64,000 nt of DNA from assembly GCA_963745035.1 (NCBI GenBank), contig CAVUVW010000021.1, positions 256,001 to 320,000 of the forward strand, given 5' to 3'. Below, one piece after another: positions 1 through 64,000 of this stretch (position 1 is the stretch's first letter; each line of letters starts with the position of its first letter). The translations under genes and the position numbers were made by a program. The stretch comes from an uncultured delta proteobacterium. Its GTDB lineage: Bacteria; Desulfobacterota; Binatia; UBA9968. A model generated the notes under the pieces. It saw only the letters and a list, made by a program, of their open reading frames with translations. It was not told where the DNA came from and made no database searches.

Positions 1-269
1 AAAGGGCCGATCAGCAGCGCCGCTTGATAGAAGCCCAGCAGTAAGGTGAGCGCGCCGACGATGAGCGCGCACGCGGCCAGGGTCCAGCTTCCGCCCGGCG
101 CGCCGGCTTGGGCAAAGCCGATGGTCCAGAGCGCGGCAACCGCCAGGATGCCGAGCAGCATGTGTAGCGACATGAGCTCAAGCGCCAAGCCCAGCCAGAA
201 CAGCGCGCCGGAGACAAGCGCCAGCACTCCCGCCAAAGTCAGAACAGCGGATGCGATACGGATGACCAT
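1..269 (-). CDS. Hypothetical membrane protein, running off the window start
   Basis: Hand translation from ATG at 269 gives MVIRIASAVLTLAGVLALVSGALFWLGLALELMSLHMLLGILAVAALWTIG..., with several hydrophobic segments and no stop before base 1. Confidence 0.6.
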   Translation of the reverse strand, partial: MVIRIASAVLTLAGVLALVSGALFWLGLALELMSLHMLLGILAVAALWTIGFAQAGAPGGSWTLAACALIVGALTLLLGFYQAALLIGP

Positions 270-335
270 AGCGGTGATGTGATCAAGCAAGCGGACGGCT
301 TTTTTCAGTCGGCAGCCGTCTCGAACGGCGGAAAG

Positions 336-650
336 TTATAGTCCCTGCTTGGCGTACTCGCAGCGGGGGCAAACCCGCGGCGAGCTATTGGCCAGAACCG
401 GCCAGCCGCATTCGTTGCAGTTCACCACCGGTTCGCCAAGCATGCCGCGCACTAACGAGCCGCAGCGCCGGCCGCCGCATGGGCCGGTGCCGACGCCGGT
501 GCGCTTGCTCACCTGCTCGAACGTCTTGGCGCCGGCCTGAATCGCTTTGACCACGGTGCCCTTGCGGATTTTATTGCACAAGCAGGCCGGCTTGAGATTT
601 TCGATGACCGCCTGCTCGCGGGTTTTTTGTTCCAGTTCGTCGATAGCGAG
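336..650 (-). CDS. BFD-like [2Fe-2S]-binding protein with C-terminal CxxC...CxxC zinc ribbon (start uncertain)
   Basis: 3' part of ORF 336..1397: ACLCNKI...GVGTGPCGGRRC (BFD-like Cys pattern), then CNECG...CPRC. No obvious ATG/GTG in frame. Confidence 0.7.
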   Translation of the reverse strand, partial: LAIDELEQKTREQAVIENLKPACLCNKIRKGTVVKAIQAGAKTFEQVSKRTGVGTGPCGGRRCGSLVRGMLGEPVVNCNECGWPVLANSSPRVCPRCEYAKQGL

Positions 651-706
651 TCCCGTCCTTTGCGGTGAAATCTCCTCTACTTTAGCACACTCGCGCGTGA
701 AACAAA

Positions 707-1696
707 TTAGCGCGCGGCGACGACGAGCGATGAGGTGAGCGGCGGCGGCAGATCGATTTGCCGGGTGCGGGTCAAGCCGGCGCGCTCCAGCCAGCTCTTG
801 ATCTCGCCGAAACTGTAACAGCGCCCGCCGTCGGTGGTGAGCAGCATAAGCAAACTGAAGATCGCGCCGACCGCCGGGTTGGCGTGGCTCTCGTCCAAAA
901 TATGATCTTTGATCACTATCGAACCGGCTGGTTTGAGATTTCCCGCGAGCTTGCCGATGAGCGCCTGGTTGCGGCTGGAATTTTCGCCGTGGATGATGTT
1001 CGAGAGAAAAACCGCATCGAACTCTCCCGGTATCGGATCCTTTCGATAGTCGCCGGCAACCAGATCGATGCGGCCGGCCAAGCCGGCTTCGCGCACGTAG
1101 CGCGCGGTGATTTCCAAAGTGCCGGGCAAGTCGAAAATCGTCGCGTGCAGGCGCGGGAAGCGGCGGCAGAGCGCGATCGGATAGGTGGCGGGGCCGGAGC
1201 CGACGTCGAGCAGCGCGCGGACGTTTTGCCAATCGAAGGCTTCGGCCACGGCGTCGGCATCGCCGCGCGCTTTCACCAGCGAGTCCATCGCGTCTATGAA
1301 AACCGCGGTTTCCCGCGCGTCTTCCTGGTACATATCGGGACGGCGCGCCGGCTTGCCGGTGCGCAGCGCCTCGGGCAACTTCGTCCACCACTGCCATGTT
1401 GCTTCTTCGAAGAGAATCATGCCGCCGACGTAGCGCGGCGAGGCCTTGAGCAAATAGAGCCTCGCCGCTTCCGATAAAGAAAAGGTTTGCGCGTGTTTCT
1501 CGAGGAGCGTTAGCGCGGCGAGGGCGTTGAGCAGCAGCTCGGCGGCTGTGGGATCGAGCTGGAGTTGTGCGGCGACCGCTTCGGCGCTTTGCGGCGCGTT
1601 TTCCAGGGCTTCGAAAACTCCCAATGCCACGGCCGTCTGCACGATCCGCGCCTCGGCATGGCCGCCGACGATGCTCATGAGCTCGGAAAAATTCAT
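707..1696 (-). CDS. SAM-dependent O-methyltransferase (dimerisation + Methyltransf_2 type)
   Basis: LLDVGSGPA motif I, TIFDLP, LVAGDY, FLSNIIH, N-terminal winged-helix dimerisation segment. Confidence 0.85.
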   Translation of the reverse strand: MNFSELMSIVGGHAEARIVQTAVALGVFEALENAPQSAEAVAAQLQLDPTAAELLLNALAALTLLEKHAQTFSLSEAARLYLLKASPRYVGGMILFEEATWQWWTKLPEALRTGKPARRPDMYQEDARETAVFIDAMDSLVKARGDADAVAEAFDWQNVRALLDVGSGPATYPIALCRRFPRLHATIFDLPGTLEITARYVREAGLAGRIDLVAGDYRKDPIPGEFDAVFLSNIIHGENSSRNQALIGKLAGNLKPAGSIVIKDHILDESHANPAVGAIFSLLMLLTTDGGRCYSFGEIKSWLERAGLTRTRQIDLPPPLTSSLVVAAR

Positions 1697-1729
1697 CAGT
1701 GCGTCCGGCGCTATCGTTGTCAGAGCGGA

Positions 1730-3175
1730 TTAAAGCCGCTCGATGATTCGATAGCTGCGGCTCTTGGGCTTGAGCGGCGCGACGATGCCGGTCTTTACCA
1801 TCAGGCGGATCTCGCGGTATGCCGTGTCGCGATCGACTTCGGCGATGCGCTCATACTCCGAGGTGGAGAAAGTCTTGCCGTGACAATACGCGTAGGCGAG
1901 CAGGCGGCGCTGGCGCGGACTGACTTGCGCCGCGCCGAATTGGTTGAGCCAGTGCAGGGTCGCTTCGTCGTAAACCGGCGCGTTGCGCAGGGTGACCGTA
2001 AAGACAAAGCCTTCGAGCGACAGCTCGGGAGGATGAAGCCCGTAACCCTCCATTTCCCGAAACATGCGCGGCACGCCTTCGCCCATCTCGCGCAGATAGC
2101 CGAGATCGGCAAGTACGCGGACGATCAGCGGATTACGCGAAAAATGCAGGCTTTTCTGCCGGCGCAGCTGGTCGAGGGTGACTGGCGCCGGCGGCGCTCC
2201 CGGGCTGCGCACGCTGATATGGTCGTCGAACATCCAGACTTCGATGGACGCGCCGCTGAGATCGTAGTCGCGGTGCGCTACGGCGTTCACCAGGGCTTCC
2301 TGCCAGGCGAAAGTCGGGTATTCGAGGCGTTCGCGGAAAAACAGATCGTGCAAGATCGTGCGCTCGCGGATGTGCTCTTTGATCCGGCCCACCGCTTCGT
2401 CGATCAGGCGCACGAGCGGCGCCTCGAAGCGAATGCGCTTGACGACGTTGAGCGAGCTGCCGTGATGGCGCTCCGCGCCTTCGTATTTGACGAAGTCGAT
2501 GCCGGCGCGCGGATGCCAGCGCGTCAGGTCCTTGGCGAACAGCAGGAGCGCGGCCATGTTGGGCGCGGGCAAGCCGCGCGAGTGATCGAGCAGGTGATAG
2601 GTCTGACTCAAGGCCGCTTGCGCATCCTTGCCGGGCTGGACCTTGTCGACGAACGCCTGCACCAGGTCGAGATCGAGGTCGAACCAGGTCGCGTTGAGCG
2701 CTTGGCGGCGCTCGTAGAAGACGCTTTTCTTCGACTCCTTGAGCGCATGAATCTGATCGGCGGGAAGAGAAACGGTTTCGCTGGCGATACGGTAAAAGGA
2801 GCGGCCGCCCGCGATGCGATAAATCTCCAAGCCCGAGGCGACTTCGAACTTCAGGAGCTGCAAGTTGCCCAAGCGAACTTTTTCGCAGGAGGGATGGAGC
2901 TGGGGGCGGAGCAGATTCTGCGGCGCCTGCATGAACGCGTGCAGCTCGTCGGCGTCGTGCGGGATTCCCGTGACGCTCTTGTCCGGCTCGACGCCGACCA
3001 GGACCGTTCCGCCGTCGGCATTGGCCATGCCAGAAAGCACCCGGACGATTTCCCGAGCCAGATCTTCCTCGCGCTTTTTCTGCCCGGCGGCGCGGCGATA
3101 CTCGTGGGCGCTGATGAATTCGAGAAACTGCCCGCGCTCCTGCTTGAGCAGGAGCCCGATTTCTTCCGCTTGCAT
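1730..3175 (-). CDS. AlbA_2/Schlafen-domain protein with RecG-C-like ATP-binding domain and C-terminal HTH
   Basis: GQFLEF...SGMANADGGTVLVGV (AlbA_2); EALVNAVAHRDY, SRNPLI, EMGEGVPRM (HATPase_c_4-like). Confidence 0.8.
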   Translation of the reverse strand: MQAEEIGLLLKQERGQFLEFISAHEYRRAAGQKKREEDLAREIVRVLSGMANADGGTVLVGVEPDKSVTGIPHDADELHAFMQAPQNLLRPQLHPSCEKVRLGNLQLLKFEVASGLEIYRIAGGRSFYRIASETVSLPADQIHALKESKKSVFYERRQALNATWFDLDLDLVQAFVDKVQPGKDAQAALSQTYHLLDHSRGLPAPNMAALLLFAKDLTRWHPRAGIDFVKYEGAERHHGSSLNVVKRIRFEAPLVRLIDEAVGRIKEHIRERTILHDLFFRERLEYPTFAWQEALVNAVAHRDYDLSGASIEVWMFDDHISVRSPGAPPAPVTLDQLRRQKSLHFSRNPLIVRVLADLGYLREMGEGVPRMFREMEGYGLHPPELSLEGFVFTVTLRNAPVYDEATLHWLNQFGAAQVSPRQRRLLAYAYCHGKTFSTSEYERIAEVDRDTAYREIRLMVKTGIVAPLKPKSRSYRIIERL

Positions 3176-3242
3176 AATGTTTGTCGTAGATCCGAGCGGA
3201 CGAGCCGAGCCGGTTCCTGGCTTTACTCCTCAGATAACTTCC

Positions 3243-4388
3243 TCAGGTCGCCGCATTCAAGCGCAAGACTTCGAGCACGATCCGCGCTGAAAGATGAAGA
3301 TCGTTCAAGTCGAGCCATTCGTTAACCGTGTGGATCTCGCGCATGCCCGTCGATAAATTCGCCACCACCAGGCCTTTTTGGTTGAGCACGTTGGCGTCGC
3401 AGCCGCCGCCCGTGGCCTGGGTCTTTACGTCCAGACTCAGATTCTTCGCCGCGGCATGGACGAGCTTGACGATAGCCGCGCTGTCGGGCACTTCCATGCG
3501 GTCGTAGTCGCGCTCGATCTTGGACTCGACCTCCGCGCTATGGCGCTTGCCGTCGAGATCCAGAAAATGGCCGGCGGCGGCTTCTTCGAGGCTGCGCTTC
3601 ATGTGCTCGGTCTGGCGCTCGAGCTTCTCGGCGCTATGGCTGCGCGCCTCGCCACGCAGGACGACCTGATTGGGCACGATGTTCACGGCCATGCCGCCTT
3701 CCACGACGCCGATGTTGGCCGTGGTCTCATGATCGATGCGGCCCAGACGCATGCGCGCGACGCCCTCGGCAGCGACCTGGATCGCGTTGATGCCCCTTTC
3801 CGGGCACATGCCGGCGTGGGCCTCGAGCCCGCGCACGCGAAACTCCATGCGATTTTTCGCCGGCGCCTTGGTGAAAAGAAATCCCACCGAGTCGCTGTCG
3901 AGCACCAGACCGGTGCGCGCGCGCAGGCGGCTTACGTCGAGGCACTTGGCGCCGATCAGACCTGCTTCTTCGCAGATCGTAAAAACCACATCGACGTCGC
4001 CGCACGGCAAATGGTTTTCCTTGACGACGCGCAGAGCCTCGCAGATGATCGCGACGCCGCTCTTATCGTCGCCGCCGAGCACGGTGCGGCCGTCGGTGCG
4101 CAGAATGTCGCCGTCGCGAATCGGTCGGATGCCTTCGCCCGGCACGACGGTATCCATGTGGGCGGAAAGGAGCAGGGGCGGGGCGCTCGCCACGCTGCCG
4201 GGAAAGTGCGCGATCAGGTTGCCGACGTTGCCGCCGACTTTCTCGCCGGCGTCGTCGATAAAAATCGCGGCGCCGAGCTCTTCCATTTCACGCTTCAGGC
4301 GCAACGCCACGTCGCGCTCGCGGCGCGACAGGCTGTCGATTTGAATGAGCTCGATGAGCAGATTGTTGAGTCGTTCGTGCTGGATCAA
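3243..4388 (-). CDS. M20 family metallopeptidase (peptidase T-like)
   Basis: SAHMDTV, LGGDDKSG, ICEEAG, GGCDAN and IHT motifs. Confidence 0.9.
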   Translation of the reverse strand: MIQHERLNNLLIELIQIDSLSRRERDVALRLKREMEELGAAIFIDDAGEKVGGNVGNLIAHFPGSVASAPPLLLSAHMDTVVPGEGIRPIRDGDILRTDGRTVLGGDDKSGVAIICEALRVVKENHLPCGDVDVVFTICEEAGLIGAKCLDVSRLRARTGLVLDSDSVGFLFTKAPAKNRMEFRVRGLEAHAGMCPERGINAIQVAAEGVARMRLGRIDHETTANIGVVEGGMAVNIVPNQVVLRGEARSHSAEKLERQTEHMKRSLEEAAAGHFLDLDGKRHSAEVESKIERDYDRMEVPDSAAIVKLVHAAAKNLSLDVKTQATGGGCDANVLNQKGLVVANLSTGMREIHTVNEWLDLNDLHLSARIVLEVLRLNAAT

Positions 4389-4546
4389 AACGAAAACCTC
4401 GCTGTTCTCGGCAATCGAGCGGTGCGATCTTTCGCGACCGCGTTACCTCGGACTCGGGCTCAATCTGCCATAGTTGCCGGCCAAGGCCAAGCGAAAATCG
4501 ACCGTGCTAAAGGGACAAGTTCAGCGTGTGAGAAAGCGCGCCCGCG

Positions 4547-5434
4547 TCAAAGCCGGCCGTGGTCGAGCAGGGTCAGCAAACCGGTAAATTCCAACTCGGC
4601 AAACAAGCCGCGCAGTTTTTCCACATGAAAGCTGGTGCGCCGGAGACCATCGAGGCCGACCGCCAGCGGCGCATCTTTTCTGATGGTGGCGAGATCGCGG
4701 CTGAGAAACGCCGCGTCGCGGCCGCCTGCGAGAGTCCCGCGCAGCCGCGCCGCGCCGCGCAGGCGCAATGCCGCGACCTCGTCGAGGCGGTCATAGAGAT
4801 TCTCCAACGTATCAAACTGCTGAATCAAAGCGATGGCGGTTTTGGTGCCGATGCCGCGAACGCCCGGAATATTATCGACAGGATCGCCCATCAAACCCAT
4901 GACCTGAACAACCCGATCGGGACTGACCCCGAATCTGGCGTGAACGTCGACGGTGTCGATCCAGCGGTTCCTCGCGCTATCGAAAAGCTGAATTCTTCGA
5001 CCCACCAGCTGCATGAAATCCTTGTCGCTGGAAACGACGACGATGTCGCAGTCCTGTTGCGCCAGCGTCGCGCAGATGGTCGCAATCAAGTCGTCGGCTT
5101 CGTAGCCCGGCATTTCGAAAAAGGGCAGGTTGAGGCATTCCAGCAAGCGGCGCAGGTAGGGGAGTTGGGCCGTAAGGGCGGGCGGACGCTCGGGGCGGTT
5201 GCCTTTGTAGCCCGCGAACATTCGATGGCGAAAGGTTTCCCTGCCTGCATCGAACACGACTGCGGCGTATTCCGGCTGGTGTTGCTTGAACAGCCTCAGC
5301 AGCAGGTGGAGAAAGCCGAATACGGCGTGGGTGGGCAAGCTGGCGGAATGATCCAGCGGCGGAATGCCAAAGAACGCGCGGAAAACATACGAGCTGCCGT
5401 CGATCAGAAACAGGCGGGGACGCGGCGTGGTCAC
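4547..5434 (-). CDS. Standalone 5'-3' exonuclease (PolI N-terminal / flap endonuclease-like)
   Basis: LIDGSSYVFRAF, YKGNR, YEADD, SSDKDF, GDPVDNIPGVRGIG; ends without a polymerase domain. Confidence 0.9.
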   Translation of the reverse strand: MTTPRPRLFLIDGSSYVFRAFFGIPPLDHSASLPTHAVFGFLHLLLRLFKQHQPEYAAVVFDAGRETFRHRMFAGYKGNRPERPPALTAQLPYLRRLLECLNLPFFEMPGYEADDLIATICATLAQQDCDIVVVSSDKDFMQLVGRRIQLFDSARNRWIDTVDVHARFGVSPDRVVQVMGLMGDPVDNIPGVRGIGTKTAIALIQQFDTLENLYDRLDEVAALRLRGAARLRGTLAGGRDAAFLSRDLATIRKDAPLAVGLDGLRRTSFHVEKLRGLFAELEFTGLLTLLDHGRL

Positions 5435-5551
5435 AGTGCTGTCGATCGAGTTCGTTTCAACATTCTCATGAGTTGCTCGACGGCGCTTTACAACGATGCC
5501 GATCCGAGCACGAAACTTGCGGCCTCGTCATGCCCGTCATTTTGCAGCGGG

Positions 5552-6973
5552 CTAGGAAGGACGCCGCGCAAACGTGTGGGTTGCCGTGCCGTAGAACGAT
5601 TCGGCCGCTTCCATGAGCGTTTCCGACAGAGTCGGATGGGGATGCACCGACTCGGCCAAGTCGCGCGCGGTGGCGCCCATCTCGACCGCGAGCACGCCTT
5701 CGCCGATCAACTCGCCGGCGCCGACGCCGGCGATGCCGACGCCGAGAATTCTCTCCGACTCGGGCTCAATGATCAGCTTGGTCAAACCGTCGGGCCGATC
5801 CAGGGTGAGCGCGCGGCCCGAAGCGCCCCATAGGAACTTGGCGACTTTGACCTCGATGTTTTTGGCCTTTGCTTCGGTTTCCGTCAGACCGCACCAGGCG
5901 ACTTCCGGGTCCGTGTACACCACGGCCGGAATCACTACGTTTTCGAAGGCGCTGTGCTTCTCCGAGCATCGCTTCGACGGCGATACGCGCCTCCTTGGAC
6001 GCGCGGTGCGCGAGCAGGGCGCCGCCGTTCACGTCGCCGATGGCGTAGATATTCGGGTCTTCGGTCTGCTGCTGGGCGTTGCACTGGATGAAAGCCCTTG
6101 TCGTCTTTGGTGACTTTGGTATTTTCCAGTCCGAGATCGGCGAGATTCGGCGCGCGCCCGACGCTCACGAGAACGCGATCGTAGAGCTCCTCGCGCGGCT
6201 GCTTGTCGATCTCCATGGTCACTTTGATCTGTTTGCCGGCGGTGGCCATCTTCTGCACCTTGGTGTTGACGCGGATTTCTTTGAAGGCCTTTTGCGCGGC
6301 GCGCATCACCGGGCGGGCCAGATCGGGATCGACGCCGGCGAGAATCGAAGGCAAGGCTTCCAGCACCACGACGTTGCTGCCGAGGGCGGCATACACGGTG
6401 CCGAGCTCCATGCCGATATAGCCGCCGCCGACCACCAGCAGGTCATGCGGAATGTCGGGAAGCTCCAACGCCTCGGTGGAGGTCATGACCCGTTTGTTGC
6501 CGAGATCGAAAGCGTTGGGCATCGCCGGCTTGGAGCCGACCGCGATTATCGCCTTTTCATAGCGGATGAACTTTCTGTCCTTCGCTGGTCTCGACGCGCA
6601 GCGTTTGCGAATCTTCGAAGTGGCCGCGGCCGTGCACGACCTGAACGCCGCGCTGCTTGCGCGAGGCCGGCGATCCCCTGGCCGAGTTTCTCGAGAATCG
6701 ATTCCTTCCAGTGCGCGCAGCTTGTCGAGATCGACCTTCGGCTGGCCAAACTCGATTCCCCGGTGCGCCGATTCCTTGGCTTCGCGCAAAACCGCAGCGG
6801 CATGGAGCAGCGCCTTGGAAGGGATGCAGCCGACGTTCAGGCAGATGCCGCCGAGCCGCGGGATTCTGCTCGACCAGAGTGACTTTCTTGCCCCTGTCCG
6901 CGGCATAAAACGCGGCGGCGTAGCCGCCGGGCCCGGCGCCAAGAACGACGATTTCGGTGGTGATCGGTTCCAT
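5552..6973 (-). CDS. lpdA: Dihydrolipoamide dehydrogenase (E3), split by several frameshifts
   Basis: [36 protein letters not shown] and HPHPTLSE spread over ORFs 6557..6973, 5935..6942, 5766..6032, 5552..5935. Confidence 0.9.
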
Positions 6974-6981
6974 AAAGAAAA

Positions 6982-8305
6982 TTACTTGAGCTTCACGTCC
7001 GCTTCGTCGAAGGCTTCGAGCCCGGCGATCACGTCCTTGAGGAACCGCACCGCGTCGGCGCCGTCCAGAACGCGATGATCGTAGGCGAGGCAGAGCGGCA
7101 GGATCGTTCGAATGGCGATTTTCCCGTCGATCGCGACCGGCTTCGCTTGACCTTGGCCGACGCCCAGGATGGCCACTTGGGGCGCATAAATGATCGGCGT
7201 GAAGTGGCTGCCGCCGATGCTGCCTTGGTTGGAAATCGTGAACGTGCCGCCTTGGAGCTCTTCGATGGCAATTTTACGTTGGCGGGTTTTCTCGGTGAGC
7301 GCGTGCAGCTCTTCGGAAAGCTGCAAAAGATTTTTCTGATCGACGTCGCGCAACACCGGCACGATCAGTCCGCCTTCGGTGTCGACGGCGACGCCGATGT
7401 GGCAGTAGTCTTTGTAGATGATCTCCAGACGTCGCTTCGTCCATGCTCGCATTGGCGCGCGGATGTTTTTTGAGCGCGCGCCCGAGAACCAGCAGCAGAA
7501 ATGCGGTGAGCGTGAGACGCGCGCCTTTTTTTTCGTAAGCTGGCCGCGTGCTTCTTGCGCAGCGCCAGCAGGGCGGTGATATCGGCGTCGGCGAATTGAT
7601 TGATCTTGGGAATCGTCGTCCACGACTCCACCATGCGCCGGCTCACGGTGCGCCGGAGCGGCGACATCTTTTCGCGCCGCACCGGTCCCCATTTGCTGAA
7701 ATCGATCGCTTCGGTGAGCGGCTGCGGCAGGACGCCGCTGCAGGTTGCGCCGCCGCGCCCGGAGCTGGGCCTGGCCGGCAATTTCTTGCAGTCGCTGAAT
7801 GTACGCGCGCACGTCGGCGAGATTGATTCGGCCGCCGGCCTCGCTGCCGCGGACTGCGCGTAAGATCGATGCCGAGCTCGCGCGCGATTTTGCGCATCGA
7901 CGGCGGAGCCGGAGGCGGCGCGCCGCTCTTGGATTCGTAGCGATAATCGTTCGGCGCTCTTACCGGCGCGGCTCGGCGCTGCGGCGAGGAGCTCGAGGCT
8001 TGGCGTGCCGGCGTTGGCTCTCGGGTGCGCTCGCCGCGGCTGAGTGTTTCGCCGCAGTGCGCCGCCGCGCCGCCGGCTTTCGATGCGAGATCAGCACTTG
8101 GCCGACGCTGACCTCCATGCCCTTGCTTGACATGAATCTTCGTGACGACGCCGGCGCTCGGCGCCGGAATCGAGCCCACCGCCTTCTGGGTTTCGAGCTC
8201 CATGATCGGCTGGTCTTTTTTGACTTCCTGGCCTTCGGCGACCAGAATATTGACGACCGTGCCGCCCTCTACACCTTCAGCGAGCTGGGGAAGTTTGACG
8301 TCCAT
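6982..8305 (-). CDS. aceF: Dihydrolipoamide acetyltransferase (E2), frameshifted
   Basis: Lipoyl domain MELETQKAV, E3-binding PSMRKIARELGIDL, catalytic AYDHRVLDG, in different frames. Confidence 0.88.
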
Positions 8306-8335
8306 GAAGAGAATGCGCTGCTGTCTATGCGTGAT

Positions 8336-11064
8336 TTAGAGATAGTGGGGAAAGGCTTTTTCCGGATCGATGGCGAGCTTGTTGATGGCTTCTTCGACGG
8401 TTTGCGCGGGCAAAGAGCCTTTTTGATAGAGCGCATAGAGAGTCGCCAGAGCCGGTGATTTCGGCGTCGACTTCGAAGAACCGCCGCAGGTTTGCCCGGG
8501 TGTCGCTGCGGCCGAAGCCGTCCGTGCCCAAGGCTCATCAGGCCGCCCGGCACCCACGGCGCGATCTGATCGGGCACCATTTTCATGTAATCGGAAACCG
8601 CAACGAACGGACCTTCTTCGTCTTGCAGCACGGACTCGAAATAAGATTTTTTCGGCGGCGCCGTCGGATGAAGCATGTTCCAGCGTTTGGTTCGCAGCGC
8701 GTCGCCGCGCAGCAGCTTGTAGCTGGTCGCGCTCCAGACGTCGGCGGAGACATCGAACTGTTCGGCGAGAATTTCCTGTGCGCGCAAGGCTTCGCGCAAC
8801 AACGGGCCGCTGCCGAAAATATGCGCTTTGAATTTTTTCCGTTGCGCGGCCGGCTTGAGCTTGTAAAGGCCTTTGAGGATGCCCTCTTCGGCGCCTGCGG
8901 GCATCTCCGGCATCGGATAGCTCTCGTTGTAGAGCGTCAGATAATAAAAATATTCCTCGCCTTCTGCATACAAGCGCCGCAGGCCGTCTTTGATAATGAC
9001 GGCGATTTCATAGGCGAAGGCCGGGTCGTAGGTGAGCAGGGTGGGGACCGTGCTCGCCAGAAGATGGCTGTGGCCGTCCTGATGCTGCAAGCCTTCGCCG
9101 TTAAGGGTGGTGCGGCCGGCGGTGGCGCCCAGCAGAAATCCCTTGGCTTTGCTGTCGGCCGCCGCCCAGATCAGATCGCCGATGCGCTGGAAGCCGAACA
9201 TCGAATAATAGAAATAGAAGGGAATCAGGTTGAGCCCGAGGTTGGCGTAGGCCGTGCCGGCGGCGATGAAACGACGACATCGCGCCGGCCTCGGTAATGC
9301 CTTCTTCGAGAATCTGCCCGTCTTTGGCTTCGTTATAGTAGAGCAAGCGTCTCGCGATCGACCGGCTCGTAGAGCTGGCCTTTGGGCGAATAGATGCCGA
9401 TCTGGCGAAACAGCGAGTCCATGCCGAAAGTTCTCGCTTCATCGGGGATGATCGGCACGATGCGCTTGCCGATTTCCTCGTGGCGCAGCAGCTGTGATAA
9501 AAGGCGCACCGCGGCCCCGGTGGTCGAGAGCGACGTGCTCGCCCGAGCCTTTGATCGACTCGGCGTATTCGGCTGCTCTCGGGAACTTTGAGCGGCTTTG
9601 GCGCGGACCTTTCGCTCCGGAATGAAGCCGCCCAGCTGCTTGCGCCGCTGCGAGCAGGTACTGGGTCTCCGGGCTGTCGAGCGGCGGCCGATAAAAGGGC
9701 GTCTCGACGACTTCTTCATCGGGCAGCGGAATGTCGAAGCGGCTGCGAAACTCGCGCAGCTCCCGCTCGTTGAGCTTTTTCTGCTGGTGCGTGATGTTTC
9801 GGCCTTCGCCGGCTTCGCCCAAGCCATAGCCCTTGACGGTCTTGGCGAGAATCACCGTGGGCGCGCCTTTGTGTTCGACCGCGGCTTGTAGGCGGCGTAA
9901 ACTTTTTTCGGATCGTGGCCGCCGCGCAGCAGCTTGCGAATCTGGTCATCGGTCAGATGATTGACCATCTCCAAAAGCTCGGGATATTTGCCGAAAAAGT
10001 GTTTGCGCGTGTAGCTGCCGGGCTCGACCGAATATTTCTGATACTCGCCGTCGACCGCTTCTTCCATGCGCTTGAGCAGCAGGCCTTTTTCGTCGGCGGC
10101 CAGAAGCGGGTCCCAATCGGAGCCCCAGATCACTTTGATGACGTTCCATCCGGCGCCGCGGAAAAGCGCTTCGAGCTCCTGGATGATCTTGCCGTTGCCG
10201 CGCACCGGGCCGTCCAGACGCTGCAGATTGCAGTTGACGACCCAGATCAGGTTGTCGAGATTCTCCCGCGCCGCGACCGTGAGCGCCCCGGACGACTCGG
10301 GCTCGTCCATTTCGCCGTCGCCGGCGAAAGCACCAGACGCGCGGCTCCTCGCGGGCGAGCAGGCCGCGGCTTTTGAGATAGCGCATGAAACGCGCCTGAT
10401 AGATCGACATGATCGGCGCCAGGCCCATGGAAACCGTCGGGAATTGCCAGAAATCCGGCATCAAATACGGATGCGGATAGGAGGAAACGCCGCCGACCGG
10501 CGAAAGCTCCTGGCGAAAGTGATGCAGCTTGGGCGCGTTGATGCGCCACTCGACGTAGGCGCGCGAGTAGATGCCCGGCGACGCGTGGCCTTGAAAGTAG
10601 ACCATGTCGGCGTAATGATCGCCGTCGCCGCCGCGAAAAAAATGGTTGAAGCCGACTTCGTAGAGCGTCGCGGACGACGCGTAAGTCGAAATATGACCGC
10701 CGATGTCGGGATGAATGCGATTGGCCTTGACGACCATCGCCATGGCGTTCCAGCGGATGTAGCTTTTGATGCGCCGCTCGATCTCGCGATTGCCGGGATA
10801 GGGCGGCTCTTTCTCGGGCGGGATGGTGTTGATGTACGGCGTGCTCACCGTCTGCGGAACCTTGAGACCGGAGCCGCGCAGACGATTGTTCAGCTCTTCG
10901 AGAAGCAGGGAGGCCTGTTCGGACTGCTCATTTCTGAGAATGTGCTCGAGCAGATGCTCGAGGGACGCCACCCATTTGTGGCGGTCATTTTTATTTCCCT
11001 TGCCGTTTTCGCCGTCGCCGACCAGAGCAGCTCCGTCACCGGTAAGTTTTTTGTCTGTTTCCAT
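8336..11064 (-). CDS. aceE: Pyruvate dehydrogenase E1, homodimeric AceE type, frameshifted
   Basis: [57 protein letters not shown] and GTDGFGRSD over at least six ORF pieces. Confidence 0.92.
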
Positions 11065-11122
11065 CGCGCCTCGCTCAATTTTAACAGACAACAAAAAAGA
11101 ATTAAAATCAACTGACAACAAA
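11046..11122. promoter_or_regulatory. AT-rich divergent aceE/lplA control region with repeated AACWGACAA boxes
   Basis: aacagacaacaaa (11083-11095) and aactgacaacaaa (11110-11122), plus inverted ttgtctgtt at about 11051-11059. Confidence 0.45.
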
Positions 11123-11835
11123 TGAAATTTCTCGACTTGACCTTCGCGGAGCCGGCGGCCAATCTCGCCTGCGACGAGGCGCTGCTGGAAACGATGGAAG
11201 CGGACGCGCCGGGCGCGGAATGCCTGCGCGTTTGGGAGGCGAAAAATCATTTTGTCGTGCTTGGCCACTCCAATCGGATCGCCGCTCACGTCGACACTGC
11301 CGCGTGCAAGGAACGCGCAATACCGATTCTGCGCCGCGTCAGCGGCGGCGGCACGGTCGTGCAAGGTCCCGGCTGTCTCAATTACGCGCTGATTCTCGGA
11401 AACGCCGCGCGCCGCAACATCGGCGACACTTTCCGGCACGTCCTGCAGCGCCACCGCCGCGTCGTCGAAGCATTGTCGGGCAAGGCGGCGCGCTTCGACG
11501 GCATCAGCGATCTGACCGTCGATGGCTTAAAATTTTCCGGCAACGCGCAGTACCGGAAGGCGCGTTGCGCGCTCGTGCATGGGACTTTCTTGCTGAATTT
11601 CGATTTGCCGGCGCTCGAAAGGCTGCTGCCGGTGCCGGCCAAGCAGCCGGCCTATCGCGGCAATCGGCCCCATCGCATGTTCGTCACCAATTTGCATCTG
11701 GACTCGAAGGAGCTTGTCGATGCGTTGAAAGGCGCCTGGAGCGCCGACGAAGTCTTTACAGAGGTTCCCACCGCGCGGATCGAACAACTGACGCGCGAGC
11801 GCTACGGCCAGATCTGGTGGTCGGAAAAGTTTTAG
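11122..11835 (+). CDS. lplA: Lipoate-protein ligase A family
   Basis: NLACDEALL, RRVSGGGTV, KFSGNAQ, HGTFLL; divergent from the PDH operon. Confidence 0.88.
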   Translation: MKFLDLTFAEPAANLACDEALLETMEADAPGAECLRVWEAKNHFVVLGHSNRIAAHVDTAACKERAIPILRRVSGGGTVVQGPGCLNYALILGNAARRNIGDTFRHVLQRHRRVVEALSGKAARFDGISDLTVDGLKFSGNAQYRKARCALVHGTFLLNFDLPALERLLPVPAKQPAYRGNRPHRMFVTNLHLDSKELVDALKGAWSADEVFTEVPTARIEQLTRERYGQIWWSEKF

Positions 11836-11849
11836 GACGCTGCGGGTTA

Positions 11850-12023
11850 AAGCATGCGCTTTTACCCGTTGTGAGAGAGCGGCAATCGCTGGCGAATGCA
11901 TCGCTGGCGAATGCTTTGGCGGAGTACACGGACAGGCTCGGCCTTGAGCGCCGTCTTAAAGTGAAAACGATTTCCGACCTGCTCAACGGCGACAGCCACC
12001 CGCAGGCCAAGACTCGCCAGTGA
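11850..12023 (+). pseudogene. 3' remnant of putative terminase small subunit-like gene (copy A)
   Basis: ALLPVVRERQSLAN...AEYTDRLGLERRLKVKTISDLL matches the C-terminus of 12896..13423; internal tcgctggcgaatgc duplication. Confidence 0.8.
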
Positions 12024-12226
12024 CCGTATTAACGGAGAAAACGCATCCTGGGCAGGTTGGGAGGGGAGCTGTAAGAAACGTTTACTTGTGGCAAAACGGA
12101 AGTCTTTCCAAGTAGATTGTCCCAGGCGGGCAACTCATATACACGGAGCCGCAGGCATCGCAAACCCAGGCTTGCTTACGCAGGAGCACAAGCGAGCCGT
12201 TAGCGGCTACCAGCGGGGATTCTGAA

Positions 12227-12392
12227 CGGTGCGCTAATCCATTATGTGCTGAAACGATCACGATCAAGCCGCAGCGCGGCAAACGCTATGCTCCGACCGC
12301 TGCCGCATGACGGCTACGCGCTCAAGCGGGCCAGGGCGTTGCTCAGGCGCCTTGGCATTATCCGTTTCCATACGCTGCTGGACGAATTATGA
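12227..12392 (+). pseudogene. Frameshifted copy of the small Zn-finger gene (copy A)
   Basis: tgcgctaatcc...gacggctacgcgctcaagcgggcc...atccgtttccatacgctgctggacgaattatga aligns with 13529..13699. Confidence 0.75.
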
Positions 12393-12403
12393 AAACCGCG
12401 AAT

Positions 12404-12601
12404 TTATCGTCGAATCAGCAACCAAAGAAGATGCAGAAATCCACGTCCCCAAATGCTGTTTGGACTTACCCAATAGCGGGAGTAGCAACCACGGCAGCGA
12501 AACAGGTGTGCATTTATGAGGGTGCTCAACAACCGTTCCCAGCGGCTGCGATGAGAACGCTGGATGTCATGACTGCCGCAGTGCGGGCACGAATCCAACA
12601 C
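12404..12601 (-). CDS. Small zinc-ribbon protein (cargo)
   Basis: CPHCGSHDIQRSHR...FRCRGC, two CxxC pairs; GTG start. Confidence 0.55.
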   Translation of the reverse strand: MLDSCPHCGSHDIQRSHRSRWERLLSTLINAHLFRCRGCYSRYWVSPNSIWGRGFLHLLWLLIRR

Positions 12602-12636
12602 AGTAACCGCCGACTCTATACGGGATCGAAATGCCC

Positions 12637-12740
12637 ATGACCCAAAATTGATTCACCCTATCATTTTCCTCTACAGGCTGGTCAAGAAAAACGAGTTTGG
12701 GCCGACCCTTCACGCTCATGGATCATTAACGCGAAGTCTC
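12637..12740 (+). pseudogene. Terminase large subunit N-terminal remnant (copy A)
   Basis: atgacccaaaattgattcaccc...ctggtcaagaaaacgag...cccttcacgctcatggatca matches 14681 onward, with indels and stops. Confidence 0.75.
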
Positions 12741-12836
12741 GCGCCTGGCCACCCCCGAAATGCCGGATCGGGCCAAGTTGAAGAAATCGCGAGTGGCGAA
12801 AATACTTGAAAGCTAAGGATCTCTTAAAGGGAAAGT

Positions 12837-12886
12837 TGGTGGCGGTGGTAGGAGTCGAACCTGCGACGCCGCGGATATGAGCCGCG
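12837..12886 (-). repeat. Duplicated 3' 50 bp of tRNA-Met (att core)
   Basis: tggtggcggtggtaggagtcgaacctgcgacgccgcggatatgagccgcg vs 16278-16327, one mismatch. Confidence 0.95.
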
Positions 12887-12895
12887 AGGACTGGG

Positions 12896-13423
12896 ATGAA
12901 ACCTACTGAAAACACGGTAGGTTTTTCCTCTGGGGGCGATTCTCGGGGGCGATTAGAGCTAGAAAACCCGTCAAAACTCTCTGCTGGAGCACCGAAGGGC
13001 AACCACAATCGCACAAAGCATGGCGTCCATGCTGTAACGAGCTTGGTGAAGAAGCTCGGCACCGATCGCGCGTTAGACAAACGCACGGCGATGGGGAAGG
13101 CCTTAGAGCGCTGGCGACAGGAACTGATCAATGATCTTGGCGGAGAAGACAACATCAGCGCCCAGCAGCGCGCCATCATCGACCTCGCCGTTAAAAACAA
13201 GCTCATCCTCGACACAATTGACCGCTGGATATTCCAGCAGCCTTCGCTGATCGATAAGCGCAAGCGGGCTCTTCTCCCGGTTGTGAGAGAGCGGCAATCG
13301 CTGGCCAACGGCTTGGCAGAGTACATGGACCGGCTGGGCCTTGAGCGCCGGCATCCTGTGAAAAGCATCTCCGACCTGCTCCACGGCGATACCGAGCAGC
13401 CCCAGACCGAGACCCGCCAATGA
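12896..13423 (+). CDS. Putative terminase small subunit-like protein
   Basis: GAPKGNHNRTKHG motif, typical of phage TerS N-termini; helical body; upstream of terL remnants; start uncertain. Confidence 0.55.
   Translation: MKPTENTVGFSSGGDSRGRLELENPSKLSAGAPKGNHNRTKHGVHAVTSLVKKLGTDRALDKRTAMGKALERWRQELINDLGGEDNISAQQRAIIDLAVKNKLILDTIDRWIFQQPSLIDKRKRALLPVVRERQSLANGLAEYMDRLGLERRHPVKSISDLLHGDTEQPQTETRQ
12932..12954 (+). repeat. Tandem GGGGGCGATT 10-mers (candidate integrase arm-type sites); third copy at 16165-16174
   Basis: Identical 10-mer at 12932, 12945 and 16165, each 45-110 bp inside an att core. Confidence 0.6.
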
Positions 13424-13489
13424 CCGCGTTAACGACTAGCAGCGCTGAAACTGAGGCCATTGACCCAAGCCGAGCCCACAGCATGCGCC

Positions 13490-13699
13490 ATGACTGCGTT
13501 AACGCAGTTAAACGGGCATGCTCAGAGCTGCGCTAATCCGTTCTGTAAGGCACCGGTCAACATCAAGTCACCGCGCGGCAAGCATGGGCGCTACTGCTCC
13601 GATCACTGCCGGATGGACGGCTACGCTTTGAAGCGGGCAAAGGCGCTACTCAACCGGGTTGGCGTGATCCGCTTTCACACACTGATGGACGAGGTATGA
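13490..13699 (+). CDS. Small Cys-rich (Zn-finger) phage-like protein
   Basis: CANPFC...RYCSDHCR; conserved in degraded copy A. Confidence 0.65.
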   Translation: MTALTQLNGHAQSCANPFCKAPVNIKSPRGKHGRYCSDHCRMDGYALKRAKALLNRVGVIRFHTLMDEV

Positions 13700-13700
13700 A

Positions 13701-13778
13701 TCACGCCTGATCTATCAACCACACTATGACGAGCACTAGGACGACTACAACGATAACAACGAGCCCGAACTCGGACAT
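13701..13778 (-). CDS. 25-aa single-helix hydrophobic peptide (not in ORF track)
   Basis: Hand translation MSEFGLVVIVVVVLVLVIVWLIDQA*; purine-rich GGGAACAGG and TACGAT upstream. Confidence 0.45.
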   Translation of the reverse strand: MSEFGLVVIVVVVLVLVIVWLIDQA

Positions 13779-13829
13779 ACCTGTTCCCTATCGTATCTTT
13801 TGGCCGACGTGCAGCAAGGGCTTTTGACC

Positions 13830-13860
13830 ATGACCAAAATCATTCACCCGATCACGTTCA
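13830..13860 (+). pseudogene. Very short terL start remnant (copy B)
   Basis: atgaccaaaatcattcacccgatcacgttc = MTKIIHPITF, matching MTKLIHPLTF at 14681. Confidence 0.65.
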
Positions 13861-14145
13861 CGAGATCGGCAATTCTCCGACCTCTCGCAGTGTAATACGT
13901 GGTTGCATAGCAATCTGGATGAGTACTCTGCGGTGGAGAGATTGGTCAATGGTCAGGGTGATCCTGTACTCCTCGCGTTCGCGGTTAAGGAGATCAAGGA
14001 CAATAGCGCGAGGGCCCACCGACCGCCCGTCTGTGACAGCGTCGTCGAGGCATGCAGGTGGCGGCATCTTTACTCGCCCGCTTATATCGACTTTCCCGAG
14101 CGTCACGATCGGCGGCCAACGGGTCTCGCATTCTCTGACCCGCAT
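13858..14145 (-). CDS. Hypothetical 95-aa protein, divergent member of the WPP...EIGDL family
   Basis: MRVRE...RWPP...ITLREVGELPIS mirrors MQLRD...SWPP...LSIQEIGDLDVS of 14315..14626. Confidence 0.5.
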   Translation of the reverse strand: MRVRECETRWPPIVTLGKVDISGRVKMPPPACLDDAVTDGRSVGPRAIVLDLLNREREEYRITLTIDQSLHRRVLIQIAMQPRITLREVGELPIS

Positions 14146-14314
14146 ACTTCACGGCTACCAAATGAGAAGAACGAGGCTAGGCCCCTTGCAAAATTAAATC
14201 TCGGTAATGGTAACGAAGTTGGCCTTGCCGGCGCTGTTCACGGCAAGATCAAGACGAGCGCAGAGCAAAAAGGCATTCCGCTATGAGCAAGCACCAAGCG
14301 GGAAAGCGAGCTGA

Positions 14315-14626
14315 CTAGAGCAGGTGCGACACATCCAAATCGCCGATTTCTTGGATGGACAGGCCGACTTGTGCCTGCAAGACAGCATAAATCTGGTAGC
14401 AGAACTGGGGATCATCGAACTGCATCGAACCCATGTAGCGACGGCCTTGATGTTCGATGAACAGAAAAATCTTGTTATCGAATAGTTCGTGCATCATCGC
14501 ACGTTCGAGGTTGCCAATTTCGCCGGTCGGCCTGTCGTTAGCGTCTTGGCGCGTCGTTGTCCAGACTGGTGGCCAACTTGGAAACCCACTCTTGCGGGTC
14601 ATTAGGGGATGGTCGCGGAGTTGCAC
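14315..14626 (-). CDS. Hypothetical 103-aa protein (WPP...EIGDL family)
   Basis: Gapless homologue of 25485..25796 (about 69/103 identical by hand count), which supports a real gene. Confidence 0.85.
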   Translation of the reverse strand: MQLRDHPLMTRKSGFPSWPPVWTTTRQDANDRPTGEIGNLERAMMHELFDNKIFLFIEHQGRRYMGSMQFDDPQFCYQIYAVLQAQVGLSIQEIGDLDVSHLL

Positions 14627-14634
14627 GGCCCACT

Positions 14635-14663
14635 AAGATCGCAAAGCTCTCCTAACGTGTCAA
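14635..14663 (-). promoter_or_regulatory. Sigma70-like promoter for 14315..14626
   Basis: Minus strand reads TTGACA-17 nt-GATCTT, then 8 nt to GTG. Confidence 0.5.
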
Positions 14664-14680
14664 CCCGAAATCCTATTTCC

Positions 14681-15092
14681 ATGACCAAACTGATTCACCC
14701 GCTGACATTTATCGACAAGCTGGTCAAGAAAAACGAGCTGGGCCAACCCTTCACGCTCATGGATCACCAGCGGGAGATTCTCCGTCTCGCCTTTGCCTTC
14801 ATAAAGACGGCCGGCTGCCGTGGGACACGATTCTTTATTCCTGCGTCAAGAAGTCGGGAAGACGACGATGTCGACCAAGGAGACAGAGCGGTTTTTCCGG
14901 CTCACGATGGAGCATCAGAAGCGAAAGATCGATGCGTGCGTGGCGCTGAGCTTTGCTATCCTGGGAGCGATCCGCAATGGGCGACCGATGGACCCCGACA
15001 GAGCGGGCCTAGAACCATTCAAGCCGGTCTGGGGCAAGTTCGACGCGCGTCAACCTACATTCCCTGGCTACGGTGTACGGCGGATGCGGTGA
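14681..15092 (+). pseudogene. Internally deleted, frameshifted terminase large subunit
   Basis: GQPFTLMDHQREILRLAF, DGRLPWDTILYSCVKKS(G)KTT (Walker-A-like across frameshifts), joined to C-terminal KRKIDACVALSFA. Confidence 0.7.
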
Positions 15093-15181
15093 AGCTTACG
15101 CCGAAGTGGAGCGCCGGCAGAAAAATGGGACAATTTCCAGGCTTGACATCCTTTGGCGCATTGGCTTAAAAATCGTTCCCT

Positions 15182-16078
15182 ATGGTTCAGGGTGCTTGGA
15201 TAGCCAAGGCATTGACCCAGCAAGCCCTCTCCCACCTGCCGGGCGGCAACCAAATCAACTACTTTCTCCAACGCCATGTCGCCCGCTCGCTGCCGCACAG
15301 CGATGCAACGTTCCTCCACCATTGCGAATTTGCCGGGCGCTACGTTTCGGCGCTGCGCAACCACACCGACACGCCGGTTGATGACGCGCATTGTCTGGAG
15401 TTCGGCGCGGGTTGGGACTGCGCGGTCGCGCTGATCCAGCGCGCGCTCAGCGTGCCCGATCAAATCTTGGTCGACATCAACGCGAAGCTTCACTACAAGC
15501 TGATAAATGAGACGCTTGCCCAGGCGCGGCGGCTTGCCGATAAGGTCGCCAAGCGCGCGCCGGGCGCCGATGTGGACAGGCTGCCTTTTACCGTCAACTG
15601 CGAGAGCGAGTTGAACGCAATGGGGATCAAGTATTGGGTCGGCGATTTGATGGAACTGGATTGGCCGCGCGGGTTTGACATGATTCACAGCACGTCGGTG
15701 CTCGAACATATTCCGGCCGACGATCTTCTCTCGCTGGTCCAGCATTGCCATGGCATGCTGCGCCCCGGCGGCTTGTTCTGCGCCGCCATCGACACCGCCG
15801 ATCATTACTCGCGCTATGACCGCTCGATTTCGCACGTCAATTTTTTGCGCTACTCGCCGTCGATTTGGCCGCTGTTCTCGCCGCCACTCCACTATCAAAA
15901 CCGCTTGCGCGTGAGTGATCACTTGAAGATCATCAAGGAAGCTGGATTCAAGATCCTGGAAGCCACGCGGAACCGCATCAGAAAGCACCCGAACATTCGC
16001 CCGCATCACAGCTTTCAGAATTACGCCATCGACGACTTGCTTTGCGGTGGCGTGTTCGTGGTCGCGCAAAAAAAGTAA
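15182..16078 (+). CDS. Class I SAM-dependent methyltransferase (island cargo)
   Basis: CLEFGAGW, FDMIHSTSVLEHI, LRPGG, IDTADHY, YQNRLR; TTGACA at 15143 upstream. Confidence 0.8.
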   Translation: MVQGAWIAKALTQQALSHLPGGNQINYFLQRHVARSLPHSDATFLHHCEFAGRYVSALRNHTDTPVDDAHCLEFGAGWDCAVALIQRALSVPDQILVDINAKLHYKLINETLAQARRLADKVAKRAPGADVDRLPFTVNCESELNAMGIKYWVGDLMELDWPRGFDMIHSTSVLEHIPADDLLSLVQHCHGMLRPGGLFCAAIDTADHYSRYDRSISHVNFLRYSPSIWPLFSPPLHYQNRLRVSDHLKIIKEAGFKILEATRNRIRKHPNIRPHHSFQNYAIDDLLCGGVFVVAQKK

Positions 16079-16277
16079 ACCGCTCGCCCCGGTGGTGCCG
16101 CTGGTCTTCACCAGTCACGCCTACGGGTGTGTGTTGCTGTGCGTGAGACGCAGTTGAAAATCTTGGGGGCGATTTAATGACCGCAAAAGGCCCCGAAATG
16201 CCGGATCTGGCCAAGTTGGAGAAAATGCTCGAGTTGGCGAAAATGCTTGAAAGCTATGGATTTCTCATAGGGAAAGT

Positions 16278-16354
16278 TGGTGGCGGTGGTAGGAGTCGAA
16301 CCTACGACGCCGCGGATATGAGCCGCGTGCTCTGACCAACTGAGCTACACCGCC
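16278..16354 (-). tRNA. tRNA-Met (CAT), probably elongator
   Basis: GGCGGTGTAGCTCAGTTGGTCAGAGCACGCGGCTCATATCCGCGGCGTCGTAGGTTCGACTCCTACCACCGCCACCA, 77 nt with encoded CCA; Ile2 not formally excluded. Confidence 0.93.
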
Positions 16355-16390
16355 GGGGAGATTAAAAATTATGCCGAGCTGGAGAGAAGA

Positions 16391-17119
16391 TCAAGCGATA
16401 AAAGCGGCGGAAGATCTCCACCTATGCTCTGCCGAAGTTCGATTGACACGCTTTTTTCCTCGGCCGATCTGGAAAAGGACTTTCTCATCTACTTCGAGGC
16501 AAGTCAACATATTGCCGTAAACCACGCCCGTGTCGAGTCCGATTTTGTACGGCAGATCATAGAACACGGTCACCTGCGGCGTATGCCCGAACAAGATCGT
16601 ATAGGGTAGTTTATGCGAGCGATAGATGAAGGCGTTCCTGATCCAGAATAGATCTTCATCGCCTTGCTCGGCCAAGGGCTTTTCCGGTTGGATTCCCGCG
16701 TGAACGCATAAATAGGGATCCGTAATATGGTACGAACGGAGCGCCTGAAAGAAACCGAGATGATCGGCCGGCATCCTGGCCAAGGCGTGCCCGGGAATCA
16801 TTTCGCCGGGTTTGATACCGTAGCTCGCCAAAGTCGCTTTGCCGCCATTGGCGACGAACATGTCGCCGTGCCGACCGCCGAGGCCGAGATAGGACAGAAA
16901 CATGTCTTCGTGATTTCCTTTGAGAAACACGAACTCAACGCTCTCATGAGCTTGTTGGAGCGCAAGCAAGTGCGAGATCACCGCGCGAGAATCCGGACCG
17001 CGGTCGATGTAATCGCCGAGAAATATTACGAGATCGCCCTGCGCAAGCGGCAGTGATTCCAGCAGGCGACTCACCTCCGCGGCGCAGCCATGAATATCCC
17101 CGATCACGTAGCGGCCCAT
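16391..17119 (-). CDS. Ser/Thr protein phosphatase family metallophosphoesterase
   Basis: GDIHG, GDYIDRGP, GNHE, HAG, GHTP, DTG motifs. Confidence 0.9.
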   Translation of the reverse strand: MGRYVIGDIHGCAAEVSRLLESLPLAQGDLVIFLGDYIDRGPDSRAVISHLLALQQAHESVEFVFLKGNHEDMFLSYLGLGGRHGDMFVANGGKATLASYGIKPGEMIPGHALARMPADHLGFFQALRSYHITDPYLCVHAGIQPEKPLAEQGDEDLFWIRNAFIYRSHKLPYTILFGHTPQVTVFYDLPYKIGLDTGVVYGNMLTCLEVDEKVLFQIGRGKKRVNRTSAEHRWRSSAAFIA

Positions 17120-17238
17120 AGAATAAGAATCCTAAGCTACTAACGGGAATGGTGCAATGAGTCGTGGTCGACTGGAAAAATTCCGGTCGGCCCGCTATGA
17201 TCGTTCCGGGAGCAAAGCCAGGTTGCCAAGAGGCAGCA

Positions 17239-17637
17239 ATGAAGCCGCGCGAAGTATATTCCAGTTGGTTGATGATTTCGGGGGTGGTCTGTTTGTTGAT
17301 GGGCATCGGCAACTGGACGGTCGGGGCGATCGAGACCTCCAAATATCAAGCCCTGCTGTATAAGACAGCGCGCACCGGTTTGGAAGAAAACTACCGAAAG
17401 TTTCAAGAACTTGACCACCAGAAAAATGAAGAAGTGCTCCGGCGCATCAACGAGGACCGGGAAAAATTCAACGGCGCCAGAGTGAAGCTGAACTTTTTCT
17501 ACGTCGTATTAACCGGTGGGCGGGTGCTGTTTTTTCTCGGCGCCGCGGTGTCTTTGATCGCCTTGGTCCGATTGATCCGGCGCGATGCGCTGATCAAGAT
17601 CAAGCGTCTGACCCAATCGGAAGAGCCCGCGAGTTAA
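17239..17637 (+). CDS. Hypothetical two-TM membrane protein
   Basis: Two hydrophobic segments flanking a charged helical loop; start uncertain (17164 or 17239). Confidence 0.6.
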   Translation: MKPREVYSSWLMISGVVCLLMGIGNWTVGAIETSKYQALLYKTARTGLEENYRKFQELDHQKNEEVLRRINEDREKFNGARVKLNFFYVVLTGGRVLFFLGAAVSLIALVRLIRRDALIKIKRLTQSEEPAS

Positions 17638-17772
17638 CTTTCTTCCTGGAATTTTTCGCCTTTTGATTTCAACCGATCCCACTAAACTCGCGCGGAAATT
17701 ATGGCACGATCAGGAAATCGTCTGCGCGACGATTTTTAGAACCCCATGTTTGAAAGTGAACTCGCGGGAGAG

Positions 17773-18795
17773 CTACTTGGAAGGCTTCGATTTCTGGTAC
17801 TTGCGATAGTCGTAGCCGGTCGCCATCGCGAGAAGGATGTCTTCCATCCCGCCGCTCTTTTCCCGGCGTAGAATTAACAGACGATCGTAGAATTCCTTGA
17901 AATCTTTGTAGATGCGCTGGGTGTCGTCGGTGCTGCGAAGATAAAAATCCTTGACCCGGGTCACCGTGAAACGGAGCGCGGAAAAGCGCAGCTCGTTGGG
18001 AAACGAATCCCATTCCGGCAGGGAAAGCGGTCGCAAGCTTTCATATCCAGAGATCAAAGCCTCGAAACGCTCGATGCGATAGCGGTCTTCGATGAAGCAC
18101 AACGCGTTCACGGCCGTGGCGAGATCGTAGATCAATTTGCCACGGCACGCCGCCTCGAAATCCAGCACTCCGGTAAGACGATTGCCCTTGAACTTGACGT
18201 TGTCCGGAAACAGGTCGCCGTGAATGATTCCCTTGGGCAAGTTGTTGTCGAGATAATTCTCGAGATAGGAAAACTCATCGTCCAAGACTCTGACGATATT
18301 TTTTAGATGAGTGGGCAACTGGCGGCGCACCTCGCGGTAGATGGCGACGATGCGGTTGAAGCCAAAGCGATTATCGATGCCCTTTTTGTAGCTGCGACCG
18401 ATCAGATGAAGATTGGCGAGCGCATGGCCCAGAGCGCTCAAATGGGTCGTGTTGATCGCTTCCACCGGCAGTTCGACGCCGTCGAGGTAACGGGTCACGG
18501 TAAGGCACTTGCCTTGGAATTCAATATGGTAGCGGCCGGTCTTGGTTTTGAGAGGTTGCAGGCAAGGAAAGTTTTGCTTGCGCAAATGGAGCAACAAGTC
18601 GATCTCTTGTTTTACCTCAATTTCACTCTTAACTTCGTCAATTTTGAAGAAATATTTTCCACGCTTGGTTTCAACAAGAAAATGCGTATTCACCGATCCG
18701 TTGCGGATTCCGGTAAAAGAGACCAGATCCCCGAGCGTAAACTCATCGACGATCTTGGCGACATCTTTTCTCGAAAGGGTCGTGTAAATGGCCAT
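17773..18795 (-). CDS. thrB: Homoserine kinase type II (APH fold)
   Basis: MAIYTTLS, GSVNTHF, GIIHGDLFPDNV, LDFE, ALRFTVTR. Confidence 0.85.
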   Translation of the reverse strand: MAIYTTLSRKDVAKIVDEFTLGDLVSFTGIRNGSVNTHFLVETKRGKYFFKIDEVKSEIEVKQEIDLLLHLRKQNFPCLQPLKTKTGRYHIEFQGKCLTVTRYLDGVELPVEAINTTHLSALGHALANLHLIGRSYKKGIDNRFGFNRIVAIYREVRRQLPTHLKNIVRVLDDEFSYLENYLDNNLPKGIIHGDLFPDNVKFKGNRLTGVLDFEAACRGKLIYDLATAVNALCFIEDRYRIERFEALISGYESLRPLSLPEWDSFPNELRFSALRFTVTRVKDFYLRSTDDTQRIYKDFKEFYDRLLILRREKSGGMEDILLAMATGYDYRKYQKSKPSK

Positions 18796-19085
18796 CTTGA
18801 AAGTTGCCGATCCACTCGGTTGGTGCTCAACGGTGACTTGGGTCGAGCGATCAGAAGGAGTGATCTAACTTAGCCACTTGTAACGAAAAATTCGATAAAG
18901 GTCAAGATGTGAAAACATTTCCTGTTTTAATTCAGCTACTTGGAAAATAATAATAATGTTTGAGTTTATATGATTGCGCGCCCAAAACGCTTAATGCCCA
19001 CTAGAAAAGCAAACGAGGTGAACGCCAGTGCCGCGCAAAGAACGATTCATATTCGCACATTCGGCCTCCGTTTTTGCTTTTTTCC

Positions 19086-19115
19086 TTGACAATGGCGGCT
19101 GGCTTTTCCTAATCT
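19086..19115 (+). promoter_or_regulatory. Sigma70-like promoter of the cold-shock gene
   Basis: TTGACA-18 nt-TAATCT; AAGGAGG RBS before ATG 19172. Confidence 0.5.
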
Positions 19116-19171
19116 CTGCCCGCAATTTAGCAGGGGAGGCGATAGATGATTGGCGTCCAAGGAGGTTGGGA

Positions 19172-19372
19172 ATGGCAGCCGGCAAAGTAAAATGGTTCAA
19201 CAATGCCAAAGGTTACGGCTTCATCGAGAAGGAAGGAGGTGGTGACGTCTTCGTACACTACAGCGCTATCCAAGGTGAAGGTTTTAAGACTTTGAATGAA
19301 GGCGAGAATGTAGAATTCGAAATTGCGCAAGGCGATAAAGGCCCGCAAGCAGTCAACGTTGTAAAGCGCTGA
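19172..19372 (+). CDS. Cold-shock protein (CspA family)
   Basis: [29 protein letters not shown]. Confidence 0.95.
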
Positions 19373-19583
19373 ATCGAAAAATGGTTCGCGGCGGGCGCAG
19401 GGCTACATTGCTATTTTTTTCACTCGTAGGCCGAGTTCCTGGCGTTTGCGAAACACTTTCCCTGGCGGATCATCGCTGCGCTGCGCCACTCGCGGCGCGG
19501 CTTGAGCATTGCCGCGCTTCCGTTTTCAATCGGTCCGTGGCTTCCTGGTGGCAATATCCTCGATAAGTGATACATAGATTAAC

Positions 19584-20084
19584 ATGGAGCCAACGTTACA
19601 ATCGCGCTTCGGACAAGACAAGCTGCTTGCCGAAACCGTGGTATTGACCCGCCTCGATAAGGCGGTCGGTTGGGCGCGCAAATATTCGCTGTTCCCGTAT
19701 CCCTTCGCCACCGCCTGTTGCGCGATGGAATATATGTCGCTGTCGATGTCGCCTTACGATATCGACCGCTTCGGCGCGCTGCTTCCCCGGTTCAGCCCGA
19801 GGCAAGCCGATCTTTTGATGGTGATCGGAACGGTCAATCACAAGCTATCGCCGGTGCTCAAGCGGGTCTATGAACAGATGTCGGAGCCCAAATGGGTGAT
19901 GGCCTTCGGCGCCTGCGCCGCGAGCGGTGGTTTCTACGATAACTATGCCACTGTGCAAGGCATCGATCGGATCATTCCGGTTGACGTCTATGTGCCGGGC
20001 TGCCCGCCCAGACCCGAGGCCGTCCTCGATGGTTTAATGGAGTTGCAAGGTCGCATCGCTGCGCAAAAGCACCCTCTCGGCTAG
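19584..20084 (+). CDS. nuoB: NADH-quinone oxidoreductase subunit B
   Basis: ATACCAME, FSPRQAD, FGACAASGG, VPGCPPRPE. Confidence 0.92.
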   Translation: MEPTLQSRFGQDKLLAETVVLTRLDKAVGWARKYSLFPYPFATACCAMEYMSLSMSPYDIDRFGALLPRFSPRQADLLMVIGTVNHKLSPVLKRVYEQMSEPKWVMAFGACAASGGFYDNYATVQGIDRIIPVDVYVPGCPPRPEAVLDGLMELQGRIAAQKHPLG

Positions 20085-20148
20085 CCGCGCGCTTGATCGC
20101 CTTCGGCGCCGCCCGGCTGGCGGGAGCGCCGCGTGGATGTTTATTCAC

Positions 20149-20436
20149 ATGGCCTCGGACGAAAAAGACCCGCTCGCTTCGCCGCGCGGCGATTTCTATC
20201 ATCAGGGGGTCGTCACCAAGCTGTTTCCTTCCAACAACACGGGCGTGGTGCGCACGGAAAGCGGCCGCGAACTGACATTTTCCTACGACCTGGTGATCCT
20301 TTCTGGTGAGGCGAAATCTCCGCTCGAGCTTAAAGTCGGCGAAACCGTCGGATACGATCTGGGATGGACCTCGAACGGACTGCGCATCACGAAGCTAAAA
20401 ACCTACCCTAAGAAGCCGGAGCCGAAATCCCCATAA
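20149..20436 (+). CDS. Hypothetical small beta-rich (CSD/OB-fold-like) protein
   Basis: GVVTKLF...GVVRTESG...LKVGETVGYDL pattern resembles a cold-shock/OB fold. Confidence 0.55.
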   Translation: MASDEKDPLASPRGDFYHQGVVTKLFPSNNTGVVRTESGRELTFSYDLVILSGEAKSPLELKVGETVGYDLGWTSNGLRITKLKTYPKKPEPKSP

Positions 20437-20437
20437 G

Positions 20438-21268
20438 CTAAAAAGGCAAAGCCGTGAGCGCGAGGATCTGGCGTCCGAGAATCTCTCCGACGAAGACTCC
20501 CAGCAGCGCGATATAGAACAAGCCCGTAGCCGCCATCGTGTGCGGGATGAGCAAAGTTCGCCAGATCATCCAGGAGAGTATCAGCGGAGCGCCTTGGCCG
20601 ACGATCACCCGGGTAACAACGAGCGTCGAGTGGCGCGCCCAGAGCTGCTCCAGCGCCGCAGCGCTCGGCGGCGCGCCCAGCAAATAAAGGGCGAGGGGCG
20701 CGATCAGGAAAAAAACGCCCTGGACGATCAGCGCGATCACGAAAAATCGAAAAATTCGGACGAACGGCTCCAGGCTCTGCCCGGTGTCGATCAAATACCA
20801 GTGGCCGATCAGCATGCCGACCGTGACGCTGCCGAGCAGCAGCGAGGAGAGAAAGAAAGTTGTCGGATAGACGAGGGTCTCGATGGAAAGAAGCGGCGCT
20901 TCGTAGAAGCCGTGAGCGCTGAAAACGAGACCGGCCAAGCCGGTCAAAACACTCGCCGCGAAGCTACGCGCGCGGAACACCTGCCGCTCGCTCCACAAAG
21001 AAATCATGTAGCACGAGAAAGCGAGCAGGAACGCCACATGGAAGAAAACCTCGAGAACGATTCCCCACGTCACGCCGCCGGCGAAGCTTTGCAAATAAAG
21101 CGCGCTTTTGCCCCACAAGCCGAGCAGCGCGATGACATAAAGGACGCCGGCCGTGGATTTGTAAAATCCCCGTTCGATCTCGTGAAACGGTGTGCCGGCC
21201 AAAGCGAAAAGGCCGCCCAAGGCGATTTGATAAAAGAAGATAAGAAAACTGCTCGAGAAGCCGCGCAT
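20438..21268 (-). CDS. Polytopic membrane protein of unknown function
   Basis: About 8 hydrophobic segments; MLIGHWYL and ATGLFYIA...GE motifs; directly downstream of ubiE. Confidence 0.7.
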   Translation of the reverse strand: MRGFSSSFLIFFYQIALGGLFALAGTPFHEIERGFYKSTAGVLYVIALLGLWGKSALYLQSFAGGVTWGIVLEVFFHVAFLLAFSCYMISLWSERQVFRARSFAASVLTGLAGLVFSAHGFYEAPLLSIETLVYPTTFFLSSLLLGSVTVGMLIGHWYLIDTGQSLEPFVRIFRFFVIALIVQGVFFLIAPLALYLLGAPPSAAALEQLWARHSTLVVTRVIVGQGAPLILSWMIWRTLLIPHTMAATGLFYIALLGVFVGEILGRQILALTALPF

Positions 21269-21273
21269 GAAGA

Positions 21274-22005
21274 TCAGACCTGCCCCGATCCGCGCTTGCG
21301 GGCGATATGGATGCACACCGCGCCGCCCAGATATTTTTGCACGGTCACATCTTCGAAACCGGTCTGCCGGATCAGCTCGGCGACTTTCTCCGGAGGATGA
21401 AATCGACGCACGGAATCGGACAGGTAGCGATAGGCCTGACGGTCCTGCGCGAGCAAGCCACCGATGCGCGGCATCAAGCAATGAAAATAGACCGAATAGA
21501 GGGCGGAGAACCACGTCGCGGGCGGCGGGAACATATCGAGTGAAACGAACCTGCCGCCGGGCTTCAGCACGCGATGGGCCTCGGCGAAAAAGAGCGACAA
21601 GTCGGAAACATTGCGCAGCACGAACGCGCTCATGGCGCCGTCGAAAGCGTTGCTTTTGAACGGCGCGATCATGGCGTTTGCCAAAATAAACTCGGTGTTG
21701 CCGCGCAGCGCCGATCGGCTCCGCTTGGCGCGCGCCAAACGGAGCATCGCCGGCGCGAAATCCAAGCCGATAAATCGGCCCCGGCCGCGCGCCGCCTCCG
21801 CGGCCTCGAAAACCAAATCGCCGGTGCCGGTGCCGAGGTCGAGCACGCGAGAGCCGGCGCCGGCAAGCGCCGCTTCAATCACTCGCCGTCGCCAGCGGCG
21901 ATCGAGGCGAAAGCTGATGACGCGGTTGAGCAAGTCATAGCGACCGGCGATCCGGTCGAACATGGTCTGCACGATACGATCGCGCGAAGGATTTTCACCG
22001 GACAT
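21274..22005 (-). CDS. ubiE: Ubiquinone/menaquinone biosynthesis C-methyltransferase UbiE/MenG
   Basis: MFDRIAGRYDLLNRVIS, LDLGTGTGD, FVLRNV, AYRYLSDS. Confidence 0.9.
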   Translation of the reverse strand: MSGENPSRDRIVQTMFDRIAGRYDLLNRVISFRLDRRWRRRVIEAALAGAGSRVLDLGTGTGDLVFEAAEAARGRGRFIGLDFAPAMLRLARAKRSRSALRGNTEFILANAMIAPFKSNAFDGAMSAFVLRNVSDLSLFFAEAHRVLKPGGRFVSLDMFPPPATWFSALYSVYFHCLMPRIGGLLAQDRQAYRYLSDSVRRFHPPEKVAELIRQTGFEDVTVQKYLGGAVCIHIARKRGSGQV

Positions 22006-22043
22006 GCGGAGAAGCGAGCTCACAGAACGAGGTGAGCGAGGAG

Positions 22044-23090
22044 TTAAAAATCCCGGTCGATGATGAGCTGGACTAGACTCTTTAAACCGTTGCGGTATTT
22101 CGACGCGGGAAGCTTTTTCACCGACGCCAGCGCCACTTCGGCGTAGCGCTTCGAGAGCGCTTTGGCTTCTTGAATGGCGGCGCTGCTCTTGATGGCGGCG
22201 AGCGCCGCCACGATCTGTTGCTCGCTGGGTTTGCTGCAATCGAAAGCTTCGCGCACGGCGCCGTCGCCATTCTTCACCGCGAGGATGATCGGCAACGCCG
22301 GGTTGCCGTCGCGCAGGTCCATGCCGGTGGGCTTGCCGAGAAGATCGGGGTGGCCGACCACGTCGAGAATATCGTCGACCATTTGAAAGGCGATCCCCAT
22401 GTTAAGCCCGTAGCGCTCGGTCTCGTCGATGAGAGCGGGACGGGCGCCCGCCAGGTAGGCGCCGACTTTCGCGCCGGTGTGAAACAGCGAGGCGGTCTTG
22501 CGCTTGACGATTTCCAGGTAGTCGTCGAGAGTGACCGCGCGGTTTCGATTGAACAGCCCCTGCAAGATTTCCCCTTCCGTTAGCAAAGTGCAGGCGTCCG
22601 CGGTCCACTGAACCACGGCCTCGTCGAACTTTCCGGCGAACTCGAAGGCTTTGATGAAAAGAAAATCTCCCGCCACCAAGGTCGATTTGAGGCCGAATTT
22701 CTTGTAGGCCGACTCTTTGCCGCGGCGCGTATCCGCGCCGTCGATGATGTCGTCGTGCAGCAGTGTCGCAGTGTGAATGAGCTCGATGGCGGTGGCGATA
22801 TCGACGATGTCCTGAACACGCTTGCCGCCGAACGCGCGATACGCGAGCAGGGTCACCATCGGCCGCACGCGCTTGCCGCCGCTGTGGACCAGATGGGCGG
22901 AGATGTCAGTCAAATCGCGCTCGCGCGAGCGAATCGCGCGAATGAGGTTTTCTTCGACGAGCTTGAGCTCCTCGGCGACGCAGCCGAAGGGATCGTCGGC
23001 ACCGCGCAGCAGAGCGATGTCGGGAGGGGTGGGCACAACCTTGCGATCGCTCTCAAGCTTCTGAGTTTTGGGTTCGTGAATCAGAGACAC
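22044..23090 (-). CDS. Long-chain polyprenyl diphosphate synthase
   Basis: GGKRVRP, LLHDDIID, KTASLF, FQMVDDILD. Confidence 0.9.
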   Translation of the reverse strand: MSLIHEPKTQKLESDRKVVPTPPDIALLRGADDPFGCVAEELKLVEENLIRAIRSRERDLTDISAHLVHSGGKRVRPMVTLLAYRAFGGKRVQDIVDIATAIELIHTATLLHDDIIDGADTRRGKESAYKKFGLKSTLVAGDFLFIKAFEFAGKFDEAVVQWTADACTLLTEGEILQGLFNRNRAVTLDDYLEIVKRKTASLFHTGAKVGAYLAGARPALIDETERYGLNMGIAFQMVDDILDVVGHPDLLGKPTGMDLRDGNPALPIILAVKNGDGAVREAFDCSKPSEQQIVAALAAIKSSAAIQEAKALSKRYAEVALASVKKLPASKYRNGLKSLVQLIIDRDF

Positions 23091-23271
23091 TCCGCGCGCC
23101 GGCCAAGAAGCTAGCAGGAAAATGGCATAGATCCCAAGCCCGGTCAAGCCAACTTTGCGCTACAACTTTTGTGCGATCGCCGCGTCGTTCACCCATGCGC
23201 CGGCATTGTGCGCGCGCGCCGGGCAAGAGCGAGAAACGTGCGCTCCACGGCGACAAAGCGGCGGTTTTTTC

Positions 23272-23301
23272 TTGACAAAATCGCGCGTCCCCGAATATAA
23301 A
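23272..23301 (+). promoter_or_regulatory. Sigma70-like promoter
   Basis: TTGACA-18 nt-TATAAA upstream of 23371. Confidence 0.5.
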
Positions 23302-23370
23302 ACAGCTATCAACTTGGGGTTTGTTCCTTTGATGTAAGTCAAATGGAGCGGAAGAAGGAGGGGAGAGCTC

Positions 23371-24066
23371 ATGGAGTTTACGTTGTTCGTCTTGCGCTGG
23401 ATTCATTTTCTCGCCGGAATCACGTGGATCGGGATTCTCTATTACTTCAATTTCGTGCAGACGCCCTTTTTCGCGGAAACCGAACCGGCCGTGAGGACCG
23501 GCGCGGTGCAAAAGCTTTTGCCGCGCGCTTTGTGGTGGTTTCGTTGGGGCGCGATGATCACGGTCATCGCGGGTCTCCTGATCTACATCATGCGCATGAG
23601 TGAAATGGGCACCGGGCTCTTTTATTCGTCGCCGTACGGCGTGACGATTACCGTGGGTGGTTTGATGGGTATCGTCATGTTTCTCAACGTCTGGCTGGTG
23701 ATCTGGCCCAATCAGCAGATCGTGATCGCTTCCACCAATCAGGTCGCATCCGGCGGCCAGGCGCTGCCGGCCGCGGCCGGCGCGGCCAGGCGCGGCGCGC
23801 TCACATCGAGAACCAATACCGTTTTCTCGATCCCGATGTTGTTTTACATGGGCGCCGCCAGCCATTATCCGTCCATGGTCGGCCAGGCGCCTTCGCGCGC
23901 ATTTTATTGGATTCTCGTCTTCATCATCATCGGCGCCGTTGAAGCGAATTGTCTTTACGGCACTCAAGGTCCGACCAAGCAGCCGCTGGATTCGATCAAA
24001 GGCGCGTTGTGGTTCGGCTTCCTGCTCACCGGTATCTTTTTTCTGTTGACGCTCGCGCTCACTTGA
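23371..24066 (+). CDS. Membrane protein with Urate_ox_N / PuuD-like N-terminal domain (no fused cytochrome c)
   Basis: RWIHFLAGITWIGILYYFN, WWFRWGA, NVWLVIWPNQ, SRTNTVFSIPMLFYM. Confidence 0.75.
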   Translation: MEFTLFVLRWIHFLAGITWIGILYYFNFVQTPFFAETEPAVRTGAVQKLLPRALWWFRWGAMITVIAGLLIYIMRMSEMGTGLFYSSPYGVTITVGGLMGIVMFLNVWLVIWPNQQIVIASTNQVASGGQALPAAAGAARRGALTSRTNTVFSIPMLFYMGAASHYPSMVGQAPSRAFYWILVFIIIGAVEANCLYGTQGPTKQPLDSIKGALWFGFLLTGIFFLLTLALT

Positions 24067-24079
24067 GCGCGAGCGCCAG

Positions 24080-24418
24080 TTAACGAAGATACGCTGCCAG
24101 ATAAGGGATCTCTTCCTTTAGAAACGGGAACTGCGGCATGACTTGGGTGGGCCGCTTGGGTTTATAACCCTCAGGGTAAGAAGTAGTCAAAACTCTCGCT
24201 TCGAGCAGTTCTCTCGAAGAACCTTGAATTGCGGGCCCTATAGGGCCCTCTCTCGATGGGTCGCTGTTGTGGCAAGCGACGCAGTTTGCAACATAATTCG
24301 CTCTGCCACGCTGCCAGTCCGCAGATTTTGCAGTTTCGCCTTGATCCGAGTCCCTCGAGCATCCGCTCGCGACCGCTGCCAACAGAGCCGTCGTAAAAAG
24401 CAGCTGCGAGATTTTCAT
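24080..24418 (-). CDS. Monoheme cytochrome c lipoprotein
   Basis: Lipobox ASGC, CVACH, distal VMP. Confidence 0.85.
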   Translation of the reverse strand: MKISQLLFTTALLAAVASGCSRDSDQGETAKSADWQRGRANYVANCVACHNSDPSREGPIGPAIQGSSRELLEARVLTTSYPEGYKPKRPTQVMPQFPFLKEEIPYLAAYLR

Positions 24419-24623
24419 AATTTACACCTCGATCAGCATTTGGATCGCCGGTCATCTCGGCGGTAGCCGGTCGGCCGGTTTTCGCTCGGGTTTCGAGAAT
24501 CTGTAAGCGTCTCTCGCCACCGAACCACAGTCTAACGGCGGAGCGCCGGATCCGCTTAAAAACCGCGGGAAATAGGCTATGGGAGGTTAGAGAAAATCGA
24601 ATTTGTATGTTACGTAATATGCT

Positions 24624-24679
24624 TGGTGCGAAAGAGGGGGAGTCGAACCCCTACGGGAGTTACCCCACAGGATCCTGAA
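24624..24679 (-). repeat. Duplicated 3' half of tRNA-Leu (att core), ending at the anticodon loop
   Basis: tggtgcgaaagaggg(g)gagtcgaacccctacgggagttaccccacaggatcctgaa matches 25983-26037 except one extra G. Confidence 0.95.
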
Positions 24680-24751
24680 AATTGCTTTATGATCCTTCCT
24701 CGCGAAATCATGTGATTTTTATTATAAGTTTTTCGCGAAATCAAACCGCGT

Positions 24752-24769
24752 TGTTCACCTTATGTTCAC
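24752..24769 (+). repeat. TGTTCACCTTATGTTCAC 18-mer (candidate arm-type sites), left end
   Basis: Exact copy at 25912-25929. Confidence 0.7.
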
Positions 24770-24788
24770 CTAGCACCGCGAGGTTTCG

Positions 24789-25402
24789 ATGGCCGAAGAG
24801 AAAAAAGACGGCCCACTGAAGGGTTTGATTTTCGGTGTCGATCTTGACGGGGTTTGCGCCGACTTCTATGGTCGTATGCGAGAGGTAACGGCCGAGTGGT
24901 TTGAGAAAAACGTTGACGACCTTCCGAAAGACGTTAGGTATGGCCTCCCTGAATGGGAGTGAAGGACCTCGATCAGTACCTTAGCATCCATCGCTTCGCT
25001 GTAACGCAGCGCGAGCTTTTCAAAACATCTCAGCTGATTCCGGGAGCGCGCCGAGTCTTGCGATTGCTCTCTGATGAAGAGGCGCGGATCAGGATTGTGA
25101 CGCACCGCCTTTTCATTCACTTTTTTCACAGTCTCGCTGTTGCTCAAACGGTCGAGTGGCTCGACCACCATGGAATCCCATACTGGGACCTTTGTTTCAT
25201 GAAGGCCAAGGAGCAGGTCGGAGCTCATATCTACGTTGATGATGCTCCCGAGAACATCAAAAACGTACGGTCAAAGAATTTTTACACAATTTGCTTCGCT
25301 AACAGTACCAACAAAACCGTGGACGAGCGACGGGCAACTTCTTGGGACCACGTCTACGAGTTGGTGCACGAATGGTGGGCAAAGAATAAACCTGCGGACT
25401 AG
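24789..25402 (+). CDS. HAD-family 5'(3')-deoxyribonucleotidase (NT5C-like), one frameshift near 24955
   Basis: [11 protein letters not shown] (DxD) upstream; [29 protein letters not shown] downstream; adding one G in gaatgggagtg joins the frames. Confidence 0.8.
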
Positions 25403-25445
25403 CCTCCTTATCCTCCATAGTCTAAGGTTTAAAAGCGATGCCAAG

Positions 25446-25475
25446 TTGACATGCGACCCTGAGTTTTGGGATTAT
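25446..25475 (+). promoter_or_regulatory. Sigma70-like promoter for 25485..25796
   Basis: TTGACA-18 nt-GATTAT, then 9 nt to ATG. Confidence 0.5.
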
Positions 25476-25484
25476 CGCCCCGTC

Positions 25485-25796
25485 ATGAAATTCCGTGAGC
25501 ATCCGCTAATGATCCGCAAAAGCGGTATGCCGACATGGCCGCCAGTCTGGACAACGGTACACCGGGACGTTAACGACAGGCCAAACGGAGAAATCGGGAC
25601 TCTTGAAAGTGCGATGATGCACGACCTCTTCGATAGGAAAATTTTCATGTTCATCCGTCATGATGGCAACCGATTCATGGGCTCAATGCACTTCGATGAC
25701 GCCCAGTTCTGTGGCCAGGTTTTTATAATCTTACAGTTCAATATTGGCCGGTCAATAAAAGAAATCGGCGATTTGGACTTAACGCACCTGCTTTAA
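25485..25796 (+). CDS. Hypothetical 103-aa protein (WPP...EIGDL family)
   Basis: MKFREHPLMIRKSGMPTWPPVWTT...GRSIKEIGDLDLTHLL, homologue of 14315..14626. Confidence 0.85.
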   Translation: MKFREHPLMIRKSGMPTWPPVWTTVHRDVNDRPNGEIGTLESAMMHDLFDRKIFMFIRHDGNRFMGSMHFDDAQFCGQVFIILQFNIGRSIKEIGDLDLTHLL

Positions 25797-25870
25797 CTGC
25801 CCTGGTTTTTTAGCTCTTATACAGCCCTCACAGGGTGCCTGATTTCGCCTATCTTTTTTGATAAAGTAGC

Positions 25871-25930
25871 GTGAACACGATATGTTCACGTGAACAGGGA
25901 TTCTGAAGTCCTGTTCACCTTATGTTCACG
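25871..25930. repeat. Cluster of direct and inverted TGTTCAC/GTGAACA motifs, right end
   Basis: gtgaacacgatatgttcacgtgaacaggg...ctgttcaccttatgttcacg, five motif copies. Confidence 0.7.
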
Positions 25931-25982
25931 TTGACGGTTCGAAATCTGATGAGGAATGTGCGAAAAGGAGCTGTAAAAGGAG

Positions 25983-26069
25983 TGGTGCGAAAGAGGGGAG
26001 TCGAACCCCTACGGGAGTTACCCCACAGGATCCTGAATCCTGCGCGTCTACCAATTCCGCCACTTTCGC
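25983..26069 (-). tRNA. tRNA-Leu (CAG)
   Basis: GCGAAAGTGGCGGAATTGGTAGACGCGCAGGATTCAGGATCCTGTGGGGTAACTCCCGTAGGGGTTCGACTCCCCTCTTTCGCACCA, 87 nt with long variable arm. Confidence 0.95.
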
Positions 26070-26149
26070 GCGGCAGCTCAACATCGATCGTGAACTTTAT
26101 CTAACTTGAGGTCGCGACCTTGTCAAGCAACGAGCGCAGATGACGCATC

Positions 26150-26665
26150 ATGAGCAAGATACTCGTCGTTCAGCCTTACAAAATGCTTCAGCACGCCTTG
26201 GTCATCGCGCTCTTTCCCGAGCATCAGGTGAAAATCGTCGAAAAACAGCCAACGGACTGGGCGGCGGAGGATGCCGATCTCGCGATCATCGATGCGGTGG
26301 CGCTGCGCGGCAAAACTTCCACGACTGCGAATGAGCTTCGCGCGCTGGAAAATGGGCGGCTGCCGATCCTCTGGATCGACACCGAGACGAACGCCGGCGA
26401 CGCGCCGTCAAAGCTCGCCCGGCTCACGCCGCCGTTCACAAAGGAAGAGTTAAGGACGGCTGTGGCGGAGCTGCTTCGGCCAGAAGCGCCGCCGACTGGA
26501 GCGAGTGGTGGCCAAGCGCATTCCCCGGCGTCGCATGGGGCAATCGCCGCGATGGCCGGGGCTGACAAAGTTGGCGGCGAGAAGAATATTATCGAGCTCG
26601 TCGACGTATTCGACGAAGCTGCGGAGCGCGGCGGCGAGGGCGGGGCAGCGAGCCGCAGAGACTGA
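26150..26665 (+). CDS. Hypothetical protein with degenerate receiver-like domain
   Basis: KILVV...ADLAIIDA...LPILWI...PPFTKEELRTAV; acidic tail IIELVDV. Confidence 0.55.
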   Translation: MSKILVVQPYKMLQHALVIALFPEHQVKIVEKQPTDWAAEDADLAIIDAVALRGKTSTTANELRALENGRLPILWIDTETNAGDAPSKLARLTPPFTKEELRTAVAELLRPEAPPTGASGGQAHSPASHGAIAAMAGADKVGGEKNIIELVDVFDEAAERGGEGGAASRRD

Positions 26666-26667
26666 AT

Positions 26668-29418
<2,751 letters not shown>

Positions 29419-29421
29419 GCG

Positions 29422-30276
29422 ATGGATATCCATGTGAGCCCGCAGATAGAAAGATTGATCCGCGATGCTCTGGACGAGGACATCGGTGCCGGCGATCTGG
29501 CGACGATGGCGACGATCGCGGCCGAGTCGCGCGGCACCGGATTGTTCCGCGCCAAAAAAGCCGGCGTCGTCGCCGGCTTGGTCTTGCTCGAGCGTATCTT
29601 CTATTTCATCGACCACCGGGTGGAGGTGCGCTTACGCGCCAGGGACGGCGCGGAGGTCAAAGAAGGAATGGTCGTCGCCGAAGCGGTCGGACCGGTGCGC
29701 GCGCTGCTTCTGGCCGAGCGCACCGCGCTCAACTTTCTCCAGCGGCTCTCGGGCAACGCGACGTTGACGCGCAAGTACGTCGAAGCGGTCAAAGATTTCC
29801 CCTGCAAGGTTCTCGACACGAGAAAAACCACGCCCGGCCTGCGCACTCTGGAAAAATACGCCGTACGCATGGGCGGCGGCATGAATCATCGGATCGGTCT
29901 CTACGACGCCGCTTTGGTGAAAGACAACCACATCGAAGCGACCGGCTCGATCGCCGAAGCGGTAAAAGCGGTGCGGCGCCACGCGCCGTTCATGGCGAAG
30001 GTGGAGGTGGAGGCGAGCAGCCTCAAGCAGGTGCAGGAGGCGCTCGATGCCGGGGCGGACGTGATCATGCTCGATAACATGACCCTGGCGCAGATGGCGG
30101 AGGCCGTCAAGCTGGTCGATCATCGCGCGCGCGTCGAGGCCTCCGGCGGCATCACGCTGGAAAACATCCGCCAGGTGGCGGCCACCGGCGTGGACTACAT
30201 CTCGTCGGGCGCGCTGACTCATTCCGCGCCCGTGGTCGATTTCAACATGAAGATCACCATGAATGCCGGCAAGTGA
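29422..30276 (+). CDS. nadC: Quinolinate phosphoribosyltransferase
   Basis: ERTALN, DTRKTTPG, KDNH, MLDNM, EASGG. Confidence 0.95.
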   Translation: MDIHVSPQIERLIRDALDEDIGAGDLATMATIAAESRGTGLFRAKKAGVVAGLVLLERIFYFIDHRVEVRLRARDGAEVKEGMVVAEAVGPVRALLLAERTALNFLQRLSGNATLTRKYVEAVKDFPCKVLDTRKTTPGLRTLEKYAVRMGGGMNHRIGLYDAALVKDNHIEATGSIAEAVKAVRRHAPFMAKVEVEASSLKQVQEALDAGADVIMLDNMTLAQMAEAVKLVDHRARVEASGGITLENIRQVAATGVDYISSGALTHSAPVVDFNMKITMNAGK

Positions 30277-31093
30277 GATTCCAGGCAAAGCGCCGGCGCA
30301 AGCGCCGCTGGATGTAGCGCAGCTTCGCGAGCTTATAAAAGCCAAACGGCTGGGCGGCAAGCTTCATTATTTCTCCCAAATCGGCTCCACCAACAGTCAT
30401 GCTCGCGAGCTCGCCGAACGCGGCGCGGCCGAGGGCGAGATCGTCATCGCCGAAGCGCAGACCGAGGGGCGCGGCCGCTTGCGGCGGCGTTGGGAGTCGC
30501 CGCCGTTTGCCAATCTTTATCTTTCGATAATTCTCCGGCCGCGCTTGCCGGCGCGGCATGCGCCGCAGATCACCCTGACCGCGGCGGTGGCGCTCGCCGA
30601 TACGGCGGCGTTCTTTCTGCGCCGGCCGCCCGCGATCAAGTGGCCGAACGACATTCTTGTCGACGGCAAAAAACTCGCCGGCATTCTCACCGAGGCCGCG
30701 TGCGCCGGCGAGCGGATCGACTACGTCGTCCTCGGCATCGGCGTCAACGTCAATTATCGCCGCGACGCCATGCCGGAAGAGCTGCGCCGGCGCGCGACTT
30801 CTCTGGCCGATTCGATGGGAAAGGCTATCTCGCGCGAAAGCGTGCTCGTGCGATTGATTCACGACCTGGACAGATGTTATGGAGAGCTTGAAGAGGCCGG
30901 TTTCGAGGCTTTACGGTCGCGCTGGCTGGCGCGGTTTGACTTGCGCGGCCGGGAGATTCGAGTCGAGCACGGCGGTCAAACCGTTGTCGGGCGCGCCATC
31001 GGCATCGACCCCGAAGGGGGACTGATCGTCGAAGATAACCGAGGGCAAAGCCGCACGATCGTCGCCGGTGATGTGGTGCCAGTGGAACGTTGA
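30263..31093 (+). CDS. birA: Biotin--protein ligase (no N-terminal HTH)
   Basis: STN, QTEGRGRLRRRW, KWPND, KLAGIL. Confidence 0.93.
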   Translation: MPASEIPGKAPAQAPLDVAQLRELIKAKRLGGKLHYFSQIGSTNSHARELAERGAAEGEIVIAEAQTEGRGRLRRRWESPPFANLYLSIILRPRLPARHAPQITLTAAVALADTAAFFLRRPPAIKWPNDILVDGKKLAGILTEAACAGERIDYVVLGIGVNVNYRRDAMPEELRRRATSLADSMGKAISRESVLVRLIHDLDRCYGELEEAGFEALRSRWLARFDLRGREIRVEHGGQTVVGRAIGIDPEGGLIVEDNRGQSRTIVAGDVVPVER

Positions 31094-31104
31094 TACGGAA
31101 ACTC

Positions 31105-31899
31105 ATGCTGCTCGCGATCGATATCGGCAACACCAACATCGTTCTCGGCCTGTACCAGGGCAAAAAACTCATCACTCACTGGCGCCTGGCGACGCAGGCG
31201 GAGCGCACCGCCGACGAATACGGCGTGATCATTTCCCAGCTCATCGATTACTCCGGGCACCGCTGCCGGCAGATTTCCGCCATCGCGGTATCGTGCGTCG
31301 TGCCGCCGATGCTGACCACGACGCAGGAACTCGCCGACAAGTTCTTCCAAATCGATCCCTTGATCGTCGGTCCCGGGATCAAGACCGGCATGCCGATCCT
31401 TTACGAAAATCCCAAGGAGGTGGGCGCGGACCGGATCGTCAACGGCATCGCCGCCTACGAAAAATTTCACGACGCCTGCATCATCGTCGATTTCGGCACG
31501 GCGACGACCATCGACCTCATTTCCAAGAAGGGCGAGTACATCGGCGGCGCCATCGCGCCGGGCTTGTCGATTTCTCTGGAGGCTTTGTTCCAGCGCGCCT
31601 CCAAGCTGCCGCGTATCGAGATCGTCAAGCCCAAGGAAGTGGTCGGGCGCAATACGATCCAGTCCATACAGGCCGGAATTTTCTACGGCTACGTCGGCCT
31701 GGTGGACGGCATCGTGCGGCGGATTCAACAGCAGTTCGGCGCCCCGACCCAGGTCGTGGCGACCGGCGGGCTTGCTCCACTGGTGGCCTCGGAATGTTCC
31801 AGCATCGGCGCGGTGGACGAGTTTTTGACCCTTGACGGTTTGCGCATCATCCACGAGCGCAATGCGCTTCAGGAAGTAAAAGCGCGAGCTCAAACATAG
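31105..31899 (+). CDS. coaX: Type III pantothenate kinase
   Basis: IDIGNTN, VGADR, VDFGTATT, ATGG. Confidence 0.93.
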   Translation: MLLAIDIGNTNIVLGLYQGKKLITHWRLATQAERTADEYGVIISQLIDYSGHRCRQISAIAVSCVVPPMLTTTQELADKFFQIDPLIVGPGIKTGMPILYENPKEVGADRIVNGIAAYEKFHDACIIVDFGTATTIDLISKKGEYIGGAIAPGLSISLEALFQRASKLPRIEIVKPKEVVGRNTIQSIQAGIFYGYVGLVDGIVRRIQQQFGAPTQVVATGGLAPLVASECSSIGAVDEFLTLDGLRIIHERNALQEVKARAQT

Positions 31900-31927
31900 C
31901 AAATCCAATAAGGAGGAGCCCATCGAC

Positions 31928-34033
31928 ATGGCTGCAGCGGAGCCAGATAAACTTCGTAGCGTCGGCATTGTAGGTCAGGGAGGTTCGGGCAAGACCTCTT
32001 TAGGCGAAGCGATGTTGTTCGGGGCGGGGGCGACGCAAAGGTTGGGGAGGGTCCTGGACGGCACTTCGGTGCTCGATTACGAGCCGGAGGAGATCAAGCA
32101 CCATATTTCGATCTCGACAGCGTTTCATTCGCTGTCGTGGAAAAAGTTTCCGATGACGGTGATCGACACGCCGGGCTACGCGGCGTTTCTTGCCGACACG
32201 ATGAACAGCATGCGCGCCTTCGGCGGCGCCCTGTTCGTGCTCAATCCATCGGTCGGGCTGCGCGTGGAGTCCGAGCGGCTGTGGGCGCAGGCCAATGACG
32301 ATAAGGTCAGCCGAATTATGTTCGTCAACAAGATGGACCACGAGCAGGGGGACGTGGAGCAGCGGATCGCGCCCATGCTAGAAACCCTCGAAGCGAAAGG
32401 GGTATACCTACAGATCCCGATCGGAGTGGAAGCCGGATTCAAAGGCGTTGTTGATCTGCTATCGATGAAAGCTTACGTCTACGAAGGCGATTCGGGCAAG
32501 TTCAGCGAGGGAGCGATACCTGAGGATTTGCAGGCGCGTGCCGAGGAGTTGCGCCAGAAGCTTGTAGAGGACATCTCCGAAACCGACGATGAGCTTCTGG
32601 AAAAATTTCTCGATGGCAAGGAGATCTCGACCGACGAGGTGAAACAGGCGCTGCGCAATGCGATCCGGGGACGAAAGGTTTTTCCGATCCTTTTCGGCTC
32701 ATCGACTCGCCAAATCGGCATCGCTCAACTGCTCGATGCCATCGCGGACTATTTGCCGTCTCCGCTCGATGAAGGCGAAGTGGAAGGGAAGCAGCCGGCC
32801 AACGGCGAGACGGCCAAGCGCAAGCAGGATCCGAACGCGCCGTTCTCAGCCTATGTATTCAAAACCATCAGCGATCCGTTCGCCGGAAAACTTTCCGTCA
32901 TGCGTGTGATTTCAGGCAAGATCACCTCCGATATGACTTGTCTCGACGTGAATAAGCAGGCGAAGGAAAAAATCGGTCACATGTTCCGCCTCGAAGGAAA
33001 AAAGCAGGAAGGCGTGAAGGAAGCCGTGGCGGGCGAGATCGTGGCTGCGGCAAAGTTGAAGGAGGTTACTACCGGCGACACGTTGAGCGACGAAAAGGCG
33101 CCCATCCAATTCGAAGGCCCGGCGCATTTTTCACCGGTGATTTCTTTCGCCCTGGAACCGAAGAGCAAAGCCGATGAGGAGAAAGTGCCCCAGGGTTTGC
33201 ATCGCATGATGGAGGAGGATCCGACCATTGCGCTGCACCGGGACGAGGAAACCCGCGATTTTATTCTCTCCGGCATGGGCCAGCAGCATATCGAGATCAT
33301 CGTCGAGAAGCTCAAGCGCAAATATAGCGCCGAAGTTATTTTGAAGGCGCCCAAGGTGCCCTACAAAGAAACGATTCGCGCCAGCGCCAGCGCCCAGGGA
33401 AAGCTCAAGAAGCAATCGGGCGGGCGCGGCCAGTACGGGGATACCTGGCTTAAAGTGGAACCGCTGCCGCACGGCGCCGGATTCGAGTTCGTCGATAAGA
33501 TCGTCGGCGGCGCGGTGCCGCGCAATTATATCCCTGCGGTGGAAAAAGGCGTGAGAGAGGCGATGGGCAACGGCTATCTCGCCGGTTACCCGATGGTCGA
33601 CGTGCGCGTTACGCTGTACGACGGCTCCTACCACGACGTCGATTCTTCGGATATGGCGTTCAAGATCGCCGCGTCCATGGGCTTCAAGAACGCCGTGGAA
33701 AAAGCCAAGCCCGTGCTGCTCGAACCGATCATGAACATGGAAGTGGCCGTTCCCGACGAATGCATGGGCGACGTTATCGGCGATTTAAACAGCCGTCGCG
33801 GCAAGGTTCTCGGTATGGATACCAAAGGCCACACCCAGGTGATCAAGTCGCGTGTGCCGATGTCGGAAGTCTTGAAGTATGCTCCCGACTTGCGTTCGAT
33901 TACCAGCGGCCGGGGAGAATTCCATATGGAGTTCTCCCATTACGAAGAGCTGCCTGGCCATTTGGCGGAGAAAGTTGTGAAGGAAGCCAAGGCGCGCAAG
34001 GCCGCGGAGCAGGAAGGCGAGCATAAGGCGTAA
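31928..34033 (+). CDS. fusA: Elongation factor G paralogue (EF-G2-like)
   Basis: Full EF-G domain order, KKQSGGRGQYG, YHDVDSS; divergent G-motifs; not in the str operon. Confidence 0.9.
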   Translation: MAAAEPDKLRSVGIVGQGGSGKTSLGEAMLFGAGATQRLGRVLDGTSVLDYEPEEIKHHISISTAFHSLSWKKFPMTVIDTPGYAAFLADTMNSMRAFGGALFVLNPSVGLRVESERLWAQANDDKVSRIMFVNKMDHEQGDVEQRIAPMLETLEAKGVYLQIPIGVEAGFKGVVDLLSMKAYVYEGDSGKFSEGAIPEDLQARAEELRQKLVEDISETDDELLEKFLDGKEISTDEVKQALRNAIRGRKVFPILFGSSTRQIGIAQLLDAIADYLPSPLDEGEVEGKQPANGETAKRKQDPNAPFSAYVFKTISDPFAGKLSVMRVISGKITSDMTCLDVNKQAKEKIGHMFRLEGKKQEGVKEAVAGEIVAAAKLKEVTTGDTLSDEKAPIQFEGPAHFSPVISFALEPKSKADEEKVPQGLHRMMEEDPTIALHRDEETRDFILSGMGQQHIEIIVEKLKRKYSAEVILKAPKVPYKETIRASASAQGKLKKQSGGRGQYGDTWLKVEPLPHGAGFEFVDKIVGGAVPRNYIPAVEKGVREAMGNGYLAGYPMVDVRVTLYDGSYHDVDSSDMAFKIAASMGFKNAVEKAKPVLLEPIMNMEVAVPDECMGDVIGDLNSRRGKVLGMDTKGHTQVIKSRVPMSEVLKYAPDLRSITSGRGEFHMEFSHYEELPGHLAEKVVKEAKARKAAEQEGEHKA

Positions 34034-34049
34034 TCGGAGCCCGATAGCG

Positions 34050-34268
34050 ATGGAGCAGTCGTTCGATCAGTTCAACGCCGCGTTGCTTTATTGCAACAAG
34101 TGCGGCCAGGCGATGCCGGTGCGCCAGCGCCTGCTGTTGGTGCTGCCCGACGGCGAGCTTTACGATTATACTTGCCAGCGCTGCAACAGTTCGGTGGGAT
34201 CGAAGACCGAGAAGACCGGCGTCGATCCGACGACTCGAAGCGGGCGAACCAGATCAGGAGGATTTTGA
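34050..34268 (+). CDS. Small zinc-ribbon protein
   Basis: YCNKCGQAMPVRQRLLLVLPDGELYDYTCQRC. Confidence 0.7.
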   Translation: MEQSFDQFNAALLYCNKCGQAMPVRQRLLLVLPDGELYDYTCQRCNSSVGSKTEKTGVDPTTRSGRTRSGGF

Positions 34269-34271
34269 ATC

Positions 34272-35301
34272 ATGGCGGTGATCGATTCGGATGCCCACGT
34301 TTTGGAGACGAATCATACCTGGGATTACATGCTGGAGTCGGAGCGCGACATGCGGCCGCGGGTTGTCCCCACGCCCGACCGACGCGTTTTCCGGCGGCGA
34401 GTCGTGGCTGGTGGACGGCACGTATATCGGCAAGGCGCGCAACGTCGGCCACGACACCTCGCGCGAGTCGCGCGAGATGGAGGACATCAAAGCGCGTCTC
34501 AAGCATATGGACGAGCTCGACGTCGACGTGCAAGTGCTCTATCCGACGATTTTTCTCCGGCCGTTTACGCGCCGGCCGGAGGTCGAGTTGGCGGTCACGC
34601 GGAGCTATAACCGCTGGCTGATCGATATCTGGAAAGCCGCGCCGACGCGCCTGCGCTGGGTCGCGGTGCTGCCGCTCCTGTCGATGGACAAGGCCATCGA
34701 GGAAGCGCGTTACGCCAAGGAAAACGGCGCCTGCGGCATCTTTATGCGCGGTCTGGAAGGGGACAAACATATCAGCGACCCGCATTTTTTTCCGATCTAC
34801 GAGGAAGCCGGCCGGCTCGACTTGCCGATCTGCGTCCATTCCGCGACCGGCAGCTTCGCGGTGCACGACTATTTTCTCAACGAATGCGGCTTTAACAAAT
34901 TCAAGCTCGCGGTCGTCGGGTCATTTCATTCGCTGATCTTCAACAAGATTCCGGAAAAATTTCCCCAGACACGCTGGTCGTTCATCGAGGTCAGCTCGCA
35001 GTGGATCCCCTACGCGATCCACGACTACGCGCGCCGCTTCGAGCGCGGCGGAACCCAGGTCGACAAGACCGAGGTACTGCGTAAAAACAAGATCTGGGTC
35101 ACCTGCCAGACCGACGACGATCTGCCCTATGTGTTGAAGTATGCGGGCGACGACAGGCTGGTCATCGGCACGGACTACGGCCACAACGACACGTCGTCGG
35201 AGATTCTCGCGCTGCGCAAGCTCAGAGAGGACGGCGCCGTGCCGACGCCGGTGGTCAACAAGATCCTCGACGACAACGCGCGTGCTCTGTACGGACTATA
35301 A
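34272..35301 (+). CDS. Amidohydrolase_2 family protein, frameshift near 34378
   Basis: IDSDAHV, DVQVLYPT, ICVH, IGTDYGHND, DNARALY. Confidence 0.85.
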
Positions 35302-35327
35302 TTTCGATCTGACCTCTAGGACGTGAC

Positions 35328-36354
35328 ATGGTCATCGATTTTCAAGCGCACGTATTTCCCGAAACGTATCTCGCTGAGATGAAGGGGCGCGACGGCGCGG
35401 TGGTTCTCGAAGAGCCCGATCCGCACAGCGGCATGAGGTACTTTTACGACAAGCAGCTCAAGTGCCGGATCAATACCGCTACTTTGCAGGGCCAGGACAT
35501 CGAGCGCCGCCTCCAGCACATGGACCAATTGGGCGTCGATATCCACGTGCTCACGATTCCCGCGCCTGGCGCCGATCGTTTTGCAGCGCGACGATGCGAT
35601 CGCGATGGCGCGCGTCGCCAACGACGCCATCGCGGCGATCGCGCGCAAGCATCCGCAGCGCTTTGTCGGCTTTTTCACTTTGCCGACCGCCGATATTCAG
35701 GCGTCTCTCGATGAGCTGGAGCGCTCGGTCAATGAGCTCGGGCTGCGCGGCTTCGGCTGCTTCGCCAACTTGAACGGGCAGGCGCTCGATCGCGAGGAGC
35801 TGTTTCCGATCTACGAGCGGCTGGCCCAATACAAGCTGCCGGTCTACATCCATCCGACCGCGCCGCTCGCGACCGAGGCGGTGGGCATCGACATCATGCC
35901 GACATTGATTTTCGGCTGGGCTTTCGACAGCACGGTGGGCATGACCCGCCTGATTTACGGCCGGGTGCTCGAGCGGTTTCCGGAGATCAACTGGGTGGTC
36001 GCCGACGTCGGCGGCGTTCTGGCTTTCTTCGCCCAGCGCGCTATCAACATCTATGCCGGCCGCACCGATGAGATCCGCCATAAGTACGGCCTCAAGGAGA
36101 ATCCGCTGGATTCCTTCCGGCGCTTCTACGTCGACACCGCCGATCATCCGGCTTCGACCCTGCGCTGCGTCAAGGATTTCTTTAGCGCGGACCGGATGGT
36201 CCTGGGCACGAACTATCCCTACGGCCCGGAAGAAGGCTGCGTGCTGGTGAAAAATAGCTTGAAAGCGATCGACGGGCTCGAGTTGACTTCGACCGACAAG
36301 GAAAAAATTCTCGGCGGCAACGCGGCGAGAATCCTTGGAATGGGAGCGCCATGA
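35328..36354 (+). CDS. Amidohydrolase_2 (ACMSD/decarboxylase-like) protein, frameshift near 35580
   Basis: IDFQAH, VYIHP, FYVDT, LGTNYPY, GGNAARIL. Confidence 0.85.
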
Positions 36355-37956
36355 AATTTACCAAAGCGGCGCGGCCGGTGATCATGAGCCAGCACGGCAT
36401 GGTTTCTTCCGGCCATGCGCTGGCGTCGTTGGCCGGCGTGAAAGTTCTCCAGGAGGGCGGCAATGCCGTCGATGCCGTGCTCGCCGCCGCTTTCGTTTCG
36501 GCGGTGGTAAAGCCGGAGACCAGCGGGCCGGGCGGCGATCTGTTCGCTTTGGTCTCGATGAAAAGAACCGGCAAGGTCGAGGCGCTCAACTCCAGCGGTC
36601 CGGCGCCAGCCAAGGCGAGTATCGAATATTTTCATGGCCGCGGTTTGAAGGCGATCCCGCAATTCGGTCCGCTCAGCATCGCCGTGCCGGGTGCGGTGGA
36701 CGGCTGGTTGGAGCTGCACAAGAAGTACGGCACGAAAGAGCTGGGCCGTCTGACGGCGGATGCCGTCGAGCTTGCGACGCAACGGGTTTCCCATTTCACT
36801 TGAGCTCGCCGACGGCATCAATGAATTCAGCGCGGAGTTTCCCTGGATCGACGGCTTTTACCGCCAGCCCCTGGGCGGCGCCGCGGCCGGGGAAGATTCT
36901 GGTGCAAAAGGGCTTGGCGGAGGTTTTTGACCAGGATTGCGCAGAAAGGGCGCGAAGGATTTTATGCGGGGGACATCGCCGACAAGATCTGCTCGACGAT
37001 CGAGTCCGAGGGCGGAGTTCTATCTCTCCAAGATTTCCAGAGCCCGGTTTGCCAGTGGCTCGAACCGCTGCGCTCGACGTATCGCGACGCCGTAATCTAC
37101 GAACAACCGCCGGTGTCGCAGGGCTTCATGGTGCTCGAAATGCTCAACATCGCGGAGGCGTGGCCGATGCACGAAGGCACGATGAGCCGGGCGGATGCGA
37201 TCCACTACCAAGTGGCGGCGAAGAAGCTCGCCTTCGAGGATCGCATCCGCTATCTCGAAGATCCCGCGTTCGGCGATCCGAAAATCCAGATGCTGATTTC
37301 CAAGGAGTACGCGGCCAAGCGCTGCGAGCTGGCGGGCGAGATCATGAGCCGCCCAGCGCAGGCCGTCGCCAATCAGAGCAGCGATACGACCTACCTGTGC
37401 GCCGCCGACCGCGACGGCAACGCGGTCTCGTTCATTCAGAGCGTGTTCGCGCCGTTCGGTTCGCGGGTGATCGCCGGGGACACGGGCGTGATTATGAACA
37501 ATCGCTTGTGCAGCTTCGGTCTCGACCCGAGCCGGGCCAACTCGCTCAAGCCCGGCAAGCGGCCGGCGCATACGCTCAACACGTATCATGATCTTTCGCG
37601 GCGGTGAGGTGTTCGCCGTGGGCGGCAGTCCGGGCGCCGACGAGCAGCCCCAGACCAATTTTCAGATCATTCACGATCTCATCGATCTGCACATGGACCC
37701 GCAGAGCGCGGTGGAAGCGCCGCGCTGGAGCCACCAGCCGGGCACGCCGCCGCGCGATCAACTGCCGGAAGCGCTGCGCATGGAAGAAGGGTTCGATGCG
37801 GCGACCGTCGACGGTTTGCGCAAGAAGGGCCACAAGGTTTCGCTCGTCGACCGCTGGTCGTTCGGCAGCGCAAAGGTCATCGTGCGCGATCGCGAAAACG
37901 GCTGCTGGCTCGGCGGCGCCGATCCGCGCCGCGTCGCGTACGCGCTCGGCTACTAG
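36351..37956 (+). CDS. ggt: Gamma-glutamyltransferase family protein, frameshifted
   Basis: GGNAVDA, AVPGAVDG, DTTYLCAADRDGNAVS, PGKRPAHTL, GADPRR over several ORF pieces. Confidence 0.87.
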
Positions 37957-38054
37957 AACGTTCCGCGCCGGGCCACGCGCTTCGCGTTATTCTCGCGCAC
38001 TGTCGCTTAAATCCGGAAGCTCGTCTCTATGGAATTGAAGCCCGGCGGCAAACG

Positions 38055-39107
38055 ATGAAGTTCAGTCTTTTCACGGAAATTCAGTGCCCCGAAGGATCTG
38101 CGCCGGCGGCTCGCCTCGCAGAGTTCATGGAGCAAGCCGAGCTTGCCGATCGCCTGGGCTTTGCGGCGTATTGGCTCGCCGAGATCCACTGCCAGCCAAA
38201 GTTCTCGCTGCTTTCGGCGCCCTATGTCGTGCTCGGCGCGGTCGCGCAGCGCACCAAGCGGCTGCGCCTCGGCGTGGCGGTGAACACCTTGCCGGTGCAT
38301 CATCCGGTGCAGCTTGCCGAGCAAGCGGCGATGCTCGATCTGGTGAGCAACGGCCGGATGGAGTTCGCGGCGGGCGGCGGACATCCGCACAGCCGCGCCT
38401 ACGAATGCTTCGGCGCCGATCACAAATCGACCCATGAAGTGATGGCCGAATCTCTCGACGTGATTCGCAAGGCGTGGTCAGAACCGAAACTCACTTACAG
38501 CGGCAAGTTTTTCACAATTCCCGAAGTGATCGTGAATCCCAAGCCGGTGCAAAAGCCGCCGCCGCCGTTTTACATGGCGACGAGCTCGCTCGACGGTGTC
38601 GAGGTCGGCGCGCGGCTGGGAGTCAATATGTTTCTGCCGATTCACACGCGCACGCCCGAGCAGGTGGTCGAGTACGCAAACGCCTACTGGGCTGGCCTCA
38701 AGGCGCACGGGCATGATCCGGCGTTGAGAGAGCTGGGCCTGCTGGTTCCGATGCATTTGGCGAAAACGACGGCGGAAGCCAAAGCACGCGCGGAAGCCGG
38801 CGTGATGAGCTACTTCAAAACCATTCTCGATCTACGTCTGGATTATACTGACTGGCTGAACCGCCGCGGAGTCGAGCTGCCCGCGCGCCTGCGCACGGCG
38901 GCGGGCGCCATGGTCGGATTCGATACCGTCTGTGAAAAGCATGCGATCATCGGCGACAGCGCTCTGGCGGCGGCGAAGCTGAAGGAGCTGGCGCAGAATA
39001 CCGGTGCCGCCAACTTGCTCACCTGGTTCAACATCGGGACTGTGCCGCACGCCGCCGTGACAGCGGCGATGGAGCAGTTCGCCGCGGAAGTCATGCCGAA
39101 ACTGTGA
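38055..39107 (+). CDS. LLM-class flavin-dependent oxidoreductase
   Basis: ADRLGF.AYWLAEIH, RTKRLRLG, AEQAAMLDLVSNGR, PKPVQKP, FAAEVMP. Confidence 0.9.
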   Translation: MKFSLFTEIQCPEGSAPAARLAEFMEQAELADRLGFAAYWLAEIHCQPKFSLLSAPYVVLGAVAQRTKRLRLGVAVNTLPVHHPVQLAEQAAMLDLVSNGRMEFAAGGGHPHSRAYECFGADHKSTHEVMAESLDVIRKAWSEPKLTYSGKFFTIPEVIVNPKPVQKPPPPFYMATSSLDGVEVGARLGVNMFLPIHTRTPEQVVEYANAYWAGLKAHGHDPALRELGLLVPMHLAKTTAEAKARAEAGVMSYFKTILDLRLDYTDWLNRRGVELPARLRTAAGAMVGFDTVCEKHAIIGDSALAAAKLKELAQNTGAANLLTWFNIGTVPHAAVTAAMEQFAAEVMPKL

Positions 39108-39116
39108 TCGAATTGC

Positions 39117-39151
39117 GGAGTTGGAGTGATGGAGTATTGGAGTAATGGAGG
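39117..39151 (+). repeat. Short tandem GGAGTRWT repeats
   Basis: ggagtt ggagtgat ggagtatt ggagtaat ggagg; weaker echo at 39514-39540. Confidence 0.6.
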
Positions 39152-39160
39152 AATCAAATC

Positions 39161-39508
39161 ATGGAAGAGTTGACGGCACAAAAATGCGAAGCGTGCCGCG
39201 TCGGAGCGCCGCCGGTCACGCCCGAAGAAATCAAAGATTTGCAGCCCAAGATTCCCGAGTGGCGGATCATCGACGAGGACGCGATCCCCAAGCTCGATCG
39301 CCAATTCAAATTCAAGAACTTCAAGGACGCCATTGCCTTCACTGACGCTGTCGGCGTCGCGGCCGAAGAAGAGGGGCACCACCCGCGGCTTACGACGGAG
39401 TGGGGCAAGGTCGCCGTCACGTGGTGGACGCACAAGATCAAGAACCTGCATAAAAATGACTTCATCATGGCGGCGAAAACCGACGCGATCTACAGAAAGT
39501 TCACTTGA
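39161..39508 (+). CDS. phhB: Pterin-4-alpha-carbinolamine dehydratase
   Basis: FKFKNF, EEGHHP, WWTHKI, NDFIMAAKTD. Confidence 0.92.
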   Translation: MEELTAQKCEACRVGAPPVTPEEIKDLQPKIPEWRIIDEDAIPKLDRQFKFKNFKDAIAFTDAVGVAAEEEGHHPRLTTEWGKVAVTWWTHKIKNLHKNDFIMAAKTDAIYRKFT

Positions 39509-39540
39509 GCGCGGGAGTCACGGAGTAGTGGGGTGATGGG

Positions 39541-40587
39541 ATGACGAAAAGAACCCGCGGCGTGTTGCACCGAAGCCTTGGACTTTTCTGCGCCCTCGCA
39601 GTTTGGGTTGGATCCAGCGCCGTCGCGACGAGCGACGATGGTTATTACAAAGGCAAGACCATCCGCTTGATCGTCGCTTTCTCGGCGGGCGGCGGTTACG
39701 ACACCTATTCACGCACGATCGCGCGCCATCTCGGCAAATATATTCCCGGCAATCCCACCGTGGTCGTGGACAACATGACCGGGGCCGGCGGCATTATTCA
39801 CGCCAACTACATGTTCAAGCAGGCGCGGCCCGACGGGCTAACGATCGGCAACAACTCCGGCGGCTTGTTCTTGCAGCAGGTCATGGGCGCCAAGGGCATC
39901 GAGTTCGACGGCAAAAAATTCGAATACATCGGCGCGCCCGCCGTGGATCACCTCACCTGCGCGATCTCGAAGGCGAGCGGGGTGACTTCGCTGGACAAGT
40001 GGATCGCGAGCAAGGAGGCGGTGCGCTTCGGCGGCGTCGGCCCCGGCGGCTTTGCTTCCGATCTGCCGCGCCTGCTGCAGGCCGCTCTCGGATTGCCTTT
40101 GAAAGTGATCGACGGCTACAAGGGCACTTCCGACATTCGCCTGGCGACTGAAAGCGGCGAGCTGGCCGGCAGTTGTCTATCCTGGGATTCCTACAAAACA
40201 ACTTGGCGCAAAGCGATCGAGTCGGGCGACGTGAATGTCGTCATCCAGGTCATGCCGAAGAAACACCCGGAATTAGCCAACGTTCCGCTGGCGATCGACT
40301 ATGCCAAAACCGACGAGGCGAAACGGTTGATCAAGCACGGCGCCTACGATCTTGCCTATTCTGCGCGGCCGTATTTCCTCGCGCCGGGTACGCCGAAAGC
40401 GCGCGTGCAAATCTTGCGCAGCGCGTTTGCTCAAACCGTCAAAGATCCCGAGCTCCTTGCCGAGGCAAAGAAGGCGAACTTTGCGATCGACTATGTTTCA
40501 GGGGAAGACCTTGAAGGTATCGTCCACGGGCTTTACAAAATCGAACCGGCATTTGCGGCGAAGATGAAACAGATCTTGGTGCCGTAA
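39541..40587 (+). CDS. Tripartite tricarboxylate transporter substrate-binding protein (Bug/TctC)
   Basis: Signal peptide, FSAGGGYD, NMTGAGG, PDGLTI, GYKG, APGTP. Confidence 0.88.
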   Translation: MTKRTRGVLHRSLGLFCALAVWVGSSAVATSDDGYYKGKTIRLIVAFSAGGGYDTYSRTIARHLGKYIPGNPTVVVDNMTGAGGIIHANYMFKQARPDGLTIGNNSGGLFLQQVMGAKGIEFDGKKFEYIGAPAVDHLTCAISKASGVTSLDKWIASKEAVRFGGVGPGGFASDLPRLLQAALGLPLKVIDGYKGTSDIRLATESGELAGSCLSWDSYKTTWRKAIESGDVNVVIQVMPKKHPELANVPLAIDYAKTDEAKRLIKHGAYDLAYSARPYFLAPGTPKARVQILRSAFAQTVKDPELLAEAKKANFAIDYVSGEDLEGIVHGLYKIEPAFAAKMKQILVP

Positions 40588-40636
40588 ATTCCATCCGCGC
40601 TTGCTGCAATCCGGGTCAGAATCATCCAAGGCGGCT

Positions 40637-41079
40637 TTACAGCGACTTTTTGAAACAGCGGATTGTGCCCGCATCGGTAAATCCAAGGGCGAGGTACGCG
40701 GCTATGCTCGCATGGTTGTCGATCTCGGTGTCGGATGCGAGGTCAGAGCAGCCCTGCGACCTGGCCCAGGATTCCGCGGCGCGGACGAGAGCGGCGCCCA
40801 CGCCCTGCGCCGCTCCGCCGGCTCCACGTAGCAGCCCTCGATGAACGCCACGCGATCGCTGCTGCATCCTTCCGCGTAGGCTCTGATCGAGAGCTCGATG
40901 AAGCCGATCGCTTCGCCGCGCTCGTTGAATGCCAAAAGAACCTCGACGGGCTCGGCTAGATTTCCGGCGAAATAGCGATCGATCTCGCCCGCGTGCTCGC
41001 CAGGTTGCACAGGCCAAAGCATCTCGCGCATGCGCTCCCAAGCGGAGCGCTCGGATTGTCCGACGGCTCGTATCCGCAT
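40637..41079 (-). CDS. GNAT acetyltransferase, AAC(6')-I-like, frameshift near 40805
   Basis: IGFIELSIRAYAEGC, AFIEG.YV, GVGAALV, LASDTEIDNHASIAA.LALGF, FKKSL. Confidence 0.78.
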
Positions 41080-41118
41080 CGAGACGACACCGCGGTCAGC
41101 AACAAGGTGGCTCGTGAT

Positions 41119-42726
41119 TCATTTGACGGCTTGATCGATCACCATATCCACATTCTTTGCGCCGACCTCCACCGGATTCTTTTTGTAGTCGCCGGTCAAG
41201 TCGCCGGGACCGCGGGTGGTCGGGTTGCCGTCTTTGTCGAGACGGACGGTGAGGTCGACCTTGCCGGTGAAGGGGGTGCCTTGCATCATCACGTTTTCCT
41301 GGCTCAGGGAATAGCTGAGAGGGAAAATGGGTTTGTCGATCTTCTTGACGGCGAGCGGAGGGCCGCCGGCGGCGCCGGCGCGGCGGGCGATGATGAACAA
41401 CGCGGCGTTGGGATCGATGCTCGCTTTGAGTTTTGGGTCGACGGCGATCTTGCCGCTGATTTGGGCCGATGGCGGAGACGGGGCCGCGGCGGGCGCTCCC
41501 GGCTTAGCTGCCGGCGCGGATGGCATTTCGGCGAGCAGCTTGGCGATCTCGTTACGTTCTTCGCCGGGCGGAACCGTATTCAGCAGGCGCTCGAAGATTT
41601 CCCGCGCGCCGGCGTAATCCTTTTTGTGCTGATACAAAACCATCCCGCGGCCCCAAAGCGCCATGGGGAAGTTCGGCGCAACGGAAAGCGCTTTATCGAA
41701 AGCCATCAGCGCGCCGTCGCCGTGACCCGCCTGAATCAAGATGAATCCCATGTAAGCGTGCGCTTCGGGGTTGTTCGGGTCGGCGGCGAGAGCTTTTTTG
41801 AACGCATCGATGGCCTTGGGGAAATCCTGCTGCGCGAAGGCCTGTTTGCCTTCCGCGATCGCGGCGCGCGCTTCGCCTGATGGGGGCGTTGTGCCGGTCA
41901 TGAAATCACCGGTCATCGAATCGTTCTCGGAGGCGCGCGGGCGGATCGACTGGGTGAGCATGACGCCCAGGCCAAGGCCGAAGAGCAAAAGAAAGACGCC
42001 GCCGGCGACGAGCTGCCAGCGGCGAGAGCGACCATGACCGGGGGTGCCCTTTGACTCGACAGCGCGAGCTGGTTTTTCTTTCGACCTTTTGATGGCGGGC
42101 GCCGGAAGCGCGCTTAACTGCTGGGTGACGGCCGCGCCCTTGATTTCAATCTCTTGTTTGAGCGTCTGATAGTCGGCTTCGGAGAGTTTGCCGGATTGAA
42201 AATCGAACTCGAGCTCAGCCAGTTCGTCTTTGAGCCGGCCGCGCTCGCGCAGCAACTGCGCTCGCTGGCTCCCATCTTCAAGATTCGGTCGATCGTAGTC
42301 GTGCGTCAGAAATTCATCTTGAGCTTCCGCCGTGACAACAGGGTGCGCTCGCTCGCTTCGCATCTTCTTCGCTTTCGACCAGCGCCGGATGAACCAGAGC
42401 GCGGCAACAATTCCGATCACGAGCGCGGCGTATGGCAAGATCCACAGAAGCGCGCTGAATCCGGTGGTCTTGGGTTTCAGCAGCACCCATTCGCCGTATT
42501 TCGACACGAAGAACTCTTTGATCTGCTCGGGCGTCTTGCCGGCTTCGAGCTGTTCGCGCACGACGGCGCGCATCTGCTGGGCCATTTCCGACGGCGAGTC
42601 GGCGACGGAAAGATTCTGACAAACGACGCAGCGGAGCTCGGTGGCGATCTCGCGCGTGCGATCTTCGAGGTCGGGTGGGGCGGCGGAAAGAGCTGGCGTA
42701 ACGACTAGGAAAAGGAAAATCATCAT
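41119..42726 (-). CDS. ccmH: Cytochrome c biogenesis CcmH fused to a CcmI/CycH-like TPR region
   Basis: LRCVVCQNLSVADS, KYGEWVL, TPR repeats, C-terminal VRLDKDG domain. Confidence 0.88.
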   Translation of the reverse strand: MMIFLFLVVTPALSAAPPDLEDRTREIATELRCVVCQNLSVADSPSEMAQQMRAVVREQLEAGKTPEQIKEFFVSKYGEWVLLKPKTTGFSALLWILPYAALVIGIVAALWFIRRWSKAKKMRSERAHPVVTAEAQDEFLTHDYDRPNLEDGSQRAQLLRERGRLKDELAELEFDFQSGKLSEADYQTLKQEIEIKGAAVTQQLSALPAPAIKRSKEKPARAVESKGTPGHGRSRRWQLVAGGVFLLLFGLGLGVMLTQSIRPRASENDSMTGDFMTGTTPPSGEARAAIAEGKQAFAQQDFPKAIDAFKKALAADPNNPEAHAYMGFILIQAGHGDGALMAFDKALSVAPNFPMALWGRGMVLYQHKKDYAGAREIFERLLNTVPPGEERNEIAKLLAEMPSAPAAKPGAPAAAPSPPSAQISGKIAVDPKLKASIDPNAALFIIARRAGAAGGPPLAVKKIDKPIFPLSYSLSQENVMMQGTPFTGKVDLTVRLDKDGNPTTRGPGDLTGDYKKNPVEVGAKNVDMVIDQAVK

Positions 42727-42761
42727 CGCGCCGAGGAGTAAGAGCGTGCCGTTGGTTGACT

Positions 42762-42891
42762 CCCCCTCACCCTTCCCTCTCCCCCGAAACGGGGGCGAGG
42801 GTGTGATAAAAAGATCGCGGCGAAAGATCGAGAACGCTGCAACGTCTCGAATGATCCGAAGAGCCTGGATTCCGGCTTTCGCCGGAATGAC
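42762..42891. repeat. Two adjacent REP-like palindromic elements
   Basis: cccctcacccttccctctcccccgaaacgggggcgaggg (42762-42801) and ctggattccggctttcgccggaatgac (42865-42891). Confidence 0.7.
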
Positions 42892-42937
42892 GGATAAAAA
42901 ATGTTTGAGATGACCTGGGAAGAACATCGCGGAAATT

Positions 42938-43504
42938 TTATTTGATCGGCTGGTAGTCGCCTTTGCCTTCTTGCGCGCTGACGATGCCTTTGGCGGCTTC
43001 TTCGAGCTTGGTCAAAACCAGCGCGGCGCGGATGCCGCCGACGTGCTTGTAGGTGATGCGGCCCTGCGGGTCGATGAAAAAGCTCTCGGGGATGCCCCAC
43101 GTGCCGTAGTCGACGCCGATCTTGCCGGATTCGTCCTTGCCGTTGGGATAGGTCACATCGAATTCCTTCAAAAACTCCAAAGAGTTTTTGTCCGTGTCTT
43201 GCAGCGCGACGCCGATGAAAACCATGTTCTTATCTTTGACCTTCTGCCAGGCGACTTCCAAATCGCGCGCCTCGGCGCGGCACGGCGGGCACCACGAGGC
43301 CCAGAAATTCAAAAACACAGCCTTGCCGCGCAGCTCACCCAACGACAGCTTGCGCCCGTCGAAAAGCGTCACGGTAAACGGCGCGGCGGGCTGGGCGAGC
43401 AGCGGCGAGGTGATGTAGCGCGCGTCGCGGGTAAAGCCGAAAGCGAGCAGGCCGAGAATGGGCCCGATGATCAGCGCGATCAAGACAAGGCGGCGCCAGG
43501 GCAT
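42938..43504 (-). CDS. CcmG/TlpA-type thiol-disulfide oxidoreductase
   Basis: N-terminal TM, NFWASWCPPC, GIPESFFID. Confidence 0.9.
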   Translation of the reverse strand: MPWRRLVLIALIIGPILGLLAFGFTRDARYITSPLLAQPAAPFTVTLFDGRKLSLGELRGKAVFLNFWASWCPPCRAEARDLEVAWQKVKDKNMVFIGVALQDTDKNSLEFLKEFDVTYPNGKDESGKIGVDYGTWGIPESFFIDPQGRITYKHVGGIRAALVLTKLEEAAKGIVSAQEGKGDYQPIK

Positions 43505-43572
43505 GTGGTCCTCGCTTCGCTCGAAATGGCAAATCTTAGATTGTAGATTGCAAACTGCCAAATAGAACACAA

Positions 43573-45534
43573 TCATGTTTCCACTGGATCGGTCTTTTTC
43601 ATCGGCCAGATGCAGATCAAGGTGCCGAATGCGATGACGAAGCCGCCGATCCACATCCAGACCACCAGCGGCCGCACCAGCGCTTTGAGCGTCGCCTGAT
43701 TGCGGTCGATTTCGCTGAAGCCGGAGAGAATCAGATAGATGTCTTCGCTCAGGCTAGTCTGATGCACGGCGCGGCCGATGGGCGATTGCTGGGTGGGAAA
43801 AAACTTCAGCGCCGGGCGCAAGACGCCGTCATCGCTGCCGTTGTGAAACACGCGAAACGCGCCTTCGACTCTGAAGTGCGTCGGTTGGCGCGTGCCGTTC
43901 AGGCCTTCGAACTGGATGCGATAATTGCCGATCGGCAGCTCTTGTTTGAGCGCGAGGGTCGCTTCCTTTTCGATGCTGTACGACATCGAGCCGGCGATAC
44001 CGAGAATGATTAAAACAACGCCAAGGTGGACGATCAAGCCGCCATAGCGGCGCTGATTGCGCCGCGCAAGCGTCATGAGGCCGCGGGCGATGCCTTCGCC
44101 GGCGATGCGCTTGCGCGCGCGCAGCGCCAGCGCGGTATCGTAGAAAATCGTCAGCACCACGAAAGCGAGGAGAGTGAAGCCGAGGAGCGGCAAGAATTCT
44201 TTCACCTTCCAGAAAAACAGAACCAGACCGAACGTGAGCGAGCCGAGCGCGGGCCAGACAAAATTTCGCCTGAGATTGTCCCACGACGCGCGCCGCCAGG
44301 CGATCATCGGTCCGACGCCCATCAGAAACACAAGAAATAGAAACAGCGGAACCGTCACCGAGTTGAAATAGGGCGCGCCGACGCTTACCTGCACGCCGGC
44401 GACGGCTTCCGAGATCAGCGGAAAGATCGTGCCGAGAAAAATCGTGAACAGCGCCGAAACCAGCACGATATTGTTCAGCAGAAAGGCCGACTCGCGGCTG
44501 ACCATGGAATCGAGCTCCGGCTGCTCCTTGAGAAGATCGGCGCGGTAGGCGAGCAGGCCGAAGGAGCCGAGCAAAATGACCGCAAGAAACGCCAGAAAAA
44601 ATGCCCCCACCGGACCCGAGGAAAATGCATGGATCGAAGAAATAATGCCGGAACGCGTGAGAAACGTGCCGAAGATCGTCAGGCTGAAGGCAACGATGAT
44701 CAAAGAAAGATTCCAGACCTTGAGCATGCGGCGGCGCTCCTGGACCTGGATCGAGTGCAGAAAGGCGGTCGCCGGCAGCCAGGGCATGAACGCGGCGTTC
44801 TCCACCGGGTCCCAGGCCCAGTACCCGCCCCAGCCGAGCACGTGATAGGACCACCAGGCTCCCACCAGATTTCCCGCGGTCAAAAAGAACCAGGCGATGA
44901 TCGTCCAGCGGCGCGTGGTGACGATCCACGCTTCGTCGAGCTTGCCGGTGATCAGCGCGGCCATGGCAAACGCGTAGGGCACGGTAAGGCCGACAAAGCC
45001 GGTGTACAGCAGCGGCGGGTGGGTCATCATATTGGCGTCTTCGAGCAGCGGATTGAGACCGCGGCCGTCGGGCGGCGCCGGGGAGACGGCTTCAAAAGGA
45101 TTGGAGAGAAAGCCAAGCACTCCGAGAAAGAACGCCGACACGATGGAAAAGATCATGATCACCCACGGCATGGTGTCGCGGTGGCGATGCCGATACAGCC
45201 AGGCGGTGACGCCGGAAAAAATGATCAGGATCCATTCCCAAAGCAGGAGCGAGCCTTCGAGCGCGCCCCACAGGCCGGTCACGCGATAATAGATCGGCGT
45301 TGCCAGGGTCGTGTTCATAGCGACGTATTTGATGGAAAAGTCGGTTGCGATCAGGCCGTAAATGAGAGTCGCCGCCGCCAGGGTCACGAGCGTGAATTGG
45401 CCGAAGATCGCGTAGCGCGCAGCTTCCAGATAGCGCTCTTGGCCCGTGCGCGCCGCCAGGATCGGAGTGACGATCCCGCAAAGGGCTGCGAACAAGGCCA
45501 ATAGGATTGCGCTGTGGCCCAGGGTCGCGGTCAC
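43573..45534 (-). CDS. ccmF: Cytochrome c heme lyase subunit
   Basis: WGALEGSLL, HPPLLY, WGGYWAWDPVENA, TRSG...SIHAF. Confidence 0.95.
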   Translation of the reverse strand: MTATLGHSAILLALFAALCGIVTPILAARTGQERYLEAARYAIFGQFTLVTLAAATLIYGLIATDFSIKYVAMNTTLATPIYYRVTGLWGALEGSLLLWEWILIIFSGVTAWLYRHRHRDTMPWVIMIFSIVSAFFLGVLGFLSNPFEAVSPAPPDGRGLNPLLEDANMMTHPPLLYTGFVGLTVPYAFAMAALITGKLDEAWIVTTRRWTIIAWFFLTAGNLVGAWWSYHVLGWGGYWAWDPVENAAFMPWLPATAFLHSIQVQERRRMLKVWNLSLIIVAFSLTIFGTFLTRSGIISSIHAFSSGPVGAFFLAFLAVILLGSFGLLAYRADLLKEQPELDSMVSRESAFLLNNIVLVSALFTIFLGTIFPLISEAVAGVQVSVGAPYFNSVTVPLFLFLVFLMGVGPMIAWRRASWDNLRRNFVWPALGSLTFGLVLFFWKVKEFLPLLGFTLLAFVVLTIFYDTALALRARKRIAGEGIARGLMTLARRNQRRYGGLIVHLGVVLIILGIAGSMSYSIEKEATLALKQELPIGNYRIQFEGLNGTRQPTHFRVEGAFRVFHNGSDDGVLRPALKFFPTQQSPIGRAVHQTSLSEDIYLILSGFSEIDRNQATLKALVRPLVVWMWIGGFVIAFGTLICIWPMKKTDPVET

Positions 45535-45974
45535 TTGGCGGTGGCTTCCCGAGCCGGAATGAAACTGTTCGTCGGCGGCTTGCCGTCGGGGTGAGGACTA
45601 TAATCTTCGGCGTGCTTGGCCATGATCATGTTCGCTTGAAAAACGCCGTCGGCGCCGATCCGGCCCTCGACGACGGCGCCCTTGCCTTCGGTAAAAAGGT
45701 CCGGCGGCACGCCTTTGAAAAATACCGGAAAAGTCGCGCCGCCGTCGGTCAGCTCGAAGCGGTACGTCAGATTGCCGAGATCCTTTTGCAGCGAGCCTTT
45801 GACGACCATGCCGCCCATTTTTATGAATTTGCCGGACGAGTCTCGCTCTGCGGCCTTGAGCTCCGAAGGCGTATAGAAATAGACCATGGCGTCCTGCATG
45901 CCGCCGATGACCAGGTAGGAAAGCGCGGCGAGAATCACCACGCCGCCGATCAAAAAACGTCTATTTTTTTTCAT
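45531..45974 (-). CDS. ccmE: Heme chaperone
   Basis: PDLF.EG.G.VVEG, AKHAEDY. Confidence 0.93.
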   Translation of the reverse strand: MKKNRRFLIGGVVILAALSYLVIGGMQDAMVYFYTPSELKAAERDSSGKFIKMGGMVVKGSLQKDLGNLTYRFELTDGGATFPVFFKGVPPDLFTEGKGAVVEGRIGADGVFQANMIMAKHAEDYSPHPDGKPPTNSFIPAREATAK

Positions 45975-46116
45975 GTGCAGCCGTCGCTTCCGGCGGTCCG
46001 AGCCGATCGAGCTCCGCCGCGGCGCGTTGGTAGCGGCGCTTCAAGCAAAGCAGATACACGAGGATAGTACCGCAAACTATTCCATATGCCAGAGCGACAA
46101 AACCCCAGGGACCCAT
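45961..46116 (-). CDS. ccmD: Heme exporter protein D
   Basis: MGPWGFVALAYGIVCGTILVYLLCLKRRY..., single TM plus basic tail, between ccmC and ccmE. Confidence 0.75.
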   Translation of the reverse strand: MGPWGFVALAYGIVCGTILVYLLCLKRRYQRAAAELDRLGPPEATAAHEKK

Positions 46117-46823
46117 CAGGCGCCTCGCTCCAGCCGTCGCGCGATGATTTCCTGGCGCATCTCGCCGACCCGATAGCGCAGCGACAGCAGATAAAAATAC
46201 AGCAGCAGAAAGGCGACGAAGCTGATCGTCAGCGCGGTCAGCATGCTCGGATGGACGTTTTCCCAGGGCAGCTTGTCGGGACGCAGGATCGACGGCGGCT
46301 GGTGCAGGGTGCGCCACCAGTAAACCGACATGTGAATCAGCGGAATGTCGAGGAAACCGATGATGCCGAGCACCGCCGCCGCGGTGGCGGCGCGGTTCTG
46401 ATCCTCGATCAAGGAGCGGAGCATCAAATAGCCGGCGTAGATCAACAGCAAAATCGCCGTCAACGTCAGCCGCGCGTCCCAGGTCCACCACACGCCCCAG
46501 GTGGGCCGGCCCCAGATGGAGCCCTCGATGATCGTGAGCGCGGTGAAAAGCACGCCCAGCTCGGCGGCCGCGTGGGCCAGGATGTCGTCGCGCTTTTCGC
46601 GCTTCCACAGATACAAGCCGCTGCCGATAAAAACCAGAAAATAGGAGAGATAGGCAATCAAAATGCTCGGCAGGTGGAGATACATGATGCGCTGCGCTTC
46701 GCCCTGGTAGGCATCGGGCGGAGCGACGGCAAGGGACCAGTAAAGGCTGAACCCGGCCGCCGCCAGCGCCAGCGCGCCGAGGATGCCTTTGCGCTTCTTG
46801 ACCGATGAAGGCTGCCCGCTCAT
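46116..46823 (-). CDS. ccmC: Heme exporter protein C
   Basis: IMYLHLP, WGRPTWGVWWTWDARLT, WWRTLHQ. Confidence 0.95.
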   Translation of the reverse strand: MSGQPSSVKKRKGILGALALAAAGFSLYWSLAVAPPDAYQGEAQRIMYLHLPSILIAYLSYFLVFIGSGLYLWKREKRDDILAHAAAELGVLFTALTIIEGSIWGRPTWGVWWTWDARLTLTAILLLIYAGYLMLRSLIEDQNRAATAAAVLGIIGFLDIPLIHMSVYWWRTLHQPPSILRPDKLPWENVHPSMLTALTISFVAFLLLYFYLLSLRYRVGEMRQEIIARRLERGA

Positions 46824-46824
46824 T

Positions 46825-47498
46825 TCAATTCTCGATGACCCAATCGAAGATCAACACGCCCGCGGTTAAAAATATCACATCAAAGCCCAAAAGCAGCCGC
46901 AGCCAGCCCACTTGATTGCCGAGCTCGCCGGCGCGCAGCACTTCTTCCAGGCAGCGAATGGTGGCGAGGACGACGGGGATCATCAGCGGAAAAAGCACCA
47001 GCGGCAGCAGGAGCTCGCGCGCCCGCGCTTTCAAAGTGAGCGCCGACATGAGCGTGCCCAAAGCGCAAAAGCCGATGGTCCCCAGCAAGGTAACCAGAAA
47101 AACCTGCGGGAGTAAATTCCAGAAGCGGAGATTAAAAAGAATCCAGAAGAGCGGAATGACGACAAGCTCGACGAGCAACATCAAAATCAGATTGAACGCC
47201 GCTTTGGCGAGGAACATCGCGCCGGGATCGAGCGGCGAGAGCAGCAAGGCGTCGAGATTGTGATTTTCCCGCTCGGCTTGAAACATTTGCGCCAGCCCCA
47301 GGGTGCCGGTGAACAGGAATGCCAGCCACAACAGCCCGGGCGCCATGGCGACGATCCGGTCCGGCGCCGGGTCGAAGGAAAAATTGAACACGAACAGCAG
47401 CAGGGTGCCGAAGAAAAACATCGTGAGCAGGCTGTCGCGACGGCGCAGCTCGAGAAGCAGGTCCTTCCAGAGCAACAACGATGCCTGGCGCAAGAGCG

Positions 47499-47502
<4 letters not shown>
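46825..47502 (-). CDS. ccmB: Heme exporter protein B
   Basis: WKDLLLELR, ARELLLPLVLFPLMIP. Confidence 0.92.
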
Positions 47503-48215
<713 letters not shown>

Positions 48216-48379
48216 TCCATTCGTTTCGCAACAGCAGAGGCGGCAAAGAATTGATCGAATATAGTGGCGGCATTCCCTTGATTCAAGGCGGAAAAAAATC
48301 GCGCTGCGTCAGTCGTTGATTTGACAAGGCCAGCGCGAGTCCCCTATTTAGTTAGCGAAGGATTGTGAAGGAGGACGGG

Positions 48380-49054
48380 ATGAATCCGATCGTTACGGTC
48401 ACCGGCTTTTGGGATGCGTTTGTCACCAGGATCGCGGTGTTTCTGCCGAATCTGTTTTTTGCCGCCGCGATCATCGTGATCGGCTGGGCGATCTGCAACA
48501 TCATCAAGCGCATCGTGGTGCGCTTGCTCAAGCTCTGCCAGTTCGACCTGCTCGCCGAGCGCGCCGGCATCAGCCGGATCCTCGAGCGCGGCGGCATCCA
48601 GCAGTCTCCCTCCGACATCGTCGGCCTGCTGGCATTCTGGTTTCTCTTCTTGATCGCGATCGTCACGACGCTGGAGACCCTCAACCTGAGCGGTGCCACC
48701 GACACCTTGCACACCATCTATCTCTACATTCCGAAGATCGTCGCCGCGCTGGTGACGCTCATTCTCGGCCTCTATTTCGCGAATTTCCTGGAAACCGTCA
48801 CGCGCACTTCCTGCGCCAACGCGGGACTGGAACAGTCCGGCGCAATCGGACGCGCGGCCTACATCGGAACGACCATATTCGTCGTCGCCGCCATCTTTGA
48901 AATCCTCGATATCGCGTCGGAGATCGTGATCTGGGCGTTCATTTTAGTCTTCGGCGCGGTCTGCTTGGCGCTCGCTTTGGCGTTCGGCTTGGGCGGCCGT
49001 GACGTCGCCGGGCGCCACCTGGAAAGATGGTTGGAGCGAAAGAAAAACGAGTAG
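48380..49054 (+). CDS. CmpX-like membrane protein with conserved TM-helix repeats (MscS-associated)
   Basis: FLPNLFFA and YIPKIVAA repeats, ALAFGLGGRD. Confidence 0.75.
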   Translation: MNPIVTVTGFWDAFVTRIAVFLPNLFFAAAIIVIGWAICNIIKRIVVRLLKLCQFDLLAERAGISRILERGGIQQSPSDIVGLLAFWFLFLIAIVTTLETLNLSGATDTLHTIYLYIPKIVAALVTLILGLYFANFLETVTRTSCANAGLEQSGAIGRAAYIGTTIFVVAAIFEILDIASEIVIWAFILVFGAVCLALALAFGLGGRDVAGRHLERWLERKKNE

Positions 49055-49119
49055 TTAGCGCCTTGACTCGCTCCCGCTAATCAGATAATTTCTCTCCGTT
49101 CCAAATATTTTCTAACGCG

Positions 49120-49169
49120 AATAGCCTAAGGAGCGGTGGAAGTCGACCAGATGCCCTTAGGCTATTTTT
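49120..49169 (+). terminator. Hairpin plus T-run immediately upstream of the icd RBS (terminator or leader element)
   Basis: AATAGCCTAAGG (49120-49131) and CCTTAGGCTATT (49155-49166), perfect 12-bp stem ending in TTTTT. Confidence 0.5.
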
Positions 49170-49184
49170 GCACGTGAGGAGGCT

Positions 49185-50592
<1,408 letters not shown>

Positions 50593-50644
50593 GGAGTGTC
50601 GAGGTCGAGCTCGGAAGTTCTATTGAAATGAGTTAGAGGAAGTC

Positions 50645-51589
50645 ATGGCAAGGAAGAAGATTGCATTGATCGGCGCGGGCAACATCGGCGGTTCGATGGC
50701 CCATCTGGCGCTCTTGAAAGGGCTTGGGGACGTGGTGCTGTTCGACGTTGTCGAAGGACTGCCGCAGGGCAAAGCGCTCGATCTGTCCCACGCGGGACCG
50801 GTGGAAGGCTTCGACGGCAACGTGACCGGCACCAACAAGTACGAGGATATCGAGGGAGCCGACGTTTGTATCGTCACCGCCGGCATCGCGCGCAAGCCGG
50901 GCATGAGCCGCGATGATTTGCTCGCCACCAACGCCAAGATTTTGACTTCGGTGGCGGACGGCGTCAAAAAACATGCGCCCGACTCGTTCGTGATCGTCAT
51001 CACCAATCCGCTCGACGCGATGGTGACGTTGATGCAGCGCGCTTTGGGCTTTCCGAAGAACCGCGTCGTCGGCCAATCGGGCATCTTGGATTCTTCGCGC
51101 TATCGTTCGTTCATCGCCAAAGAGCTGAACGTTTCGGTAAAAAGCGTCCAAGCGATGGTTCTCGGCGGGCACGGCGACGACATGGTGCCGGTGCGCAGCT
51201 CCTGTATCGTCGGCGGCGTTGCGGTGGAGAAGCTGATTTCGTCCAAGCGTCTCGATGAGATCGAAGCGCGCGTGCGAAACGCGGGCGGCGAGGTTGTGGC
51301 GCTCTTGAAGACCGGCTCGGCCTACTTCTCTCCGGCCTCGGCGGCGATTCAAATGACCGAGGCGTTCCTGTTCGACAAAAAGGAAATTCTCCCCTGCGCT
51401 GCGCTGCTCGAAGGCGAGTACGGCGTCAGCGGCTACTACTTCTGCGTGCCGGTGCAGATCGGCGCCGGCGGGGTTGAAAAAATCATCGACATCCATCTCA
51501 ACGCCGCCGACAAGAAGGCCTTCGATGAGTCCCTCAGCCATGTTAAAGATATCGTGCAGGCGATGAACCGGGTCCTGGGAGTTTCCTAG
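50645..51589 (+). CDS. mdh: Malate dehydrogenase (LDH-like)
   Basis: [27 protein letters not shown]. Confidence 0.95.
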
Positions 51590-51658
51590 GAGTTCGCGAG
51601 TTCTTCGGGTCGTGTTTCTTTCGTTCAGTTCCGCCGGTGTTTCCGTGTTCGAGCGTCG

Positions 51659-52826
<1,168 letters not shown>

Positions 52827-52828
<2 letters not shown>

Positions 52829-52887
52829 AAGTAAAAAGGTAAAAGTCGCGCAATTCTTTTCATTTTGCCTTTTTACTTTTGCCTTTG
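52827..52887. repeat. AT-rich inverted repeat made of short AAAAG(G/T) units between sucC and sucD
   Basis: aaaagtaaaaaggtaaaa (52827-52844) pairs with ttttgcctttttactttt (52863-52880). Confidence 0.6.
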
Positions 52888-52901
52888 AGCGATAGCGATC
52901 T

Positions 52902-53778
52902 ATGTCGATTCTAGTCAACAAGAATACTCGCGTTCTTACCCAAGGCATCACCGGCGCGACCGGGCAGTTTCACACCAAAGCGTGCAAGGAGTACGGCACG
53001 CAAATGGTTGCCGGGGTGACGCCGGGCAAAGGCGGGACGGCGTACGAAGGCATTCCGATTTTCGACACCGTCGAGCGCGCGGTAAAAGAAACCGGCGCCA
53101 ACGCGACGGTGATTTACGTGCCGCCTCCCTTCGCCGCCGACGCGATCCTCGAAGCCGCCGACGCGGATATTCCGCTGATCATCTGCATCACCGAGGGCGT
53201 GCCGGTGCGTGGACATGGTCAAAGTGAAGAGATATCTCGCCGGCAGGAAATCACAGCTCCTCGGACCCAATTGTCCGGGCACGATCACGCCGGGAGAATG
53301 CAAGATCGGCATCATGCCCGGCCATATTCACAAACCGGGACCCGTCGGAGTGGTGTCGCGCAGCGGCACATTGACTTACGAAGCCGTGGATCAGCTCACC
53401 CGCTTGGGCATGGGGCAGTCGACGTGTGTGGGCATCGGCGGCGATCCGGTGCACGGCTTCGAATTCGTCGACGTGCTCAAAATGTTTCATCAAGACGCGG
53501 CAACCGAAGCGGTGGTCATGATCGGCGAGATCGGCGGCAGCGCCGAAGAAGAGGCGGCCGACTGGATCGGCGCGAACATGAAAAAGCCGGTGGTCGGATT
53601 TATCGCCGGCCAGACGGCGCCGCCGGGCAAACGCATGGGCCATGCCGGCGCGATCATCTCCGGCGGCAAGGGAACGGCTAAAGAAAAAGTGGCAGCGATG
53701 AAACGGGCCGGTATTCGCATGGCGAGCTCGCCCGCGACCATCGGTCAAACGATGCAGGAGGCGCTGGCAAGTTCATGA
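52902..53778 (+). CDS. sucD: Succinyl-CoA synthetase alpha subunit, frameshift near 53205
   Basis: [27 protein letters not shown]. Confidence 0.95.
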
Positions 53779-54194
53779 GCGTGGAAAAAACTTTGTCGAT
53801 CATCAAGCCGGACGCGGTGCGGCGAAATCTAATCGGCGAGATCTTGCGCCGCTTCGAAGCGGCGGGCTTGAGAATCGCCGCCGGAAAGCTTTTGCGGCTC
53901 ACGCCGGAAAGAGCCCAGGCCTTTTACGCCGTGCACAAAGAGCGGCCGTTCTTTTCCGGCTTGTGCGCGTATATGTCTTCGGGGCCGATCTTCGTATCCG
54001 TGCTCGAAGGGGAAAACGCGATCGCAAAAAATCGCGAAATCATGGGCGCCACGGATCCGGCCAAAGCCGCGCCGGGGACCATCCGCAAAGATTGCGGCCA
54101 GGACGTCGAGCAGAACGCGGTCCACGGTTCGGACGGACCGGAGACCGCCGCCAGTGAAATTGCTTTCTTTTTCAAACCCGACGAAGTTCTCTAA
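53775..54194 (+). CDS. ndk: Nucleoside diphosphate kinase
   Basis: IIKPDAV, NAVHGSD. Confidence 0.96.
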
Positions 54195-54219
54195 ACGGCC
54201 AACCGCCTGCAAGGCGGCG

Positions 54220-55299
54220 GTGGATTTCCGCGTGAAGCCCAATATCAAAGATTTGAGCTTCAAGGATCTGGCGGCGTTTCTCGCTGAACGCAACCATCCC
54301 GCTTACCGCGCCGGGCAGATCCGTCAGTGGTTGTTTCAAAAGCGCGCCACTGCGTTCACTGAAATGACCAACCTGTCGCGCTCATTGCGCGAGCAGCTTG
54401 AGGAAAATTTCACCATCAGCCGGCTTAAAGTCTTGCGCCGGGAAGAGGCGCGCGACGGCACGGTCAAGTTTCTTTTCGGTTTGAGCGACGGCGAGAGCAT
54501 CGAGAGCGTGCTGATTCCTGAAGCGCGGCGCCTGACTCTGTGCATCTCCACCCAGGCGGGCTGCGGCTTTGGCTGCGCGTTTTGCGCCACCGCGGTGCTC
54601 GGACTCAAGCGCAACTTGACCGCGAGCGAGATCGTCGATCAGGTCATCGAAGCAAGCCGCGATTTACTCAGCGGCTCGCGAATTACCCATGTCGTCTTGA
54701 TGGGCATGGGCGAGCCGCTGGCCAATTATGCCCAGACCACGAGCGCCATCGAGATCATCACCGCCGGTGAGTGGGGGCTCGGCATCTCGCCACGGCGTGT
54801 GACTCTCTCCACGGTCGGCCTGGTACCGCAAATCGAAAAGTTGATGGAAGAAACGCGGGTCAATTTGGCGATCTCGCTGCATGCGCCGACCAATGAGCTG
54901 CGTGCCGAATTGATGCCGGTCAATCGCAAATATTCACTCGAGCAGCTGCTCGAGTGTTGCCGCAAGCTGCCGCTGCCGCGGCGCAAGCGCATTACCTTCG
55001 AATACGTGCTGCTCGGCGGCGTCAACGATTCCGAAGCGCAGGCGCGCCAGCTCGCGCGCGTGCTGCGCGGCATTCCGAGCAAGGTCAACGTGATTCCTTT
55101 CAATCCTCATCCCGGCAGCAAGTTTTTCCGGCCGGCGCCGGAGCAGATCGAGAGTTTTCAGGAAATCCTGCGCGCCGAGGGTGTGCAGGTGAACGTGCGC
55201 CGCCCGCGCGGCGACGACATCCAGGCGGCCTGCGGGCAGCTTCAGGGTGAAGAGGCGGGGCGGATGCGGCGCGGCGGAATCGCCGCCGAAGCGCTCTGA
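54220..55299 (+). CDS. rlmN: Dual-specificity RNA methyltransferase RlmN
   Basis: CISTQAGCGFGCAFC, MGMGEP, AACGQL; start approximate. Confidence 0.95.
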   Translation: MDFRVKPNIKDLSFKDLAAFLAERNHPAYRAGQIRQWLFQKRATAFTEMTNLSRSLREQLEENFTISRLKVLRREEARDGTVKFLFGLSDGESIESVLIPEARRLTLCISTQAGCGFGCAFCATAVLGLKRNLTASEIVDQVIEASRDLLSGSRITHVVLMGMGEPLANYAQTTSAIEIITAGEWGLGISPRRVTLSTVGLVPQIEKLMEETRVNLAISLHAPTNELRAELMPVNRKYSLEQLLECCRKLPLPRRKRITFEYVLLGGVNDSEAQARQLARVLRGIPSKVNVIPFNPHPGSKFFRPAPEQIESFQEILRAEGVQVNVRRPRGDDIQAACGQLQGEEAGRMRRGGIAAEAL

Positions 55300-55305
55300 C
55301 GGCGC

Positions 55306-56167
55306 ATGACATCACCTATGATCGGCGTAATCGGCGGCAGCGGCCTATACCAGATGGCCGGGCTCGATAGAGTCCGCGAAGTGAGCGTTGCCACGCCCTT
55401 TGGCAAGCCTTCGGACAGGCTGATTCGCGGCCAGCTCGGCAAAACCGAACTGATTTTCTTGCCGCGCCACGGCAAGGGCCATCGCTGGCTCCCCACCGAA
55501 GTAAATTTTCGCGCCAATATTTTTGCGCTGAAAAAGCTCGGCGTGGAACGGATTATTTCGGTCAGCGCGGTCGGCAGTTTGCGTGAGGAGATCGCGCCCG
55601 GACACGTCGTCGTGCCGGATCAATTTATCGATCGCACGACCCAACGGCCGAGCACTTTTTTCGGCAAGGGCATCGTCGCGCACGTGAGCCTGGCTGAGCC
55701 GTTTTGCAAGCATCTTGCCGGCGTGCTGGTCGAAGCGGCTCGAACCGAAAAATCCACCGTCCATGCCGGCGGAACCTATCTCTGCATGGAGGGGCCGCAG
55801 TTTTCGACCCGGGCCGAATCGCATCTTTACCGGAGCTGGAATGCGCACGTGATCGGCATGACCAATCTGCAGGAGGCCAAGCTCGCGCGTGAGGCGGAAA
55901 TCTGCTTCAGCACCTTGGCGCTCGCCACCGATTACGATTGCTGGAACGAGAGCGCCGGCGACGTCGAAATCGAGCACGTGCTCGCCGTGCTCAAGAACAA
56001 CGTGGAGCTGGCTCAGCGAACTATCCGGCGGGCTGTCGGCAGGGTTGGGCGAGGCGCGTACCTGTGCCTGTGCCTCGGCGTTGAAGGATGCTATCATCAC
56101 GGAACGTTCGCGCATCCCGAAAAAACTGCGGGCGGACTTGCGCCCGATCATTGGAAAATATCTATGA
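55306..56167 (+). CDS. mtnP: 5'-methylthioadenosine phosphorylase, frameshift near 56045
   Basis: GGSGLY, PRHG, EGPQFSTRAES, GMT, ATDYDCW; true C-terminus CACASALKDAII...KYL in ORF 55889..56167. Confidence 0.9.
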
Positions 56168-57069
56168 GCGTACTCGTCGTCGGCACAGTGGCTTTTGACT
56201 CGATTGAAACCCCGTTCGGTTCGGCCGAGCGGATCCTCGGCGGCTCGGCGGCCTATTTTGCGCTGGGAGCGAGCTTCTTCGCTCCGGTGCGCGTGGTCGG
56301 AGTGATCGGCGAGGACTTTCCCCAGGATTATATCGATGTCTTCACCCAGAGAAAGATCGATCTCGAAGGCCTCGAGCGGGCGCAGGGAGATACCTTCCAC
56401 TGGCGCGGCCGCTATCATGAAGACATCAACTTGCGCGATACCGTCGAGCTTCATTTGAACGTCCTGGCCGGCTTTCAGCCCAAGCTGCCGGAATCCTATC
56501 GTGATGCCGAATACGTTTTCCTTGGCAATATCGATCCGGCCATGCAGATGGAAGTGCTCAATCAGCTCCGCCGCCTGAAGCTGGTCGCCTGCGACACGAT
56601 GGACCACTGGATTCGCGAGAGCCCGCAGGAGCTCAGAAAGGTGCTGGAGCGCATCGAAATCCTGGTCGTCAACGACTCCGAGGCGCGGCTCTTGAGCGGC
56701 AACGAAAACATCGTCAAGGCGGCGCGGGCGATCCTCAAGATGGGTCCGAAGATGGTGCTGATCAAGCGCGGCGAGTACGGCGTGCTGCAATTTTCCGATT
56801 CGTCCATGTTCGCCACCCCAGCCTACCCGCTAGAGGAAGTTTTCGATCCGACCGGCGCCGGCGACTCGTTCGCCGGCGGCTTCATGGGCCAGCTCGCCCG
56901 CTCGGGCGATCAAAGCCAGGGCGGCTTGCGCCGCGCGATCGTCTACGGCACGGTGGTGGCGTCCTTCACCGTCGAGGATTTTGGCGTCAAGCGCTTGACC
57001 GAGCTCTCCATGGCCGAGGTCGAAGAGCGCTATCGGCGCTTCGTCGAGTTGACTGATTTCCGTTCTTGA
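56164..57069 (+). CDS. PfkB family carbohydrate/nucleoside kinase
   Basis: MSVLVVGTVAFD, GGSA, DPTGAGDSFAGG. Confidence 0.9.
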   Translation: MSVLVVGTVAFDSIETPFGSAERILGGSAAYFALGASFFAPVRVVGVIGEDFPQDYIDVFTQRKIDLEGLERAQGDTFHWRGRYHEDINLRDTVELHLNVLAGFQPKLPESYRDAEYVFLGNIDPAMQMEVLNQLRRLKLVACDTMDHWIRESPQELRKVLERIEILVVNDSEARLLSGNENIVKAARAILKMGPKMVLIKRGEYGVLQFSDSSMFATPAYPLEEVFDPTGAGDSFAGGFMGQLARSGDQSQGGLRRAIVYGTVVASFTVEDFGVKRLTELSMAEVEERYRRFVELTDFRS

Positions 57070-57072
57070 GCG

Positions 57073-58026
57073 ATGGAGCTGTCGATCGTACTCCCGGTTT
57101 TCAACGAAGAGGAAAACCTCGAGCCATTGCTCGGCGAGATTCGCCGTGCGCTCGCGCCGGCGACGAAATCCTACGAGATTATCGCGATCGACGACGGCAG
57201 CACGGACGGCACGTTTGCCGTGCTGCGACGCCTATATCGCTGCGATCCCGCTCTCCACATCATCCGCCTGAAGCGCAACTTCGGCCAAACCGCCGCTTTG
57301 GCGGCCGGCTTGGCGTACGCTAGCGGCGAGGTCGTCGTGCTGATGGACGGCGATGGTCAGAACGATCCGGCCGACATACCGGCGCTGCTGGCCAAGCTCC
57401 GCGAGGGAAACGATCTGGTGGCGGGCTGGCGCCACGACCGCAAGGACCCGTTTTTCAGCCGGCGTTTGCCTTCAATGATCGCCAACCGTCTGATATCTTG
57501 GACGACAAAAGTGAAATTGCACGATTACGGCTGCACGCTGAAGGCCATGCGCAAGGAGATTGCGAAGGGCTTGCGGCTCTACGGCGAGATGCATCGATTC
57601 ATTCCGGCGATCGCCTACGAGAGAGGCGCGCGGGTGGCCGAGCTCAAGGTCAATCACCGGCCGCGCCTGCGCGGCATATCGAAGTACGGCATGAGCCGAA
57701 CCTTGCGCGTGGCGCTGGATCTGATGACGGTCAAATTTTTGAGCAGCTATTCGACCCGGCCCGCGCACGTGTTCGGGCTCATCGGCGTTGTCAGCGGGCT
57801 CAGCGGATTTGTCATTGCGCTCTATTTGACCATCCAAAAGTTCGCTTATGACGTCGAGCTCGGCAGCCGGCCGCTGCTGCTGCTGGCGATTCTGCTGATC
57901 TTCATTGGCATTCAGTTCGTCACCATGGGACTATTGGGGGAAATGCTGGCGCGGACCTATCATGAGTCCCAGGACCGGTCGGTTTACGTCGTCGGCGAAA
58001 TACTTCAAGGCGGAGGCTCTACATGA
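57073..58026 (+). CDS. GT2 glycosyltransferase (ArnC/DPM-synthase-like, two C-terminal TMs)
   Basis: PVFNEEE, DDGSTD, RNFGQ, MDGDGQND. Confidence 0.9.
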   Translation: MELSIVLPVFNEEENLEPLLGEIRRALAPATKSYEIIAIDDGSTDGTFAVLRRLYRCDPALHIIRLKRNFGQTAALAAGLAYASGEVVVLMDGDGQNDPADIPALLAKLREGNDLVAGWRHDRKDPFFSRRLPSMIANRLISWTTKVKLHDYGCTLKAMRKEIAKGLRLYGEMHRFIPAIAYERGARVAELKVNHRPRLRGISKYGMSRTLRVALDLMTVKFLSSYSTRPAHVFGLIGVVSGLSGFVIALYLTIQKFAYDVELGSRPLLLLAILLIFIGIQFVTMGLLGEMLARTYHESQDRSVYVVGEILQGGGST

Positions 58027-59327
58027 ACTTGGCGGTGATTGGCGTCGGGTACGTGGGTTTGGTGGCGGGCACGTGCTTCGCGGAGAGCGGCAACGAAGTG
58101 ATCTGCGTCGATATCGATCAGAAAAAGATCGACATGCTCAAGAGCGGCAAGGTGCCGATCTATGAGCCGGGCCTCGAAGAAATGGTCCGGCGCAACGCCG
58201 CGGAGCAGCGCCTGCTCTTCAGCACCGACGTCGCGGCGGCGATCAAGAAATCGCCGATCATCTTTATCGCCGTCGGTACTCCTCAGGGCGAGAAAGGCAA
58301 CGCCAATCTCGCCTACGTGCGGGCGACCGCCGAGAGCATCGGCAAGGCGATGGATTCCTTCCGCGTGGTCGTGATCAAGAGCACGGTTCCGGTCGGCACC
58401 GCCGATCAAGTGAAGCGCTGGATCGGCGCCGAGACCCAACAGCCCTTTGCGGTGGTTTCCAATCCGGAATTTCTGAAAGAAGGCGCCGCCGTGGAAGACT
58501 TTATGAAACCCGATCGGGTCGTGCTCGGCGGCGATCATGCCGATGCGCTGGCGGCGGTGCAGGAGCTTTATGAGCCGTTTGTTCGCACCGGCAATCCGAT
58601 CCTGACGATGGACAGCCGCAGCGCCGAGATGAGCAAGTACGCTTCCAACGCCATGCTGGCCACCAAGATTTCCTTCATCAACGAGGTGTCCCGGCTTTGC
58701 GAGCACATGAACGCCGATATCGGCGAGGTGCGGCGCGCGATCAGCCTGGACCGTCGCATCGGTCCGCATTTTATTTTCCCGGGCGTCGGTTACGGCGGTT
58801 CCTGTTTTCCGAAAGACATCCGGGCAATGATCGGCATGGGCGGCGACGAACCGGAGATGGTTTTGCTCAAGTCGGTCGAGGCGGTGAACGAGCGGCAAAA
58901 GGGTTTGTTGGTAGAAAAGGTCAAGCGCCACTTCGGCGCCGAGTTGTCCAACTTGACGTTGGCCGTTTGGGGACTGGCGTTCAAGCCGAGAACCGATGAT
59001 ATGCGCGACGCTCCGGCGATTACGGTCATCGAATCCCTGCTGCAGGCGGGCACGCGGGTGCAGGCGTTTGATCCCGAGGCGATGGAGGAGGCGAGAAAGA
59101 TTTTCGGTGATCGGATCCAGTATACGCACCGCAACTACGACGCGCTTCACGGCGCATCGGGACTGCTCATTCTCACCGAATGGAATGAATTTCGCCGGCC
59201 GGATTTCGCGCGCATCAAGGGCTTGCTGCGCCAGCCGGTGATTTTCGACGGGCGCAACATTTACGATGCCGCCGACCTGCAGAAGCTTGGCTTTACCTAC
59301 TACTCGATAGGACGAAACCATGGCTAG
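58023..59327 (+). CDS. ugd: UDP-glucose 6-dehydrogenase
   Basis: [29 protein letters not shown]. Confidence 0.93.
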
Positions 59328-60267
59328 ATATCTCGTGACCGGCGGCGCCGGCTTCATCGGCTCGCACCTGTGTGAGAGCTTCCTTGGCCAGGGGCACGAG
59401 GTGCTCTGCATGGACAACTATTCGACCGGCGCCAAGCAGAACGTCGGCGCCTTTCTCAAAAATCCGCGCTTTCGGTTCATCGATCACAACGTCAGCCGCT
59501 ATATCGAAGTGCCGGAGCCGCTCGATTACATTCTCCACTTCGCCTCGCCGGCAAGCCCGGTGGATTATCTGGAGCTGCCGATCCCGACTCTGAAGGTCGG
59601 CGCCCTGGGCACCCACAACACTTTGGGCCTCGCCAAAGCCAAGGGCGCGGTCTATCTGCTCGCGTCGACCTCCGAAGTGTACGGCGATCCGCTGGTCAGG
59701 CCGCAAACCGAGGAATATTGGGGCAACGTCAATCCGATCGGACCGCGGGGCGTGTACGATGAAGCCAAGCGCTTCGCCGAAGCGATGACCATGGCCTATC
59801 ATCGCTATCACGGGCTCGACACGCGCATTGTGCGAATCTTCAACACCTACGGCCCGCGCATGCGCTTGCACGACGGCCGGGTGGTGCCGAACTTTATCAT
59901 GCAGGCGCTCAAGGGCGAGCCGCTCACCGTCTACGGCCAAGGCCAGCAGACGAGAAGCTTTCAGTACGTCGACGATCTGGTCGACGGGCTCAACAAGCTG
60001 CTCACCACCGATCATCATCTGCCGGTCAATATCGGCAATCCGCACGAGATGACCGTGCTCGAATTCGCCGAGCGCATCATCAAGCTCACCAAATCGAAGA
60101 GCAAGATCGTTTACAAGCCGCTGCCCGAAGACGATCCGCAGGTGCGCCAGCCCGATATCGCCAAAGCCCGGAAAATTCTCGGCTGGGAGCCCAAGGTCGA
60201 GCTGGAAGAGGGGCTGGCGAAAACCATCGAATATTTCCGCGCCCGCCTGATGGAGCAAAAAACGTGA
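59320..60267 (+). CDS. UDP-glucuronate decarboxylase (UXS-like SDR)
   Basis: [35 protein letters not shown]. Confidence 0.9.
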
Positions 60268-61190
60268 AGATTCTCGTCACCGGCGGCGCGGGATTCATCG
60301 GCTCGAACATCGTCGATGCCTATCTCGAGCGCGGCCACGAAGTGCATGTTCTCGACGACCTCTCCACCGGGCAACGGAGCAATCTCGACTCGCGCGCGAA
60401 GCTGCACGAAATCGATATCGCCAGCCCGGAAGCGGCGCGGCTGGTCGAGAGCATCAAGCCCGAGGTCTTGAGCCATCACGCGGCGCAGATGGACGTGCGC
60501 CACTCGGTGGCGGACCCGTGCTTCGATGCACGGGTCAATATTCTCGGCTTTATCAATCTGCTGGAAGGGGCGAAAAGCGCCGGCGTCAAAAAAGTGATCT
60601 TCGCTTCTTCGGGAGGCGCGGTGTACGGCGAGCAGGATGTGTTCCCCGCCGACGAAGAGCACGCGACCCGGCCGACAAGTCCCTACGGCGTGAGCAAACG
60701 GTCCGGCGAGCTGTATCTTTCTTATTATCAGCAGGCCTTCGGCCTGCCGTACATCGCGCTCCGCTACGCCAACATTTACGGCCCGCGCCAATCGGCCAAA
60801 GGCGAAGCCGGCGTGGTGGCGATTTTCCTGTCGCTGCTGCTTGGCGGGAAAATTCCGGTGATCAACGGCGACGGCGGGCAGACACGGGATTACGTGTACG
60901 TCGGCGACGTGGTCGCCGCCAACGTCGCGGCGCTCGAATCGTCCTTCGTCGGCCCGGTCAACATCGGCACCGGCGTCGAGACCGACGTGGTGCGGCTTTT
61001 TCAGCATCTGCGCGAGGCGGTCGGCAGCCCGATCGAAGCTACGCACGGCCCGGCCAAGCCCGGCGAGCAGCGGCGCAGCTCTCTCGATGCGCGGCGGGCA
61101 GGGGAAGTGCTCGGCTGGCGCCCGCGCATGGTCCTGGCGGACGGGCTGCGGCGCACGGCCGAATATTATCGCGAAACCGCCGGCCGATGA
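60264..61190 (+). CDS. NAD-dependent epimerase/dehydratase (UDP-glucose 4-epimerase-like)
   Basis: [27 protein letters not shown]. Confidence 0.88.
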
Positions 61191-62980
61191 CCCTCGATCA
61201 CATCCGAAATTTTTCCATCATCGCGCACATCGATCACGGCAAGTCGACCCTGGCGGACCGGCTGCTCGAGTTTACCGGCGCGGTGAGCGCGCGCGAGAGG
61301 ACCGACCAAATTCTCGACAGCATGGAACTCGAGCGCGAGCGCGGCATCACCATCAAGGCGAGCCCGGTGTGCCTGAGCTACCGGGCCAAGGACGGCAAGG
61401 AGTACAAGCTCAATCTCATCGACACGCCCGGCCACGTCGATTTTACCTATGAAGTCTCGCGCAGCCTGGCTGCCTGCGAGGGCGCGTTGCTGGTGGTGGA
61501 TGCCGCCCAAGGCGTGGAGGCGCAGACCGTCGCTAACGTGCACATGGCGCTGGATCACAATCTGGAAATACTGCCGGTCATCAACAAGATCGACCTGCCC
61601 AGCGCCGAGCCGGAGCGGGTCAAGGGCGAGATCGAAGAGGTGATCGGTCTCGACGCCTCAAGCTCGGTGATGGCCAGCGCCAAAGAGGGCATCGGCACCG
61701 AGGACATTCTCGAAGGTATCATCCGGCACTTTCCACCGCCCACGGGCGATCCCGCGGGGCCGCTGCGCGCGCTTATCGTCGATAGCTGGTTCGATCCCTA
61801 CCACGGCGCCGTTGTCATGACCCGGGTATTCGACGGCACGATAAAAAAGGGAACGCAAATTCGCATGATGGCGAGTGGTAATGCCTTCGAAGTGCTGCGC
61901 GTCGGAGTATTCTCACCCGTGCCCGTCGAGGTGGCGGAGCTGAGAGCCGGCGAGGTCGGTTTTTTCATGGCGGGTATAAAAGAAGTCGCCGAGACGCAGA
62001 TCGGCGACACGGTGACGACCGATGATCGTCCGAGCGATGCACCCTTGCCTGGCTTCAAGCCGATGAAGCCAATGGTCTTCAGCGGGCTCTATCCGACCGA
62101 ATCCGGGCAGTACCAGGCGCTGCGCGATGCATTGGAAAAGCTTCGGCTGAACGATTCATCGTTTACCTATGAGCCGGAGACTTCCCAGGCTTTGGGGTTC
62201 GGCTTTCGCTGTGGGTTTCTCGGCTTGCTTCACATGGACATCGTGCGCGAGCGGCTCGAGCGCGAGTTCGGCCTTAGTCTGATCACCACAGCGGCGACGG
62301 TTATTTACCGCGTCGTGACCATGACCGGTGAAGTCGTCATGATCGATAATCCTGTCAGGCTGCCCAACGAAGGCGAGATCGAGCGAATAGAGGAGCCGGT
62401 GATCCAAGCATCACTCCATCTACCCCAGGAGTTTCTCGGCGGCGTGCTCAAGATCTGCGAAGAAAAGCGCGGTATGCAGAAGGAGATCCGCTATCTCGGC
62501 CCGAAACGCGTGGTGCTGGTCTACGAGTTGCCGCTCAACGAGATTGTGGTAGATTTTTATGATAGGTTGAAGTCGGTCAGCCGCGGCTATGCTTCGATGG
62601 ATTATGAAATCGCCGGCTACCGCGCCGCGGACCTCGTCAAGCTCGACGTGCGCATCAACGGCGACGTGGTCGATGCCATGTCGATGATCGTTCATCGTGA
62701 CAAGGCCTACCACCGCGGCCGCGACCTGGTGCAGAAAATGCGCGAGCTGATTCCCCGGCAGCTTTTCGAGGTGGTGATCCAAGCGGCCATCGGCAGCCGA
62801 GTGATCTCGCGCGAAGCGGTGAAGGCGCTGCGCAAAAACGTGACGGCGAAATGCTACGGCGGGGACATCACCCGCAAACGCAAGCTTCTGGAGCGCCAAA
62901 AGGAAGGCAAGAAGCGCATGAAGCAGGTCGGCAAGGTGGAAATTCCCCAGGAGGCATTTCTCGCCGCCCTGAAAGTGTAG
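61187..62980 (+). CDS. lepA: Elongation factor 4
   Basis: [41 protein letters not shown]. Confidence 0.97.
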
Positions 62981-62992
62981 CGCGCAAATCTT

Positions 62993-63661
62993 ATGGCGCC
63001 GGACAAGGTAAACAAGGTGAAAGATCAAAGCATGACCGATCATCCGGAGACGGAGAAGACCAAGTCGGCGTTTCGCGAGTACGCGGAAGCCATCCTCATG
63101 GCGCTCGTCCTGGCGCTGTTTATCCGGACGTTCATCGTGCAGGCGTTCAAGATTCCTTCAGGTTCGATGATTCCGACCTTGGAGATCGGCGACCATATTC
63201 TCGTCAACAAGCTCGCCTACGGTTTGCGTATACCGTTCCTCGAACGGTATCTCGCGCAGTACGGCGACCCGCAGCGAAACGACGTTGTCGTCTTTATTTA
63301 CCCGGAGGACCGTTCCAAGGATTTCATCAAGCGGGTCATCGCCGTCGCCGGCGACACGGTGGAGCTGCGCGACAAGAAGGTTTTCATCAACGGCAAGCAG
63401 GTGGAGGATTCGCACGGCCATTTCATGGGGTACGATCCGCAGGCTGGGGGGGTGGGCAGCGGCGACGACTACGGTCCGAAAACCGTGCCGCAAAATCACA
63501 TTTTCGTGATGGGCGACAACCGCGATCGCAGCTACGACAGCCGCTTCTGGGGCTTCGTCGATCTGAACGAAGTGCGCGGCAAGGCGTTTTTGATCTACTG
63601 GTCATGGGACGGCACCGACCGCTGGGTGCGCTGGGAGCGGCTCGGCGATTTGATCTACTGA
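62993..63661 (+). CDS. lepB: Signal peptidase I
   Basis: IPSGSM, FIKRV, GDNRDRSYDSRFWG. Confidence 0.95.
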   Translation: MAPDKVNKVKDQSMTDHPETEKTKSAFREYAEAILMALVLALFIRTFIVQAFKIPSGSMIPTLEIGDHILVNKLAYGLRIPFLERYLAQYGDPQRNDVVVFIYPEDRSKDFIKRVIAVAGDTVELRDKKVFINGKQVEDSHGHFMGYDPQAGGVGSGDDYGPKTVPQNHIFVMGDNRDRSYDSRFWGFVDLNEVRGKAFLIYWSWDGTDRWVRWERLGDLIY

Positions 63662-63693
63662 GGCGGCGGCGGGAAGAGCTCAAGAGCAAAACG

Positions 63694-63969
63694 ATGAAAA
63701 TTGTTCTGACGGCGTGGTCGGGGTTGATTCTCCTGCTGGTGGTTTTGAATATTCTCATCGCCATGGGCAATCAGTCGATTCAAGCCGAGGTCGCCGAGCG
63801 CCAACAGGACATCGCGCAGACCATCCAACTGGAAACGCTCAATCGCCAGCTCATTACCGTGCTGGCCAATATGGCGCTCAAGACCAACGACGAACGGCTG
63901 AAAAAATTGCTGGCCGAGACCGGCATCAATCTGGATGCGGCGCCCGAAGGAGCGCCGGCGAAGAAGTGA
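63694..63969 (+). CDS. Hypothetical small membrane-anchored coiled-coil protein
   Basis: MKIVLTAWSGLILLLVVLNILIA followed by a helical region. Confidence 0.6.
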   Translation: MKIVLTAWSGLILLLVVLNILIAMGNQSIQAEVAERQQDIAQTIQLETLNRQLITVLANMALKTNDERLKKLLAETGINLDAAPEGAPAKK

Positions 63970-64000
63970 GGGAGCATGGCGGACGAGATCGAGAGGGTTG

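Follow-up and report, generated by a model that had tools for sequence, protein, structure and literature searches.

Probable stacking and decay of phage-like integrative islands with an accessory-gene slot at a tRNA-Met gene

The window, which is the whole stretch of 64,000 nucleotides that was analysed, carries between positions 11850 and 16277 an array of terminase-like genes, gene fragments and small antisense ORFs. On its left lies a host gene for a lipoate-protein ligase (LplA/B-like; 11122..11835, plus strand; PF21948, E 2.4e-37). On its right lie an intact tRNA-Met (CAT) gene (16278..16354, minus strand; ARAGORN; Rfam RF00005, 68.9 bits), which is the integration target, and a host metallophosphoesterase gene (16391..17119, minus strand; PF00149, E 1.6e-17), whose orthologue adjoins tRNA-Met in the relative G018:C42 too. 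Sixteen lplA loci from genus genomes were scanned with a flank of 1.5 kb. In five of them (L222, L225, L230, L235 and L236) tRNA-Met followed the lplA stop codon at a distance of 46-109 nt in the same convergent orientation, in one the spacing was 1.3 kb, and in the other 10 no tRNA-Met was present within the 1.5-kb flank. Because the site is empty in these relatives, all of 11850-16277 is an insertion between lplA and tRNA-Met.

The start of terL occurs three times in this insertion, as the preliminary description had stated. The pattern CCATGACC-N(4-8)-ATTCACCC was matched exactly at 12635, 13828 and 14679, giving ATG codons at 12637, 13830 and 14681, while each of 100 shuffles of the window gave 0 matches. 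Genome-wide the pattern was found six times, and the reversed control gave no match. The identity of TerL is supported by the protein of an intact relative, which matches phrog_9 (E 5.5e-41); complete ATPase and nuclease domains were not found in any of the three terL copies of the window.

Unit B has a terS-like gene of 175 aa (12896..13423, plus strand), which is present at full length as an open ORF and has paralogues at five other sites of the genome; three of the six copies are open. Mismatches with the C26 and C13 copies show a third-position bias. The protein had no match in Pfam, PHROG, NCBIfam or PDB sequence searches; the earlier naming of the module as terS-Znf-terL is supported for TerL, while 'terS' lacks a family match. 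The best VIA match of its structural model (mean pLDDT 64.9) was the HK97 small terminase, with Z 7.8 and an rmsd of 3.6 over 89 residues, tied with unrelated helical chains. The gene lies directly upstream of terL, as is the case for TerS. It is followed by a gene for a Cys4 'Znf' protein (13420..13699, plus strand; listed ORF 13460-13699), with invariant Cys and other columns in five homologues and with a third-position bias. The true start of this gene is likely the ATG at 13420, which overlaps the terS stop codon; in an intact relative Znf begins on the terS stop. The next 128 nt (13700..13827) hold a 25-aa antisense ORF and had no significant similarity in the rest of the genome, with chance-level matches of 14-18 nt only, nor in 30 genus genomes. 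The preliminary description had placed a different antisense gene before each terL start; the ORFs exist as listed, and this one is unsupported as a gene. Next comes an echo of the terL start of about 11 codons (stub 2; 13828..13860, plus strand; 84-92% identity to terL starts), in which 31-35 nt alone match the terL starts at 14679 and in C20, C26, C12 and C6.

Unit A is more fragmentary. The C-terminal part of a terS-like gene (about residues 123-175; 11850..12023, plus strand; E 4.6e-14) marks where deletion has cut off the left side of the island and has 79% identity to the full copy (73.9% nucleotide identity to 13262-13434). A copy of the Znf gene (12214..12392, plus strand; 72.9% nucleotide identity to 13513-13700) is read in two frames, over which its tblastn matches are split. 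The slot behind it is occupied by a 65-aa Zn-ribbon ORF (12404..12601, minus strand) with 78-82% amino acid identity to four other copies in the genome. The C26 copy is intact, has 200 aa and includes a VanZ domain (PF04892, 4.5e-15; NF037970, 3.6e-26), which was found only there, the ORF of the window giving only weak Zn-ribbon matches. What had been described as a Zn-ribbon gene is therefore present as an ORF, but is just the truncated N-terminal piece of a Zn-ribbon+VanZ gene. Mismatches among the five copies were distributed over the codon positions as 69, 66 and 67, i.e. without bias. As had been reported, both this slot and that of unit B begin directly after the Znf stop codon. It is followed by terL stub 1 (12637..12735, plus strand), which comprises about 33 codons with two in-frame stops and has 83.5% identity to stub 3 over 91 nt (12635-12725). 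It abuts an element arm and ends at this deletion junction.

Units A and B are divided by an internal att copy on the minus strand (12753..12886), consisting of an arm of about 84 nt (12753-12836) and the 3' part of tRNA-Met of about 50 nt (12837-12886). It repeats positions 16191-16327 with 90.5% identity over 137 nt, a segment that includes the 84-87 nt arm beside the regenerated tRNA (16191..16277). No further copy of arm and fragment was found anywhere in the genome. A tRNA fragment with an arm between two units is the mark left by site-specific integrations that were stacked and then shortened by deletions. As the terS and Znf genes of the units are just 73-74% identical, compared with 90.5% in the repeat, the units point to two different lineages and not to a recent duplication. 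With an intact tRNA at its right end, a displaced direct repeat of the tRNA 3' end and an uninterrupted site in relatives (5 of 16 lplA loci), the locus has what is expected of a tRNA-integrated island. A tyrosine integrase domain was absent from the eight island ORFs scanned (12 proteins in all), and since the window has retained neither an integrase nor an excisionase, we infer site-specific integration from the scars and from the relatives. Beside lplA one would expect the tRNA fragment that was originally displaced; its absence counts against stacked integration, and it is assumed to have been lost together with the terS N-terminus.

Stub 2 is followed by two slot blocks ('orf127' region; 13865..14314) with 83.5% and 86.5% nucleotide identity to C20 55689-55345. 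Mismatches in the orf127 frame fell on the three codon positions as 17, 16 and 9, which is contrary to what coding sequence would show; the blocks are probably non-coding or a decayed remnant, and orf127 is unsupported as a gene. Block 2 is found beside the antisense gene in C6 and C13 too, where a Zn-ribbon gene takes the position held here by the WPP gene (14315..14626, minus strand). The latter encodes 103 aa, belongs to an element-associated accessory family with more than 40 tblastn matches in the genome, showed a strong third-position bias in all five comparisons and gave an AlphaFold model with a pLDDT of 90.9. The third terL start, which has no preceding Znf gene, opens stub 3 (14681..15092, plus strand). 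Comparison with the TerL consensus and tblastn showed the N-terminal 62 or so TerL residues through the Walker A GKT, spread over three frames, and then a C-terminal piece, with approximately residues 63-420 missing. The last gene encodes a SAM-dependent methyltransferase (15182..16078, plus strand; PF13489, E 4.6e-9), which shows a third-position bias, has a 74% identical paralogue in the C20 relic array and, falling within the insertion as defined by the empty sites, is island cargo. A consensus scan detected three promoter-like and nine terminator-like sites (shuffle means, 1.9 and 4.8), none of which flanks the cargo genes; the signal near these genes was no higher than in shuffled controls. 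The junction between units B and C could be an insertion and not a deletion between stacked elements, which would speak against the main explanation given below.

The content of the slot between Znf and terL differs among relatives. In two of three junctions from other genus genomes (G003:C32 and G018:C42) the Znf stop and the terL start overlap without a gap. In the source genome six of eight junctions contain the antisense Zn-ribbon(/VanZ) gene and two a different block, the antisense WPP gene being the cargo in the window, while metagenome relatives have an antisense hexapeptide acetyltransferase gene (L173) or a gene for an antisense 2-TM protein (L182-L187). Together, an empty state and four types of cargo, identified by family match or conservation, were observed at the same position between conserved genes. 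In the island family the gap between Znf stop and terL start is thus a true site of insertion for accessory genes of the moron type, as the preliminary description had proposed. That description had also named a fixed gene in homologous loci as evidence against a hotspot; the census showed cargo varying among relatives, but mostly one fixed gene within the source genome, a point that, like the lack of codon-position bias in that gene, weighs against the main explanation. The slot is empty in some lineages and filled in others, mostly antisense, by different genes, and its cargo has presumably been exchanged by recombination among related elements.

In G018:C42 the corresponding site is occupied by a fuller element of 15.5 kb, which lies in the predicted orientation between tRNA-Met repeats of 50 nt. 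The order is phosphoesterase, tRNA-Met, integrase (PF00589), HTH_3, DUF3631, CHC2 primase, DNA ligase and a WPP-like gene, and, after the latter, terL, Znf, terS, a 50-nt tRNA-Met fragment (94%) and lplA. Integrase, primase, a terS-like gene and terL are all present in this relative, in G003:C32 and in G024:C410, and capsid-module genes had no Pfam or PHROGs match in any of the three. In G003:C32 the element points the other way with respect to its tRNA-Arg, so that the family has no uniform island layout. The source genome contains at least eight further relic sites with the terS-Znf-terL module. One of them, C20, is a paralogous array of two units whose module types are those of the window (77-86% identity). 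In two other copies terL is still accompanied by head-related genes (phrog_458 'protease' and Bbp16-like PF21190). A full virion module was seen neither among the copies of the source genome nor in the search of 30 other genus genomes, so that no complete phage ancestor came to light.

Independent short-read contigs from four runs of four studies bridged five of the six junctions checked, namely lplA/terS fragment (three contigs: X2 rec 9, X7 rec 26 and X6 rec 19), stub 1/arm/tRNA fragment, fragment/terS, stub 2/block 1 (X6 rec 23 and X7 rec 30, extending from 13829 into block 1) and the terL N/C junction (X1 rec 5, 14762-14978). Contig X2 rec 11, which leads from stub 1 into the arm and the tRNA fragment, matches 12527-12859 with 0 differences. 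The array is thus a real assembly, and a chimera of strain variants, a possibility raised in the preliminary description, is rejected as very improbable, even though small indels distinguish the window from the short-read contigs and some contigs join paralogous copies. The whole array was not spanned by any single contig from another sample; the repeated terL start is a point where contigs end. Some of the frameshifts may be assembly errors. The PDH_E1_M domain of a pyruvate dehydrogenase E1 gene extends over two ORFs, which fits indel errors or a real pseudogene.

The region 11850-16277 is best read as a graveyard of related phage-like integrative islands that were stacked at tRNA-Met, eroded by deletions and equipped with an accessory slot (probability about 0.78). 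Each island would have inserted site-specifically into the 3' end of the one tRNA-Met gene, pushing the earlier island towards lplA. Its integrase end would have come to lie beside the regenerated tRNA and its translationally coupled operon of terS, Cys4 Znf and terL at the far end, by the displaced fragment. Later deletions would have taken away the integrase and replication genes and all but a small part of terL, leaving the fragment-proximal ends with terS, Znf, the slot and a 5' stub of terL, plus the cargo (WPP and methyltransferase). The order of events and the number of integrations, at least two and possibly three islands, are reconstructed from these remains, all of which are presumably immobile today.

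It had been proposed instead that the conserved terS/Znf and terL flanks recombine, causing module duplication and cassette swaps in situ so that only terL stubs survive. At one and the same position, block 2 and the terL start do enclose the Zn-ribbon gene in C6 and C13 and WPP in the window, and the terL-start echo of about 33 nt at 13828 would also fit. However, the units are separated by tRNA-Met fragment and arm and not by a flank-to-flank junction, their genes are only 73-74% identical, the block fills a site that is empty in relatives, and a single bounded element occupies that site in G018. The stubs end at deletion junctions, stub 1 at the arm, and array growth driven by the flanks is therefore improbable, as is the explanation of the short stubs derived from it. 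A single integration followed by tandem duplication through unequal crossing-over between the att repeats, with copies diverging and decaying in place, is equally improbable. The direct repeats of arm and tRNA fragment could support such an exchange, but the arms are 90.5% identical while terS and Znf reach only 73-74%, the slots differ, and the same two module types in the C20 array are expected from two distinct lineages.

Retention of the terS-Znf(-cargo) ends by the host, for example for packaging interference with incoming phages or for expression of WPP, methyltransferase or Zn-ribbon protein, is unlikely, if slightly less so. The full open frame of the unit B terS, the open frames in half of the six genome copies, the third-position bias in WPP, Znf, terS and methyltransferase and the near-identical sequence in runs of eight studies are consistent with it. 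The selection signal may, however, be a relic of the time when the elements were mobile, codon bias is lacking in the evolution of the Zn-ribbon pieces, and the promoter signal was not above chance.

Morons, a concept of Hendrix and colleagues, are accessory-gene hotspots of temperate phages. The slot resembles them in being a fixed site between conserved late genes that holds unrelated, often oppositely transcribed passengers and is empty in some relatives; in contrast to morons, the inserted gene comes between Znf and terL, which are translationally coupled, and flanking promoters or terminators were not above chance. The locus resembles defective prophage remnants in its in-frame stops, its truncated terminase genes and the missing integrase, but a full virion module is found in neither the source genome nor the 30 other genus genomes searched. 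In the Islander description (PMC4383910), a regenerated target and a displaced fragment mark the ends of islands, and the account of the Prochlorococcus tycheposons (10.1101/2020.12.28.424599) includes successive integrations, remnants and scattered partial tRNAs. The window likewise has a regenerated tRNA at one end, a displaced partial tRNA inside, older elements pushed inward and degenerate remnants. It differs in that the integrase is absent and the survivors are packaging-gene ends instead of integrase fragments; its repeat is also longer than a usual att core, including about 84-87 nt of element arm. According to the cfPICI part of the SatelliteFinder description (PMC10085698), these elements have capsid, head-tail adaptor/connector and protease genes in addition to int, regulator, primase, terS and terL, without tail or holin genes, and terL is a marker separating cfPICI from PICI. 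The intact relatives resemble PICI and cfPICI in size (12.7-15.5 kb), in their location at tRNA genes and in having integrase, regulator, primase/helicase and small- and large-terminase-like genes. Unlike cfPICI, the three relatives had no capsid-module match, and the copies in the window are without integrase, primase and capsid.

Stacking, variation and decay at tRNA-Met are the ordinary course for such islands. The locus is a worked example of a seemingly programmed cassette array that is explained by islands integrated one upon another at a single tRNA gene and then cut down by deletion; the empty site and the fuller element that relatives have there serve as controls. By-products of the analysis are small tRNA-integrating islands throughout the genus with a complete terminase and no capsid genes detected, and a packaging-operon junction that gathers antisense passengers (VanZ-like, WPP, acetyltransferase and small membrane protein). 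It is conceivable, but rather doubtful, that the relics represent an undescribed capsid-less, terminase-complete satellite family of soil bacteria that packages itself into helper-phage capsids by means of a full terminase of its own, and whose terL 5' stubs survive in relics on account of the cargo promoters in them. Such satellites would be tRNA-integrating islands of 12-16 kb with integrase, regulator, primase/helicase and a coupled operon of TerS, Cys4 zinc-finger and TerL genes, but no virion genes; TerL would have 689 aa with a C-terminal extension, and the Znf/terL junction would be a dedicated antisense cargo slot. Should the islands prove to be satellites, the satellites known so far would be joined by a group from soil lineages that have received little study.

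The terL-start motif CCATGACC-N(4-8)-ATTCACCC gave three matches in the window (12635, 13828 and 14679) and none in any of 100 shuffles; genome-wide there were six matches, and the reversed control gave none. Self-comparison of 11.7-16.5 kb returned four repeat pairs: the 3' part of terS (11850-12034 and 13262-13434, 73.9% identity), Znf (12214-12393 and 13513-13700, 72.9%), the terL start (12635-12725 and 14679-14766, 83.5%), and the tRNA-Met 3' end with an arm (12753-12886 and 16191-16327, 90.5%). The observation of three terL starts was confirmed. The key repeat of the locus is the last pair, which spans about 50 nt of the tRNA-Met 3' end and 87 nt beyond it; no third copy was found genome-wide. 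The tRNA-Met gene lies at 16278-16354 on the minus strand, and a tRNA was the sole match of the Rfam search.

The lplA-like protein (11122-11835) was searched in 31 genomes of the genus, and 16 of the returned loci were scanned for tRNAs, leaving out L218 (unpublished genome) and two loci that were short or lay at a contig end (L224, L227); none of the conclusions draws on the unpublished genome G005. tRNA-Met(CAT) lay 46-109 nt past the lplA end in 5 of the 16 loci, in the convergent orientation of the window, and 1.3 kb from lplA in one; the other ten had no tRNA-Met within the 1.5-kb flank. In the window the distance is 4.44 kb. As judged from sequence, the window block is an insertion at tRNA-Met. 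A 15.5-kb element occupies the same lplA/tRNA-Met site on contig C42 of another genome of the genus, G018. There a metallophosphoesterase gene and tRNA-Met are followed by an integrase (PF00589), an HTH_3 regulator, remnants of transposases, a DUF3631 protein, a CHC2 primase, an ATP-dependent ligase in two ORFs, a WPP-like ORF, terL in two ORFs, Znf and terS; a 50-nt duplicate of the 3' end of tRNA-Met (94%) and then lplA come next. The integrase end adjoins the regenerated tRNA and the terS end adjoins the displaced fragment, and this is the layout predicted from the scars in the window. In genome G041 the contig with the lplA orthologue, C111, also has a terL-like match about 9 kb further downstream (5363-6079 and 15200-15721); that lplA/tRNA-Met site may also be occupied.

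With the G018 element as a template and the window read from the tRNA leftwards, the order would be element 2, a tRNA fragment, element 1 and lplA. Element 2 would consist of the arm (16277-16191), methyltransferase cargo, a terL without about residues 63-420, the antisense gene WPP, the slot blocks (conserved pieces 1 and 2 within 13865-14314), an echo of the terL start (13828-13860), Znf2 and a full terS. The tRNA fragment (12886-12837) would separate it from element 1, consisting of the arm (12836-12753), a deletion junction, terL stub 1, a Zn-ribbon ORF, Znf1 and the final 57 terS codons. The oldest displaced tRNA fragment is missing from the window and was presumably lost with the deletion that truncated terS at 11850. 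Because the arms are 90.5% identical and the unit genes only 73-74%, two related lineages fit better than a recent duplication, and the arms would fit an att site and integrase-binding sequence common to both. For the junction at 13861-13864, where the echo meets block 1, a deletion joining two stacked elements is the preferred reading; in a paralogous array on contig C20 of the same genome, the arrangement Znf, block 1, block 2 and terL has no echo. It is possible that the junction arose by insertion instead, and the integrations are for this reason counted as "at least two".

An assembly chimera, the alternative named in the preliminary description, was checked with short-read contigs. This stretch, or most of its sampled words, was present in runs of eight studies, and contigs of four runs from four studies (X1, X2, X6 and X7) were compared. 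Five junctions were bridged: lplA to the terS fragment (X2 contig 9, X7 contig 26, X6 contig 19), stub 1 through the arm to the tRNA fragment (X2 contig 11), the tRNA fragment to terS (X1 contig 1), the echo to block 1 (X6 contig 23, X7 contig 30), and the N-terminal to the C-terminal piece of terL (X1 contig 5). No contig among the four runs crossed the whole array, and contigs broke at the repeated terL start: X6 contig 22 ends at 13858, and X2 contig 13 extends only 28 nt into stub 3, the terL remnant at 14681-15092. Contig joints of Znf1 to Znf2 or of stub 1 to stub 3 had short sides or extra letters; they were rejected as real joints and read as contigs of paralogous copies. Small indel differences were present between the window assembly and the short-read contigs. 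The pyruvate dehydrogenase E1 gene (8269-11062, minus strand) is split over several ORFs and frames, its PDH_E1_M domain being divided between 9333-9827 and 8269-9201, which fits assembly indel errors or else a real pseudogene. Given these indels and this split gene, single frameshifts in the window should not be over-read.

The translation of stub 1 contains two stops, and one short-read contig from another study showed 0 differences to 12527-12859, so that the defects of stub 1 are not assembly noise. Stub 3 is spread over three frames, which give MTKLIHPL...LAFAF, KDGRLPWDTILYSCVKKS, and GKTT with the downstream stretch, in that order; the stretch after GKTT aligns with the TerL consensus near its residue 441, in the KKIDAIVALAMA region. 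Short-read contigs carried an extra G at 14800 and 14855, which at both sites would place the remnant in one frame. Only run X2 had both; X1 had the first, X6 had a minority of depth at each, and X7 had a 3-nt gap in place of the first and carried the second partially. With or without the extra Gs, the ATPase core and nuclease domain are absent from stub 3.

An intact relative of terL (689 aa, contig C32 of genome G003) matched the PHROG 9 terminase large subunit at E 5.5e-41, and many close homologues in public sources are named "phage terminase large subunit-like protein"; Pfam matches were only borderline, and a scan of viral contigs found no TerL relative. The TerL proteins of this island family comprise 672-690 aa (L044:11001-13070, G003:C32; proteins P0001-P0016) and extend about 200 residues beyond the C-terminus of the relatives of about 480-530 aa that form most hits; the extension matched no family. 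For the 175-aa terS product there was no match in Pfam, PHROG, NCBIfam or, by sequence with a terS profile, PDB. Its model was helical (mean pLDDT 64.9). In fold, the HK97 small terminase ranked first among 48,161 chains (Z 7.8, rmsd 3.6, 89 residues), in a tie with unrelated helical proteins, and Foldseek returned nothing at E <= 0.001. With this tie and no family match, TerS is an assignment by position. The Znf product is a small Cys4 protein, in which C-x4-C...C-x3-C was invariant in five homologues.

By tblastn and genome sequence search, terS, Znf and terL-start modules were also found on contigs C13, C26 (several), C6, C20 (two), C12 and C14 of the same genome, and all these other copies appear truncated or interrupted. 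The C26 terL is interrupted by an IS110-family transposase (PF02371, PF01548; C26:73106-74317, L010:9106-10317). A phrog_458 "protease" is kept in the C13 and C26 copies, and a Bbp16-like gene after terL also occurs in C26. The C20 array (48001-60000; L013) is a paralogous two-unit relic with 77-86% nucleotide identity to the window; it contains a Znf end, Zn-ribbon, terL stub, Znf, blocks 1 and 2, a terL N-terminus, a methyltransferase and two WPP genes, WPP standing in a different place than in the window. It is inverted beside tRNA-Ser(CGA), whose 3' end points away from the array.

In unit A (11850-12735), the Zn-ribbon ORF of 65 aa represents the N-terminal part of a Zn-ribbon+VanZ gene; the intact copy, at C26:75564-76166, encodes 200 aa (PF04892, 4.5e-15; NF037970, 3.6e-26). 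The surviving pieces of this gene lacked codon-position bias (mismatches 69, 66 and 67 summed over 10 pairs). A sense 83-aa ORF across this slot, with ATGA overlaps at both ends, was rejected; stops interrupt it in the other five copies, and the window copy alone is open. Of two further candidates, the 25-aa peptide was not supported as a gene, with no homologue anywhere searched and its 128 nt lacking significant similarity in the rest of the genome or genus, and "orf127" was rejected, as it had 17, 16 and 9 mismatches to its C20 homologue by codon position, fewest at the third, and three equally open frames. A promoter/terminator scan gave nothing above shuffles.

WPP (103 aa, 14315-14626, minus strand) is a real family. 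Its members of about 100 aa gave more than 40 tblastn matches in this genome, often as tandem clusters (C14:1012294-1015333; C19:285499-286645; C20:50823-51470 and 81101-85904; C26:99471-100202), also inside or beside terminase islands, with the consensus M.LRDHPLM..WPP.W...GEIG.L...Y.G...FDD..FC...IG.LDLS.TL. A strong third-position mismatch bias was found in five of five comparisons. The model (pLDDT 90.9) has a beta-sheet and a C-terminal helix, for which Foldseek matches were limited to weak PH/PTB-like ones (best E 0.018, TM 0.44). WPP had no match in Pfam, NCBIfam or PHROG and no usable one in the ESM Atlas, and its profile found nothing among PDB sequences.

In this genome a Znf 3' end and a terL start were both present at eight junctions. 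Six held the antisense Zn-ribbon gene in gaps of 237-636 nt, VanZ being kept only in the 636-nt gap; blocks 1 and 2 occurred in two, window unit B and C20. A short block 2 immediately adjoins the stop of the antisense Zn-ribbon gene in the C6 and C13 copies and that of antisense WPP in the window, where homology resumes at the CCATG of terL, so WPP stands in the place of the Zn-ribbon gene. Block 2 (14220-14297; C6:9213-9283; C13:981301-981351; C20:55345-55418) was always beside the stop of the antisense cargo gene; its sense strand encodes a peptide ending ...KIKARAEEKGI(P/S)L, which we take to resemble the start of a ribbon-helix-helix protein cut short.

Among relatives, G003:C32 and G018:C42 show a 4-nt overlap of Znf with terL and hence no slot, and a 534-nt gap in G018:C4 contains a 169-aa sense ORF, for which no family was found. 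On metagenome contigs, 44 loci had a Znf match, and in 12 of these terL also matched downstream, across gaps of 140-2041 nt; the terL matches of L175, L188 and L194 were weak or truncated. An antisense hexapeptide acetyltransferase (PF00132, 2.3e-13) occupied the 884-nt gap of L173, and an antisense 66-aa two-helix membrane ORF the 517-547-nt gaps of L182-L187, six near-identical loci counted as one lineage. The terL match of L183-L186 (four of the six) is a 99-aa stub ORF, read in L185, and L182 and L187 start 30 nt further on; an antisense WPP homologue comes next in all but L182. The gaps of L188 (251 nt) and L189 (403 nt) gave no family; the L189 antisense ORF was not detected by the WPP profile and not counted as WPP. 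Of 79 loci with more distant TerL relatives, only three had Znf, and these correspond to the genus loci named above. In roughly 30 of the 34 loci tabulated, the end of a same-strand ORF is no further than about 60 nt from the extrapolated terL start, so that a tight operon is the common state. The Znf/terL junction gathers different cargo, mostly antisense. The proposed swappable slot was partly supported as a moron-type variable site, the loci being empty or carrying Zn-ribbon/VanZ, WPP, acetyltransferase or membrane ORF, but within this genome one gene, the Zn-ribbon gene, mostly fills it (six of eight junctions).

The G003:C32 element is bounded by 46-nt repeats of a tRNA-Arg 3' end 12.7 kb apart and contains terS, Znf, terL, a split ligase, Prim-Pol+AAA_25, HTH_17 and a split integrase. 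Contig C410 of genome G024 has terL, helicase-like and HTH_17 genes and an integrase adjoining host genes. By gene content, these two elements and that of G018:C42 resemble phage satellites, and they could equally be deletion derivatives of prophages. By the SatelliteFinder definitions (PMC10085698), terL marks cfPICI, but capsid and head-tail genes are needed as well; searches of the three elements for capsid, portal and tail genes gave no Pfam or PHROG match. With terL present and capsid/head-tail genes not found, they were filed as neither cfPICI nor PICI. Conserved flanks had been suggested to drive cassette exchange or array growth; this mechanism was not supported, and integration at tRNA-Met with decay takes its place. 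The structure agrees with descriptions of tDNA islands (PMC4383910) and tycheposon islands (10.1101/2020.12.28.424599), and it is an ordinary product of repeated tRNA-gene integration followed by decay.
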